A DNA stretch of 47,040 bases, filler included, from an uncultured Methanosarcinales archaeon (lineage in GTDB: Archaea; Nanobdellota; Nanobdellia; Woesearchaeales; UBA12501): assembly GCA_964397315.1 (NCBI GenBank). It is 10 parts of 10 records of this genome, joined end to end, with 100 filler letters (N's around TTAATTAATTAA, not from the genome) between each part and the next. Parts side by side here need not be neighbours in the genome. Positions count along the whole stretch, not along the records: positions 19,621 to 24,336 come from CAYNHV010000053.1; positions 24,437 to 29,122 come from CAYNHV010000054.1; 8 more parts are not named here. One strand, 5' to 3'. A program made the position numbers and the translations under genes. Below the pieces are notes generated by a model. It was not told where the DNA came from and searched no databases. It saw only the letters and a program-made list of their open reading frames with translations. Positions 1 through 47,040 of the stretch are shown one piece after another (position 1 is the first letter of the stretch; the number at the start of each line of letters is the position of its first letter).

Positions 1-124
1 GAGGATATATAGCTTATTAAAAAAGCTTATGTCAGAGGGTTTCTGTAAAGCCGTTTTAAGCCACTCAACAGGCTCCAGGCCAGTAGCACAAAATATTTAA
101 ATGAAGCGGGTATCTTTGCCTGAT

Positions 125-409
125 ATGGCAGAAAAACAGCAGCAAGGCAGTGAAGCAAGTAAGGAAGAGCAGATAGGCTTCCACAAGGGGGCATTGAGCA
201 CTCTGGCAAAGGAGAGGGAGGAGATGCAGAAGATAGTGCAGGTTGTGGAGCAGCTAATGCAGATGCACGTTAAGGCCCTGAAGGACCTGGGAGTTGACCT
301 TGCCAAAGAAGCGGAAAAAGCAAAGTCACAATCAGGCCAGGCGCAGCAGGGCTCAGGTCAGACCGGCCAGGCAGCAGACAACAAGCCGATTGAGGATATT
401 TTGAAGTGA
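125..409 (+). CDS. Small hypothetical protein, coiled-coil core with Gln/Gly-rich tail
   Basis: ORF 101..409; ATG at 125 is the likelier start, about 25 nt after the TATA-like TATTTAAA at ~94-101. No recognisable family motif. Confidence 0.7.
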   Translation: MAEKQQQGSEASKEEQIGFHKGALSTLAKEREEMQKIVQVVEQLMQMHVKALKDLGVDLAKEAEKAKSQSGQAQQGSGQTGQAADNKPIEDILK

Positions 410-494
410 GAAGTAATCTGCTTGATATTCCTAATGATTTCTTGTAAGGGAGGTGTAGCGCCAGCGGATATGCCAATGAAAATCCCAAATCAAA

Positions 495-1901
495 ATGCAA
501 TTGAAAGAACCCCTGCTATACGCTGAAGATGTGTATGAGTTAGCAAGCAGGCCATCATTCCAGAGCCCCACCATGAGAGATGCGGGGTTCAGGAGCATAG
601 ACAGTTTTGTTGAAGAGACTTTTAATAAGATACCTTATGATGCAATAGAAAAGTATGAGCGCCCGAAAAACGGAAACAAGGCCAACAGCAGTCCAACGGG
701 CATAACAAGGGATGAGCAGGAAAAGCTCACCAGATTCTATGCGTGCCTTATGCACATAGGTCACGAGGGGATGTGGAGGGCAAGCGGCGAGCCTTACGGC
801 GTGCATCCTTCAAGGTCCGCTTTCTTTGAAGCTAATTATGGTGTGAGCAGCTTCTCCCTGGACTCCACCCTCATACATGACCTTGGAGAGGAATGGATGA
901 AAGTGCTTGGAGCGGATAAAAAGCAGAAGGATTACAGTTATATAAAAACAGCAGTACTCCTTGCGCCTGCAATAATGGCTTATGAATATGCGAGATCAGA
1001 ATTCAGCAGTCCTGAAAGGTTCTTCCCCCACATCAGCATGATACAGATGGTTTACAACAGCCTTACGAGATGGCCTGATGAGAGCTATTTTAAGAATCTT
1101 CATGACGCATTCTACACGCAGGAGAAGAACATTCCCTTAGGTAAGGAAGGGAAGAAGATAAACCTGCAGCATCCCAAAAAAAGAAAAAAAATAGTGGAGT
1201 ATCTCAACAGCCTTTTCCAGATAAACAATGAAAAACTTGTAAAAGATTTCCACAAGGATGTAATTCTGGGATATAATGCTGGCGAAGAGGGCTGGAAAAA
1301 AATAAGGAGAAGAGCGATAATGGGGAAAGTTGCTGATGGACGTGACAACTCTTCAGACCTGTTGAATCAGGAGACTACAAAGGCCATAAAGATACTCTCA
1401 AAAGACATCTTCACAATAAACCAGATAATGATAATGAAAAGCCTCATGAAAAAGACAGAGTCAGTGGAGGAGCTTAATAGGGTGATGCATGAAACAGAAG
1501 ATTTCAAGAAAGTGCTTTTCAGCGAGACCGGAGTGACGTCTCATCTTGTAAGGCAGCTTGAACGCACAGGAGAAATCCCTGAATCATACATGGAAAAGAT
1601 AAACAAGGAGCTTGATGAGTATGTTAAAAGCCCTTTCATCGCAATAAGAACCTCTCCTGAGGAGGACAACAGCTCTTTCAGCAACATACTTAACACTTGC
1701 ATAAGCGCGCTCTTGGGGGATGAGAATAACATTGTGGATAAGAATGACACCCCTAACCAGTGGAAATATTTGAGAGTTTTTCAAGAAGTGGGAAAAAAAT
1801 TCCTTGAGAAAGAAAAAAAGGGTGATAACTTCATCATCAGGAAATTTGATCTCAGGCAGCTCTACAAGGAGGAAGCCAGGCGAGAAGGGAGAGAGATGTA
1901 A
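495..1901 (+). CDS. RelA/SpoT-type HD-domain hydrolase (SAH/Mesh1-like, (p)ppGpp hydrolase fold) with insertions and a C-terminal extension
   Basis: H90-EGMWR95-ASGEPYGVHP105 matches the RSH HxxQxRxSGEPYxxHP motif. LIHD129LGEE matches LLHDxxED, and AIMGKVADGRDN matches IKLADRLHN. Confidence 0.8.
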   Translation: MQLKEPLLYAEDVYELASRPSFQSPTMRDAGFRSIDSFVEETFNKIPYDAIEKYERPKNGNKANSSPTGITRDEQEKLTRFYACLMHIGHEGMWRASGEPYGVHPSRSAFFEANYGVSSFSLDSTLIHDLGEEWMKVLGADKKQKDYSYIKTAVLLAPAIMAYEYARSEFSSPERFFPHISMIQMVYNSLTRWPDESYFKNLHDAFYTQEKNIPLGKEGKKINLQHPKKRKKIVEYLNSLFQINNEKLVKDFHKDVILGYNAGEEGWKKIRRRAIMGKVADGRDNSSDLLNQETTKAIKILSKDIFTINQIMIMKSLMKKTESVEELNRVMHETEDFKKVLFSETGVTSHLVRQLERTGEIPESYMEKINKELDEYVKSPFIAIRTSPEEDNSSFSNILNTCISALLGDENNIVDKNDTPNQWKYLRVFQEVGKKFLEKEKKGDNFIIRKFDLRQLYKEEARREGREM

Positions 1902-1949
1902 AAGGCAGATCTTAAGTTTCCAACCAAGCAGTATAAGTCTTTATTCAGA

Positions 1950-3926
1950 ATGACAACAATAGATGAAAGATGCCAGGAGCTTGCAAAACAGATACAGCTC
2001 ATAATAGACGGAAGAATAACCAAGTTTGACAACAGCTACAGGAAGTTCATAAGCGGGAGGGTGAACAACCTTATTGAGGATCTCATAAAGAAATCAGAAT
2101 ATCACAGGAACAGGGTGAGGGAAGTCATTTATTCAATTCTTGAGGATTACTTCCTCATGGAAAGCCCCCCTCTTGAGATAGAGGACTTCAACCGGGCTGT
2201 GTTTTATTATGACGTAGAAGACTCAAACGGCTTCAGGAGCGCGGAATTCCGCTCAAAGATGGTCTCAAACCTTAGCTCCAAAATAATGAGGAACTATTTC
2301 CTGAAAAAAACTCAGCTTGGAGAGGAGGAAAAGAAATACAGCAAAAACATAAGGGATGCGGTGGCCTTCAGGATAATAGCGGACCATCCTGACACGCCTG
2401 AGGTTGATTTCCTCAGCCTGTATGAGTCAAAGGATACCGAGTGGCTGCTGGATTTTATAAAGGATAACCAGGACTTGTTCGTGACAGGGAGCACGAGCAT
2501 TGATGATTATGCTGAAGCAGCTGACAAAGGGTTTGAGACATTGTTCAGCACTTTCAAGGAAGCTTACAGGGAGGGGTATGAGGGCAAAAACTGGGAATCG
2601 CTTTATTCGCTGGCATGGTTTATCCAGGACAACGTCAAGTCACTGGGCCGGCAGAAAATGAGTGGCAGGCCTCCCAGATATGAAATTCTCAATGTATCTG
2701 ATATTGCCATGAAGTACAGGCACTGGGATGTTACTGTGGCCTCTCAGTCATTATTTTACATTGGAGACCCCACAGGCAAGCTCTCAATCCATGAGGACAT
2801 AATAGTGTTCGGCAATGAGAGTGCAGCAAAAGAGTATGTGGATGACATGAAAGAGGCAATAAGATTCAAGCGCTCAAGGGCAGCAGAAGAAAGAGGTGTG
2901 AGCGAGAAGAGTTCCCCTGTAAAGTTCAATAATCTTGGCGAAAAGGATTCACAAATAGTGCATCAGGGAGCCTATACAATTGATGAATCAGAGGGAAACA
3001 GGCTTCTGCTCATGAGGAACGGGAATGTGGTGCTCGCCTTCAGGGGAAGCCTGGAAAACAGGGATTTCTTTGGAGAGGTTATCGGAAAAAGCGCGGGCAA
3101 GGAAAGGATTGACGGGCTTGCCAAGATAACACTCTCTGCTGCCGAGAAAAACCTGACTGAAGATGATAAAAAGAAGCTTGGAGCCCACCACTTCAGGATT
3201 CCCCCCATGTTCATACCAGAGGATTACCTCACCCATCATTACACAGACAGCGAAACAGCCCAGCAGACCTATATGCTAAAGAAAACCCACAGAAAACAGC
3301 TTTTCTTCAAGGATTACCTTTCAATACCAAGGGATGATTATGAGGGGCTCCACGGTACAATCATAGAGAAAGGCAGCAGCGAATACAGGGAGCCTGTTGA
3401 GATACAGCTGAGGACATCCCTGGGGCATTTTGAAGCAGAGAAAGGAAAAGCAAGTAGTGATGATTTTGAAAAGCTCAAGGATGAGAGAATAGACCTCAAG
3501 ACCAAGGACCTGGAATGCAGGGCTCAGGAAAGAAAGAAAAAGCTTCTGGAAAGATTCAGGAAGGATGTCCTGCCCGAAGCCATAATATCATTCTATAACT
3601 CAAGGATTTACGGGGAGATAGAGGACATCAAGGCCAGCTTCAGGAACATAGTTTGTGACAGCCACCCCTCAGAGGGCTTTTCAGGAGTTGACGCCTCGCT
3701 GAAAAGGATTGATTTCATTGTTGACCAGCTCACGAGGGATTTCACTCTTCTAAGGAAAGAGTTTCCCAGGCGCAGCTTTGACTACCTAAAGAGAGACATA
3801 GCACTCCTGCCTGACACGCTAAGAGCCGAAAAAGACACCCCATCAGCCGCAGCTTACCTGGACAACCTGGAGCAGACTCTCACGAGGAGGGGCTTTCCTG
3901 CAGGGGAATACAGAAACACCCCCTAA
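1950..3926 (+). CDS. RelA/SpoT-type nucleotide pyrophosphokinase (alarmone synthetase, SAS-like) with a ~280-aa internal insertion
   Basis: R101SKMVSNLSSK111 (RxKxxxSxxxK-like), IRD136AVAFR141II (DxxxxR), K454DYLSIPRDDYEGLH (KDYxxxPKxxGYxSLH-like) and VE484IQLRT..GHFEAEKG (ExQxRT..HxxAExG). Confidence 0.8.
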   Translation: MTTIDERCQELAKQIQLIIDGRITKFDNSYRKFISGRVNNLIEDLIKKSEYHRNRVREVIYSILEDYFLMESPPLEIEDFNRAVFYYDVEDSNGFRSAEFRSKMVSNLSSKIMRNYFLKKTQLGEEEKKYSKNIRDAVAFRIIADHPDTPEVDFLSLYESKDTEWLLDFIKDNQDLFVTGSTSIDDYAEAADKGFETLFSTFKEAYREGYEGKNWESLYSLAWFIQDNVKSLGRQKMSGRPPRYEILNVSDIAMKYRHWDVTVASQSLFYIGDPTGKLSIHEDIIVFGNESAAKEYVDDMKEAIRFKRSRAAEERGVSEKSSPVKFNNLGEKDSQIVHQGAYTIDESEGNRLLLMRNGNVVLAFRGSLENRDFFGEVIGKSAGKERIDGLAKITLSAAEKNLTEDDKKKLGAHHFRIPPMFIPEDYLTHHYTDSETAQQTYMLKKTHRKQLFFKDYLSIPRDDYEGLHGTIIEKGSSEYREPVEIQLRTSLGHFEAEKGKASSDDFEKLKDERIDLKTKDLECRAQERKKKLLERFRKDVLPEAIISFYNSRIYGEIEDIKASFRNIVCDSHPSEGFSGVDASLKRIDFIVDQLTRDFTLLRKEFPRRSFDYLKRDIALLPDTLRAEKDTPSAAAYLDNLEQTLTRRGFPAGEYRNTP

Positions 3927-4381
3927 TCCGCAAGAATCCTTCTTGTCTTTGGAACATAGTTTATTATCCTGCTGTCCTTTATCTTTCCGCAGCCCATGAA
4001 GTCATTATTGCTCTTTATTATGGCGAATCCCTCTTCCTTAATGCCCTGCTTCTCAACATCATTGCCCTTGAACCACTGCCTGGCCTCATCATCATCAAGC
4101 TCAACCACATTCTTTTCCGCGCAGGGGCCCACCATCTGGCTTCCCTCAATGCTCAGCCTGATATCCCCATCTTTCATTATCTCTCCGAAGTACATGCCCA
4201 TCTTGTCAATCCGCAGGGCTGAGTCATCCAGCCTCCTGATTTCCTTGTTAACCAGGTATATCTTTTTCTTCCTGCTCTGGAGAAGGACAAGATCTGTTTT
4301 GAAGTCGCAGGCCCACTGGCTGCTTACCTTCCTGAGAAGAGATTTCTTCTGCCTGGTGTTCAGAATAGCAAGGTTTTCCAT
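3923..4381 (-). CDS. NIP7/RsmF C-terminal-like pre-PUA/PUA RNA-binding protein
   Basis: GMYFG...RLSIEGSQMVGP..KNVVEL..EARQWFKGNDV...GCGK...NYVPKTRR resembles archaeal NIP7-like PUA proteins. Confidence 0.7.
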   Translation of the reverse strand: MENLAILNTRQKKSLLRKVSSQWACDFKTDLVLLQSRKKKIYLVNKEIRRLDDSALRIDKMGMYFGEIMKDGDIRLSIEGSQMVGPCAEKNVVELDDDEARQWFKGNDVEKQGIKEEGFAIIKSNNDFMGCGKIKDSRIINYVPKTRRILAD

Positions 4382-4424
4382 GATAAAAAGAGAGAAAAAA
4401 GAAACAATAAAAAGGTTTCTGAAT

Positions 4425-4742
4425 CTAGATGTTCAGCTTGTCAGCATACTTCCCCACAAGAGGGATTGGCTTCATCTGCCCTGACACTGAGTATACCAGG
4501 CCTATAATCCATAGTATAAACACAATCAGCGTCAGTATTGGTGCGATAACCCACCCAAGAAGGGGTATCATGCCGATGATAAATGCTGCAACCGCCACTA
4601 TAAACAGAACCAGGCTCTGCTTTGCATAATACATAGCATACTTGTCCTCTTTCTTGGCCAGGAAGATTATAAGGAATCCTATTATCCCAAGAAATATGGC
4701 CAGAAAAGCCCAAAGCTTTGACTCACCTTGTTTTGCCATCAA
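4425..4742 (-). CDS. DUF4870-type small membrane protein
   Basis: Three hydrophobic segments, YYAKQSLVLF and C-terminal PIPLVGKYA motifs. Confidence 0.75.
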   Translation of the reverse strand: MMAKQGESKLWAFLAIFLGIIGFLIIFLAKKEDKYAMYYAKQSLVLFIVAVAAFIIGMIPLLGWVIAPILTLIVFILWIIGLVYSVSGQMKPIPLVGKYADKLNI

Positions 4743-4820
4743 ATCACCTCATAATTGTTTTAATCCTCTTTTATGCTCAAAAAGACTTCTAATATTTAAA
4801 TATTTGGCAAAAAACGGGTT

Positions 4821-6587
4821 TCAAACCCCCCATACAGCATTATCCTTCCTTTTTATCTTTGCTATCTCCTTTATGACTTCTATCTCATCCTCTTTCAGGT
4901 ACTGCTTCAGGCCCTTGAGCTTCCTGAAATGGTCTTCAGGCACTGCGCTGTACAGCACGCTCTCTCCCTCAATCTGCCTTCCCACTGTCACACCGGGAAG
5001 TGAGACTGCCACCTGCTTTCCCTTGTCTGCCTCGCTGACATTCTCCTTCTCATGCTGTATGTTCTTGACCTCTGTAATCTCCCTTCCCTGGTCGTTCATG
5101 AGCGGCATGCCAGTCTTCAAAGTCCCGCCAGTGATATCCACCCCCACTATAGCAGGGTTGCTCTGCCTGAATAAGTAGTTGCCCAGCACCTTAATCTTGC
5201 AGGGCCTCACCAGCATATCCAGCTTCATCTTCTCAATGTTCTTTGACGCTTCCTCGCTCCACTTCTCATAATCCTCTATGATCCTGTATATTATGTCGCC
5301 AGATATTATCTTAACGCTTGAGGGCACGTGAACACCCTCCTGGACTCTGATGTTAAAGCCAAGTATGACACTGTAGAGGGGGTTCTTCTCAAAGTTGCTC
5401 TCTGCGTCAGTGATGTCCTTCTTTGTTATGCTGCCCAGGGATGCCTTCATTATGGGAATGCCTTTTTCCTTAAGCAGGTTTATCATTGCCTCAAGAGAGC
5501 CCACATTGTCCGCCTTCACCACCACACCCTCCTTTTCTGTCTGTATAAAGACATCAGCTATCTCCTGCTGCACCCTCTCCTTTATGGCGTCCACCTCTTC
5601 TTCGCTGCCTGCTGCAAAAAGGGGCATGCCTGCAACAGCTCCCTCAATGCCAGGGGCAGAGACCTTGACTCCTGTGGCAGCCCTGACTTGCTTGACAGCC
5701 ACAAACCTTAACTTTTTCTCCCTCATCTCAGAAAGGGGGGTGGGCTCAAACAATGCCCTGACCTTTGCCACTATGGGCTCGTTCACCCCTCCCACAACTA
5801 TGAAGTCATTAACCCTTAATGTGCCGTCATAGATTATGACATCAGCTGTCTTGCCGAGGCCCTTCTCCTCCTTCATCTCCATTATTGTCCCTTTAGCAGG
5901 CCCTTCAACATCGCATTTCAGGCAGTTTTCAAGGAATCGCTGGGCAAGGCCTGTAACAACCATTATGAGCTCAGGCAGGCCTTCTCCTGTCTTTGCAGAG
6001 CAGGGGACAATGGCAATCTGCTTTGTGAAATCCTCAACCCTGTCAAACCTCTCTGAATTCATGCCGAACTTCTCATGCAGCTGGCCCACAACCTCATAAA
6101 GCCGCTGGTCAATCTGGGCTCTTGTCTGGGAGCTCTGCTCCTGAATGTTCTGCAGAATCTGCTTTTCCGCCCCCTTCCATCCCGGAATGAGGTCTGTCTT
6201 GTTAGCTGCAATAACAAAAGGGGTCTTGTTTGACTTCAGTATCTCTATGGCCTCTATTGTCTGAGGCTTGAACCCTTCATTGATGTCAACAACAAGGATG
6301 GCTATGTCTGCCAGTGTGCCCCCTCTTTTCCTAAGGCTTGTGAATGCTGCATGGCCTGGAGTGTCTATAAAGAGAAGGCCGGGTATTGTCAGCTTCATGT
6401 TAAGGCTCTCAAGAAGGGGTCCGCACTTCTTTCTTATGGTGTCAAGGGGTATTATTGAGGCCCCTATTGCCTGGGTTATCGCCCCTGCCTCTCCTGAAAC
6501 AACAGATGTGCCCCTGATGCTGTCAAGAATGCTTGACTTTCCATGGTCCACATGGCCCAAAACAGAGCATATGGGGCTTCTCATCAT
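4821..6587 (-). CDS. infB: Translation initiation factor aIF5B (IF-2)
   Basis: RSPICSVLGHVDHGKS, GEAGAITQAIGA, DTPGHAAF and ANKTD GTPase motifs; archaeal length of about 590 aa. Confidence 0.97.
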   Translation of the reverse strand: MMRSPICSVLGHVDHGKSSILDSIRGTSVVSGEAGAITQAIGASIIPLDTIRKKCGPLLESLNMKLTIPGLLFIDTPGHAAFTSLRKRGGTLADIAILVVDINEGFKPQTIEAIEILKSNKTPFVIAANKTDLIPGWKGAEKQILQNIQEQSSQTRAQIDQRLYEVVGQLHEKFGMNSERFDRVEDFTKQIAIVPCSAKTGEGLPELIMVVTGLAQRFLENCLKCDVEGPAKGTIMEMKEEKGLGKTADVIIYDGTLRVNDFIVVGGVNEPIVAKVRALFEPTPLSEMREKKLRFVAVKQVRAATGVKVSAPGIEGAVAGMPLFAAGSEEEVDAIKERVQQEIADVFIQTEKEGVVVKADNVGSLEAMINLLKEKGIPIMKASLGSITKKDITDAESNFEKNPLYSVILGFNIRVQEGVHVPSSVKIISGDIIYRIIEDYEKWSEEASKNIEKMKLDMLVRPCKIKVLGNYLFRQSNPAIVGVDITGGTLKTGMPLMNDQGREITEVKNIQHEKENVSEADKGKQVAVSLPGVTVGRQIEGESVLYSAVPEDHFRKLKGLKQYLKEDEIEVIKEIAKIKRKDNAVWGV

Positions 6588-6689
6588 TCTGAACACCCTG
6601 AAAACATGAAATTCAGGCTGTTTTTAAAGCTTTTGATGAATATGCGGGCCTTGTTTATAGGGAGAATCATTGCCCTAAAAACTCTGGTA

Positions 6690-7029
6690 GTGGGGGTTTA
6701 TCTGTGTTAATAAGCCCTGGTGATTCCCTTTGGGAGAGTAGGTTACACTTCTGTTTCCAGGTACTTCAAGCCCTTGGGAAGCTGATATTTTAGTTTTTAC
6801 AGCTCCAGGTTCCACCCGCCCTCTGAGGTATATGCTTGTGCTTATGATTCCTGGTGCTCCCCTGAGAGATAATAGATTTATGATAATAACTCCTGGTAAT
6901 TCCCTCCCTTGCGAGGCTGGGTTAATGCTGATAAACCCAGGTACTTCCCACCCTTACTGCACAACTATTTAGCAGGTTCACACCTTCTAAGTTTGCACAA
7001 CTTACTCCTTCTTCCACCAATAAGCCCAC
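6690..7029 (-). repeat. Degenerate ~45-nt tandem array (5-6 units) with leader, copy A
   Basis: Minus-strand units begin AGGGTGGGAAGTACCTGG, AGGGAGGGAATTACCAGG, AGGGGAGCACCAGG, AGGGCGGGTGGAACCTGG and AGGGCTTGAAGTACCTGG. Homologous to 7181-7345 and 43790-44022. Confidence 0.7.
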
Positions 7030-7129
7030 NNNNNNNNNNNNNNNNNNNNNNNNNNNNNNNNNNNNNNNNNNNNTTAATTAATTAANNNNNNNNNNNNNNN
7101 NNNNNNNNNNNNNNNNNNNNNNNNNNNNN
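7030..7129. other. Artificial contig linker (N-run/TTAATTAATTAA/N-run)
   Basis: Identical 100-nt linkers at 14088-14187, 19521-19620, 24337-24436, 29123-29222, 33645-33744, 37501-37600, 40984-41083 and 44128-44227. Confidence 0.99.
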
Positions 7130-7180
7130 CCATCCGGTGTTCCACCGGTGGTAGCCGCTCAACTATATTTTTGTTTGACT

Positions 7181-7345
7181 TAAAGAACCTGCCTGATGGT
7201 TGTTGAAGGGGGGGTGGGAAGTACCATGATTTACTAACATAAACCCGGCATCCCAAGGGTGGGAATTACCATGAGTAATCAGCATTAACCCAGAATCAAA
7301 AGGGCGGGAAGCACCATAGGTTATAACCTAAATATACTCTCACTA
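7181..7345 (+). repeat. Degenerate ~45-nt tandem array (3 units) with partial leader, copy B
   Basis: GAACCTGC..GTTG leader, then GGGTGGGAAGTACCATGA..., AGGGTGGGAATTACCATGA...ATCAGCATTAACCCAG and AGGGCGGGAAGCACCATAG at 45-nt spacing. Confidence 0.7.
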
Positions 7346-7404
7346 AATGAACTTAAACAGGAAACTCAGGAGCAGTTATCATAACACCCATCAGAAACAT
7401 CCTC

Positions 7405-7635
7405 TTATGACCTTTGTATGTCATCCTTTATCTTCTTTGTCAGCCTTTCAACCTCCTCATGGTCCTCCTCAGCCTGATTGGGCTTCGGAGGGTCAAACTT
7501 CTTCTTTGAGCTCTCCACCATCTCATGCACAAAAGATTCAGTCGGGTTCAGGGGCCGTTTCTTTGAGGTCTCCTGCTCTTCAGGCGCTTTATTCTCTTCT
7601 CTCTCCTGCTCTGAGTCCTTGTTTTCCTCTTCCAT
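7405..7635 (-). CDS. Small acidic/charged hypothetical protein
   Basis: 76-aa ORF with ATG and native-looking codon usage, downstream of a co-oriented gene run. Confidence 0.6.
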   Translation of the reverse strand: MEEENKDSEQEREENKAPEEQETSKKRPLNPTESFVHEMVESSKKKFDPPKPNQAEEDHEEVERLTKKIKDDIQRS

Positions 7636-7672
7636 GGCCTATGGTAGGGTATCAGAATATATAAAAGTTGCG

Positions 7673-8095
7673 TCAACGGACATTGCTGAGGTCTCCGTTG
7701 ACTATCACAGGCTCTGTTATTCTTATCTCAAGCGCGTACCTCAGCTCCTCCTCGCTTGGCAGGTCGTTCAGAAGGAATATTCTCTTGTTGAGGTGCCTTG
7801 CGAGGCCTATCTCCATGAGAGTGGCCCCTCCGATGTACCCATTCACGCCGTTCTTTGGGTAGTTCAGCACCAGTATCGCGTCGCTGTTCTCAATAAGGTC
7901 AAAGCATTTCTTGTCAATCTGCGTACTCATGCAGTGTTCAAAATCCATGTTAAGCTCCGGGTTCTTGACGCACAGGTGGGTGTCCTCAGGCACGAACGCC
8001 TCATGTCCGAGCTTCTCAAGCTCCTGCTTTGCCTCAAGCATCTCCCTTGCAAAGTGCATGCTCCCGCATATTGTTATCTTCATTATATTCCCCAA
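7673..8095 (-). CDS. Nucleoside 2-deoxyribosyltransferase-like (NDT fold) protein
   Basis: KITICGSM...LEKLGHEAFVP...IENSDAILVLN...YIGGATLMEIGLA..LNKRIFL pattern. Confidence 0.7.
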   Translation of the reverse strand: MGNIMKITICGSMHFAREMLEAKQELEKLGHEAFVPEDTHLCVKNPELNMDFEHCMSTQIDKKCFDLIENSDAILVLNYPKNGVNGYIGGATLMEIGLARHLNKRIFLLNDLPSEEELRYALEIRITEPVIVNGDLSNVR

Positions 8096-8098
8096 AAC

Positions 8099-8536
8099 CT
8101 ATTCAATAAGTCCCATCTTCCTGAACCAGTACTCCCAAACAGGCTCAAGCTTAATCCTTTTTATCTCGCCAGGAGTGTACCATCCTGCTGACCTTGTCTC
8201 TCTCAGGCTTCTCCTGATATCTCCTTCAACCTCGCACTCATAAACCCGCCAGTGATGGACATTAACTCCCTTGCTGCACCAGTTCCAGTCAAGCTCTTCT
8301 TCATAAAGCTTTCGGTGCTTTAATATCCTGAGGCCCACCTCCTCCTCAACCTCTCTCTTCAGGGCATCCTCTTCTGTCTCTCCCTTATCAACATGGCCGG
8401 CAGGCCCGGCAAACCCAAAAGGCTCAACTGCCCTGTCTATGAGCAGGTACTTTCCCTCCCTCTTTATCACAGCACCGGATGAGTAATGCATCTGCTTCCC
8501 TGACCTTGAAACGCCTGTTTTTGGTGCCCCCATCAT
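8099..8536 (-). CDS. NUDIX hydrolase
   Basis: Nudix box PAGHVDKGETEEDALKREVEEEVGL. Confidence 0.92.
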   Translation of the reverse strand: MMGAPKTGVSRSGKQMHYSSGAVIKREGKYLLIDRAVEPFGFAGPAGHVDKGETEEDALKREVEEEVGLRILKHRKLYEEELDWNWCSKGVNVHHWRVYECEVEGDIRRSLRETRSAGWYTPGEIKRIKLEPVWEYWFRKMGLIE

Positions 8537-8541
8537 AACCC

Positions 8542-10443
8542 TTATAATTTTATCCTGTCTGGCTTCTCTCCCTGGATGTATATCCTGTGCCAGAGCTGGA
8601 AGTTCATGAGAGTCCAGAGCTGCCTTGCATAATACATCTTTGACCTTGCGAAATTGTCAAACATCTTCCTTATCTGGTGGTGGCTGAACAAGCCGTGCTT
8701 TTCTACCTCTTTCTCTGATAGTATGGATGTTATTGACTCTTTTATGTCCCCTTCAATCCACCTGTCTATGGGCACGAAAAAACCTTGTTTCTTCCTTTTT
8801 ATGACCTCGTGGGGCATGTAAGGCTTCATGGCTTTCTTGAGGATATACTTGCCGTCCCTTCCCCTGAGCTTGAGCTTCCAGGGTATCCTGAAGGACAGGT
8901 CAACAATGTTGTGGTCGCATATTGGAACACGGGACTCAACAGCAGATGCCATTGTTGTCTTGTCCACGTGATTGAATATATTGTCAACAAGAAAGTGGTT
9001 GCTCTCAAGGTACATGACCTGATCCATGTACTCATGGCCTGAGCCGAAATACCTCTTGCTGTACTCTTCAGCCAGGCTCACATCCTTTTTTCCCTTAAGG
9101 AGCATTTTCCTCTCTTTCTCGTCCATTATTGAGACTATTGCCAGGTAGAACTTTGCTTTGCTGCCGGATGAGCTTATGAAGTCAGAGAATTTCTCCACAC
9201 CCTTATCACCGAATGCAGTCAGGAACTTTGAGAACCTCTCAATAAGAAGATTAGGAGTTGCCCTGATTGCAAAAGGAAGAACACTCTTCTTAACAGCTTT
9301 AGGTATCATATTGAACTTTTTCCTGTGCTTGAGGAACTCAAAGTGCTGGTAGCCGCCGAATATCTCGTCTCCTCCCGCGCCGTTAAGCACCACGCTGACG
9401 TGCTTCTTGACAAGCCTTGAGAGCAGATAGCTGGGTATTATTGCAGGGTCTGCAATTGGCTCGTCCATGTGCCAGCATATTCTTGGAAGCTCCTTCACAG
9501 AAGGCTCGCAGTACAGCTCCTTGTGGTCTGTATTGTAAAATCCAGCCACTTTTCTCGCGTATTTTATGTCCTCTGTCCTCCTGTCAGAGCCGAAGTCTAC
9601 AGAGAAGCTCTTTATCGGATAATCCAGCTGTTTCATCATTGCTGCAATGGATGTGGAGTCAATGCCTCCTGAAAGGTAAACCCCCAGCGGGACGTCAGAT
9701 ATCATCCTTCTGTCAACAGACTCCATCATCTCCTTCTGAAGTTTCTTCACAAAGTATGATTCAGGCCTGTCCTGAGTTTCAATGCTTATGTCCCACCACT
9801 GCTTTCCTGAAAGCTTCCTTGTCCTCAGGTCAAACACAGCATAGTGGCCCTGGCTGAGCTTCATAACATCCCTGAGCATTGTGCTATTGTCAGTGTTGTA
9901 GCGGAAGGTGACAAGCTTGTTCAGGGCGTTCATGTCCACCTCTCTCCTTATGTCATGGCAAAGTATTGACTTGATCTCTGAAGCGAATATGAGACTGCCT
10001 TCCTTTTTGTGATAATAAAGCGGCTTTATTCCCAGCCTGTCCCTTGCCAGGAAGAGTATCTTCTTCTTTGAGTCATAGATGCAGAAAGCGAACATTCCGT
10101 TGAACTTTTTCAGGCAGTCAAACCCATACTCCTCATAAGCGTGGATTATGGTTTCAGTGTCTGTGTCTGAAGAGAATCTGTGGCCTTTTTCCTCAAGCTC
10201 ATCCCTCAGCTCCCTGAAGTTGTATATCTCTCCGTTGTAGGTTATCCACACAGTGCTGTCCTCATTTGACATGGGCTGCCTGCCCTTTTTGCTGAGGTCT
10301 ATTATTGAGAGCCTCCTGTGGGATAGAGAGACATTCCTGTCATTGAAAAGGCCTGAATCATCAGGGCCCCTGTGGCTCATGGCAGAGGCCATCTTAATTG
10401 CAAGGTTTCTGTCATCCCAGTTGAATCCAGCTATGCCGCACAT
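8542..10443 (-). CDS. asnB: Asparagine synthase (glutamine-hydrolysing) family amidotransferase
   Basis: N-terminal MCGIAG, HRGPD, HRRLSIIDL, YNGEIYNF, ARDRLGIKPLYY, LSGGIDS and GGDEIFGGY. Confidence 0.95.
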   Translation of the reverse strand: MCGIAGFNWDDRNLAIKMASAMSHRGPDDSGLFNDRNVSLSHRRLSIIDLSKKGRQPMSNEDSTVWITYNGEIYNFRELRDELEEKGHRFSSDTDTETIIHAYEEYGFDCLKKFNGMFAFCIYDSKKKILFLARDRLGIKPLYYHKKEGSLIFASEIKSILCHDIRREVDMNALNKLVTFRYNTDNSTMLRDVMKLSQGHYAVFDLRTRKLSGKQWWDISIETQDRPESYFVKKLQKEMMESVDRRMISDVPLGVYLSGGIDSTSIAAMMKQLDYPIKSFSVDFGSDRRTEDIKYARKVAGFYNTDHKELYCEPSVKELPRICWHMDEPIADPAIIPSYLLSRLVKKHVSVVLNGAGGDEIFGGYQHFEFLKHRKKFNMIPKAVKKSVLPFAIRATPNLLIERFSKFLTAFGDKGVEKFSDFISSSGSKAKFYLAIVSIMDEKERKMLLKGKKDVSLAEEYSKRYFGSGHEYMDQVMYLESNHFLVDNIFNHVDKTTMASAVESRVPICDHNIVDLSFRIPWKLKLRGRDGKYILKKAMKPYMPHEVIKRKKQGFFVPIDRWIEGDIKESITSILSEKEVEKHGLFSHHQIRKMFDNFARSKMYYARQLWTLMNFQLWHRIYIQGEKPDRIKL

Positions 10444-10495
10444 TGCACATAAGTCTGTGCCCCTTAATTTAAAAAGGTTTCTGGGAAGAAGAGAG

Positions 10496-11266
10496 CTAAT
10501 GCCATGCTTTTGCTTTTCTATACTCCCAGATAATGCTTTTTATCTTCCTTTTACCAAGGTTCCTGCAGAGATAATCCATATCCTTTAGTCTGAATGAATC
10601 ATTTCTCATCCCATGTTTCCAGCATATTGCTTCGTGCATCTCTTTTATCATGTGCATCAACTCATAGAACTCCTGCCAGCTTTTTATTTCGTGAAACCTT
10701 GACAGGTGTAAAATACTTAGTTTTCTTGAAATAGGAATATTTATGCCCTTGTTCTCAAGCTGCCTGTAATAGACTAGCTGGGCAGGTGTGTTTTCCAGTT
10801 CAGTCAGCTTCTTGAGGTCATCATCCACATGAGCCCTTATCCTGAGCTTTTGCACAAATACATCCTTTGGCTCGTCTCTAGTGTTATGGATATACTTGAT
10901 TATGCTGCTGAAGTTATGTTTTACAAACATTTTCGCATAGGGATAATCATGCTTATTTCTGGAAGTGATTATGGCAAACCGGAATCCCTCAGAATATAAT
11001 CTCCTTAGGATATTGACGCATTCCTCAGGTATTTCGTACTCAAGTATGTGTTCCTCATTAAGCTTGTCCATCAGATCCCTGTAGTTCACATTTTTTCCTA
11101 GCTGTTTCATAAGATTATTAAATCCAGATTTTTTAGTCTGAGAGTACTTAAGATTTACACCAAACCATTTCTTTGCGTATCTTATTTTTGCATTTATACC
11201 ATGAGCCAGAACTCCATCAAAATCAAGGCCAATGTTTATGTTTTTCGCAATATGCTCATTTCTCAC
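10496..11266 (-). CDS. HAD-superfamily 5'(3')-nucleotidase-like phosphatase
   Basis: Motif I IGLDFDGVL, motif II IITSR, motif III K (EPKD), motif IV HVDD. Confidence 0.75.
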   Translation of the reverse strand: MRNEHIAKNINIGLDFDGVLAHGINAKIRYAKKWFGVNLKYSQTKKSGFNNLMKQLGKNVNYRDLMDKLNEEHILEYEIPEECVNILRRLYSEGFRFAIITSRNKHDYPYAKMFVKHNFSSIIKYIHNTRDEPKDVFVQKLRIRAHVDDDLKKLTELENTPAQLVYYRQLENKGINIPISRKLSILHLSRFHEIKSWQEFYELMHMIKEMHEAICWKHGMRNDSFRLKDMDYLCRNLGKRKIKSIIWEYRKAKAWH

Positions 11267-11418
11267 TCTTCACAGCCTCACAGCTAATATTTATCATGCT
11301 CTCTTTATTGTTGCAATTATAAAGCTTGACAGCATTGTATCATCCAGTCTGCTTCAGTATAGCAGGGGATGCCAATCATTGAATCATCTTTTTCTTCAAC
11401 CATTTTTATCGCCTTTTT

Positions 11419-12342
11419 TTAGTTTAAATCATATGTCCAACAGGTTTTCATAAAATTTTCAAACCTTTCTGGCTCTAATTCTTTTGCCTTATTAAGATAT
11501 CCTTGATAATTATGTTTTCCCATAAAATATGCAAGCTGTGCAGCCGAGACAAGATTATCAAACCTTTCTTCTTTTTCAAGGGATTTTTTGAACAATTGCA
11601 TCGCTTTTCTTTCATTTTTGTTGAATAATCTCAATCCTTTGAGATAATAAGCTTCCCAATGTTCTGGCCACTTTTCTATTATCTTATCAATCAACTCAAG
11701 TGATGCCTTATTTTTTCCGATCTGGCCTAAAGCTCCTGCTTTTATCAGCATCGCATCTCTATTGTTCTCATCTATTTCAAGAATCTCATTACATATCTTG
11801 ATTGCTTTTTTGTCATTACAGCTTGCATTTCTATGAAATCTTGCCTCTTCCAGTAAAGCAGATATTTTTATTTCATTTTTAGAATATTCGGATTCTGCGC
11901 AGGAAATGCTTTTATTGTCATTCCTATTATTTTTTAGATGCTGCTTAAACATTTCATAGTGCTGCTTAATCCTTTTCATATAAATATCATCTTCAAGAAG
12001 TATTTCACTGAAAAGCTTTAATGCTTCTTTAGAATATTTAGTGTTTGTACCTTCTGTTTGAAGAACAGGCCCTTTAAGGTCTTTGGCATGTTCTTTATCC
12101 ATCCATCTCCGATAGTATTCTAATGATTCCCACCCAAAACCAATAGTTGCGACTATATCATTATTGTGGACAACATTTAGAAATACCCTTCTGCAATCAC
12201 AATCTGGATCATTGCAGTAGCTCTCGACAAAAAAATAGTCGCCTGCTGGAAGCTTGTATTTTGAACCTTCTGGCAGGAATATACATCTTGTCTCTTTTTT
12301 AGCAGTATCTTCAAATCTTAGATTAAACGGCTCCATCATCAT
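11419..12342 (-). CDS. Hypothetical protein with an N-terminal YCNDPDCDCRRV Cys-cluster domain and C-terminal TPR repeats
   Basis: Cys motif plus helical TPR-like repeats (AIKICNEILEIDENNRDAMLIKA; PEHWEAYYLKG). AT-rich region. Confidence 0.7.
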   Translation of the reverse strand: MMMEPFNLRFEDTAKKETRCIFLPEGSKYKLPAGDYFFVESYCNDPDCDCRRVFLNVVHNNDIVATIGFGWESLEYYRRWMDKEHAKDLKGPVLQTEGTNTKYSKEALKLFSEILLEDDIYMKRIKQHYEMFKQHLKNNRNDNKSISCAESEYSKNEIKISALLEEARFHRNASCNDKKAIKICNEILEIDENNRDAMLIKAGALGQIGKNKASLELIDKIIEKWPEHWEAYYLKGLRLFNKNERKAMQLFKKSLEKEERFDNLVSAAQLAYFMGKHNYQGYLNKAKELEPERFENFMKTCWTYDLN

Positions 12343-13850
12343 TTTTTATCACCTATATTTTTCATAGCCGTTTCCAACATATTTTTCATCTTCATCCTGA
12401 TCTCATCAGGCATATCAGCAAAATTATCCAATTCTTTAATTCCTGTCTCAATATAGTGCTTAGCCATTATTGGATTTTTGCTAAAATAAACCTGAGCCAT
12501 GAATACATAAATAGGAATAAAATCAGGATATTCCTGTGTAAACTCATTATAGAATTTATCAATTGTGCTATAATCGCCTTTCTCTTTAAGCCATATTAGA
12601 AAATCGTTTATTAGATTAGTAAAATAAGTTCCTTTTTCCATTAAAAAGATAAACTTTTGCTTATCATCCATAGAAAAAAATTCACTTTCTTCTCTACCTA
12701 ATGCTTTCTGTTCTTCGCTAATATCAATATCTTCATTTCTTAAAAGGATTGTATCTATAGCCTCTTTAAGCATACCGATCTTTTTTCCAAAAGCCTCTAT
12801 GTTTTTTTCATATTCTTTTGCTTCTTCTTCATCATACAGCTCATGGGAAAAAGCTATCCATTTGACATAAGCCTGCTCATCCTGCATCCATGTCCTGTTA
12901 TCAATCGCCCATAGAAGATAGTCTAAGATAATCTTTAGTTCATGGTGTGTTATAGGGTGTTCTTGAAGCACCTCACTTAATATTTCCATAATCTCAATCT
13001 CAAGCTCGTGCTTAAAAAAATTCAAGTCATTTAGGTAGTTTTCTTTTATTTTTTTCAGTATGTTTTTAATATCTTCATCTTTTAGATCATCATCTTCATA
13101 ATAAAAATATTCAGCTGTTGCATGCTCTATTTCACCAAGAAAGTCGCTGTATTCTTGTTCTTTTCCATAAAGGCTTTTTATATGCTTTACAGCTTCTGTG
13201 TCTTTTTTTAGAAGTTTTTGCAATGGCTTAAATTCAGAATCGCTGATATCAAAAATTGAGGATGGTGTTTCAACCAGAGCATACATTTTATAAATATTAA
13301 AATATTTTGAATGAGATATTAATTCATAAAAAGCCATGCAGTGAAATCTCTTAAATGCAGACATTATGCTTGACTTGATCTTTTCATCCTTTTCTTTTTC
13401 ATATAATTTAGTTAACTCAACATAAGAATCAACATTCAGCTTGTTTAGCTCATCGATCTCTTCTTTTGTATAAATCTGCTTTTTAGCTGCTCCTAGAATC
13501 CTTATTATACTAGTAAGGAAAATGGACCTGTAGCTTTCCATGACAGAATTTATGGTTCTTCTGACTGTGCCGTCTGTACTGGTGATGTTATTAAGCAATA
13601 TCTCTTTGTATCTTTTTAGATAATCTATAGGTATTCCAATATAAAGGGTAGCATTAAGCCCCCTTATTGTTATTTTTATATTTTCATCGTCTTTGCTTTC
13701 ATGATTGTCAAGTATTTCCTTAAAAAGCTCTTTTTTCTCATCTTCATTATCTCTGCTTTCCCACGAATTCTTCTTGATCTCTTTTACAGCTTCGTTTACC
13801 TTTTCCATTTCTCCAGAATACAAATCCTGTATCAGTTTTTGTTTGTTCAT
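12339..13850 (-). CDS. Acidic all-helical (HEAT/TPR-like) hypothetical protein
   Basis: 503-aa AT-rich ORF overlapping the next gene by ATGA, which suggests translational coupling. Confidence 0.7.
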   Translation of the reverse strand: MNKQKLIQDLYSGEMEKVNEAVKEIKKNSWESRDNEDEKKELFKEILDNHESKDDENIKITIRGLNATLYIGIPIDYLKRYKEILLNNITSTDGTVRRTINSVMESYRSIFLTSIIRILGAAKKQIYTKEEIDELNKLNVDSYVELTKLYEKEKDEKIKSSIMSAFKRFHCMAFYELISHSKYFNIYKMYALVETPSSIFDISDSEFKPLQKLLKKDTEAVKHIKSLYGKEQEYSDFLGEIEHATAEYFYYEDDDLKDEDIKNILKKIKENYLNDLNFFKHELEIEIMEILSEVLQEHPITHHELKIILDYLLWAIDNRTWMQDEQAYVKWIAFSHELYDEEEAKEYEKNIEAFGKKIGMLKEAIDTILLRNEDIDISEEQKALGREESEFFSMDDKQKFIFLMEKGTYFTNLINDFLIWLKEKGDYSTIDKFYNEFTQEYPDFIPIYVFMAQVYFSKNPIMAKHYIETGIKELDNFADMPDEIRMKMKNMLETAMKNIGDKK

Positions 13851-13856
13851 TGTACA

Positions 13857-14010
13857 TCACCAGTTGCAAAACCATACATTATAGTCATATATTAGCTGGA
13901 AATTATCATCTTCATTCTCAGGCTCAAAATCAACAAGAGGAACAACAACCTTCTTTCTTCTGACCTCCCTTCAACTAATATCCCTTAATGATCATCATAC
14001 TGGTCTGATA
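13857..14010 (-). pseudogene. Remnant of a CcbP-like (calcium-binding domain) gene
   Basis: Minus strand reads DQYDDH*GILVEGRS, a frameshift, then RKKVVVPLVDFEPENEDDNFQLIYDYNVWFCNW*, resembling the YGILV..RKK..PL.D.E...N.QLI.DY.VWF.N C-terminus. Contains one premature TAA and one frameshift. Confidence 0.5.
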
Positions 14011-14255
14011 GTCTATGGGCATTGACAATTATGCTTCTTCTGCAATTTTGATGAAGATTTAAAAACCTCAAATTGCCCCTAAGGGCANNNNNNNNNNNNN
14101 NNNNNNNNNNNNNNNNNNNNNNNNNNNNNNNTTAATTAATTAANNNNNNNNNNNNNNNNNNNNNNNNNNNNNNNNNNNNNNNNNNNNCTCTAAAGAAATG
14201 GGAAACTTATGGTTTTTTATATAGGGGGTTTCTGGGGAGCCACATGACCAAAAGA

Positions 14256-14264
14256 TTTATAAAA
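14256..14264 (+). promoter_or_regulatory. Archaeal TATA box upstream of the 5S rRNA
   Basis: AAAAGATTTATAAAA (BRE-like purines plus TTTATAAA) about 25 nt upstream of the 5S 5' end. Confidence 0.6.
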
Positions 14265-14285
14265 GGGCTGCTGTAATCTTGGTCC

Positions 14286-14398
14286 TGAACGGCCATAGTG
14301 GTGTGGTTTACCTGTACCCATTCCGAACACAGAAGTCAAGCACACCAACGTTCCCGATAGTACTGCACTTATGTGCGGGAAGTCGGGAAAGCTGTTCA
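14286..14398 (+). rRNA. rrf: 5S rRNA, stand-alone
   Basis: TGAACGGCCATAG...ACCTGTACCCATTCCGAACACAGAAGTCAAGC...AGTACTG...GGGAAGT...GCTGTTCA. Contains the conserved CCGAAC loop and a terminal helix TGAACGGC/GCTGTTCA. Confidence 0.95.
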
Positions 14399-14462
14399 CC
14401 TTCTTATGCCCTTAACAGAATAAACATATAACCAAAAGAGTGCAGAATCATTGAGTCCTGTT

Positions 14463-15587
14463 TCAGAGTTCCACCACAATCCTGCCCTCTTTCTCGTTTA
14501 TCTCCTTCACTGTCTTGTGGCCCTTGAGCTTTTCTTTTATCTCTTTCCATGTGTGTTTCTCCCTGGCTTTCCTCAGCTCTTCAACAATGCCCTTAAGCTG
14601 CATATAGTTCTCGTATATCATCTCGCCCTTTCTCTGGCTGTCCCCTGCATCCTTTTTCAGTTTTTTTATGCTCTTTTCCTGGGCTTCTATTGATTTTCTC
14701 AGCTTTTCCGCCCCTCTTCCCTCTTCCTTCTGTTTCTCAGCCTTGTCAATGCTTGATAGCAGGGAAGTAATCACGCTGTCAAGCGCCTTGTTGTATGATT
14801 CAGCACGCTTTTTTTCATAATCCTCATGTATTTTCAGCGGGAAGGGTGTTATGTCAATTACCTCGCTGTCTTTTACCATTATCACAGGATCCGCTTCGCG
14901 GCTGGTGAGGCTGTCCAGCGCTGCCTTCAGCCCTGCTATGTCATCAGCAGAGAGTGAGGCTGGGCTGGTGCTCTTGTCTATTCCGCTCAGCAGGCACATC
15001 TCCTCCGCGTAAGTTCCTCCTGCTCCAAGGTCAATGGCAAGCGCCTTGACTATGCTCTGTTCAGCAGTGTCCTTGAGCGCTTTCTCAAACTCTGCCCTGC
15101 CCATGCTGAAAATGTTATGGGGCTTGGTGGGGTGCGTGTATTTCTCTCCCGGCTTGACCTCCCTGTCCTGGAATTTTTGTTTCCTTAATGAGGAGAGTAT
15201 GACTCTGCTGCTGTCTGTGAGTATTATGTTGCCCGCCCCAAAAAGCTCCAGAAACATGTTAAAGGGTTCCTCTCGTGCCTGGAATGATATATCCACCACC
15301 CTCTCTGAGCCTGACTGGCTTATGCATGAAAGCATGGAGCCTGACAGTTTCTTCCTGAGGTATGCGCAGAATCCAAAAGGCTTTTTAGGGTTCTCGGGCT
15401 TGTGCTCAGTAAGGTAAAAAAGCCTGCCCACTATCCTCAAAAGACGCCTGCCCTCCCCTGTCTTGTGCAGCTGCAGGAGCAGCTCTTCTTTCTTTGGCTG
15501 GTATATCCTGTCAACTTTTGATCCCTCAAGTGTTTTCATCTCATTGATAAGGTAATGGAGCTCAATTGCAGAGAATTCCCTTTTCAT
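14463..15587 (-). CDS. rqcH: NFACT/Rqc2 (FbpA-like) ribosome quality-control protein, N-terminal part only
   Basis: LEGSKVDRIYQ, FCAYLRKKL, SERVV, LELFGAGNIILTD, G.GGTYAEE (HhH) and coiled coil with GEMIYENY. Ends at about 375 aa without the NFACT-R domain. Confidence 0.85.
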   Translation of the reverse strand: MKREFSAIELHYLINEMKTLEGSKVDRIYQPKKEELLLQLHKTGEGRRLLRIVGRLFYLTEHKPENPKKPFGFCAYLRKKLSGSMLSCISQSGSERVVDISFQAREEPFNMFLELFGAGNIILTDSSRVILSSLRKQKFQDREVKPGEKYTHPTKPHNIFSMGRAEFEKALKDTAEQSIVKALAIDLGAGGTYAEEMCLLSGIDKSTSPASLSADDIAGLKAALDSLTSREADPVIMVKDSEVIDITPFPLKIHEDYEKKRAESYNKALDSVITSLLSSIDKAEKQKEEGRGAEKLRKSIEAQEKSIKKLKKDAGDSQRKGEMIYENYMQLKGIVEELRKAREKHTWKEIKEKLKGHKTVKEINEKEGRIVVEL

Positions 15588-15976
15588 CCTATCATACCCT
15601 CGCTGCTGCACGCCTCTTTCAGGCCTGTAAAGCCGCAGACCTGCTGGCTCAGGCTTTCCCTGTCCACGAACCTGCTCGTGAGAGCCCTCTTATTGTACAC
15701 CAGCACGAACGAAGGCTCTGCTGCCTGGCTGTGTGCAACCGGCTCAAAGCCGAGGCCGGTCTTTTCAGCAACATCTTTCACAGCCTCTCTTGCCCTTGCG
15801 CATTTGTCATTACACTTTGGAGGCTCAAGAAATATGAACCTGTTCTCCTGGCTGGATGATGTGAAGCCGTTGGTGAATACTGAGATAAGGAGCAGTACTC
15901 CGAGAATTGCGGTCATTATCCTGAACCTGTCAAAGCTCTGGTGAGACTTGACATGCCTCTTCTTATTCTTGCTCAT
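15584..15976 (-). CDS. Membrane-anchored protein with a CxxxC motif (possible thioredoxin-like fold)
   Basis: N-terminal TM helix, PPKCNDKC, and a C-terminal Cys pair. Confidence 0.6.
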   Translation of the reverse strand: MSKNKKRHVKSHQSFDRFRIMTAILGVLLLISVFTNGFTSSSQENRFIFLEPPKCNDKCARAREAVKDVAEKTGLGFEPVAHSQAAEPSFVLVYNKRALTSRFVDRESLSQQVCGFTGLKEACSSEGMIG

Positions 15977-16044
15977 TTTGCAGGCTTTACCAGGGTTGGT
16001 GCTACTGCCAATGCATGAATGCTTGGCTGGAGCTCAGGCGTGTC

Positions 16045-17259
16045 TTATGCTTCTGCAAGAAGCTTGTCAATAACAGCCCTGAACTCCTTCTCCTCTGCCT
16101 CAAGGTTATCGGATCTCTCATACGCGTTTCCGATCCTGTAATACTTGCAGCCGAAAACAAAAGCTGGCACGCCTCCCTGAGGGCTGTGGCTCCAGAACAT
16201 CTCCATGTGGTCTTTGGGTATGCTGCTTTCCTTCTCCGGAGTGAGGGTGTTGTCCTTCCGGTCCATCTGCCAGTGGTATGCCGCGATCTTGCCCTCCTGA
16301 GAGTACTCAGATGCAACCTCGTCAAATGTGTCCTTAATCCATTGGCAGTGAGGGCATGTTTCTGTTGAGAAAAGCGCCACTACAGGCTTGCCCCCCTCAT
16401 AGCAGATGTCTGAGGATGAGGTTTTAAAGCTGCTTCCTGAACTGCCGCCTGTAGCAGAGCCTGTGACTCCGCTATTTCCTGTGTTGAGGTTTAAGGCATC
16501 CTGGCTGTTTCCGCTCTCATTATAATATATCTGTATGTCAGCGTTCTGGCTCAGGCTGCTCATGAGCTTCTCATTAGCCAGATAATCTCTCACCCTGCCC
16601 CTGACTTCATCAAGGCTTGCGTAAGTGCCATTGCCTGTGGCAAAGAGCTGCTTGTTTGACTCATAGAAATCCTCAATTTCCTCTTCTGTAATCTCTATCT
16701 CAGAGATGCTCTGATTAACCACCTTGTTCATTATGAGCTGGTCTCTTGTTATGCTTCTGAATTCCTCCAGCGTGATGTTGTTCTGCTCAAGCTGGCTCTT
16801 CAGCCCTTCCATGTCCAGTCCTGCTGCCTGCAGGGTGCTGTCTATGCTTGCCTGCACCTCAGCTTCTGTTGCTGTTATGCCCATATCATCCGCTTTCTGG
16901 AGCAGCAACTTCTGGGGTATCAGGGACTCTTCCAGAAACCTGCTCTTGGTGAGGCCTGATGCCTTGTAAATCTCAGGCACCCTATTATACATTGCATTGA
17001 GCTCTGTCTCTGTTATGCGCTCCCCATTGACCTCAGCAACAATATTTCCTCCTTTTTTGTCTGAAGGCGCTATATCATCATAGAATACCAGCAGAAGCAC
17101 AAGCGCTGCAAGGATTATCACAGCCACTGCAACTCTTGCGTTGCTTATCTTTTCCCTGCTCTTCTTATGGCTTCTGCCCTCTTTGGACTTGCTTCCTGAT
17201 TTCTTTGCTGATTTTCCTGAGCCTGACTTTGATTTGGATTTTTTTGATTTTGCTGCCAA
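16045..17259 (-). CDS. Membrane-anchored SurA/PrsA N-terminal chaperone domain fused to a thioredoxin-like CPHC domain
   Basis: Lys-rich N-terminus, TM helix, VAEVNGERITETEL...LLLQKADDMGITATEAEV (SurA_N), FSTETCPHCQW and GVPAFVFGCKYYRIG. Confidence 0.8.
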   Translation of the reverse strand: MAAKSKKSKSKSGSGKSAKKSGSKSKEGRSHKKSREKISNARVAVAVIILAALVLLLVFYDDIAPSDKKGGNIVAEVNGERITETELNAMYNRVPEIYKASGLTKSRFLEESLIPQKLLLQKADDMGITATEAEVQASIDSTLQAAGLDMEGLKSQLEQNNITLEEFRSITRDQLIMNKVVNQSISEIEITEEEIEDFYESNKQLFATGNGTYASLDEVRGRVRDYLANEKLMSSLSQNADIQIYYNESGNSQDALNLNTGNSGVTGSATGGSSGSSFKTSSSDICYEGGKPVVALFSTETCPHCQWIKDTFDEVASEYSQEGKIAAYHWQMDRKDNTLTPEKESSIPKDHMEMFWSHSPQGGVPAFVFGCKYYRIGNAYERSDNLEAEEKEFRAVIDKLLAEA

Positions 17260-17381
17260 GTATAGAGCACCTCCTCAGCCAAAGCCAGAGGACCCCATTA
17301 ATAAAGTTTTTGGTAAACCGGGCTTTTGTCCCTGTGAAGTTCCAATAAATATTTATATTAAAGGAAGCACGAGAGTTCTGT

Positions 17382-18698
17382 ATGCATGATGTTGTAATAG
17401 GCAGGACAGAGAGGGACAAGGAGAGATTCGGAAAAAAGGGAACCATCTTTCTGGGAAAGCAGTACGTGAAGATGGGCAGAGTCACGTCCCTCTCCAACAG
17501 CGTGTTTCTTGATGTCTCCACCTCCCACGTTGTTTTCATATGCGGAAAGAGGGGTGCGGGTAAGTCTTATACTATGGGGGTGATTGCAGAGGGCCTTGCA
17601 GACCTTGAGAATGATGTCAGCCAGAACATAAGCTTCATCTTCCTGGACACAATGGGAATATACTGGACAATGAAGTACCCCAACAAGCCTGACGAGGAGC
17701 TGCTTGAGAAGTGGGGGCTCAAGGGAAAACCTCTTGACATTAAGATATACACTCCTGAGATATATTATAAAGAGTACAAGGAGAAGGGAATACCTACTGA
17801 CGCTTCTTTCTCGCTCAAGCCATCAGAGCTTGACCCTGCTGACTGGCATCTCACATTTGAAATCTCCCCTAATGAGCCCATGGGGGTTCTGATTGAAAGA
17901 GTGGTCCACAAGCTCAAGAAAGAGGGGAAGGATTATGACATAGATGAGATGATAGAAGAAGTGAAGAACGACAAGAAGTCAGAGCAGAACGTGAGGGACG
18001 CGCTTGAGAACAGGCTCATGGGAACAGAAGCCTGGGGCGTGTTCAGCAAGGAAGGAACACCCCTCAAGGAGCTTGCGGCAGGAGGCCAGGTAACTGTTCT
18101 GGACGTGAGCTGCTACGCCACAAGCCCGGGAGGGTGGAAGATAAAGTCCCTTATAGTGGGAATAATATCAAAAAAGCTTTTCATAGAGAGGATGATCGCC
18201 AGGAAGAATGACGAGTACAAGACAATACATCAGGCAACTCATTACTTCAGCGAGGAGCACAAGAAGGAAAAGCTGGAGCTTCCCATGGTGTGGCTTGTCA
18301 TTGATGAGGCTCATGAGTTCCTTCCCAACAAGGGCAAGACAGCAGCCTCAGACGCTCTCATTACAATACTGAGGGAGGGAAGGCAGCCCGGCATAAGCCT
18401 TATCCTCGCGAGCCAGCAGCCGGGAAAGATACATACTGATGTGATGACGCAGTCTGACACTGTCCTCAGCCACAGGATAACGGCAAAGATTGACGTGGAA
18501 GCCCTTGGAACACTGATGCAGAGCTACATGAGAGAGGGCCTTAACGTGCAGATAGACAATCTTCCCAGGGTGAAGGGCGCTGCTGTCATGTTTGACGACA
18601 CGAACGAGAGGCTTTACTCCATAAAGGTAAGGCCAAGATTCACGTGGCACGGCGGCTCCGCGCCTTATGCCATAACAGAGGAGAAGGAAGGCATCTGA
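17382..18698 (+). CDS. HerA/FtsK-like P-loop ATPase (DUF87/DUF853 type)
   Basis: Walker A HVVFICGKRGAGKSYT, Walker B LVIDEAHEF, LREGRQPGISLILASQQP. Confidence 0.88.
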   Translation: MHDVVIGRTERDKERFGKKGTIFLGKQYVKMGRVTSLSNSVFLDVSTSHVVFICGKRGAGKSYTMGVIAEGLADLENDVSQNISFIFLDTMGIYWTMKYPNKPDEELLEKWGLKGKPLDIKIYTPEIYYKEYKEKGIPTDASFSLKPSELDPADWHLTFEISPNEPMGVLIERVVHKLKKEGKDYDIDEMIEEVKNDKKSEQNVRDALENRLMGTEAWGVFSKEGTPLKELAAGGQVTVLDVSCYATSPGGWKIKSLIVGIISKKLFIERMIARKNDEYKTIHQATHYFSEEHKKEKLELPMVWLVIDEAHEFLPNKGKTAASDALITILREGRQPGISLILASQQPGKIHTDVMTQSDTVLSHRITAKIDVEALGTLMQSYMREGLNVQIDNLPRVKGAAVMFDDTNERLYSIKVRPRFTWHGGSAPYAITEEKEGI

Positions 18699-18819
18699 AA
18701 ATCATCCGTTACAAAAGGGTTTTTCTGTAAAAGATACGGTGTTGGCTGAAAGAGTTCTGTTTTTTTCATGCAAAGGCACTTAAAACCTGACATCTGGACA
18801 GGCTGGTGGAGGTGAGAAG

Positions 18820-19170
18820 ATGCACTTTAAGGCATTTCCCAAGACAGTTGAGGGCAGCAATTATCCTGTCTGGCAGGAGGTAACCCTCACGCAGAAGGAG
18901 GAGTTTGTGGAGGAGCAGAAGGCAAGAAGGGAGAACATAGAGCTAATGAAGAAATGCATAGAGGACGCAAAGAAGCTCATGGAAGGCCAGGGCATGGCGG
19001 AATACCAGTCAGATGTTCTCGGCATAGCCCTGACATTGTTCAGAAAGAGGGCCTCTCATGTTGTGTACTGGAAGGACAGCAGGTGCAGGGAGAAGTTTGA
19101 CTTCCTGAACAGCAGGGTAAACGCTCCTGCAAAAAGCGCTGCAAAGAAGAAGGCAAAAAAAGAGAAATAA
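18820..19170 (+). CDS. Hypothetical protein
   Basis: 116-aa ORF with GGAGGTGA RBS. Its TAA stop lies in the end of the downstream repeat element. Confidence 0.7.
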   Translation: MHFKAFPKTVEGSNYPVWQEVTLTQKEEFVEEQKARRENIELMKKCIEDAKKLMEGQGMAEYQSDVLGIALTLFRKRASHVVYWKDSRCREKFDFLNSRVNAPAKSAAKKKAKKEK

Positions 19171-19520
19171 TAAAAATTTGACCATTATCTTATAAAGCAA
19201 ATCCTAACCACACCCTCAAGGTTCCAAAACTTGTTTTTGGAACTAAGAAAATACGAAGTATTTTCTGTTGGTGTGGTGTCGACATCCAAAGGACGTCTTC
19301 CCCTTTGAGCAGAGCTCAAAGTATTAACGGATTTGCATTTTAGATGGTCAAATTTTTAGTCTTGAAAACCCTCAGAAATTGAAAATTTCTGGGGTGCCAA
19401 AAATGCAGGGCATTTTTGAGCATGGCGCATTCGCACTAAAGTGCGAGGTATTGCTTGCAAACCTGTTTGCAAGTCTGAAAATCCCAGACGCTTGACTAAG
19501 CGAAGCTTAGGCAAGTCTTA
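19167..19520. repeat. Mosaic hairpin (MITE/REP-BIME-like) element, locus 1
   Basis: Inverted ends TAAAAATTTGACCAT / ATGGTCAAATTTTTA (19170-19358) enclose nested hairpins. Further hairpin modules follow and are shared with 32106-32565 and 44048-44127. Confidence 0.85.
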
Positions 19521-19620
19521 NNNNNNNNNNNNNNNNNNNNNNNNNNNNNNNNNNNNNNNNNNNNTTAATTAATTAANNNNNNNNNNNNNNNNNNNNNNNN
19601 NNNNNNNNNNNNNNNNNNNN

Positions 19621-19674
19621 AAGAAGGAAAAAGCATATATTATTAAGAGTGTGAACTAAATATCAACTTGAACA
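19621..19674. repeat. End of a collapsed multi-copy element (family D)
   Basis: AAGAAGGAAAAAGCATATATTATTAAGAGTGTGAACTAAATATCAACTTGAACA is identical at 24438-24491, with a diverged inverted copy at 29068-29122. Confidence 0.85.
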
Positions 19675-19728
19675 GTAAAAATATTAGGGTAAATGTGCCT
19701 GAAGCGCCAGTCCAGAATCAGGAGCATG

Positions 19729-20130
19729 TCATCCCCTTATCCTGCTTGCAGTGATATACCTCACGTTTTTTGTTATGGCTCCTGCAGTAACCTTGCCTAT
19801 GATCTTCCCGTCCTTTTCTACAAGAATCCTTCTTATCTCATTCTCTCCCATTCTTCTCGCAGCTTCCTCAAGGCTCTCGTCAGGGCCTACTGTAATCAGG
19901 GGCCTGCTTGCTATGTCAATTGCGCTTATGCGGGAGGGGCTTTTGTTCTTTGAAGTGACCTTCCTCAGTATGTCCCTCTCAGTCACTATGCCCTCAGGCC
20001 CTCCCTTACTCTCAAGAAGAACAGAGCCGGTCTTCCTCTTGTCCATCAGGACAGCCACTTCAGCAGCGCTAACATTTGAGGGAAGCCTGGCTATCTCGTG
20101 CATTATATCTTTTATCTTCATGAAAACCAC
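19729..20130 (-). CDS. CBS-domain pair protein
   Basis: KIKDIM, GIVTERDILRKV, LITVGPDESLEEAARRM..NEIRRILV..GKIIG. Confidence 0.9.
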   Translation of the reverse strand: MVFMKIKDIMHEIARLPSNVSAAEVAVLMDKRKTGSVLLESKGGPEGIVTERDILRKVTSKNKSPSRISAIDIASRPLITVGPDESLEEAARRMGENEIRRILVEKDGKIIGKVTAGAITKNVRYITASRIRG

Positions 20131-20190
20131 CCCAACATTATAGGGTGTTCCGGCTTTAAATATTTTATTATTTGCAAAGAAAAGAGAGGC

Positions 20191-21072
20191 TTACCTGAAC
20201 AGTATGCTGGCATAACCCACTGCATGGGAATAATCCCCCACAATGTCTGCTGAAGTGTAGTATTTCAGCAGCTCTGCCTTTGCGCCTGCATCCCTCATAA
20301 GCTCAATCATCGCGTAAATGGCATGCTTTCCGCAGATTGTGGCCCCTGTCCTGCTGCAGTAGTCCATGAAACCCTCTGAGTCAAGCTTAAGGATATGGCC
20401 TATAGCCCCCCTGTCCAGCTTGTGCATGTTCTCCTTAATGCTGTCCCTGAAAGGCGTGAATCCAAAGCTCGCTCCAAGGTGAGTGAAGTCAGAGCTTGCT
20501 ATGATAACAATATTCTTTCCCTGGCTGGCATACTTTTTTACTGCCTTGATAAGATTCTCTGCTGCGCTCTTGTATTCTGTCTCAGCCACCATTACAGGAA
20601 TGAGTCTCAGCTTGTCCTCCATGCCTGAAGATGCATGCTGGAGAAAGGGAATCTGAACCTCAATGCTGTGCTCCTCCTTGTGGGGAAAGGGCACAAGGTC
20701 TATGCTGTTCTCCTCAAGGATCCTTCCGAAATCACTGTCTGTCACTGCAACACCAAGGGGAGTCTCCCAGTCATCCTCTGAAAAGCAGGACTTGTGAAAG
20801 CCAATATGGCTGGGCCCTAATATAAGGTAGAGGTCAGCGAATTCAGACTCTGCAAGAGCCTTGAAACTGTGGGCGGCGCAGGGGCCTGAGAAGGGATAGC
20901 CAGCATGGGGCACGATAACGCCTTTTATCCAGCCCTGCCTCTGGCCTGACGGCTCCCTGCCAGGGCCTCTCTCATGAAGGAATGACTGCCTTATCTGCTC
21001 CCTGAGCTCCTCTTCCTCTCCTGCATAGAACCGGCCTGCAGCTATAGGCTTTCTTATCATAAGAGGTGGCAA
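20191..21072 (-). CDS. AmmeMemoRadiSam system protein B (MEMO1 family)
   Basis: RKPIAAGRFY, IVPHAGYPFSG, ILGPSH, EHSIEVQIPFLQ, IASSDFTH, TICG and VGYAS. Confidence 0.92.
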   Translation of the reverse strand: MPPLMIRKPIAAGRFYAGEEEELREQIRQSFLHERGPGREPSGQRQGWIKGVIVPHAGYPFSGPCAAHSFKALAESEFADLYLILGPSHIGFHKSCFSEDDWETPLGVAVTDSDFGRILEENSIDLVPFPHKEEHSIEVQIPFLQHASSGMEDKLRLIPVMVAETEYKSAAENLIKAVKKYASQGKNIVIIASSDFTHLGASFGFTPFRDSIKENMHKLDRGAIGHILKLDSEGFMDYCSRTGATICGKHAIYAMIELMRDAGAKAELLKYYTSADIVGDYSHAVGYASILFR

Positions 21073-21100
21073 ACAAGCGTGATTTTTAAATATTACTCAT

Positions 21101-21904
21101 TCAAGAATCAAGAGGGCTTTTTATCCTCAAAATATCCTTATCAGAGACTCTTGTGTACACCATCGTGGTGTGAATATCAGAATGGCCCAACAGACCCTGT
21201 ATGTGCCTTATATCAATCCCCCTCTCCAGAAGATGCGCGGCAAAGGAGTGCCTCAATGTGTGAGGGGTCACCCTCTTTTTTATGCCTGCTTTTTCCGCAG
21301 CCTGCCTGACAATCCCCTGGATGCTCCTGGCAGTGTATCTGCTGCCTCTTGATGTCCTGAACACATGCCCTCTCTTTTCAGCATCAAGGCTCCTCAGGCC
21401 CTTCTTGACTTTAGGGGAGAGCATCACAACCCTGTCCTTCTTGCCCTTTGCCCTCTTGAGGTGGATCACGTTCCTGCTGAAATCCACATCCTCCCACTTC
21501 AGGCTGATGATCTCGCCCAGCCTCAGGCCTGCTGAATAAGCTGTCTGGATTATGAGCCTGTGGTTGAGATTCCTTGTTGACATTATCATGGCTTCAATCT
21601 CCCTTTTTGAGAGCACAACAGGAAGCCTCTTCTCTCTTTTCACATTCGGCAAGTCATTAAGAGCACGCTCCTCTCCCTTCAGCCTCAGAAAGAACTTTAC
21701 TGCGAAACCAGCAACCCTGACAGAATCATCCTTATGCCCCATCTCAATCAGGCCTGAAAGGTAATCTCTTGGCCCAAGGCCGGAATCAAGAAATTTTCTG
21801 ATGTGGAAGAGGTAAGCCTGGATTGTCTTATGAGAGTAACCCCTTAGCTTGGCCTCGTCTTCCACTAATTTTTTCCAATCTCCGCTTTTCAGGCTTCTTT
21901 CCAT
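21101..21904 (-). CDS. Tyrosine recombinase of the Xer/integron-integrase-like clade, lacking the IntI-specific insertion
   Basis: N-terminal LRGYSHKTIQAY, LPVVLS, YSAGLRLGE (R), KGKKDR (K), HTLRHSFA (HxxR), LLGH, TTMVYT (Y) and C-terminal IKSPLD. ATG at 21904 lies about 25 nt after a minus-strand TTATAAAA box. Confidence 0.93.
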   Translation of the reverse strand: MERSLKSGDWKKLVEDEAKLRGYSHKTIQAYLFHIRKFLDSGLGPRDYLSGLIEMGHKDDSVRVAGFAVKFFLRLKGEERALNDLPNVKREKRLPVVLSKREIEAMIMSTRNLNHRLIIQTAYSAGLRLGEIISLKWEDVDFSRNVIHLKRAKGKKDRVVMLSPKVKKGLRSLDAEKRGHVFRTSRGSRYTARSIQGIVRQAAEKAGIKKRVTPHTLRHSFAAHLLERGIDIRHIQGLLGHSDIHTTMVYTRVSDKDILRIKSPLDS

Positions 21905-21952
21905 GAAAGAACAGCGAAACAACCTGCTTTTATAAGCCTTTACCCCTCTTTT

Positions 21953-22005
21953 CCGGAACATCTCCGTATTAAACGCAACCCAACTGCGCTTAATAGGTGT
22001 TAGTT
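21953..22005. mobile_element. attC-like recombination hairpin next to the integrase
   Basis: GG-AAC-ATCTCCG-TATTAAACGCA-acccaac-TGCGCTTAATA-GGT-GTT-AGTT, with AAC and GTT core triplets around an 11-bp stem. The base composition shifts to AT-rich exactly here. Confidence 0.6.
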
Positions 22006-22249
22006 ACAATTTTTGAGAATGCCTACGAGTTAGAGTAAAGACAAAGAAATAGGAAATAATATTTTTTCTCCCACCCAATAGGAGAGACGCGCACAGTTTT
22101 CTTTTCAAGAAAACTAGATAGCAAAAACTTCGTTTTTGGATTTATAGGGGATTTTCTTAGTCGCTTATGCGACAGATAGTCTCGGCCTCGCCTCGAAGAA
22201 AAGTTTACTGATCATTCCTTTATTTACTACTTATTAGTTACTAATTAAT

Positions 22250-22264
22250 CGAAACATTTATATA
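22250..22264 (+). promoter_or_regulatory. Archaeal BRE-TATA promoter inside the cassette
   Basis: CGAAACATTTATATA about 33 nt upstream of the ATG at 22297. Confidence 0.6.
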
Positions 22265-22296
22265 GTATTAAAAATCCCTTTAAATTGAAGGCAAAA

Positions 22297-23151
22297 ATGG
22301 TTAAAGAAATAAACTACAAAAATATAGAATCAGAAATTGTTGACTGGGGGATGCATCATTGTAGACATATTTATGAAGATTCAAAAGGAAAAAGGACATT
22401 GGAACCTTCTGAAGCGGCAAGATTTGAATGGGAAGTTCTTAAACATTTTGCAGGCAAAAAAGATTATTCTGGAGAAATTGATTTTTCTAATTTTTCTAAT
22501 TATATTAGTTCAATAAACAAACGTGAAGTAGATCATATTGTATATGGGGCTTATGAAAACCTTGGAAAATATCTTAGAGATGGGGGTCATGTTCATGAAT
22601 TTATTACTGGACTTTCCCCCACTATCTTGACCTTATGTTTATTGGGAGGCTTAGAAAATGCAAAAGGAAAAAGTATTCTTGACTTAGGGTGTGGTTCAAT
22701 CACAAGCGATGCAGATGATGGAATAACGCTAAGAGATGAAATATGGTTTCAACCTTGGCTTTGCAGAACATTGCCTATTGTTGGAGTAAATTGTTATGGG
22801 GTAGATGCAGGAAATTTAGAAGGAGAGACCTTCCCGCATTACAATCTTGATTTAACAAAAAGTAACTCACTTGATGTTATTCATAGTAATAGTATGGATG
22901 CTATAGTTATGCATCATCTATTCCCTTCAATTAGACTTTCAGAAATTCTTTATGGAGATTCACTTGAAGTTCCTTCAAATTCGGATGGCTATACAGAAGC
23001 AATTAGTAAATATATAGAAAGAACAGGTAAAAACAACATTAGTAGTGGTGATGGATTGAGAGAATTTGCAAATAGAGATAAACTTTATCCGATACTCAAA
23101 CCTCAATTAGAAAGAATATTAAAACCTGAAGGAGAAATATTTATCCGATAA
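22297..23151 (+). CDS. Class I SAM-dependent methyltransferase-like protein
   Basis: KGKSILDLGCG (motif I), CYGVDAG, NSMDAIV and C-terminal RILKPEGEIF. Confidence 0.75.
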   Translation: MVKEINYKNIESEIVDWGMHHCRHIYEDSKGKRTLEPSEAARFEWEVLKHFAGKKDYSGEIDFSNFSNYISSINKREVDHIVYGAYENLGKYLRDGGHVHEFITGLSPTILTLCLLGGLENAKGKSILDLGCGSITSDADDGITLRDEIWFQPWLCRTLPIVGVNCYGVDAGNLEGETFPHYNLDLTKSNSLDVIHSNSMDAIVMHHLFPSIRLSEILYGDSLEVPSNSDGYTEAISKYIERTGKNNISSGDGLREFANRDKLYPILKPQLERILKPEGEIFIR

Positions 23152-23152
23152 A

Positions 23153-23659
23153 ATGAATCCCAATAAAATTTTAATTATTGAAGATCAAACTCCTACCTTA
23201 GATAGTATTAGCTATTCAGTCAAAAAAGTGGTTATATGTGAAGAAGAGGCTCTTCCAAGATTTGGTGATTACACATCAGAAGAAGTTGAACAAGAACTAA
23301 GAGAAAGAGGAGTCGATTTTGCTAGATGTTATAATGAAGCTCAGAAACATATCTTGAATCAAACAAAAAACTATGGTTTGGTATTCTTAGATCATCGGAT
23401 GCCTTATGAAAACTGCGTCGAATTAGAAAGAACGGATTCTAGATCATTTAGTGATAGAATGCGAGAGATAGGTTATGGATTAATTCCCATAATAAGGCAA
23501 AGCCATCCTAATGTAAAAATAATTGGAACGTCTTCCTTGAGTGAGAGCAAATTAAGATATTTTGAAAAACCTGATTTTTATTTGGATAAAAGTTCAGTCA
23601 GAACAATTGATAAAGATTTGTCAGCAATTCTAAAAGAAATTGGAGAATTTAGTGATTAA
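23153..23659 (+). CDS. Stand-alone response-regulator receiver (REC) domain protein
   Basis: KILIIED, LVFLDHRMP (phospho-Asp), IIGTSS and FYLDK, so the canonical receiver residues are all present. Confidence 0.75.
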   Translation: MNPNKILIIEDQTPTLDSISYSVKKVVICEEEALPRFGDYTSEEVEQELRERGVDFARCYNEAQKHILNQTKNYGLVFLDHRMPYENCVELERTDSRSFSDRMREIGYGLIPIIRQSHPNVKIIGTSSLSESKLRYFEKPDFYLDKSSVRTIDKDLSAILKEIGEFSD

Positions 23660-23660
23660 A

Positions 23661-24152
23661 ATGGATGCTAATAAAATAGCCAAGATAGTAGAACATGGTT
23701 ATTTATTTAGAGGCACTTCTGATAAGCTATTTGAAAGATTTAGAAATTTTCAGGAATCTTACCTAGGATATCAGTCAGGAAGTGGAAATGAGATTAGAAC
23801 ATCTACAAGTTTAAGAGTAATCCATGCAATGTCAAGCGCAGTAAGAAGAAATAAGAGTTATAAACAGGATTATTCATTAAGAGGCTGTAAACCTTTACTT
23901 TTAGCAATTGATGCAAAACCCTATATTGATTTTATTCAACCTGGAGACGAATTTTATGGTTTAGATCACATTCATCTAGCAGAACTGGAAATAACTAAAC
24001 CAATAAATTTTGAGGATATAACTATTGTTAATTCTGTTGATACTCTTGAAAGAGTTTGCAGAAATGAATTTCAAATTCTAGAAAGTATGTCTTTTGAAAC
24101 TGATGAAGTGAAGAGAGTCGTTGATTATTTTAATCAATATTTTAAAAGATGA
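23661..24152 (+). CDS. Putative ADP-ribosyltransferase-fold protein
   Basis: YLFRGT, RTSTSLR..A...A, LLLAID and ELEI...I.FEDI follow the R-S-E ART strand order. Assigned by pattern only. Confidence 0.5.
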   Translation: MDANKIAKIVEHGYLFRGTSDKLFERFRNFQESYLGYQSGSGNEIRTSTSLRVIHAMSSAVRRNKSYKQDYSLRGCKPLLLAIDAKPYIDFIQPGDEFYGLDHIHLAELEITKPINFEDITIVNSVDTLERVCRNEFQILESMSFETDEVKRVVDYFNQYFKR

Positions 24153-24437
24153 TATTCTTTTTAGAAAAAAGAAGGCAAAAAGACGGAAATCCCCATTTTC
24201 TTTTTTTAGGAAAAAAAGAAACAAAAAAAGCGCGCGTCTCTCTAATACATAGCCCACCCAAAAAATATTATTTCAAAATCATAAAAACGGCATTCTCAAA
24301 AACTTTGATTTTTTGCCTTCGGCATCGTTGCACTAANNNNNNNNNNNNNNNNNNNNNNNNNNNNNNNNNNNNNNNNNNNNTTAATTAATTAANNNNNNNN
24401 NNNNNNNNNNNNNNNNNNNNNNNNNNNNNNNNNNNNA

Positions 24438-24491
24438 AAGAAGGAAAAAGCATATATTATTAAGAGTGTGAACTAAATATCAACTTGAACA
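24438..24491. repeat. End of a collapsed multi-copy element (family D)
   Basis: Identical to 19621-19674. Confidence 0.85.
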
Positions 24492-24555
24492 TGCAGAGCA
24501 AATTGTCAAAACATTTATAAAGGGGACATTAATCACTCTCACGAGGGGATTAAAG

Positions 24556-24837
24556 ATGCCCACAGGAAGAGAAAAATCCAGAAGCAGGAGAAGGGTGTTC
24601 AGAAGAACGCCAAAAGGAGAGGTACGGCTGCATTACCGGAGAAAAAAGCCTTCAAAGCAGAAATGCTCCTCCTGTGGCAGTGTGCTGTTAGGCACTCCTG
24701 CGCTGAGCGCAGGCAGGCTTAAAAAAATGCCCCGGTCGTCAAGAAGACCTGAAAGGCCCTACGGCGGGAAGCTCTGCACGGCATGCGCACGCAGAGAAGC
24801 GGTGAAGAAAGCAAGATCAGGTGAGCAGGATGCTTGA
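24556..24837 (+). CDS. rpl34e: 50S ribosomal protein L34e
   Basis: SRSRRRVFRRTPKG, CSSCG, RRPERPYGGKLCTACAR. Confidence 0.95.
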   Translation: MPTGREKSRSRRRVFRRTPKGEVRLHYRRKKPSKQKCSSCGSVLLGTPALSAGRLKKMPRSSRRPERPYGGKLCTACARREAVKKARSGEQDA

Positions 24838-25243
24838 GCCAGGAAGGCTTTGTGTTAAAGTCGCAGGCAGGGACGCGGGAAAGAAGTGTGTTGTAGTTGA
24901 TGTTGTGGACAAGAGCAGGGTTTTGATTGACGGGGAGACAAGAAGGAGAAAGTGCAACATAACGCATCTTGAGCCGCTTGAGAAGACAATCAAGATAAAA
25001 AAAGGAGCTTCTCACAGCGAGGTGGCAGGAGAGTTCAAAAAGCTGGGCCTGCAGGCAAGGGAAACAAAACCAAAGAAGGCAGGGGAAAAGCCAAAAAAAC
25101 AGGGCAGGAAAGAGAAGAAAACAGGCGAGAGCCAGACCGGAAAAGAAACTTCTATTGGCAAGAAGCCAGAGAGCGCAACAAAGCAGAAACCCGAAAAACA
25201 GGAAAGCAAAAAAACAGCAGGCCAAGGCGCCCAAAAGAAGTAA
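24830..25243 (+). CDS. rpl14e: 50S ribosomal protein L14e with a Lys-rich C-terminal extension
   Basis: GRLCVKVAGRDAGKKCVVVDVVD..VLIDG..RRRKCNITHLEP, directly after rpl34e. Confidence 0.93.
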   Translation: MLEPGRLCVKVAGRDAGKKCVVVDVVDKSRVLIDGETRRRKCNITHLEPLEKTIKIKKGASHSEVAGEFKKLGLQARETKPKKAGEKPKKQGRKEKKTGESQTGKETSIGKKPESATKQKPEKQESKKTAGQGAQKK

Positions 25244-25347
25244 ACTCCACCTCTTGTTCTGAGTAAACACTGAAGCGGTTTGTCGCATTACAGAAGCATT
25301 ATAAGATTACCATAATGCGCGGCTTTCATAAAATCTAAAAATACAAT

Positions 25348-27000
25348 CTAAAGAGTTTTGTAAAGGTCTGTGAGGTTGAGCTCAAAGCACGCCACAGGGA
25401 CATCTATATCAAAATTATCCAGAACCTGCGGGGCCATCTCTCCTATATAAGCCACTTTTTCCTTGTTCACTATCCCCCGCCCCACCCTGCCTTTTATGAA
25501 TGAAGGATGGCTGTCTTCTTCTATCCCATAATCAAGGTCAAGCATCCTCATAAGATAATCAAACACCTGTTTTACGCTGGTGAAATCAGCCTTTTTTCCG
25601 CAGAGCGCGACGCAAAGCCGCACAGCTTCCTCCACCCCGCTTTCTGTTCTCCCCTTCTTGTCTTTCTTGAAGACAGAGCCGATATTGAATATGTTCTGGG
25701 GGAACTCATTATGCTTGTTGTCTCTCAGCACATTCAGGAGGCTCGGAACAACCCACGCCCGCAGGGAATTATACTCGCTGCTGACCGGGTCCACAAGCTC
25801 AACAACGCCCATGTCAAGATTGCAGTCCCTTGTCTGCATCTTCTTGTCAACAAGATTGTAGGTGTTGGTCTCTATAAGGCCCAGGCCGATAAGAATCTCC
25901 GCTGTCTTTCTGCAGAAAGCAGCGAACCCGTCCTCTTCTCCTATTGTTGCGACTTCAGGAACCTCTTCTTCAAAATTCTCGTAACCATAGGCTATTGCTA
26001 TGTCCTCCATCAAGTCTGCCTGGTGAAGCACATCCGCCCTGTAGGCAGGGACAGCCACAGCCCCCTTGTTGTAATCATACCCCATCCTTTCAAAAAGCTC
26101 TTTTAGCCTGGATTCCTTGAGGTCAACCCCCAGCATTTGGTTTATGTAAGCCCTGTTCACTTTCATCCTCCTTGGCTTGAGGTCTGGCGTTCTTCTCTTC
26201 TTGTCAGGATACACTAGCTCCATGGAGTAAACGCTCCCCCCCATGTCAGCCAGCGCTGTCACTATTATGTTCAGACATGTGCTCAGCACTTCAAAATTGA
26301 ATCCAGAGCATTCAATAAAAACCTCTTTCGTGCCCTCTGATATCTTTCCTGTCTCGTGGGAGTTTATTATGGGGGGGACAGAAAGAACCTTTCCTGCTGA
26401 ATCAATAAAGACAGGAAAAAGAGCCATTCCCTCCAGAAGCTTTCCGTATTCCCTGCCTGCTGGATGCTGGCTTAGCATCTGCCTGGCGGTCATCTCTCTC
26501 TGCGCTTCAAGAGGCGTGAACCTTATGCTCTCAGGCTTTTTTGCAGTGAATCTTATGGGGGGCTTTATCTTTTCGCAGGGATATATGCCTATTGCTGCCC
26601 TTTTTCTGTTTCTCCCGTAGGTTATGTGGAGCTTTTCCTGTATCTGCACCAGCTCCCTTATCTTTTCATCATCAAAATTCAGGTTCTTCACTATCGCGCA
26701 GGCGGTGTAGGGCCTGATGTTCTTCAGAGACCCATCTATGATGACCTTCTCTTTTGAATCCCTGACAGTGTACTTTCTTATGCCTTTCTTCTGGCCGATG
26801 AAGGCGGAGAAGGCTCTTGCAAACCCCTGCTCTGACAGCATATCAGGCCGATTGGGAAACACTTCCACGCGAATCTCGTTCCTGTCTACAGACTCCAGGT
26901 CTGTGCCGAGATAGCTTATCCTCTCCTTCATTCTTTCAAGGGGGATACTCTTTCCCGCCAGCTTCTCAAAAACTTTCCTGTTCAGTGTTATTGTTGGCAT
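25348..27000 (-). CDS. pheT: Phenylalanine--tRNA ligase beta subunit (archaeal type)
   Basis: Start MPTITLN, PNRPDMLSEQGFARA, QEKLHITYGRNRKRAAIGIY, VPAYRADVLHQADLMEDIAIAYGY. Confidence 0.96.
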   Translation of the reverse strand: MPTITLNRKVFEKLAGKSIPLERMKERISYLGTDLESVDRNEIRVEVFPNRPDMLSEQGFARAFSAFIGQKKGIRKYTVRDSKEKVIIDGSLKNIRPYTACAIVKNLNFDDEKIRELVQIQEKLHITYGRNRKRAAIGIYPCEKIKPPIRFTAKKPESIRFTPLEAQREMTARQMLSQHPAGREYGKLLEGMALFPVFIDSAGKVLSVPPIINSHETGKISEGTKEVFIECSGFNFEVLSTCLNIIVTALADMGGSVYSMELVYPDKKRRTPDLKPRRMKVNRAYINQMLGVDLKESRLKELFERMGYDYNKGAVAVPAYRADVLHQADLMEDIAIAYGYENFEEEVPEVATIGEEDGFAAFCRKTAEILIGLGLIETNTYNLVDKKMQTRDCNLDMGVVELVDPVSSEYNSLRAWVVPSLLNVLRDNKHNEFPQNIFNIGSVFKKDKKGRTESGVEEAVRLCVALCGKKADFTSVKQVFDYLMRMLDLDYGIEEDSHPSFIKGRVGRGIVNKEKVAYIGEMAPQVLDNFDIDVPVACFELNLTDLYKTL

Positions 27001-27001
27001 T

Positions 27002-27223
27002 TTACTCCTTTTTCTGGCCTCTCTCTTCTTCCTCCCCTTTTTTCCCTTCCTTTTTTTCTTTTTTTTCAGGAACCTTAAAGTTGGTATGGACAAAAATCAG
27101 CTCAGGCTCTCCCGGACCCCCTCCCATCCGTATCACCATATCGTTATCCTCTTTCTGTTTCTTAAGCTGTGTTATAAGCTTGTCTATGCTCTCGTTGCTG
27201 AGTGTTATCTGCATATTCTTCAT
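27002..27223 (-). CDS. Small hypothetical protein between pheS and pheT
   Basis: 73-aa ORF with GGTGA RBS, ATGA-coupled to the upstream gene and ending 1 nt before pheT. Confidence 0.55.
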   Translation of the reverse strand: MKNMQITLSNESIDKLITQLKKQKEDNDMVIRMGGGPGEPELIFVHTNFKVPEKKEKKEGKKGEEEERGQKKE

Positions 27224-27459
27224 TTTTTCACCACCCTTTTTATCATGTTGAGCACTGCAACTGCCGCCCACGCCAGCAGAAGCACTGAAAAGAAGAAAAC
27301 CCGCTTCTCATAAGTGTAGTAAGCTAGCAGAAGGGCCCCCGTAAGGTTCAGAAGGTTGAAAAGCCGGGAGCTTGTCTCTACCTTTCCGAACAGCACAGCC
27401 ACATAGGCTGAGAACAGGAGCAGCAGCCCCGCAAGCCCAAGCATCATTGGAATTTCCAT
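27220..27459 (-). CDS. Small three-TM membrane protein (CBU_0592-like)
   Basis: GLAGLLLLFSAY...LFNLLNLTGALLLAYY...FSVLLLAWAAVA. Confidence 0.7.
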   Translation of the reverse strand: MEIPMMLGLAGLLLLFSAYVAVLFGKVETSSRLFNLLNLTGALLLAYYTYEKRVFFFSVLLLAWAAVAVLNMIKRVVKK

Positions 27460-27477
27460 TCTTATTGCCCCCGCGTC

Positions 27478-29010
27478 TTATTGCCTCCACATCTTGATTT
27501 CTCTCAGCTGTCTGAGGTCGTTTGAATAAAGCTGCCTGATATCTGAGATATTGAAAAATTCAGAGATGCTTCTCTCAAGCCCCATCCCCCAAGCAAGCAC
27601 AGGAACCTCTTCTCCAAGAAGCGGCTTGACAACCTCAGGCCTGAAAATACCAGCGCCTGCAAGCTCAACCCACTCCTTTTTTACAGGATGGAACACCTCA
27701 ACTTCTGCCGAGGGTTCGGTGTATGGGAAATAGGCGGGCCGCACCCGGACCTTCTCATAACCCATCTTTTCAAAAAATTTTCTGAGATACCCTATAAGGT
27801 TTCTGAAGTTTGCATTTGGGTCAACCACTATGCCCTCCACCTGGTAAAGCTCAAAGAGATGCTGCCAGTCAAGGGCTTCGTTCCTGAAGCACTTTGCCAC
27901 AGAAAAGAATTTTGCAGGAAGATCCCCCTTTTTGAGCTGGGATATGGTTTTCGCGCTCAGGATTGTTGTGTGGGTTCTGAGGACGTTCTTTTTTGCCTCT
28001 TCAGGATCCCACTTATACCCCCACCCTCTGCTTTCTATGTCTCCTCCTCTCTCGTGCATCGCCTTTACGGCATTGGTTACCTTGCTGGCGGGCAGCTTTC
28101 CCTTGGCAGGATTTTTGACATAAAAAGTGTCCTGAAGCTCCCTCACCGGATGGTCCTGGGCTGTGAAAAGCGCGTCAAAGTTCCAGAAGGACGTGTCCAG
28201 CATGGGGCCGGCCATCTCCCTGAACCCCATGTCCAGCCAGACTCTTTTTATGTATTCTATGGTCTGGTTTATAAAATGCCTTTTGCCCCCCGAAATCTTA
28301 GGCACATCCGCCCTGATGTCATACGCCCTGAATCTTTTCTTCTTCCAAGCTCCGGTTCTCAGCATCTCCGGAGTAAGGCTGTCAACAAATCCTGAACTGC
28401 TGATGTTCTTTTCCTTTATCTTTTTTCCCAGATCTGTCAGGAATGCTTTCCGTGTCTTTTCCTTTTCCTCTTTAACAAGCCCCTTTCTTTTCTTAAGGCT
28501 TTCAAGGGCGAATCTTTCTTCAGGAGTCAGCCCGTCCTCTGTTGCGTTTTCTTTTTTGAGCTTGCTTAGGAGTTTTTCCTCAAGCCATTCCTTGTTAAGA
28601 AGCGCTTTTCCCTGCTTTGTTATCTCAAGGCGTCCGTTCTTTATCTCAACAGCCGCTTTTGATTTGAGCGTGCCAATGCACATATTAATCTCTTCGCTGT
28701 CAAGATCCAGTTTTGATTTTATGCGGCCTACAGGAAGGGCCCCCTGGCTTACCAGCTTCAGCACCCTCTTCTCAGGGAGGCCCTGCTGGGTACACACAAG
28801 CCCCCTGTTGCCGATTCTTATTAGCATCTCTTCCTCTTTCTTTATCTGGATGGCTTTCTTGTTCTCAAGCCACTGGAGAGCCCGCATGGCCTCTATCTCC
28901 CTGAGCCCTGTCTTTTTTGAGAGCTCCCCCAGTGTCATTCCGTCCTCAAGAACAGAAATAACCTTTCTCTCAAAGGAATGGAGGGTTTCTATTAGCTTAT
29001 CAGTGTTCAT
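27478..29010 (-). CDS. pheS: Phenylalanine--tRNA ligase alpha subunit (archaeal long form)
   Basis: FWNFDALFTAQDHPVRELQDTFY, LRTHTT, FRNE, YFPYTEPS, GAGIFRPEV and AWGMGLER. Confidence 0.97.
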   Translation of the reverse strand: MNTDKLIETLHSFERKVISVLEDGMTLGELSKKTGLREIEAMRALQWLENKKAIQIKKEEEMLIRIGNRGLVCTQQGLPEKRVLKLVSQGALPVGRIKSKLDLDSEEINMCIGTLKSKAAVEIKNGRLEITKQGKALLNKEWLEEKLLSKLKKENATEDGLTPEERFALESLKKRKGLVKEEKEKTRKAFLTDLGKKIKEKNISSSGFVDSLTPEMLRTGAWKKKRFRAYDIRADVPKISGGKRHFINQTIEYIKRVWLDMGFREMAGPMLDTSFWNFDALFTAQDHPVRELQDTFYVKNPAKGKLPASKVTNAVKAMHERGGDIESRGWGYKWDPEEAKKNVLRTHTTILSAKTISQLKKGDLPAKFFSVAKCFRNEALDWQHLFELYQVEGIVVDPNANFRNLIGYLRKFFEKMGYEKVRVRPAYFPYTEPSAEVEVFHPVKKEWVELAGAGIFRPEVVKPLLGEEVPVLAWGMGLERSISEFFNISDIRQLYSNDLRQLREIKMWRQ

Positions 29011-29067
29011 TATAAGATTCCTGAATAACAAGCTCCTTATTTAAAGCTTTTTGTTGCTTAAACAGGA

Positions 29068-29122
29068 TGTTTAAGTACATAATTAGTTCACACTCTTAAT
29101 AATACATTCTTTTTCCTTCTTT
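29068..29122. repeat. Diverged inverted copy of the family D element end
   Basis: TGTTTAAGTACATAATTAGTTCACACTCTTAATAATACATTCTTTTTCCTTCTTT is an imperfect reverse complement of 19621-19674. Confidence 0.75.
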
Positions 29123-29223
29123 NNNNNNNNNNNNNNNNNNNNNNNNNNNNNNNNNNNNNNNNNNNNTTAATTAATTAANNNNNNNNNNNNNNNNNNNNNN
29201 NNNNNNNNNNNNNNNNNNNNNNT

Positions 29224-29277
29224 TGATTTAGAATTAGTTGGTGCTATCTCATTTAGAAAATCCCTTCGGAGATACTG
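29224..29277. repeat. End of a collapsed multi-copy element (family E)
   Basis: TGATTTAGAATTAGTTGGTGCTATCTCATTTAGAAAATCCCTTCGGAGATACTG is identical at 33745-33798. Confidence 0.85.
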
Positions 29278-29353
29278 CTCTTACCGATAAATTTATATAT
29301 GGAACTTCACTTCTTTAAAAGCCCAGTGGGGGTTGGGAAAACAGGAGGTTGAC

Positions 29354-30472
29354 ATGGAAACCCCCAAAAACCCCAAAAAAGAAGGGCACAGGACACCCGG
29401 ATTAAAAGAGATTCTTAGTGAGGCAGATGAGCTAATCGAGCTGATCTCTCTTGGCCAGTATGTCCGTGACTCATCAGGCTACTGCGGTCTAAGCCCTCTT
29501 TCTGACTTCATCCGCGTGGACTTTGAAACAAGCAACATTGCTGGAGTCATGGAAAAATTCTCATCCTCACCTTCTGATGAGGTGGATGTTGCGGTCGGAA
29601 AAGACGGGGGCAGTTACATGGGTGTCATGTGCATGAACGTGAAAAAGCTGTTTGTTGAGAATGACAGGGTTGAAGTGACAAGAGAGTTCAGGGAGGGTCT
29701 TAGCAGTGTAATGACTGGCCTGCTTCTTCAGTTCATGGACCAGTTCGGGCTTGAGAAGTACACTACTGAGCAGCTTCACAAGAACATATTTCACAGGCTG
29801 AACGGAAAGATGCTGGACTATGAGATAAAGCTGGGAAGGCAGCAGCAGGATCCCAAAAAGGATGTTCTCCTCGTATCCTTTTCCTACCAGCCGGGAAGCA
29901 TGACACTGCACATAGACAACTCAGGAGTGCAGGAGGGTTTCACACAAGAAAGCCTGAAATATCTCAAGGACAAGTCTGTTTTTGAGTTGGAGAGGGCTGT
30001 GGGAAAGACAGAGATATTCTATGAAGAAGACACACTGGATAAATACCTCAAAGATGCAGGAAGCACAGCAGATCTCTGCCTGGAAATCATTGAGAATGAG
30101 GATTACAAGTCTCTTGCAGAGCACCTGAACAGGTTCTGCTGCGAGCATTACGATGCATTATGGGAGCCTGAGACAATAGCCGAGGAATCCAGCGTGAATT
30201 ATGTCAAAAGCATAAGCGATACAATGGGGTGCGTGCATTCCCTGGCCTCAACCATGGAATGCGTCCATGATACCGTGCTACTGAAGGAGAGACAAGGCAG
30301 GCTGAAAGAGGTGGCGGAAGACAAGCGCCACATGAAAGAGTACAGGGTGATGATGGAAAACGAGGTGCACAACCTTAAGTCCCTCGTTGAGCGCGCAAGA
30401 GGATCTGATGGAGGGGATGCTGAAGAAGCTCCTGTTCATGAGACTGAAAAAAGGCCCATAACCTACAACTAG
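29354..30472 (+). CDS. Hypothetical protein
   Basis: Long ORF with GGAGG RBS at 29344 and upstream TTTATATA; no recognised motif. Confidence 0.75.
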   Translation: METPKNPKKEGHRTPGLKEILSEADELIELISLGQYVRDSSGYCGLSPLSDFIRVDFETSNIAGVMEKFSSSPSDEVDVAVGKDGGSYMGVMCMNVKKLFVENDRVEVTREFREGLSSVMTGLLLQFMDQFGLEKYTTEQLHKNIFHRLNGKMLDYEIKLGRQQQDPKKDVLLVSFSYQPGSMTLHIDNSGVQEGFTQESLKYLKDKSVFELERAVGKTEIFYEEDTLDKYLKDAGSTADLCLEIIENEDYKSLAEHLNRFCCEHYDALWEPETIAEESSVNYVKSISDTMGCVHSLASTMECVHDTVLLKERQGRLKEVAEDKRHMKEYRVMMENEVHNLKSLVERARGSDGGDAEEAPVHETEKRPITYN

Positions 30473-31953
30473 AGCTCTTTCTTGTGCAGCTTCCAGAGAG
30501 CTGCATACACAAAATAAAGGCCTCCGCAGAGGTAGAAGAGAACGTTTGCGCAGAGGAACAGCACAAAGAAGAATGCCACGAGCAGCGGCAGCCCTGACGA
30601 GAGAGCGTTGACATAAAACCTTCCGATGTCCACTGAGAAAAGGAATATGTAATACGCGAAGAACAGGCTGACGATTAGGAAGATGAGGTATTTCACCAGT
30701 TTTCTTACTACAGGGATGCAAGCCATTATAAGAGCTGCAATGCCTGCTCCGGCTGCTATGGCAGCGTGCAGGCCAAGGCTGCCTGAGTTCAGGGCGTGGG
30801 TGGCTATGTCAACACCCCCCACTGAGCCGAGGGAGAGCTTCTTCATGCTGAACACAGGGTTAAGCGCAAGATAGGCTATTGAAGAGTAGAATACGAGGTA
30901 AACAGGCCTGGGCACATCCACCCTCTTTCTTGTGTAAAGCTCATACCATATGAAGGCAGGCCCGAGGAGCAGGAAAACCGCAGCTATGGAGTTAAGGGCA
31001 TAGCCGAGGATAGCGAGTGCCTTTGGCCATAATGACTGGAGTGAGGCAAGGGATGAGGATGCGAGGGATATTATTGTCTGATGGCCTGCGCCAAGCTCTG
31101 CAAAATAGCTTATTCTCTTTCCTGTCACATAAGGCAGGAGGAACACTCCCGCATCTGTTATTAGGTGGAGCACCAGAATGCCTGCCATGCCTGTCATTAT
31201 GGTGCGCCTTGAGTGGAAAAGCCTTATTGCATTCCTGTAGAAGCCAGAGCCCACATTGCCCACCCTGTAGATGAAGTTTGCAGTGTCAAACCTGCTGTAA
31301 TACTTCAGGAACACAAAGAAGTAGAAGAATATTGCTATGACAAGGATGGGGCTGTCAATCACCCATGCCAGCCATTCCATCACCAGGTTGAACACAAGTA
31401 TGAAGAATGCCACAAATATGACAAGAGACATGACAGTCCTTGCCAGCCTGTCTCCAGCACCCGAGGGAGGGCCCTCCTCATGTATCATGCCCATCAGGCT
31501 GGGCCTTCTAACCTCAAAGTTCAGCACCAGGTTCAGGGAGGCGATAAGGATGAGGATTATGGCTCCTGCATAGAATGTCCACATCTCAAAAGCAAGGGAG
31601 TTCTCTGCTATGAGCTGGTACAGGGGCACGAGGAATGAGTCTCCAGACGAGCCTATCTCTGCCAGGGCTGCTTTTGAGAATGCAACAAAGTTCTTCATTA
31701 TGAGCAGGAAATAAGCTATTATGAGAGACGCGTCTATCAGCCTGTCCTTGTAGCCGAAGAACACCTCTGTGAGGTCTGCCTTGTACAGGAGATAGCCCAG
31801 GGCAGCCCAGGAGACTATCTTCTTGACATAATCAAGGTCATGAGTCAGGAATCCTGAGAACTCAAGTATGTTGAGCAGTATAAGGAAGATAAGCAGCAGC
31901 TCTCCTGCTCCGAGCTCAAGCTTTCTCTCAACCTCTTTTATGCTTTCTCCCAT
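30469..31953 (-). CDS. Multi-pass integral membrane protein of unknown function
   Basis: About 12 hydrophobic segments; probable start MGESIKEV. Confidence 0.8.
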   Translation of the reverse strand: MGESIKEVERKLELGAGELLLIFLILLNILEFSGFLTHDLDYVKKIVSWAALGYLLYKADLTEVFFGYKDRLIDASLIIAYFLLIMKNFVAFSKAALAEIGSSGDSFLVPLYQLIAENSLAFEMWTFYAGAIILILIASLNLVLNFEVRRPSLMGMIHEEGPPSGAGDRLARTVMSLVIFVAFFILVFNLVMEWLAWVIDSPILVIAIFFYFFVFLKYYSRFDTANFIYRVGNVGSGFYRNAIRLFHSRRTIMTGMAGILVLHLITDAGVFLLPYVTGKRISYFAELGAGHQTIISLASSSLASLQSLWPKALAILGYALNSIAAVFLLLGPAFIWYELYTRKRVDVPRPVYLVFYSSIAYLALNPVFSMKKLSLGSVGGVDIATHALNSGSLGLHAAIAAGAGIAALIMACIPVVRKLVKYLIFLIVSLFFAYYIFLFSVDIGRFYVNALSSGLPLLVAFFFVLFLCANVLFYLCGGLYFVYAALWKLHKKEL

Positions 31954-32105
31954 TACCCAGCCTGAAATCACATTGGTTAATAAATATTTTGCCGGAAACA
32001 CATGCATATTCTGTCAATGGAAGGGCTGCCAGGATTTTTAAAACAATGACCTCATTACCATCATAATCATAAAAATCCGAGCAATCGCCTAACTGAAACA
32101 TAAAT

Positions 32106-32565
32106 GTTTCAAAACCAAAGGTTTTGGAACTAAGAAAATATGAAATATTTTCTGTTGTTGAGGTGTTGAAATCCGAAGGATTTCTTCCCCTTTGAGCAGA
32201 GCTCAAAGTATTTACGGACTTGCATTTTACTTGCAAATTCTGAAGAATTTGCAAGTCTGAAAATCCCAGACGCCTGACTAAGCGAAGCTTAGGCAAGTCT
32301 TATAATAAAAATTTGACCATTATCTTATAAGCAATTCCTATCCCCAACCTAAAGGTTGGGGTATTCTCGGAATTGCATTTTAGATGGTCAAATTTTTAGT
32401 CTTGAAAATGGTGCAGACGCACTAAAGTGCGGGATATTAAACCCATATGAAAATGGCTTTGCGCCATTTTCAATAATTTCGACTTCAGTCTGAATTATAT
32501 TTAAGCCTAAGAGTCGGGATTTTCTTTAAACCCGTATGAAAATGGCTTTGCGCCATTTTCAATAA
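32106..32565. repeat. Mosaic hairpin (MITE/REP-BIME-like) element, locus 2
   Basis: Same modules as 19167-19520 in a different order, with a short TIR-bounded unit at 32302-32400. A 38-nt hairpin-containing direct repeat lies at 32439-32476 and 32528-32565. Confidence 0.85.
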
Positions 32566-32632
32566 ACATCTGCCTATTTTGATATCAAAACTTTTATAAA
32601 ACAGGGTGGTAATATGGCTTCTGGTGATTCAG

Positions 32633-33466
32633 ATGCAGTCAATAAAGCTTAAAAGCGGAAACTCAATCCCTGTCATCGGGCTTGGAACCTGGCAGCTTCT
32701 CAGCGAAACGTGCTATAATACAGTAAAAAATGCCCTTGAGCTGGGCTATAATCATATTGACACTGCAGAGGCCTACGAGAACCAGAGGGAGATAGGGCTT
32801 GCAATGAGGGACTCAGGAATTGACAGGTCAGAGCTTTTCATAACATCAAAAGTGTGGCGCGACAACCTTGACTATTATGATGTCATAAAGTCATGTGACA
32901 GCACATTGAAGGACTTGCGGACAGATTATGTTGATCTTCTTCTCATCCACTGGCCCAACAAGGACGTTCCCCTGGACCAGACAATAGCTGCAATGGCAGA
33001 GCTTTACAGGCAGGAAAAGATAAAGTCATTCGGTGTCAGCAATTTCACCATCGCCCACCTTAAGGAAGCGATCCCTCTTGCGGAAAAGGAAGGGCTGCCC
33101 TTAAGCGTCAATCAGGTGGAGTTCCACCCCTACCTCAACCAGAAAGAGCTTCTTGATTTCTGCAGGGAAAATGGCATAACCCTGACAGCTTACTCCCCTC
33201 TTGGGAGAGGCAGGATTGTAAATGACAATACTCTCAAGAAGGTTGGGGAAAAGCACGGCAAGAGTTCTGCACAGGCTGCCCTTAGATGGCTTCTTCAGAA
33301 GGGCATGGTTGCCATACCAAAGACAGGGAACGAGGCCCACTTGAAGAGCAATCTTGAGCTGTTTGATTTTGAGCTTTCAGACGATGAGATGGAAGAGATT
33401 GACAGCCTGAACAGGGATGAGAGGATACTCAATCCTGAGTTCGCAGAGTTTGACAGGCAGCATTGA
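32633..33466 (+). CDS. Aldo/keto reductase (DkgA/B-like)
   Basis: IPVIGLGTW, GYNHIDTAEAYENQ, LFITSKVW, DLLLIHWP, GVSNF, NQVEFHP and AYSPLG. Confidence 0.95.
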   Translation: MQSIKLKSGNSIPVIGLGTWQLLSETCYNTVKNALELGYNHIDTAEAYENQREIGLAMRDSGIDRSELFITSKVWRDNLDYYDVIKSCDSTLKDLRTDYVDLLLIHWPNKDVPLDQTIAAMAELYRQEKIKSFGVSNFTIAHLKEAIPLAEKEGLPLSVNQVEFHPYLNQKELLDFCRENGITLTAYSPLGRGRIVNDNTLKKVGEKHGKSSAQAALRWLLQKGMVAIPKTGNEAHLKSNLELFDFELSDDEMEEIDSLNRDERILNPEFAEFDRQH

Positions 33467-33744
33467 AAGGGAGCAATGAGATGCACGGCGGGGTTCCAGT
33501 ACGCGCAAGCCGTAGTTTCCCGCTAGTGTGTTTCCGCAGCCTCATGCTCTATAGAAGTTCTCATTTTAAGGTCTCCTTTTGGGAAGCACCGAGGTTGGTG
33601 CGAAAATAGTGTAATAAAATAAGGGCTTTTGCCCTTATTAGTGTNNNNNNNNNNNNNNNNNNNNNNNNNNNNNNNNNNNNNNNNNNNNTTAATTAATTAA
33701 NNNNNNNNNNNNNNNNNNNNNNNNNNNNNNNNNNNNNNNNNNNN

Positions 33745-33798
33745 TGATTTAGAATTAGTTGGTGCTATCTCATTTAGAAAATCCCTTCGGAGATACTG
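33745..33798. repeat. End of a collapsed multi-copy element (family E)
   Basis: Identical to 29224-29277. Confidence 0.85.
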
Positions 33799-33853
33799 TC
33801 ATAACAGCAATATTTAAATATTTGATAAGACTATTCGCGTCTGAGGGGGTTTT

Positions 33854-36800
33854 ATGGGAAGCGCAAACAAGGGCATTACAGGGCTGAAACCAGCAATTCT
33901 GCTTTCCATATGCCTGCTCGCTTTTCTCTCCCTGCACCTAATGATAGCACAGGACTCATCCACAAGAGTGGTGCATCAGCAGGACAGCGCTCCTGAGAAA
34001 GCTGTGCAGGAGAAAGCTGCCAATGAACAAGATCCTTCCCTTTCTTCAGGCAGGCAAACGCAAGCCAATCCAAATGATAAGAAAAGCCTGTCAAAACACC
34101 GCGCTCTGGACAGCTCAGGAGAGGACAGTGCAGAAAGCAGCTCAAAAAACCCTGCCAAGAGCTCTCATGACAGCGAAAAACCTGCTGAAGGACAGCCCGG
34201 CATATCAGAGGATTCCATAATAACCAACAGCAGGATAAGCCCTGATTCCCGCGTGGAAAGCTCAGAGATAATAGATTCTATTGTAAAGGCCTCCACAGTG
34301 ATAAAATCATTCATAGATCCCTCCAACATAATAAACTCCACAATAATACAGTCAGACATCATAGACTCAAACATCACAAACAGCATTGTGAACAGCTCAT
34401 ACATTGAAGGCAGCGAGATAGAGTACATGGAAGTGCAAAACGCGAACATAACAGGCAATTTCATGCACCAGGGCACAATAATATTCCCTGACAACACAGG
34501 CATAACCGGCTCTTTGAGCATTGAAAGCATCATGAACAGGAGCTCAAGCCCGTGCATAATACCTCACGACGGCATGGTGCTGAAGGACGGCTCCAGCATA
34601 AGACTCTGCAAGGGGGATTACAGCGTGACTGACAAGGGAGATGAGGGCGTGATAAGGCTTGAAGGCAGCAGCATAACCATAGAATGCGGGAACGCGAGCA
34701 TGACAGGAGACAGCACAGGAACAGCCATACAAGCCAACGGCTCCCTGACAGTGGAGGATGTCGTACAGGCAACCAAAGACAGCCAGCTGACAATGGAGCA
34801 GATAAGGGATTACCTGGAGAACAACGTAACCTATCTCAGCAACATAACACTAAACAACTGCAGGCTGGAAAACTTCAGCAGGGCAATAGCCCTTAACAGC
34901 ATAAAAGAATCCAATATACAGGGACTCAACCTCAGCGGCAATGAAGAAGGCATCCAGATGCTCGCCAAAAAATCTCAAATTTCAGACAGCATAATCTCAG
35001 GAAGCAGCAAAGCAGGCATCACCATCATAGGACTTAACAACACACTGGAGGACAGCATAATATACAACAACAGGCAGGGAGTGATGCACGCGGGCTTCTA
35101 CACCATCATCAGGAACAACCAGATGCTCAACAACACCCAGAACGGAATGAATCTCCTCTTCACCGCAGAAAGCACCATAACCAACAACACAGCCAAATAC
35201 AACACAAAAGCAGGAATACACCTGGCAGAAGCAGACAACAACACCATAGAAAACAACGAGCTCAGCAGGAACAGCATAGGACTGAAGATGAGCGGCTTTG
35301 TCAGCACAGGCCCCTCCGAAAACAACACAATCCACAGCAACACCATAATCAACAACACAAGAGCGGGAATACAGGCAACAGCAGGAACACTTCACAGGCT
35401 TGCAGCAGCAATATCACGCGCATTCGGATCAGACCAGCCAAAACCAGCCGGGCACCGCATAGAAAAGACAAGCATAAAAAACAACATCCTCAACAATCCC
35501 GCAGCAGACCTCACAGTCAAGGGAGAGGATTTCAACAATAATACAATACAGCAAAACCACTTCAAAGGAGGAGGAATTAACATAAGCTGCAGGATGAACA
35601 ATGAGATACAGGCGAATAATTACTCAAGCAATGCCAACTTCATAAGAGATAACGCCCCCTGCGTGACAGACAATGACTGCGATGACGGGAACTCATCAAC
35701 AAAAGACACCTGCATAAGCAAAGGCCTCTGCACAGGATTCTGCACAAACGGAGAGATTAACGTCAACGGAACAATAACAGACGAGTTTGGAAACCCTGCT
35801 GAGGGAATAAACATATCATTCTACCAGGAGACACAATACAGCCCAATACTGAACAACACCAACACAGACAGCTTAACGCCAAAAATAATTCCAGACACAA
35901 CAACAAACACAAACGGATACTACGAAACCTACCTCCCAGAAAACACAGTATGGCATATGAGAATGCAGGGAAGCTCAAAAAAGGACTTCAACATATTCAC
36001 CAACAGGACAAACAAAGGCAGGGGCCACAACACAGACATCTTTGAAAACGAAACCTATGACTCAAACAATGACTTTAACGTGCAAGGCCACATCATATAC
36101 GAAGGAAAGCACGAGCACGGCAACAAGTATGTCTGCGGTGAGTCAGTGGAATTCATGATGTTTGGGATGAACTGGGAAGACACTAATGTGACCATAACCT
36201 ATGCTGTTGAGAACCACACAGGCGGAGGAGAGCCAACTGACAACAGGGATGTGTGCGATGGCGTTGCAGGATTCACCAATGAGTCTGACGTGCTGTGGTG
36301 CTCAAACATAAGCGATACAAAGGATATCCTGCACCTGCCGGCAGACGGGAAAAAATATGAAAAGTATTTTGCTTTTGACATCCCCTGCAGATGGAATGGG
36401 GGAAGATATGACATTCACGTTTATGACAATTCCAGATGGGGCAAGATGCACATGATAGGAACATTCTTTATCGTCCCGGATAATGAAAGCCAGCCCCAGC
36501 TAAACATCAGCACGCTGGAAATCGACGCCAGCGGAATCTCAATGTACACCAATGAAAGTGTTGACCTTAAATTCCACGCAGAAGATGTAAGCAATGAAAC
36601 AATACCTGAAAATGAAGATAAGATAATACCTGAGCTTGCGGTGATGAATTATGTAGACTGCACTCTCAATGTCACTTTTGACAAGGATGTAGAAGTTGAC
36701 ACCGACGGGGATGGCAACACATCAAATGATGTTGACTTCTCAACCTGCGGCGGCTGGGGAAGGTATGTCTGGAACCTCTCCTATCCAAGAAGCGAATTTG

Positions 36801-37294
36801 CAGGAGACGACGGAATCTTCAACGTCACAGAAGACATCTTCAACCTTGCAAGAACCCACAAGGCAAAATTCACAGTCACCGACGAGGCAGGGAACAAGGC
36901 AGAGGAATATATTAACATAACCCTCTGGATGACTGAAGATGAGGGAAGAGAGTTGGGAGCGCATATCATGATAGATGCGGGATTTGATTTTTTAGAAACA
37001 TCTAAAAATTATACCACAACATCAACATTTAACCCAATCCACCTGTTCATAGACAAGTGGGATATGGAGAACGGCATTGAATACATGACTCCTAACGACC
37101 CTAACTCAAGCATAAGAGCTGACCTGCCTGACGATTGGAGACAACAGCTCCAGAATTCTATAGACGGCTGCGAGGCTGAATATATCCTGGCAGCGAACAC
37201 ATCCACAGCAGCCGAGTTCAATACAACAGCGTATGACCATTTTCGTTATGTAATTTGTGAATGTTATGATGAAGACGGCCCTCTATGTAATTAA
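33854..37294 (+). CDS. Large secreted/surface protein with parallel beta-helix (NosD/CASH-like) repeats, a Cys-rich linker and Ig-like/Ca-binding segments
   Basis: N-terminal hydrophobic anchor, I-x-x-S-x pentapeptide repeats, NNTI..N/GI.L beta-helix repeats, CVTDNDCDDGNSSTKDTC, DTDGDGNTSND and VTDEAGN. Confidence 0.8.
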   Translation: MGSANKGITGLKPAILLSICLLAFLSLHLMIAQDSSTRVVHQQDSAPEKAVQEKAANEQDPSLSSGRQTQANPNDKKSLSKHRALDSSGEDSAESSSKNPAKSSHDSEKPAEGQPGISEDSIITNSRISPDSRVESSEIIDSIVKASTVIKSFIDPSNIINSTIIQSDIIDSNITNSIVNSSYIEGSEIEYMEVQNANITGNFMHQGTIIFPDNTGITGSLSIESIMNRSSSPCIIPHDGMVLKDGSSIRLCKGDYSVTDKGDEGVIRLEGSSITIECGNASMTGDSTGTAIQANGSLTVEDVVQATKDSQLTMEQIRDYLENNVTYLSNITLNNCRLENFSRAIALNSIKESNIQGLNLSGNEEGIQMLAKKSQISDSIISGSSKAGITIIGLNNTLEDSIIYNNRQGVMHAGFYTIIRNNQMLNNTQNGMNLLFTAESTITNNTAKYNTKAGIHLAEADNNTIENNELSRNSIGLKMSGFVSTGPSENNTIHSNTIINNTRAGIQATAGTLHRLAAAISRAFGSDQPKPAGHRIEKTSIKNNILNNPAADLTVKGEDFNNNTIQQNHFKGGGINISCRMNNEIQANNYSSNANFIRDNAPCVTDNDCDDGNSSTKDTCISKGLCTGFCTNGEINVNGTITDEFGNPAEGINISFYQETQYSPILNNTNTDSLTPKIIPDTTTNTNGYYETYLPENTVWHMRMQGSSKKDFNIFTNRTNKGRGHNTDIFENETYDSNNDFNVQGHIIYEGKHEHGNKYVCGESVEFMMFGMNWEDTNVTITYAVENHTGGGEPTDNRDVCDGVAGFTNESDVLWCSNISDTKDILHLPADGKKYEKYFAFDIPCRWNGGRYDIHVYDNSRWGKMHMIGTFFIVPDNESQPQLNISTLEIDASGISMYTNESVDLKFHAEDVSNETIPENEDKIIPELAVMNYVDCTLNVTFDKDVEVDTDGDGNTSNDVDFSTCGGWGRYVWNLSYPRSEFAGDDGIFNVTEDIFNLARTHKAKFTVTDEAGNKAEEYINITLWMTEDEGRELGAHIMIDAGFDFLETSKNYTTTSTFNPIHLFIDKWDMENGIEYMTPNDPNSSIRADLPDDWRQQLQNSIDGCEAEYILAANTSTAAEFNTTAYDHFRYVICECYDEDGPLCN

Positions 37295-37356
37295 GGTTAA
37301 CAACACCCAAAAGCTTTATGAACATATTTTTCTCTTTTGAATCCGGATGAGCGCAA

Positions 37357-37380
37357 AGCCACAGGCTTCAGCCTATGGAC
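37357..37380. mobile_element. IS200/IS605-type terminal hairpin remnant
   Basis: AAGCCACAGGCTTCAGCCTATGG, a near-perfect CCACAGGCT/AGCCTATGG hairpin in the style of IS605-family ends. No transposase in view. Confidence 0.4.
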
Positions 37381-37600
37381 AGATGTGAGCTGAGGATTTT
37401 TGCTACTTAAAAACCCTTTATAAATGTTTAAGAATCCTCAGAGCCTGTATAATTCGGAAATTAGTTCTCACTTCTGCAGGATATAGGTCATTTTTAAAGT
37501 NNNNNNNNNNNNNNNNNNNNNNNNNNNNNNNNNNNNNNNNNNNNTTAATTAATTAANNNNNNNNNNNNNNNNNNNNNNNNNNNNNNNNNNNNNNNNNNNN

Positions 37601-37805
37601 TGATGAATCTATTGCCCATGAGCTTGTTGGGATACTCAAGGATAAGGATGAAAAGATTTATGTTAGATATTCGGCAATAAACGCATTGGGAAAAGTCGGT
37701 GATGAATCTATTGCCCATGAGCTTGTTGGGATACTCAAGGATAAGGATGAAAAGGGTTATGTTAGATATTCGACAATAAACGCATTGGGGAAGCTCGGTG
37801 ATGAA
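37601..37805 (+). repeat. 99-bp near-identical tandem repeat (33-aa HEAT unit)
   Basis: TGATGAA restarts at 37601, 37700 and 37799; the two full copies differ at only about 6 positions. Confidence 0.9.
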
Positions 37806-37919
37806 ATAATTTTAGAGAAGCTTCATTCAATAAGATATATAAATTATGAATTTATCCAATTAATTAAATCAATCCAAAGAAATTGTGGATATTACAATCC
37901 ACATATGGCAAAGGAATAA
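37602..37919 (+). CDS. C-terminal fragment of a HEAT-repeat (PBS lyase-like) protein, cut by the contig start
   Basis: Repeated GDESIAHELVGILKDKDEK.YVRYS.INALGK units. Confidence 0.75.
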   Translation, partial: DESIAHELVGILKDKDEKIYVRYSAINALGKVGDESIAHELVGILKDKDEKGYVRYSTINALGKLGDEIILEKLHSIRYINYEFIQLIKSIQRNCGYYNPHMAKE

Positions 37920-38781
37920 AGGCGTTCTTGTCGGGACTCATGAGCTAATGTTGACTAAACTTCTCGCTTCATAATTCAGGACTAAAACTTGGGTCTGAAC
38001 TAGCCTCAATTTCTCATTTAGATTATGAGCATTGGACAACAATAAGATAGTCATAATTTTATTCCACATTATGCCGTGGATTCAGGGAAAAGCAACTCCT
38101 TCAGCTTGGCTTTTAAATTTGCTTTTGGCAATCTTTAATAAGCCTGCCCTCAGAACGGTTTACAAACCCTTCTTCGGGAGCTTTTGCTTCGCCATCGAGA
38201 CCCAGCCTCGTCTCGACACTGAACATTACATGTCCAGTGCCCTCCGGGTGTATGCTAACAAAAGGCTCTGATTTACTTCGCTTAAGGCGCACTACGCTCG
38301 TAAACCGGAGTTGCTGTATACTCTCGCAGACGCTCGTTTTTATATGCGCCCTCTTTCAGGTCTCCTTCGGCACCCTTCAATCAGGCGCGGGACAGAATAA
38401 AAAAAGAAAAGGGAACAAAAAAGGTATATACGCTCGACCTTTGCGGTCGAGCTTTGCATACCGCCCCTCCCTTCGGTCGGGGCGGTCATACGATTGATAA
38501 ATAAAAAAAGTGGCTGATAATAATTAATGATAAAGTGGGCAAGGCTACGCAAGTAATGGTTTTAAAAGGGAAAGTTTTGATTCCAGGGAAAAAAGGTAAT
38601 GATTTCAAAGGGTTAGATTAAATTCTGAAGGGTAAATAATAAAAAAAGGCCCGGAATCAAGAATTAGAAAACAATACATGAAGTCAAGAATAACGTTATA
38701 ATAAGCAGCTTTGCTGCCCCAAAAGGAGTAATTTTTTCTCTTGCCAGAGAAAGCCGAAAGCCGCTCATGGTCTTATTAGAA

Positions 38782-39216
38782 TTATGGGATAGCTAAATAC
38801 GCTTTTTTTTCGGCAGGTGAGCAAGAAAAGTGGAAATTATTCAGGAAATCCAGGCCTAAGAGGCCATAATTTTGCAGGCCGGGATTCTTCCAGACCCCGA
38901 GGTATGTTGGTAAAATGGTGTTGGAGACGAATGGTCGATTGCCAGCTTCTATAATCTTTTTTATGTAATCAAATGTTATATCTATTTTTAACGCATAAAG
39001 GGCGGACTTAGTTCCCGATTCTTGGTCGGCGTATGTTATCTCTATTTCCTCAGTAAATGGTTCCAAGCTCAAAGATTCTATAAGATGAGCCGGTAAGCAA
39101 GATGCTTGTGTGCCTGTATCAACAATGAAGGATAATGGTTTGGGGGTCGATTCGGGGTGAGGGTTCATAATTTTTGCTTTCAGCCAGAAGTAGCCGTCGA
39201 CATAGTCTAATATCAA
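38782..39216 (-). CDS. Clan AA (retropepsin-like) aspartic protease
   Basis: LSFIVDTGTQASCLP catalytic DTG, ITYAD flap and GLLGLDFL C-terminal motif. Confidence 0.8.
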   Translation of the reverse strand: MILDYVDGYFWLKAKIMNPHPESTPKPLSFIVDTGTQASCLPAHLIESLSLEPFTEEIEITYADQESGTKSALYALKIDITFDYIKKIIEAGNRPFVSNTILPTYLGVWKNPGLQNYGLLGLDFLNNFHFSCSPAEKKAYLAIP

Positions 39217-39231
39217 TTTATTACTCCCTAA

Positions 39232-40317
39232 TTATTTATTTCTGGCCACATGAATAGTGTTCATGTCCTTGTATTCTGACTTTAAATGTTCTATATAGTC
39301 AAAAGCTGGCCTAGATGTCTGAGTCTCTTCTAAATAGTTTTGTACTTTGACGTTCCATGGGGTCTTTAGCTCGAGGTTTAAAGCATCCATTACCCATTCT
39401 AGGGGATGGCTCACGGCATTTCTTCTCCCAACATTATAATTTCTTTTTGTATATCCTTCGTTTAGCCTTTGATCCTTTAGAACAGAATCAGGATAGTTCG
39501 CTACTTCAAAATAATCGGCATGACGGGAAGGCATGACATTGGGATTCGCTAAGCAATAATGAGCTTTTTGCCACAAGATATTTATTTGTTTTTTATATTT
39601 CCTTGCGCATAATATTACCGAATGTTTCTCCATTTCATCTGCTTTATGGAGAGACTCCACTACGGCTGCATGGTTGTCGATTACTGCATAATGGAGAAAA
39701 GGTAATGTGTCGTACTTAATAAAAGAGTGAATATTTTGATACAAATCAGCATCTTTTAAGCGATTTTCAAGCACTTTAACAAAAGGGCTATGGTCTAGAA
39801 TCTCTCCATTTTCCTTTTCTAATTTTGCCCATTTACCTGTAATAAACAAGAATTTCGTTCCGGCTTTGGCTTTATCAATTATCATATTCTGAATACGCTC
39901 GTCCTCAAATAAATCAGGTCTTGCAGTGCCGGAGACGAAAATAAAGGATTCGTCAACATACTTTAAGGCTATGTGAAACCATTCGATAACGCAATCTATG
40001 CTTTCTATTTTAACTTCATCTTTACCCTCTTCAAAAAGTTTTGATAGTCTTGACTTGAAGAAATGTTCTTCTTCCTTTTTTCTGAAGTGAATATTTCTTT
40101 CTTTGATAACATATTCTAATTCTGATGACCAGCGTTTTATCCGCTTTGAATCATCGGATTGTAATTTACTGCAGTTCTCACCGGAGTCCTTTTGAGAAAA
40201 ATGCTCGGTCATCTCCATCATTAATGGAACCGAAACCAATTCACCATACACATGGACAGGATTCATATTGATATCCATAATTTGCTCCTTTAAATAATTT
40301 GCGGCACTTTGAGGCAA
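39232..40317 (-). CDS. Hypothetical protein with a possible PLD-like domain
   Basis: FIFVSGTARPDLF...DKAKAGTKFLFITG...FLHYAVIDNHAAVVE resembles a degenerate PLD fold (HxxxxD without K). Start codon uncertain. Confidence 0.55.
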   Translation of the reverse strand: MPQSAANYLKEQIMDINMNPVHVYGELVSVPLMMEMTEHFSQKDSGENCSKLQSDDSKRIKRWSSELEYVIKERNIHFRKKEEEHFFKSRLSKLFEEGKDEVKIESIDCVIEWFHIALKYVDESFIFVSGTARPDLFEDERIQNMIIDKAKAGTKFLFITGKWAKLEKENGEILDHSPFVKVLENRLKDADLYQNIHSFIKYDTLPFLHYAVIDNHAAVVESLHKADEMEKHSVILCARKYKKQINILWQKAHYCLANPNVMPSRHADYFEVANYPDSVLKDQRLNEGYTKRNYNVGRRNAVSHPLEWVMDALNLELKTPWNVKVQNYLEETQTSRPAFDYIEHLKSEYKDMNTIHVARNK

Positions 40318-40619
40318 TTCGTTTTATGACAGGCGTTAGTGCGCGTTTGATGCATTTTTACTTACCTGTTCACTAACAGGCTATATAAGAGTCCCCATAG
40401 TTCTCCTCTTTAAGCAAAAATATAATCCTTAAATTGATTTCCGTCAACATCACCCCTTATTTTCCGGCAAAGCCCAAAAGGGAGCCGGGGCTTACGGCGG
40501 CTGTGGGAGGGGCCTCGTCTGGGATAAAAACAGGCGTGTTTTTCTACCACTTTGGGACGAAAAATTAATAATGGTTTGAGTTAAGCTGCGTTGATGCGTT
40601 TTAAAGGGGGTGTTTTGTA

Positions 40620-40967
40620 ATGTTTGCAGGGAAGAAAGTGATGTCCCGGACAGAGTTGGGATTGGCCTTAAAAGACTTAAATCATGGGCAATTCTCTAAT
40701 GGCATGAAGACCATAGTCATATTGGAGAAAAGGAATGACCAGTCAGATGTGTTTTTTGAGATGTTTATGGACAGGCGGGAAATACTGCTCGTGGAATTAA
40801 GAAGAAAGATTGCGAAGACGAGTCTTTACAGGCTGCTGACGTACCGCGTTGATGAAGTCAATGCCATTCTGCAATCAATAGATTCCTCACTCTTTCTTAT
40901 GAAAAGGGGAGAGAAAAAGCTCAATTCCAGGTCGTGTCCCACTTGTGGGGGAAATTTGAGGTCGTAA
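40620..40967 (+). CDS. Hypothetical protein ending in CPTCGG
   Basis: 115-aa ORF with GGGGGTG RBS and one CxxC knuckle. Confidence 0.55.
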   Translation: MFAGKKVMSRTELGLALKDLNHGQFSNGMKTIVILEKRNDQSDVFFEMFMDRREILLVELRRKIAKTSLYRLLTYRVDEVNAILQSIDSSLFLMKRGEKKLNSRSCPTCGGNLRS

Positions 40968-41118
40968 AATCATAAGTCTGGAGNNNNNNNNNNNNNNNNN
41001 NNNNNNNNNNNNNNNNNNNNNNNNNNNTTAATTAATTAANNNNNNNNNNNNNNNNNNNNNNNNNNNNNNNNNNNNNNNNNNNNTAGAATAAGTTTTTTAC
41101 GCCACCAGTCAAAGACTG

Positions 41119-41346
41119 GTGGAAAGCTCAGCTTCTAAGGTGTGCGCTTCAAGCGCGGTTGATGCGATGGTAAAAAGCATTGCAGCAGGAGCAAAGAAAG
41201 GCCCTGTTCAGCTTGTGGGGTTCGGGACATTCAAGGTATCAAAGAGAAAGGCAAGGACAGGACTCAATCCCCGGACAGGAGAAAAGATCAAGATCCCTGC
41301 AAAGAAAGTGCTTACCTTCAAGGCAAGCAAGAACCTGAAGTACTGA
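41119..41346 (+). CDS. hup: Bacterial-type histone-like DNA-binding protein HU, apparently missing its N-terminal helix
   Basis: VQLVGFGTFKVSKRKARTGLNPRTGEKIKIPAKKVLTFKASK. In-frame TAA at 41089 and no MNK.EL start. Confidence 0.85.
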   Translation: MESSASKVCASSAVDAMVKSIAAGAKKGPVQLVGFGTFKVSKRKARTGLNPRTGEKIKIPAKKVLTFKASKNLKY

Positions 41347-41349
41347 CAA

Positions 41350-41982
41350 TCACAATATTTTTCTTTTTAATTCTTCTATCTCTTTAAGCGGGTCTTCTGC
41401 GCTGAAAATCCCTGTTCCAACTGCAAACTTGTTCGCCCCTGCTTCCTTCAGCATGTGGATGTTCTTCCTGCTGACTCCTCCGTCAACCGCTATGTCAATC
41501 TTCCTGCTCATGCTCCTTAGCTCCTTCACCCTCTCCGCCACGCCAGGCAGCAGCTTCTGCCCTCCCCTCCCGGGCTCCACTGCCATCACAAGAACCAGGT
41601 CAACCCTGCCGAGCAGGCCTTTTATCCTTTCAAGCGGTGTCTCCGGATTCAGGGATATGCCCGCACTGCAGTTCTCATCCCTTATCAGCTTTATCGTGTC
41701 CTCAGGAGCCCCCTCTGACTCTATGTGGAATATTATTGTATCAGCCCCTGCAAGCGCGTAGTCAGCCACAAGCATGTCTGGCTTCACTGTCATGAGATGC
41801 ACTGTCATCTTAAGGCTCGTCTCCAGCTTTGTGACCTCGTCAAGCCCGAACATTTTCTTCTCAACAAATATGCCGTCCATGACATCAATGTGCACCCTGT
41901 CAACATGGCCTTCCAGCATGTCCAGCGCTTCCTGGCAATCACCAGCTGCCATGAGAGAGGGTATTATCTCGTATTCCATCAT
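41350..41982 (-). CDS. rpe: Ribulose-phosphate 3-epimerase
   Basis: IIPSLM, HIDVMDGIFV, VHLM, FHIE, LNPETP, VMAVEPGRGGQ and VDGGV. Confidence 0.95.
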   Translation of the reverse strand: MMEYEIIPSLMAAGDCQEALDMLEGHVDRVHIDVMDGIFVEKKMFGLDEVTKLETSLKMTVHLMTVKPDMLVADYALAGADTIIFHIESEGAPEDTIKLIRDENCSAGISLNPETPLERIKGLLGRVDLVLVMAVEPGRGGQKLLPGVAERVKELRSMSRKIDIAVDGGVSRKNIHMLKEAGANKFAVGTGIFSAEDPLKEIEELKRKIL

Positions 41983-42440
41983 GCCAACCTGTCAAGCTTT
42001 TTTATTCTTCTCTTGTGCCTTTGCTTTCCTGAGAACTCCGACTTCAGCCATGTGTCAACGATCCTCAGCTGGTCTTTCTGCTTTATGTTCCTGCCCCTCA
42101 GGCAGAGGACATTCGCGTCATTGTCATGCCTTGACATTCTTGCAGAGTATGAGTCATAACACACTGCAGCCCTCACTCCCTTCTTCCTGTTTGCTGCCAT
42201 GCACATTCCAGTGCCTGTCCCGCATATGAGTATGGCCCTTGCACCGCTCTTTTTCCTGACAAGCCGTGCCGCCTTCTCCGCGATGTCAGGATAATCCACA
42301 GGATTCTTATCATAAGCGCCTATGTCAACCATGTTGATTTTCTTCTTTATCAGGTACTCTTTTATCCTGTTCTTCAGCTTCAGGCCCGCATGGTCAGACC
42401 CTATCACAATAAAGCTTCCTTTTTTCATCATTCCCTCCAT
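41979..42440 (-). CDS. rpiB: Ribose-5-phosphate isomerase B
   Basis: IGSDHAG, DYPD, ICGTGTGMCMAANR, SRHDNDANVLCL and RHKRRI. Confidence 0.95.
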   Translation of the reverse strand: MEGMMKKGSFIVIGSDHAGLKLKNRIKEYLIKKKINMVDIGAYDKNPVDYPDIAEKAARLVRKKSGARAILICGTGTGMCMAANRKKGVRAAVCYDSYSARMSRHDNDANVLCLRGRNIKQKDQLRIVDTWLKSEFSGKQRHKRRIKKLDRLA

Positions 42441-42449
42441 TATATGCTC

Positions 42450-43688
42450 TTATATGCCCCTTGTGTATCTTGCCTTTTTCCCCAGCTCTTCCTCAATCCT
42501 GAGCAGCTGGTTGTATTTTGCCAGCCTCTCGCCCCTGCAGGGAGCTCCTGCCTTTATCTGGCCAGTGCCAAGCCCCACTGCAAGGTCTGCTATGAACGAG
42601 CTTGTTGTCTCTCCTGACCTGTGGCTGACCATGACGTGCCATTTGTTCCTGAAAGCCAGCTTTGCAGCTTCTATTGCCTCTGTCAGGGTGCCTATCTGGT
42701 TCACCTTGAGCAGGAGGGCGTTGCAGAGCTTCCTGTCAGCGGCCATGCGTATCCTCGCGGGGTTTGTCACGAGAAGGTCGTCCCCCACTATCTGAATCTT
42801 TGATCTTGCGGTGAACTGGCTCCATGCCTCAAAGTCATCCTGAGCAAAAGGATCCTCAAGAGATACTATCGGATAATCAGATATGATGGAGTCATAGATG
42901 TCCATGAGCTTTTCCGCCTCCTTCTCCTTGCCGTCAATCACGTACCTGCCTTTCCTGTAGAATTCTGACGCTGCAGCGTCTATTGCCAGCTTTATCTCTT
43001 TCTGGTGGCCCAGTGATTCTATTGTCTCCATGAGAAGGTGCAGGGCTTCTGCCTCTGTCTTTATGTCAGGCGCGAATCCTCCCTCATCACCCACGTTTGT
43101 TGATTCCTTTCCGTAGTGCTTTCTTATGACCTTCTTCAGCATCTGATATGTCTCTGCCCCAAGGCGCAGCCTCTCCTCAAATGTATTTGCCTTGGGGACT
43201 ATCATAAACTCCTGGAAGCTCAGGTTGTTGTCAGCGTGCCTTCCGCCGTTGATAACATTCATGAAGGGGAGGGGCATGGCTTTCCCCCCTCCTAGGATGC
43301 TGTAAAGGGGCTTTTTCTGGGCTTTTGCAGAGCACCTGGCGCAGGCCAAGCTCACCCCGAGTATGGCATTGGCGCCGAGGTTTGCCTTGTTTTCTGTGCC
43401 GTCAAGCTCTGCCATCTCACTGTCTATCTTCTTCTGCTCCCTCACGTCCACGCCCTTCAGGTGCTTTGCTATCACCTTATTGACGTTGTTCACCGCCCTC
43501 TGCACGCTCTTTCCCATGAAGCGTTTTGTGCCGTCCCTGAGCTCAACTGCCTCGTGAACTCCTGTAGACGCTCCGCTGGGCACTGACTCCCGGGCAAAGA
43601 CCTTGCCTGTGTGCACATCAACCTCTAGGGTGGGGTTTCCCCTTGAATCCAGAATCTCCCTTGCCTTGATATTCTTTATCCTGTACAT
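42450..43688 (-). CDS. eno: Enolase
   Basis: [52 protein letters not shown] and [15 protein letters not shown]. Confidence 0.97.
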
Positions 43689-43789
43689 TTTACCTCTTTT
43701 TTGCGCCTGTGAAGGGATTATCATTTATAATTTTTTCTTATTGTCATCTCCAGAGTATTGATGCGCATGTGCTGATTACGCTGATTCCT

Positions 43790-44022
43790 CATGCAAGCTT
43801 CTCTCTCATGAGCATTCGTTTATAGTTTTGATATATCATGGCGCTTCCAGCCCTTAGACAGGCTTGCTTGCAATTATAACTCCTGGTAATTGCCGCCCTA
43901 AAGAAACTGTTTTAATTATAATTATGATTCCAGATTCCACCCACCCTTTTTGCAGAATTACCTCGCAGGTTATCTAATTCTGTTCTTGTACAACTTCCAG
44001 CTCCTGCCTCAGATAAGCCCGC
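43790..44022 (-). repeat. Degenerate ~45-48-nt tandem array (3 units) with leader, copy C
   Basis: Leader GGGCTTAT..AAGTTGTACAA..AACCTGC..TGCA aligns without gaps to copy A. Units begin AGGGTGGGTGGAATCTGG, AGGGCGGCAATTACCAGG and AGGGCTGGAAGCGCCATG. Confidence 0.65.
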
Positions 44023-44047
44023 CCAATGATATGCTTAAAACTCGGGA

Positions 44048-44127
44048 ATAATAAAAATTTGACCATTATCTTATAAAGCAAATCCTAACCACACCCTAAA
44101 GGTTCCAAAACTTGTTTTTGGAACTAA
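44048..44127. repeat. Mosaic hairpin element, locus 3 (cut by the contig end)
   Basis: ATAATAAAAATTTGACCATTATCTTATAAAGCAAATCCTAACCACACCCTAAAGGTTCCAAAACTTGTTTTTGGAACTAA is near-identical to 19167-19246. Confidence 0.88.
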
Positions 44128-44243
44128 NNNNNNNNNNNNNNNNNNNNNNNNNNNNNNNNNNNNNNNNNNNNTTAATTAATTAANNNNNNNNNNNNNNNNN
44201 NNNNNNNNNNNNNNNNNNNNNNNNNNNCATTGTCAGCAGCGCT

Positions 44244-45200
44244 TTGGGACTTTCTTCTAGCCCAAGGTCTTTCTCAAGAAGGAGCTTCCTCTACGCAACA
44301 GGCATCTCAGCACTTGCAGCAGCCTGCTCAGGCTCTGGAGGAAGCTCAGGCAATAATGACACGCCTTCTGACACAACGCCTCCTGCAGCCACTGACATTT
44401 ACGCTTACGAGTCTGACGAGCATGGGGAGCTTGTTGATCTTGTATGGCAAAGCCCTGGTGATGACAACCTTGAGGGAACTCCATCCTATTTCCTGATTAA
44501 ATACTCAGCAGACCCCATACTCACAGAAGAAGCATGGGACAAAGCCTCGGACCTTGGAAGCATTGATGCAGTAGGCCCTGTCGGAACTAATTATGACGAG
44601 ACACTGCCCTGCCCTGCAGGAGAGTGGTACTTTGGAATAAAAACCTTTGACGAGGCAGGCAACGCAAGCGAAGTATCAGACTACCCGCAAGGAACACCAG
44701 TCAAAGTCCCAACAAGAGAAGAGTTTTATGTTGATAAATGGCTGCCTGGAGGCAAATGTTGGTTAAATTATGATGAGTCGGTAGCTCTCATGCAGGGAGA
44801 CGCTTCAAACGGTGTTGATAGTAAGGCTCGTCAACTTGCAGAGATATTTATAAACACGAATGATTCAGATGGGGTTGCTTGGAGCAGTTATGCTACTGTT
44901 GATGAGATAGAGGCTAATCTTTTGGATTATTCTGATGGGACCTTAGCAATAAACAATCCTGAGTTCATAAAGAATATTACAGACGCAGGTAATCTCAGTT
45001 CCAGAGCAATGGGTTTCCGTTGTAATATAGATGTAACTGATGGGAATGTAGTTGAACAAAGAGTTCAAGATTTCAAGGACATGAATGACACGCAATTTAA
45101 CCAAGTATATGGGATTATAAGAGATTCCCTAATTCAACAAGTATCTGCATACCCCGGCAGATACGATAATATCAATCTCGATTACGACCCTGATTGGTAG
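44244..45200 (+). CDS. Tat-exported lipoprotein with a fibronectin type III-like domain (5' end may be cut)
   Basis: SRRSFL twin-arginine motif, LAAAC lipobox, VDLVWQSPGDD...YFLIKYS...YFGIKTFDEAGNASEVS. Confidence 0.75.
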   Translation: MGLSSSPRSFSRRSFLYATGISALAAACSGSGGSSGNNDTPSDTTPPAATDIYAYESDEHGELVDLVWQSPGDDNLEGTPSYFLIKYSADPILTEEAWDKASDLGSIDAVGPVGTNYDETLPCPAGEWYFGIKTFDEAGNASEVSDYPQGTPVKVPTREEFYVDKWLPGGKCWLNYDESVALMQGDASNGVDSKARQLAEIFINTNDSDGVAWSSYATVDEIEANLLDYSDGTLAINNPEFIKNITDAGNLSSRAMGFRCNIDVTDGNVVEQRVQDFKDMNDTQFNQVYGIIRDSLIQQVSAYPGRYDNINLDYDPDW

Positions 45201-45236
45201 AAATATTTATAAAATACATTCTCAATAAGCTCTTTT

Positions 45237-47040
45237 ATGTATAAAAAGAGGCTATTAGCTACACTTCTAGTTATCGTTATACTTATCACTCTGGCCTCCT
45301 ACCAAGCCTTTGCAGCATGCGATAATGACGGCGTGTGCGAGGAAGGAGAAACAAAATCCACCTGCGAGTTTGATTGTACCTCTTCAGCCATATGCGGCGA
45401 TGGAAATTGTGATCCTGACACAAATAACGAAGATTGCACAACCTGTTCTATAGATTGTGGCTCATGTACTGGTGAATCATGCTCAGAAGATTCAGAATGT
45501 AACAGCGGCAATTGCATTTACGACTGCACTGAAGAACAGAAAATCTGCAAGTCAGAAGGTGAAACTGCCCCCGAATGCTGCTCTGATTCTGATTGCGATG
45601 ATGGTCAGGCCTGTACTGTTGATTCTTGTGATTCCGGCTCTTGTTCTCATGAGCCTGTTTCCTGTCCTTCTAATCAGGAGTGTGATCCTGAGACCGGTTC
45701 TTGCGTGTGCGGCTCCGGCTATGCTGATTGTGATGGTGACTCATCCAATGGGTGCGAGACCCAGCTGGGGACTTTATCAGACTGTTTGAGCTGCGGTGAC
45801 AGTTGTGATGACGGTCTTGACTGCACTGATGATGCCTGCACTGACGGAGGCTGCGAGCATACTGACACCTGCACTACTGGCTCCTGCACTTCTTCGGGCT
45901 GTTCCTCCTGCACTGATGATTCCGAGTGCAACAGCCCTCCTGGAGAGTGTTATGAGAGCCAGGGAGCCTGCTCTGGCGGTGAATGCGTTTACGACCCAAA
46001 GCCCCAAACAGCAGAGTGCGGCTCTGACACATCATGCGATTACACCGGATGTTCCGGCGCGTGCACAAGAACCGGAGAGTATGTTGATTACCATTGCGAC
46101 GGCTCTGGCACCTGCATTGGCGAGACAAAATCCTGCTCAGAGCCTTGCCCTTCTGGAACGAGCTGCTCTGCAGGAGCTTGCGTTTCAGCAGAAGAGGACT
46201 GCGCAAACCAGGTTGATGATGACTGCGACAGCCTCATTGACTGCCAGGACTCTGATTGTGATGGAGCTTCTGAGTGCGTTGACCCCTGCGATGGCGTCTC
46301 CTGCAACTCTCCAGGAGAGTGCGAGGTGCTTCCCGGAACCTGCGATGATGGCATCTGCTCTTACACTAATGCTCCAGCAGGAACCTCATGCGACAGTGGA
46401 GTCTGCACCTCATCAGGGGATTGCGTTGAATGCCTGAACGGGCAGGCAAGAGAATGCCCGAGCCAGTCCGGAGTCTGCGAGAACAGCATGATGACCTGCG
46501 AGAACAATGAATGGCAGTCCTGCGATTACTCATCCTATTCAGGGGATTATGAGGCTTCTGAAGCATCATGCGATGACGGCATGGATAATGATTGTGATGG
46601 AAGCATTGACTGTGGTGATTTTGATTGCTCTGATGCTGCTGTTTGCGCGTGCTCTTCAGGCTCTGAATCCTGCTATTCAGGAAGGGAGGGAACAGAGGGG
46701 GTTGGCATCTGCAAGGCAGGAGAGAGAACCTGCGAGAATGGAGTTTGGAGCGGCTGCATTGGAGAAGTAACACCAACCACAGAGGTTTGTGATGGGAAGG
46801 ATAATGATTGCGACGGCCAGGTTGATGAGGGCTTTGATAATGACAATGACGGCTTTACTTCCTGCGGTGGAGACTGCGATGATGATGACGAGACAATAAA
46901 CCCTGGTGCAGAAGAGGATTGCGACGGCATTGACTCAAACTGCAACAATATCCCTGATGTTGAGGAAAAGAAGCAGGATGGGAGCAACCTGTGCAGCTGC
47001 AACTTCATAAAGGACTCTCTAAAGGTTTCGGATATTAGAA
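45237..47040 (+). CDS. Large secreted Cys/Asp-rich repeat surface protein running off the window end (absent from the ORF track)
   Basis: ATG at 45237, signal peptide MYKKRLLATLLVIVILITLASYQAFA, and a frame open to the window end (>600 codons). Repeats include CGDGNCD, CDDGQACTVDSC, DDDCDSLIDCQDSDC, EVCDGKDNDCDGQVDEG and DCDDDDETINPGAEEDCDGIDSNCN. Confidence 0.9.
   Translation, partial: MYKKRLLATLLVIVILITLASYQAFAACDNDGVCEEGETKSTCEFDCTSSAICGDGNCDPDTNNEDCTTCSIDCGSCTGESCSEDSECNSGNCIYDCTEEQKICKSEGETAPECCSDSDCDDGQACTVDSCDSGSCSHEPVSCPSNQECDPETGSCVCGSGYADCDGDSSNGCETQLGTLSDCLSCGDSCDDGLDCTDDACTDGGCEHTDTCTTGSCTSSGCSSCTDDSECNSPPGECYESQGACSGGECVYDPKPQTAECGSDTSCDYTGCSGACTRTGEYVDYHCDGSGTCIGETKSCSEPCPSGTSCSAGACVSAEEDCANQVDDDCDSLIDCQDSDCDGASECVDPCDGVSCNSPGECEVLPGTCDDGICSYTNAPAGTSCDSGVCTSSGDCVECLNGQARECPSQSGVCENSMMTCENNEWQSCDYSSYSGDYEASEASCDDGMDNDCDGSIDCGDFDCSDAAVCACSSGSESCYSGREGTEGVGICKAGERTCENGVWSGCIGEVTPTTEVCDGKDNDCDGQVDEGFDNDNDGFTSCGGDCDDDDETINPGAEEDCDGIDSNCNNIPDVEEKKQDGSNLCSCNFIKDSLKVSDIR

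Follow-up and report, generated by a model that had tools for sequence, protein, structure and literature searches.

Predicted RelA/SpoT-type hydrolase and synthetase genes, diverged and oversized, form a pair in a Woesearchaeota-type archaeon

Enzymes of the RelA/SpoT (RSH) superfamily play a central part in the stress signalling of bacteria and, in the form of toxSAS, in toxin-antitoxin and anti-phage systems. To our knowledge, almost nothing is known about such enzymes in archaea. Two adjacent genes in the window (the whole stretch of 47,040 nucleotides analysed here, from assembly GCA_964397315.1) raise the question of what an RSH-like pair is and what it may do in an archaeal cell. Judged by their sequences, the two proteins are strongly diverged, oversized kin of the bacterial enzymes degrading and making ppGpp. 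A literature search found no description of the pair in print, in agreement with the earlier note on this DNA, and the relative in the public records bears the name 'hypothetical protein'.

The first gene, ORF1 (495..1901, + strand), encodes 468 aa. The predicted product is a diverged HD (pyrophospho)hydrolase of the RSH type that carries some 86 inserted aa and, at its C-terminus, a helical extension some 180 aa long. ORF1 is followed by ORF2 (1950..3926, + strand, 658 aa), a predicted pyrophosphokinase of the RSH synthetase fold whose catalytic domain is split. The earlier note had described co-oriented genes 48 nt apart, and the spacer (1902..1949, + strand) indeed comprises 48 nt after one in-frame TAA; it had overlooked that ORF1 and ORF2 share a common reading frame with this lone TAA between them. 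No terminator-like site was detected on the + strand of the spacer. An archaeal TATA-like TATAAG at 1933-1938 is a candidate internal promoter, which argues neither way because it lies too near the ATG. On the left, the pair is flanked by a conserved small gene (101..409, + strand, 102 aa) forming the left edge of a variable slot. On the right, the gene of a NIP7-like PUA protein (3923..4381, - strand) is convergent with ORF2, the stop codons overlapping by 4 nt. The gene for aIF5B (4821..6596, - strand) is part of a conserved syntenic backbone and is located on the same 7029-bp contig as the pair.

One frame with a single TAA could be taken as the mark of an artefact, either an ordinary long Rel broken by a frameshift or misassembly, or bacterial sequence contaminating the bin. 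We regard this as very improbable. Three genomes encode the two proteins in separate genes, each genome with a junction of its own: 48 nt in the host, two stops in G007 and a 23-nt overlap, in another frame, in G013. The genes thus do not represent a frameshifted ordinary Rel. Furthermore, contigs of three runs span the junction with 0 differences, the runs belonging to one study and one of them possibly being the source of the present assembly. Neither protein matches Pfam TGS or ACT, domains that the earlier note had not seen either, and no fused ORF1-ORF2 form was found among 1.84 billion (1.84e9) representative proteins. The separate ORFs, the missing TGS/ACT and the missing fused relative also rule out a classification as long RSH (Rel/RelA/SpoT). 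The contig is genuinely archaeal, of the Woesearchaeota-type DPANN: the aIF5B and NIP7 flanks are archaeal, their synteny is repeated in other genomes, and the host genome is 93% complete with 0.07% contamination. Bacterial contamination had already been considered unlikely on account of aIF5B.

In ORF1, direct reading together with RSH hydrolase-domain alignments places the N-terminal catalytic motifs at 777..893 (+ strand), with R95xSGEPYxxH104P (R95-A-S-G-E-P-Y-G-V-H104-P) followed by H128-D129-x-x-E132-E133 (H128-D-L-G-E132-E133). The KxADxxxN motif (K278-V-A-D281-G-R-D-N285, 1326..1349, + strand) was read directly; compared to KLADRxHN of SpoT its order is right and the alignment is weak (second stretch, 1.2 bits). 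The hydrolase motifs reported previously are therefore present, and their spacing equals that of the resident canonical Rel (SGE to HP 7 and HP to HD 24 in both). About 86 additional residues between the HD and KxAD motifs had escaped notice. R95, H104, H128, D129, E132, E133, D281 and N285 occur in ORF1 and are shared by 3 of the 4 family members; D281 is invariant in all four and N285 in three, and the G013-type ORF1 has no equivalents of SGEPY/HP and N285.

With regard to membership in the RSH hydrolases, the metal and catalytic residues (RxSGEPY-HP, HDxxED, KxADxxxN) were found and a match to the HD_4 model was not: Pfam HD_4 / HD gave no match for ORF1 at E<=1 and none for its relatives at E<=0.01. 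The ORF1 family profile compared with the PDB retrieved SpoT/Rel hydrolase domains, the top 13 rows all being RSH or SAH hydrolases (best E 1.1e-6, up to 6e-3). The probability by hhalign against canonical RSHs was 91.9% over aa 85-134, the NCBIfam SpoT model matched weakly (E 0.0017), and the ESM Atlas led to HD_4-bearing clusters, all sub-0.9. The AF2 model of ORF1 (4 sequences, mean pLDDT 44.6) was unusable for fold search.

The N-half of the ORF2 synthetase (aa 94-153, 2229..2408, + strand) contains G94-F-R96, R101xK103...K111 (Syn1, R101-S-K103) and D136xxAxR141 (Syn2, D136-A-V-A-F-R141). Behind Syn2 follows the family-specific D145-H-P-x-T149-P150-x-V152. The N-half motifs were taken from the invariant columns of 6 sequences. 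The C-half (aa 450-513, 3297..3488, + strand) comprises F-K454-D-Y ... P460-R461 ... Y464xxxH468 (Syn3, Y464-E-G-L-H468) and E484xQ486xxT489 (Syn4, E484-I-Q-L-R-T489). All four motifs named in the earlier note can be read directly in ORF2; Syn3 and Syn4 were aligned by HMMER and hhalign, Syn1 and Syn2 by the span of the VIA alignment and a register read by eye against canonical R245/K247/K255/D268/R273. R96, R101, K103, K111, D136, Y464, H468, E484, Q486 and T489 are invariant in 6/6 sequences. The Arg of ExQxRT varies in the family (R, K, M or A), a point against the reading favoured below. The Syn2 Asp serves Mg2+ and the Syn3 Tyr and His serve acceptor stacking, and we take K454, R461, Y464 and H468 to be the acceptor nucleotide-binding residues of the housekeeping enzymes. 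Activity and toxicity of FaRel2 need the equivalents of the ORF2 Asp and Tyr, according to 10.1101/2021.04.30.441581.

Pfam RelA_SpoT (PF04607) matched ORF2 with 37.4 bits against a cut-off of 27 (aa 442-503), the match covering only profile positions 46-105 of 113; the two family models proposed for checking the pair therefore diverge, RelA_SpoT passing for ORF2 and HD_4 missing ORF1. In a six-frame search of the genome ORF2 reached 28.4 bits. Among the relatives, P0007 and P0008 pass RelA_SpoT; at E<=0.01, P0004 and the proteins from G007 and G013 do not. The ORF2 family profile (6 members) compared with the PDB found Rel, RelA, RelP and RelQ (E 1.7e-8 to 2e-3), so that the RSH match on which the earlier note had made its reading depend was obtained for the synthetase as well as the hydrolase. 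With hhalign the probability was 97.3%, the aligned stretch being aa 450-513 only.

The AF2 model of ORF2 (6 sequences) reached a pLDDT of 79.6 and a pTM of 0.76. VIA-align placed it on Rel of B. subtilis (6yxa; Z 11.3, rmsd 6.8, 157 aligned), SAS2 (6fgk; Z 10.0, rmsd 4.2, 149 of 184 residues), CapRel (7ztb; Z 9.3) and SpoT (Z 9.0), the alignments to Rel/SAS structures running from model residues 21/43 to 502/513. Foldseek against the PDB gave nothing at E<=1e-3, with RelP, Rel and CapRel as weak rows only. As modelled, ORF2 has the nucleotidyltransferase-like SYNTH fold.

This fold is interrupted by about 285 additional residues between Syn2 and Syn3, a feature overlooked before. The distance from D136 to FKD is 318 aa in ORF2 compared to 33 in canonical Rel. 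By AF2 secondary structure, the insertion (about aa 155-445, 2412..3284, + strand) consists of a helical hairpin and a mostly beta domain, with pLDDT mostly 80-95 at aa 140-230 and 250-380. Its fold matches were weak only (TiME 7cu8, PknH sensor 4esq, DcrB 6e8a and PA94 1tu1, Z 7.2-7.4), and the ESM Atlas held no match for it. A C-terminal helical domain of about 140 aa follows (aa 520-658, 3507..3923, + strand), where the relatives have about 150 residues more; its fold matches are generic helical bundles only. The unusual size of both proteins pointed out previously is real, ORF2 being about three times the size of a SAS. A small alarmone synthetase, with one contiguous SYNTH domain, was ruled out by the 658 aa, the split domain and the extra C-terminal domain. 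A complex prediction of ORF2 1-520 with ORF1 60-468 gave an ipSAE of 0.00 in two runs and is uninformative on binding.

The archaeon had been assumed to be without a canonical stringent system. This does not apply, as the host genome also encodes a 639-aa long RSH (G000:C45) with HD, synthetase, TGS-type and ACT-type regions. According to PMC8407392, RelA/SpoT is present in 41.7% of Woesearchaeota, DPANN RSH genes having been in print since 2021. An RSH-type match was found in 15 of the 17 family genomes, those without the full-length pair matching in the canonical core only, and the canonical Rel family is conserved (63% identity between genera). In a tree built on 74 columns of the synthetase C-half (26 rows, SAS reference sequences not among them) the ORF2 family falls outside the resident canonical RSH clade on long branches, because of which the tree carries no statement on its origin.

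The pair itself is rare and evolves fast. Only 5 relatives of ORF2 were found among the 1.84e9 representative proteins, and 4 of 401 genomes of the order contain an ORF2-type relative. A word-index search led from ORF2 to itself only and from ORF1 to one relative; scans of genome contigs and of metagenome contigs yielded one locus apiece (L024, L025), representing the same match. Identity to relatives is 27-30% for ORF2 and 19-37% for ORF1. The values for the flanks are higher, with 68% for aIF5B compared to L025, where it also lies beside the pair, and 47% for NIP7; aIF5B is 75% identical to that of G001.

The slot holding the pair varies even within the genus. Its left-flank gene is present in 14 of 17 family genomes (62-81% identity) and, in G007 and G013, immediately precedes the pair. 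In G001 and G003, of the same genus, the slot is empty and this gene directly adjoins the NIP7-like gene, and G004, again of this genus, has an ORF1 of different type. The NIP7-like neighbour also occurs in G007, G013 and G381. The position beside NIP7 and aIF5B is fixed in three families of the order, which is easier to reconcile with vertical inheritance than with a mobile element for defence or of toxin-antitoxin type. In G381 an ORF2-type gene is found without an adjacent ORF1-type gene, and a search of this genome with the ORF1 profile detected none anywhere, which speaks against a two-gene module. The slot cassettes of G011 and G014 show RSH signals below threshold; since the cassette proteins of G014 gave no significant hhalign result against the family profiles of ORF1 and ORF2 (0.1% and 6.4%), we regard these cassettes only as positional analogues with such signals.

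The closest known counterpart in gene order is ATfaRel+FaRel of Cellulomonas marina, a PbcSpo-type SAH and a toxSAS. According to 10.1101/575399, this system also has the RSH hydrolase gene directly upstream of the synthetase gene, consists of two proteins without TGS/ACT with a hydrolase able to degrade the synthetase product, and has its SAH acting as a type IV antitoxin. It is bacterial and built of small single-domain proteins, whereas ORF1 and ORF2 have an archaeal host, a fixed chromosomal slot, 468 and 658 aa, insertions in both catalytic domains and extra helical domains. For our pair, the comparison with toxSAS covers gene order, hydrolase before synthetase in three genomes, and evolutionary behaviour. 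Long Rel enzymes (B. subtilis 6yxa/8acu, S. equisimilis 1vj7, G000:C45) share the order hydrolase to synthetase, the catalytic motifs and the N-terminal HD spacing, and are the best sequence and fold matches. In contrast to them, the pair comprises two polypeptides without the TGS, helical, zinc-finger and ACT-type regulatory regions and carries insertions of 285 aa in the synthetase and 86 aa in the hydrolase. The synthetase fold of RelQ/SAS1 (5dec) and RelP/SAS2 (6fgk, 6ewz) matches that of ORF2 with Z 8.9-10.0 over 149-172 residues, and CapRel (7ztb), a fused toxSAS, has an extra domain able to gate the active site, as may be the case in ORF2. Compared to RelQ, RelP and CapRel, ORF2 is three times larger, its extra domain is inserted within the catalytic domain rather than appended, and its match at sequence level is confined to Syn3 and Syn4.

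The reading we favour, at a probability of roughly 40%, is a dispensable two-gene RSH module of a sensor-gated pyrophosphokinase and a product-reversing hydrolase, probably toxSAS-like and related to conflict. Such a module would be a fast-evolving derivative of the RSH superfamily, additional to the ordinary long Rel. ORF2 would be a Mg2+-dependent pyrophosphokinase transferring the beta,gamma-pyrophosphate of ATP to the 3'-OH of a purine nucleoside, which may belong to a free nucleotide, the product then being of the (p)ppGpp or (p)ppApp type, or to an RNA 3' terminus, for instance that of tRNA. Its activity may be gated by the inserted domain and the C-terminal helical domain. ORF1, as a metal-dependent HD pyrophosphohydrolase, would take off the 3'-pyrophosphate added by ORF2 and would therefore, we propose, reset or neutralise it. 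ORF2 would act as an effector arresting growth and ORF1 as its hydrolase antidote (type-IV logic), in conflict with viruses or in dealings between host and symbiont rather than in a housekeeping stringent response. We consider a toxSAS-like role most likely in view of the hypervariability of the module, its frequent loss and its redundancy with the conserved Rel. Several observations on the locus point the other way: around the pair there are no integrase or transposase genes and no flanking direct or inverted repeats above chance size, its GC resembles that of the flanks, and the proteins of the window gave no match in PADLOC. Among the relatives, P0007 and P0008 match PDC-S33 of PADLOC weakly, inside the Syn3/Syn4 region. 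A further and more doubtful step would be to regard the slot that the small conserved gene and NIP7/aIF5B enclose as a hypervariable immunity or host-interaction locus of Woesearchaeales and ORF2 as the first archaeal toxSAS-type effector. The inserted sensor domain would then recognise a viral or host cue, upon which ORF2 would pyrophosphorylate tRNA or another target linked to translation, or make an alarmone other than ppGpp; ORF1 would serve as the dedicated eraser, and diversifying selection would act on the cassette types of close relatives, exchanged as alleles.

The same enzymatic evidence suits a second, non-toxic alarmone circuit, in which ORF2 would make (p)ppGpp or a related nucleotide when the inserted domain senses a ligand and ORF1 would degrade the product. 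Its part beside the ribosome-coupled canonical Rel would be complementary, like that of RelP and RelQ beside Rel in Firmicutes. The constant chromosomal position between genes related to translation, seen in three families of the order, the lack of mobile or defence neighbours and of a PADLOC match, and the retained K454, R461, Y464 and H468 are consistent with this; however, the clean loss in same-genus genomes, a divergence extreme compared to the flanks and canonical Rel, and several cassette types inside one genus make it rather unlikely, and housekeeping SAS enzymes are small and well conserved. Still less probable are decaying or neo-functionalised RSH relics without catalysis, perhaps binding or scaffold proteins or genes heading for loss. 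Very rapid evolution and frequent loss, the residues missing from the G013-type ORF1, the non-conserved ExQxRT Arg and the large insertions breaking both catalytic domains would fit such relics, but each member has long, uninterrupted frames, 6/6 sequences at 24-29% identity retain the catalytic Asp, Glu, Tyr and His of ORF2, the ORF1 metal ligands are kept in 3 of 4 members, and the inserted domain of ORF2 is confidently folded in the AF2 model.

The pair escapes standard annotation. It is found alongside a conserved Rel in genomes that are very small and otherwise shed genes, and ORF2 presents an RSH synthetase domain tolerating an inserted domain of 285 residues. If active, the preferred module would be a test case for gating of a pyrophosphokinase from within its catalytic domain, an example of a fast-evolving cassette in a fixed chromosomal slot, and a way into the second-messenger or RNA-end-modification biology of DPANN archaea. 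If inactive, the pair would be a record of how far RSH domains drift.

We consider the two genes to encode a hydrolase and a synthetase derived from RelA/SpoT homologues (RSHs) with conserved catalytic residues, with a probability of about 0.85. ORF1 (495..1901, + strand, 468 aa) is followed by ORF2 (1950..3926, + strand, 658 aa) after a gap of 48 nt; both share a common reading frame with one TAA between them, and no terminator-like site was found on the + strand around the junction. Upstream lies the gene for a small 102-aa protein rich in Glu, Lys and Gln (101..409, + strand), for which no Pfam family scored above threshold. Downstream of ORF2 and on the opposite strand are the genes for a NIP7-like PUA protein (3923..4381), a small DUF4870 membrane protein and aIF5B (4821..6596). 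Positions 1-7029 are a single contig (C46). About ten contigs make up the window, joined through pairs of N runs (at 7030..7129, 14088..14187, 19521..19620 and six more places), so that only genes in 1..7029 are physically linked to the pair. The GC content of the pair resembles that of its flanks, no flanking repeats were found around it, and C46 carries no mobile-element genes. The genome has a completeness of 93% and a contamination of 0.07%.

On the other contigs of the window, a tyrosine-recombinase (Phage_integrase) gene (21101..21961) adjoins a stretch of low GC (0.32 vs about 0.45) that contains three ORFs without Pfam matches; the whole region (21101..24152) is possibly an integrated element. 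GC is also low (0.32) at 11419..13850, where two ORFs (307 and 503 aa) lack a convincing Pfam family. The gene at 33854..37294 (+ strand) lies in a stretch where the AT skew is unusually strong (0.44); its product has 1146 aa and includes a right-handed beta-helix/NosD region. A Nudix hydrolase gene (8099..8536, - strand) adjoins an asparagine synthase gene.

All motifs that the earlier note had named for hydrolase ORF1 and synthetase ORF2 are present in the sequence. Pfam HD_4 gave no match to ORF1 at E<=1, and the single-sequence matches to SpoT and Rel were marginal. The known ORF1 family has four members (ORF1, the database protein P0003 and one protein each from the family genomes G007 and G013), ORF1 showing 19-37% identity to its relatives. 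Searched with the family profile, RSH hydrolase domains topped the matches (E 1.1e-6), and hhalign against canonical RSHs gave 91.9%. The spacing of SGE, HP and HD is identical to that in canonical Rel, and the distance from HD to KxAD is 152 residues in ORF1 vs 66 in canonical Rel. The AF2 model of ORF1 was too poor for use, so that the hydrolase fold is putative.

ORF2 passes Pfam RelA_SpoT with 37.4 bits (cut-off 27), covering the C-terminal half of the model only. When 1.84 billion representative proteins were searched with HMMER (E<=1e-3), nine matched. Three of these are ordinary long RSHs and one is ORF2 itself; the other five are relatives (P0004-P0008, 566-946 aa, 29-33% identity), and a form of ORF2 fused to a hydrolase was absent. 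In the six-member alignment G94, R96, R101, K103, K111, D136, D145, T149, P150, Y464, H468, E484, Q486 and T489 are invariant. FaRel2 is inactivated by mutation of the residues equivalent to the Asp and Tyr (10.1101/2021.04.30.441581). The family profile matches Rel, RelA, RelP and RelQ structures (best E 1.7e-8), and hhalign against canonical RSHs reached 97.3%, restricted to aa 450-513. With the AF2 model of ORF2 (pLDDT 79.6, pTM 0.76) Foldseek found nothing. In a VIA-align comparison with 48,161 chains B. subtilis Rel ranked first (Z 11.3), the next RSH matches being SAS2 (10.0), CapRel (9.3), SpoT (9.0), RelP (9.0) and SAS1 (8.9); generic helical bundles that match the C-terminal domain are scattered among these hits. 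D136 and the FKD motif just before Syn3 are 318 residues apart in ORF2, compared with 33 in the genome's own canonical Rel. Since the aligned spans start at about residue 21-49 and end at about 497-513, around this insertion, the synthetase fold is predicted to consist of two segments. The insert itself (about aa 155-445) folds confidently in the model, helices first and a beta-rich domain after. Its likeness to TiME, PknH-sensor and DcrB-like domains is weak, with Z values (7.2-7.4) that are common for VIA-align.

The earlier note had assumed an archaeon without a canonical system. This premise was wrong, because the genome encodes a canonical long RSH of 639 aa outside the window (contig C45, locus L005 604..2523), whose hydrolase and synthetase motifs are intact and whose C-terminal regions are of the TGS/ACT type, and because RelA/SpoT of DPANN archaea are already in print. 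That publication gives RelA/SpoT in 41.7% of Woesearchaeota (DPANN) and infers a bacterial origin (PMC8407392). Atkinson et al. 2011 had described long RSHs as absent from archaea (PMC3153485). The ORF2 family profile matches in 15 of the 17 genomes of the family, at full length only in the window's genome, G007 and G013. The remaining matches (27-37 bits, open frames of 379-719 aa) are taken as canonical long RSHs, two having been read as proteins and the canonical Syn3/Syn4 stretch having been taken from 16 loci. Among 401 sampled genomes of the order, four carry an ORF2-type gene at E<=1e-12.

The 102-aa small gene, present in 14/17 family genomes with 62-81% identity, marks the left edge of a variable slot that ends at NIP7. 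The order small gene, ORF1-type gene, ORF2-type gene and NIP7 on the opposite strand is common to the window's genome, G007 and G013; aIF5B, also on the opposite strand, was seen past NIP7 in the window's genome and G013. In the congeners G001 and G003 the small gene borders directly on NIP7, with a gap of about 45 and 28 nt. In G004, of the same genus, the slot holds a G013-type HD-like gene (L042 1311..2576, followed by an N run), with 28% identity to the G013 protein (E 3e-32) and without BLASTP similarity to ORF1, which indicates two very different cassette types within one genus. G011 (L048 4433..8968) and G014 (L039 1588..5761) carry a different three-gene cassette there. Its products are a protein of 761 or 820 aa that contains the motif HDxxE[DE], a protein of 507 or 330 aa whose RelA_SpoT scores stay below threshold (22.3 and 24.5 bits) and whose domain in G014 is contiguous and free of a large insertion, and a third, small protein that is weakly GNAT-like in G014. 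Profile comparison of these cassettes with the ORF1 and ORF2 families was not significant, so they are a lead only. For G005, G010, G012, G015 and G016 the stretch surveyed ended short of NIP7, two contigs ending there.

Between the window's genome and the locus with the 810-aa relative, whose public record is labelled Candidatus Woesearchaeota, aIF5B and NIP7 show 68% and 47% identity, and canonical Rel shows 63% between genera. ORF2 has 27% identity to its G007 and G013 relatives. A tree of 74 columns groups the resident canonical RSHs in one tight clade (100/100); the divergent family falls outside this clade, with branch lengths of 0.65-4.5 changes per column.

The description as two separate genes held up when frameshift and misassembly were checked. 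The pair stays two genes in three genomes, each with a different junction, and contigs from three runs bridge the junction with 0 differences at a depth of 4-8, these runs belonging to one study and one of them possibly being the source of the assembly. That the pair is an artefact is highly improbable. Catalytically dead relics are unlikely, though less remote than an artefact. Both explanations are less likely than a toxSAS-like module, i.e. one resembling toxic small alarmone synthetases, or an ordinary second alarmone circuit.

The second circuit is conceivable but somewhat doubtful. It agrees with the fixed chromosomal position of the pair, with neighbours that include no defence or mobile genes, and with one member lacking an adjacent hydrolase: in G381, from another family of the order, a 946-aa ORF2-type gene adjoins NIP7 and aIF5B, and an ORF1-type gene was neither adjacent nor found genome-wide with the ORF1 profile. 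Our literature search found no paper on the split, insertion-bearing family, which may match a published 'div' or unclassified RSH group. We tentatively favour the toxSAS-like reading, because the pair is redundant with the conserved Rel, is cleanly lost in congeners, has kept its active site despite extreme divergence, carries a large domain inserted into the region of the active site, and has the hydrolase-then-synthetase gene order described for ATfaRel-FaRel (10.1101/575399). The pair may accordingly serve as a conflict-related module in this archaeon.

Follow-up and report, generated by a model that had tools for sequence, protein, structure and literature searches.

The window (the whole stretch of DNA analysed, 47,040 nt in ten contigs joined by N spacers) contains what is likely the proximal part of an integron-like array of cassettes on the chromosome, organized around a Xer-type recombinase without the I2 segment of the integron integrase IntI. 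As the enzyme is XerA-like and the adjacent site dif-like, the term Xer/dif-derived integron analogue suits the system better than divergent IntI. An earlier note on this DNA had proposed a cassette-capture platform on an integrase without the IntI insertion. In its support we now have comparative evidence (variable cargo in relatives, a complementarity rule obeyed by cassettes, and attC-like sites), which also favours the note's expectation that IntI-based detectors would miss such a system.

A Xer-like recombinase without the I2 segment

The recombinase gene adjoins the cassette array and is transcribed away from it, a layout repeated in the genomes G011, G033, G018 and G034 and at the locus L177.

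21101..21904, minus strand: Xer-like tyrosine recombinase of clade A, 267 aa from M20 (longest ORF 21101–21961)
21928..21935, strand not assigned: TATA-like box (TTTTATAA / TTATAAAA), 24 nt from the ATG at 21904

The ORF at 21101–21961 (minus strand) encodes a complete tyrosine recombinase (Pfam Phage_integrase, 1.1e-40), and the catalytic residues R, K, H-x-x-R, H and Y that the earlier note had read in it are invariant in recombinase alignments A4 and A5. Translation probably starts at M20 (ATG at 21904), giving a protein of 267 aa in agreement with the same-genus homologue. The TATA-like box, the words of which are retained in G001, may serve as the promoter of a leaderless integrase mRNA, and might act in the outward direction too.

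The IntI segment is missing, as had been claimed. In an alignment with IntI1, 44 IntI1 residues at the IntI additional domain (I2) have no counterpart in the recombinase, and the alignment with IntI4 (2a3v) breaks into two stretches, IntI4 having 65 residues where the recombinase has 20, a surplus of 45; at the IntI insertion, the recombinase is 44–45 aa shorter than these two proteins. Its structure model has no extra helix at the I2 position (the 2a3v alignment takes 317 columns for 267 residues), and its best fold matches are XerA. A KSPLD motif near the C terminus is found in IntI1 as well. Both integron-integrase models score below their cut-offs (TIGR02249, 175.8 bits against 265; NF011946, 117.2 against 435), as does the archaeal XerA model of NCBIfam (NF040815, XerA_Arch, 203.5 against 220). 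With the last model, other scanned clade-A members score 198–224, those of G012 (223.6) and G010 (223.8) exceeding the cut-off, and clade C reaches 260.

A palindrome and a dif-like core

Between the recombinase gene and GTTAGTT, a palindrome overlaps a dif-like site that we designate attI.

21967..21995, strand not assigned: conserved palindrome, 11-nt arms and 7-nt spacer (TATTAAACGCA / TGCGCTTAATA)
21983..22010, plus strand: dif-like attI core, 11-6-11, overlapping the palindrome at 21967–21995
21983..21993: left arm of the core
21994..21999: spacer of the core, TAGGTG
22000..22010: right arm of the core, TTAGTTACAAT

The palindrome is kept in 10 genomes, with both sides changed in 4 of 11 pairs and a covariation score that 0 of 500 shuffles match; folded in isolation it is weak (−6 kcal/mol, z −1.9, 11 of 200 shuffles equally good). 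The palindrome/core lies upstream of 12 of the 13 intact clade-A genes and of one pseudogene. Positions 21983–22010 fit the plan of dif, a pair of inverted 11-bp arms around a 6-bp spacer (as given in the available portions of PMC8371274 and PMC2958812), and 15 of the 22 arm positions are identical to those of Escherichia coli dif. The left arm is fixed and the right arm varies in nearly every genome, unlike a dif site conserved in both arms, and many sites of the same right-arm form lie within arrays rather than one per chromosome. The crossover point would fall between G21999 and T22000. Where the earlier note had seen an AAC...GTT hairpin, there is indeed an inverted-repeat site upstream of the gene, but it is no R″/R′ pair and consists of the palindrome and the dif-like core.

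The first cassette and its trailer

22000..24336, plus strand: cassette 1, AT-rich, three genes, 3′ attC truncated by the contig end
22000..22148, plus strand: left-end module, inverted-repeat blocks matching the right end, plus CCCACCCAA
22297..23151, plus strand: ORF1, 284 aa, motif ILDLGCGS
23153..23659, plus strand: ORF2, 168 aa, weak receiver-domain likeness
23661..24152, plus strand: ORF3, 163 aa, no family match
24155..24302, plus strand: right-end module, imperfect inverted copy of the left-end blocks
24303..24336, plus strand: 34-nt conserved trailer, holding the GCCTTCGGC hairpin and TTGCACTAA

The GC fraction falls from 0.46–0.52 at 20401–22000 to 0.25–0.35 at 22001–24400, and ORF1–ORF3 match no family above threshold in Pfam, NCBIfam or PHROGs, in keeping with the description of AT-rich DNA carrying three unrelated genes past the GTT; position 24336 is, as had been stated, a contig end. 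ORF1 is possibly a class I SAM-methyltransferase-like protein, which we offer as a lead only (Atlas 0.88, and its motif). The likeness of ORF2 to Pfam Response_reg scores 17.1 bits, below the cut-off of 30.2. PADLOC and PHROGs returned nothing usable for the cargo, and the window was scanned for tRNA genes without a match, so the block is not a tRNA-targeting island.

The trailer is unchanged in at least 120 metagenome contigs, each time just before an attC-like hairpin. Elsewhere the order is invariably the 34-nt trailer, a short hairpin and then R″ of the attC-like site. Rfam gave no match on 12 loci holding the 34-mer or the array on contig C23 of this genome (G000). The terminal TTGCACTAA (24328–24336) had been taken for the complement of the cassette start; it is instead part of this common trailer, and in C23 the same words precede the attC-like sites of cassettes with other starts. 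Interpreting TTGCACTAA as an R″ box that bulges out a T was abandoned after the cassette-rule scan described below. The expected complement of the start of cassette 1, GTAACTAAC, is absent from the assembly and should lie about 26 nt beyond the contig end at 24336.

Variable cargo and the cassette rule

Three comparative observations support a cassette array. First, the junction is variable. The loci of relatives lose similarity directly past G|TTA (G being 21999; further cases are L060, L101 and L059), and the same junction architecture was found in more than 12 other genomes. In the metagenome, variant unitigs start exactly at 22000, and in run X4 the cassette is present without the host part, 19621–22148 being uncovered, a weak hint. 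The earlier note had asked for variable cargo at the same GTT, and would have counted against itself a constant association of the three genes with the integrase: every relative differs past G|TTA, and none of the three cargo genes, nor the Memo/CBS flank, recurs next to any relative's integrase. The locus L177 combines an integrase of 44.6% identity with attI and a cassette that has the same end modules and different cargo; the 3′ half of its attC matches the opening 55 nt of C23 without a difference. We infer that the contig carrying cassette 1, C53, continues into C23.

Second, cassettes obey a complementarity rule, by which the 9-mer ending a cassette is the exact reverse complement of that cassette's own first 9 bases. 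On C23 a perfect 9-mer satisfies this rule in 6 of 6 consecutive cassettes (49>921, 1040>4725, 4850>5229, 5250>5393, 5500>6029 and 6049>6685). At the loci of relatives, 21 downstream matches (15 once overlapping loci are removed) compare with 3 in the upstream control, and at metagenome loci 32 compare with 8. Four rule-obeying cassettes lie right beside the recombinase in G011, followed by host GC. Genome-wide, the scan of G000 is unenriched (24 downstream, 26 upstream), the signal being confined to C23.

Third, imperfect inverted repeats of the form R″-L″...L′-R′ with AAC/GTT, which we call attC-like sites, occur on C23, in relatives and in the metagenome. An L″ 8-mer has its exact reverse complement 20–200 nt downstream at 46 of 89 metagenome loci (control, 1); the metagenome hairpins comprise 8 L″ types, and GAT and then G|TT come next in 37 of the 46. 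Site lengths extend from R″-ATC-R′ up to about 165 nt, and the shortest form (R″-ATC-R′) folds with a single duplex arm and resembles double-stranded dif-like sites. Cassettes hold 0 to 4 genes. Some attC-like sites are present on contig C41, where no orderly array is readable. A first hairpin scanner, which required R″/R′ complementarity, returned a few true sites amid noise, and a rewritten one is unspecific (26 matches against 11–17 in shuffles) and unfit for genome-wide attC counts. The attC-type word CGATGTTANNNNCAAT is weakly associated with clade A: of the 16 genomes that have a gene or fragment of this clade 8 contain it, as do 6 of the 25 that have none.

Proposed mechanism

The comparisons show an attI with a fixed left arm, the right arm, TTANNNNCAAT, being that of whichever cassette stands first. 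Each cassette brings its own right arm at its start and an attC-like site at its end, in which R″ is the reverse complement of the cassette's opening 9 bases. In the mechanism that we propose, insertion and excision would take place at G|TTA, catalysed at attI and attC by the clade-A recombinase. Because R″ is complementary to the cassette start, the circle formed on excision would have a site or hairpin of perfect symmetry. The spacers of the partners are unlike (TAGGTG in attI, mostly CCGATG in attC), which suggests, by analogy with integrons and with CTX phage at dif, exchange of one strand followed by replication. The attC site may be used as a folded single strand; covariation of R″/R′ and L″/L′ favours pairing. 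Counting against this mechanism, the I2 helix is held necessary for single-stranded attC recombination in IntI (PMC7790495, in the portion available). There is also a precedent: XerC integrates the folded single-stranded DNA of CTX phage at dif by one strand exchange and replication (PMC5357621, likewise in part).

Alternative explanations

The gene could instead be a housekeeping XerA beside its own dif, and the cassettes IMEX-like parasites that exploit Xer or are moved in trans, in which case there would be no dedicated capture platform. We judge this unlikely. The earlier note had regarded grouping with XerA and action on a dif site as fatal to its claim, and the recombinase is indeed XerA-like by profile and fold and its core site dif-like; site-bearing recombinases nevertheless form a clade of their own (clade A, support 99/99), separate from two other Xer-like clades of the same order. 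The tree, which has no XerA from archaea outside this phylum, leaves clades A, B and C in a polytomy with IntI.

The clade-A gene is the sole Xer-like gene in G000, G001 and G012 (100% complete), and there it may simply be the housekeeping Xer; four other genomes (G034, G021, G010 and G011) have a second, paralogous Xer-like gene of clade B or C, and the branching of clade A conflicts with taxonomy. The three other tyrosine recombinases of G000 are long, of phage type and located elsewhere. A xerA/dif module occurs in some archaea, according to the accessible text of PMC5357621, and clade-C genes adjoin a perfect palindromic dif-like site; in clade A, by contrast, the right arm is unconserved, unlike that of a chromosomal dif, and the flank of the recombinase is not syntenic even inside the genus. 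Mini-cassettes at the site of the clade-B recombinase in G013, and an attI-like site at the clade-C recombinase in G025, indicate that the property is not exclusive to clade A. The cassettes themselves argue against parasites of this kind, as the three cassette genes scanned, those of cassette 1, have no replication or phage functions and cassettes stand in tandem arrays with hairpin sites of their own.

A further reading, which we consider very improbable, takes the AT-rich block for a transposon-like element flanked by terminal inverted repeats, or for a cargo-carrying MITE, that is a chance neighbour of the recombinase. Its ends are modular inverted repeats with blocks of 14, 15 and 25 nt. 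Both modules are high-copy in the community: the left one stands at 97x against 7.5x and is also present in other cassettes, and the right one precedes the 34-mer in about 15 of 80 metagenome contigs among the matches listed (a by-eye estimate). The community also holds cargo-less joints in which the left module leads into the right. A BLAST search of G000 with the end modules gave no additional copies, so the high copy number reflects community or unassembled DNA. The block, however, has no transposase, and its start coincides exactly with the conserved G|TTA, the point of divergence in all relatives. The modules are located within the recombination arms rather than external to them, and at L177 two successive cassettes, delimited by attI and attC, contain the same modules.

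An assembly or binning chimera of an archaeal fragment with AT-rich DNA of another organism, to which the sharp GC shift at the repeat and a short contig (4.7 kb) terminating in a repeat might point, is hardly credible, because single contigs bridge the junction in run X1 (2422 nt) and run X3 (1573 nt), one contig spans integrase, attI and cassette start, host part and cassette have equal depth (about 7.5x), long contigs of G000 contain AT-rich islands, and the junction architecture recurs in the other genomes mentioned above.

Possible extent and significance

We tentatively extend the integron-like reading to a widespread I2-free integron analogue in DPANN archaea (Nanoarchaeota), Xer/dif-derived or pre-IntI, whose recombinases would be the missing partners of IntI-less attC clusters and which would draw on a global cassette pool with near-invariant end modules. 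The available part of an archaeal integron survey reports 539 attCs and only six IntIs (PMC9668308), and in the part of its Data S1 that was covered all 9 Nanoarchaeota genomes have zero IntIs. That survey, itself accessible in part, was the only literature found on Xer-linked cassette arrays or integron-like systems in archaea.

Cassette capture by IntI has been attributed to gain of the I2 helix (PMC7790495 and PMC4792948, from the portions available), and detection tools define integrons by the I2 domain. If the wider reading is true, cassettes can be captured without I2, and these loci are a living intermediate between dif recombination and integrons. A Xer-type array with a dif-like site would supply the missing recombinase for IntI-less archaeal arrays, show a second route to cassette capture or an ancestral stage of it, and open the Xer-to-integron transition to tests on natural proteins and sites. 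It would also bring to light a large pool of cassettes, undercounted by current detectors, in ultra-small archaea. The locus hints that gene-capture systems may be buildable on ordinary chromosome-resolving Xer/dif machinery.

Comparison with known systems

Integrons, including those of archaea (Ghaly et al. 2022, PMC9668308), share with the present locus a divergent recombinase gene next to its site, crossover at G|TT, and small tandem cassettes that start with GTT, end with AAC and lie between imperfect inverted repeats R″-L″...L′-R′. Also shared are the complementarity of R″ to the first bases of its own cassette (TTRRRY travels with the cassette on recombination), mostly orphan cargo, and attC families that are highly alike within a cassette pool. 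In contrast to integrons, the recombinase here lacks the I2 additional domain and falls below integron-integrase cut-offs; attI has a dif-like core of the form 11-6-11 and a conserved palindrome; cassettes start with the 11-bp arm TTANNNNCAAT; attC sites range from R″-ATC-R′ to about 165 nt, many preceded by the invariant 34-nt trailer; and many cassette genes (on C23) lie on the opposite strand.

The pdif sites of Acinetobacter plasmids are double-stranded XerC/D sites in alternating orientation, unlike the array here, and we know of no description of cassette-specific complementarity such as that seen here for pdif modules. Discrete gene modules bounded by Xer-type sites are common to both, as described in the available text on Acinetobacter plasmids (10.1101/2024.04.09.588662). 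XerS/difSL and archaeal xerA/dif modules likewise have a gene adjoining an 11-6-11 site, an arrangement that clade-C genes match exactly with their perfect palindrome, whereas clade A conserves the left arm only, the right arm and what lies beyond being variable cargo.

IMEX at dif, such as CTX phage, rely, as is proposed here, on a Xer-type recombinase without I2, a dif-like chromosomal site and a folded palindromic incoming site, with non-homologous spacers that imply one strand exchange and replication, and tandem stacking is possible there too. IMEX-type phage or replication genes were absent, by PHROGs or Pfam, from the three cassette genes of the window. What sets the present system apart from IMEX and CTX is that archaeal gene cassettes stand in long arrays, each with a hairpin site, and that a single recombinase is encoded beside the site.

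The recombinase and its surroundings

The window (47 kb) combines ten contigs from a single metagenome-assembled genome, G000 (1.47 Mb in 61 contigs, 93% complete, 0.07% contamination), with N spacers between them. Contig C53 fills window positions 19621–24336 (4716 bp) and stops there, so that 24336 is a true contig end, as the earlier note had stated. GC content falls from ~0.49 to ~0.31 at 22000, the first base of an AT-rich three-gene block.

21101–21904, minus strand: Xer-like tyrosine recombinase gene (267 aa)
21967–21995: palindrome with 11-nt arms and a 7-nt spacer, between recombinase gene and AT-rich DNA
21983–22010: dif-like 11-6-11 site, double-stranded reading, ACTGCGCTTAA TAGGTG TTAGTTACAAT
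22000–24336: AT-rich block (cassette 1)
22010–22106 and 24218–24302: inverted-repeat blocks of the cassette ends, three, colinear, of 14, 15 and 25 nt
24303–24336: 34-nt trailer

The open reading frame at 21101–21961 (minus strand) matches Pfam Phage_integrase (1.1e-40), in line with its earlier identification as a tyrosine recombinase. We take the gene as 21101–21904 because the start of a homologue from the same genus coincides with M20 and a TATA-like word, TTATAAAA, lies 24 nt upstream of the M20 ATG. The top NCBIfam model is XerA_Arch (203.5 bits, below the equivalog cut-off of 220), and the integron integrase model TIGR02249 reaches 175.8 bits in two stretches (cut-off 265). Among solved structures, Pyrococcus XerA (4a8e) aligns in one piece (8.7e-42), whereas Vibrio IntI4 (2a3v) aligns in two, with 65 IntI4 residues opposite 20 of the recombinase. 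A MAFFT alignment leaves 44 IntI1 residues without a counterpart, and XerA chains rank first, followed by IntI4, against an AlphaFold model (pLDDT 85.8) in which no extra helix is seen at the IntI insertion point. The segment that the earlier note had reported missing is therefore absent by alignment and model alike, and the protein lacks two defining marks of integron integrases, the IntI-specific domain and scores above the model cut-offs. A C-terminal (K/R)SPLD motif is common to the recombinase and IntI1 and absent from E. coli XerC/D in the MAFFT alignment.

AT-rich islands (GC < 0.37) are common in G000, within long contigs and at contig ends (window 10400–14087; for example C1:60800–74600, C5:600–11800 and C12:15700–30700); C23, C41 and C53 were inspected for cassette structure. 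Three further tyrosine recombinase genes, in long open frames of 386–467 aa, two of them adjoining AT-rich blocks, are likely from integrated elements.

C2:102706–103167, minus strand
C2:75642–76145, plus strand
C36:9753–10256, minus strand

Host-GC DNA of G000 also carries a dispersed ~37-nt element, CCAAC-AGAAAATA-CTTCG-TATTTTCT-TA-GTTCCAAAA, with an 8-bp hairpin between AAC and GTT (C3:44080, C3:96486, C10:16499, C21:3064, C24:6362, C41:4003, C42:173 and, on the minus strand, C51:5056 and C55:2908, the last two within the window).

A dif-like site at the junction

On its own, the palindrome at 21967–21995 does not stand out (−6 kcal/mol, z −1.9). Ten genomes from several families have it upstream of their homologous gene, again with 3 nt and GTTA after it; 86% of cells are paired there, against 22–43% with the partner slid. 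Of 11 pairs, 4 are altered on both sides, and none of 500 shuffles attains the palindrome's covariation score. Looser forms occur in G018, G035, G022 and loci L060, L101 and L059, that of G035 ending at a contig end directly after GTT. All site-bearing loci are alike as far as G|TTA, the inferred crossover (G21999 | T22000), with no likeness beyond. The dif-like core, here called attI, equals E. coli dif (K-12 record; GGTGCGCATAA TGTATA TTATGTTAAAT) at 15 of 22 arm positions; its left arm is the conserved one, and the right arm has the form TTANNNN(C/A)AAT, varying in sequence between genomes.

AT-rich DNA organised as a cassette within an array

The final 27 nt of C53 are found again in contig C23 of G000, which is AT-rich for its first 6.7 kb and of host GC thereafter. 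A cassette starting at G|TTANNNNNAAT is predicted to end in R'', the reverse complement of its own first 9 bases. Six consecutive C23 cassettes obey this rule perfectly (49>921, 1040>4725, 4850>5229, 5250>5393, 5500>6029 and 6049>6685), the final site adjoining host DNA. In loci of relatives the rule yields 21 pairs (15 without overlapping loci), against 3 in a mirror control. The recombinase gene of G011 is directly adjoined by four consecutive rule-obeying cassettes and then host-level GC; four further ones lie in G033 and two in G018. A crude scan across all of G000 gave no enrichment (24 pairs against 26 in the control), so that the signal is confined to the array. Individual cassettes contain 0 to 4 genes, many on the opposite strand, and are separated by attC-like sites of the integron form R''-L''...L'-R', from R''-ATC-R' to ~165 nt. 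None of the three cassette 1 proteins lies beside any relative's recombinase gene, same genus included; the Memo/CBS flank is likewise absent beside relatives' recombinase genes, again including the same genus.

The earlier note had the block end at the complement of its opening. It does reach the start of an attC-like site, but the terminal TTGCACTAA (24328–24336) is not that complement: two C23 cassettes with different starts have the same word ahead of their attC-like sites, and their true R'' (GAATATAAC and GAGCATAAC) lie ~26 nt beyond it. The complement of the window cassette's own start, GTAACTAAC, is predicted past the contig end and was not found in the G000 assembly.

At least 120 metagenome contigs, drawn from many projects, contain exact copies of the 34-nt trailer. 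In nearly all of 80 extracted loci (L139–L218) a short hairpin, R'' and L'' come after it; their upstream sequences form a few families, and an Rfam search of 12 loci matched none. The L'' 8-mer has an exact reverse complement 20–200 nt downstream in 46 of the 89 loci with enough sequence (control, 1), with eight different types of L'' word and a continuation into GAT-G|TT in 37 of the 46. These metagenome loci obey the cassette rule in 32 cases, against 8 in the control.

Metagenome locus L177 has a recombinase of 44.6% identity, then attI and a cassette that combines the window cassette's left- and right-end modules with different cargo. The 3' half of this cassette's attC equals the initial 55 nt of C23 exactly, and we therefore infer that C53 and C23 are compatible halves of one integron-like locus of at least seven cassettes, across an unassembled join.

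A probable mobile unit with common ends

We compared C53 with Logan contigs from four runs (X1–X4) of one study, X1 being the possible source. First, X1 covers the host part as deeply as the cassette genes (~7.5×). Second, one 2422-nt contig spans integrase, attI and cassette start. Third, coverage of the end modules is 5 to 20 times higher (97× at 21991–22148 and 168× at 24203–24336). Fourth, variant unitigs start exactly at 22000. Some community contigs run from the left module into the right, ~2 kb of genes being absent, and an identical foreign 26 nt precedes 24302 in three runs. X4 has the cassette and lacks the host part, a weak hint, since the data are contigs. Taken together, these community data speak against a chimera and favour a mobile unit whose ends are shared.

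The end modules contain AATATTTTTT and GAGAGACGCGC blocks, with CCCACCCAA between the inverted-repeat blocks in the same orientation at both cassette ends. The inverted modules may be promoters or terminators. Together with a GCGCGC box, CCCACCCAA is also present after the start of the second cassette of G011 (L039) and in many metagenome right-end modules; GCGCGC without CCCACCCAA follows cassette starts in G034, G029 and G021.

Phylogeny and distribution

Recombinase homologues (E ≤ 1e-20) occur in 32 of 41 related genomes. A careful maximum-likelihood tree of 34 rows, built without XerA from other phyla and with reference long branches that meet, gives three Xer-like clades in a polytomy with IntI1, E. 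coli XerC/D lying outside. Clade A (support 99/99; 13 rows) comprises all 12 genes with an attI-type site plus that of G026, the rows having been labelled by the same feature whose clustering was then read. Its branching conflicts with taxonomy: the G011, G029 and G024 genes are nearly identical though from three families.

Four genomes (G034, G021, G010 and G011) carry a clade A gene together with one of clade B or C. Clade C genes have a near-perfect to perfect palindromic 11-6-11 dif-like site upstream, within ~70 nt of their start (L044 in G034:C5 and L046 in G021:C12; for example TACGCGTATAA TGTACC TTATACGCGTA), which looks like a true xerA/dif module.

The clade C site and three further observations blur the picture. 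Clade A stands alone in G000, G001 and G012. Sites also accompany the other clades: clade B genes have a GCGCATAA-type site; upstream of the clade B gene in G013:C25 (L030), a GCATATAA-type dif-like site precedes two ORF-less mini-cassettes (~190 and 240 nt) that obey the rule and each end in R''-ATC-G|TTA, the second starting with GTTAGTTACAAT, identical to the window cassette's start; and the clade C gene of G025 comes with an attI-like site, which lies at a contig end. Finally, the R' word CGATGTTANNNNCAAT (29 matches, against 4 in the control) is present in 8 of the 16 genomes that carry a clade A gene or a fragment of one; of the 25 other genomes, 6 contain it too.

The next-best recombinase relatives (30–42% identity) are in bacterial MAGs labelled Bacteroidota, Spirochaetia and Paceibacterota (L070, L072, L075, L078 onward).

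Proposed mechanism and relation to known systems

The arrangement suggests that the Xer-type recombinase would act on dif-like cores. The attI spacer (TAGGTG and variants) and the attC spacer (mostly CCGATG) have only their final G in common, so complete two-strand exchange would leave mismatches; exchange of one strand at G|TTA with replicative resolution would fit better. Precedents for such a route are integrons and CTX phage, whose folded DNA XerC integrates at dif (PMC5357621). Because R'' co-varies with the cassette's own start and L'' with L', the sequences argue for a base-paired attC, folded or cruciform; alternatively, the shortest sites may function as palindromes in double-stranded form.

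Archaeal integrons have been published, with IntI defined via its specific domain; the survey reports 539 attCs against six IntIs, arrays being mostly CALINs, and zero IntIs in all 9 Nanoarchaeota genomes among the Data S1 entries examined (PMC9668308). Our literature search found no paper tying Xer-type recombinases to archaeal cassette arrays. Structurally, the system is integron-like in every respect tested, but with a recombinase that has no IntI domain and scores below the cut-offs.
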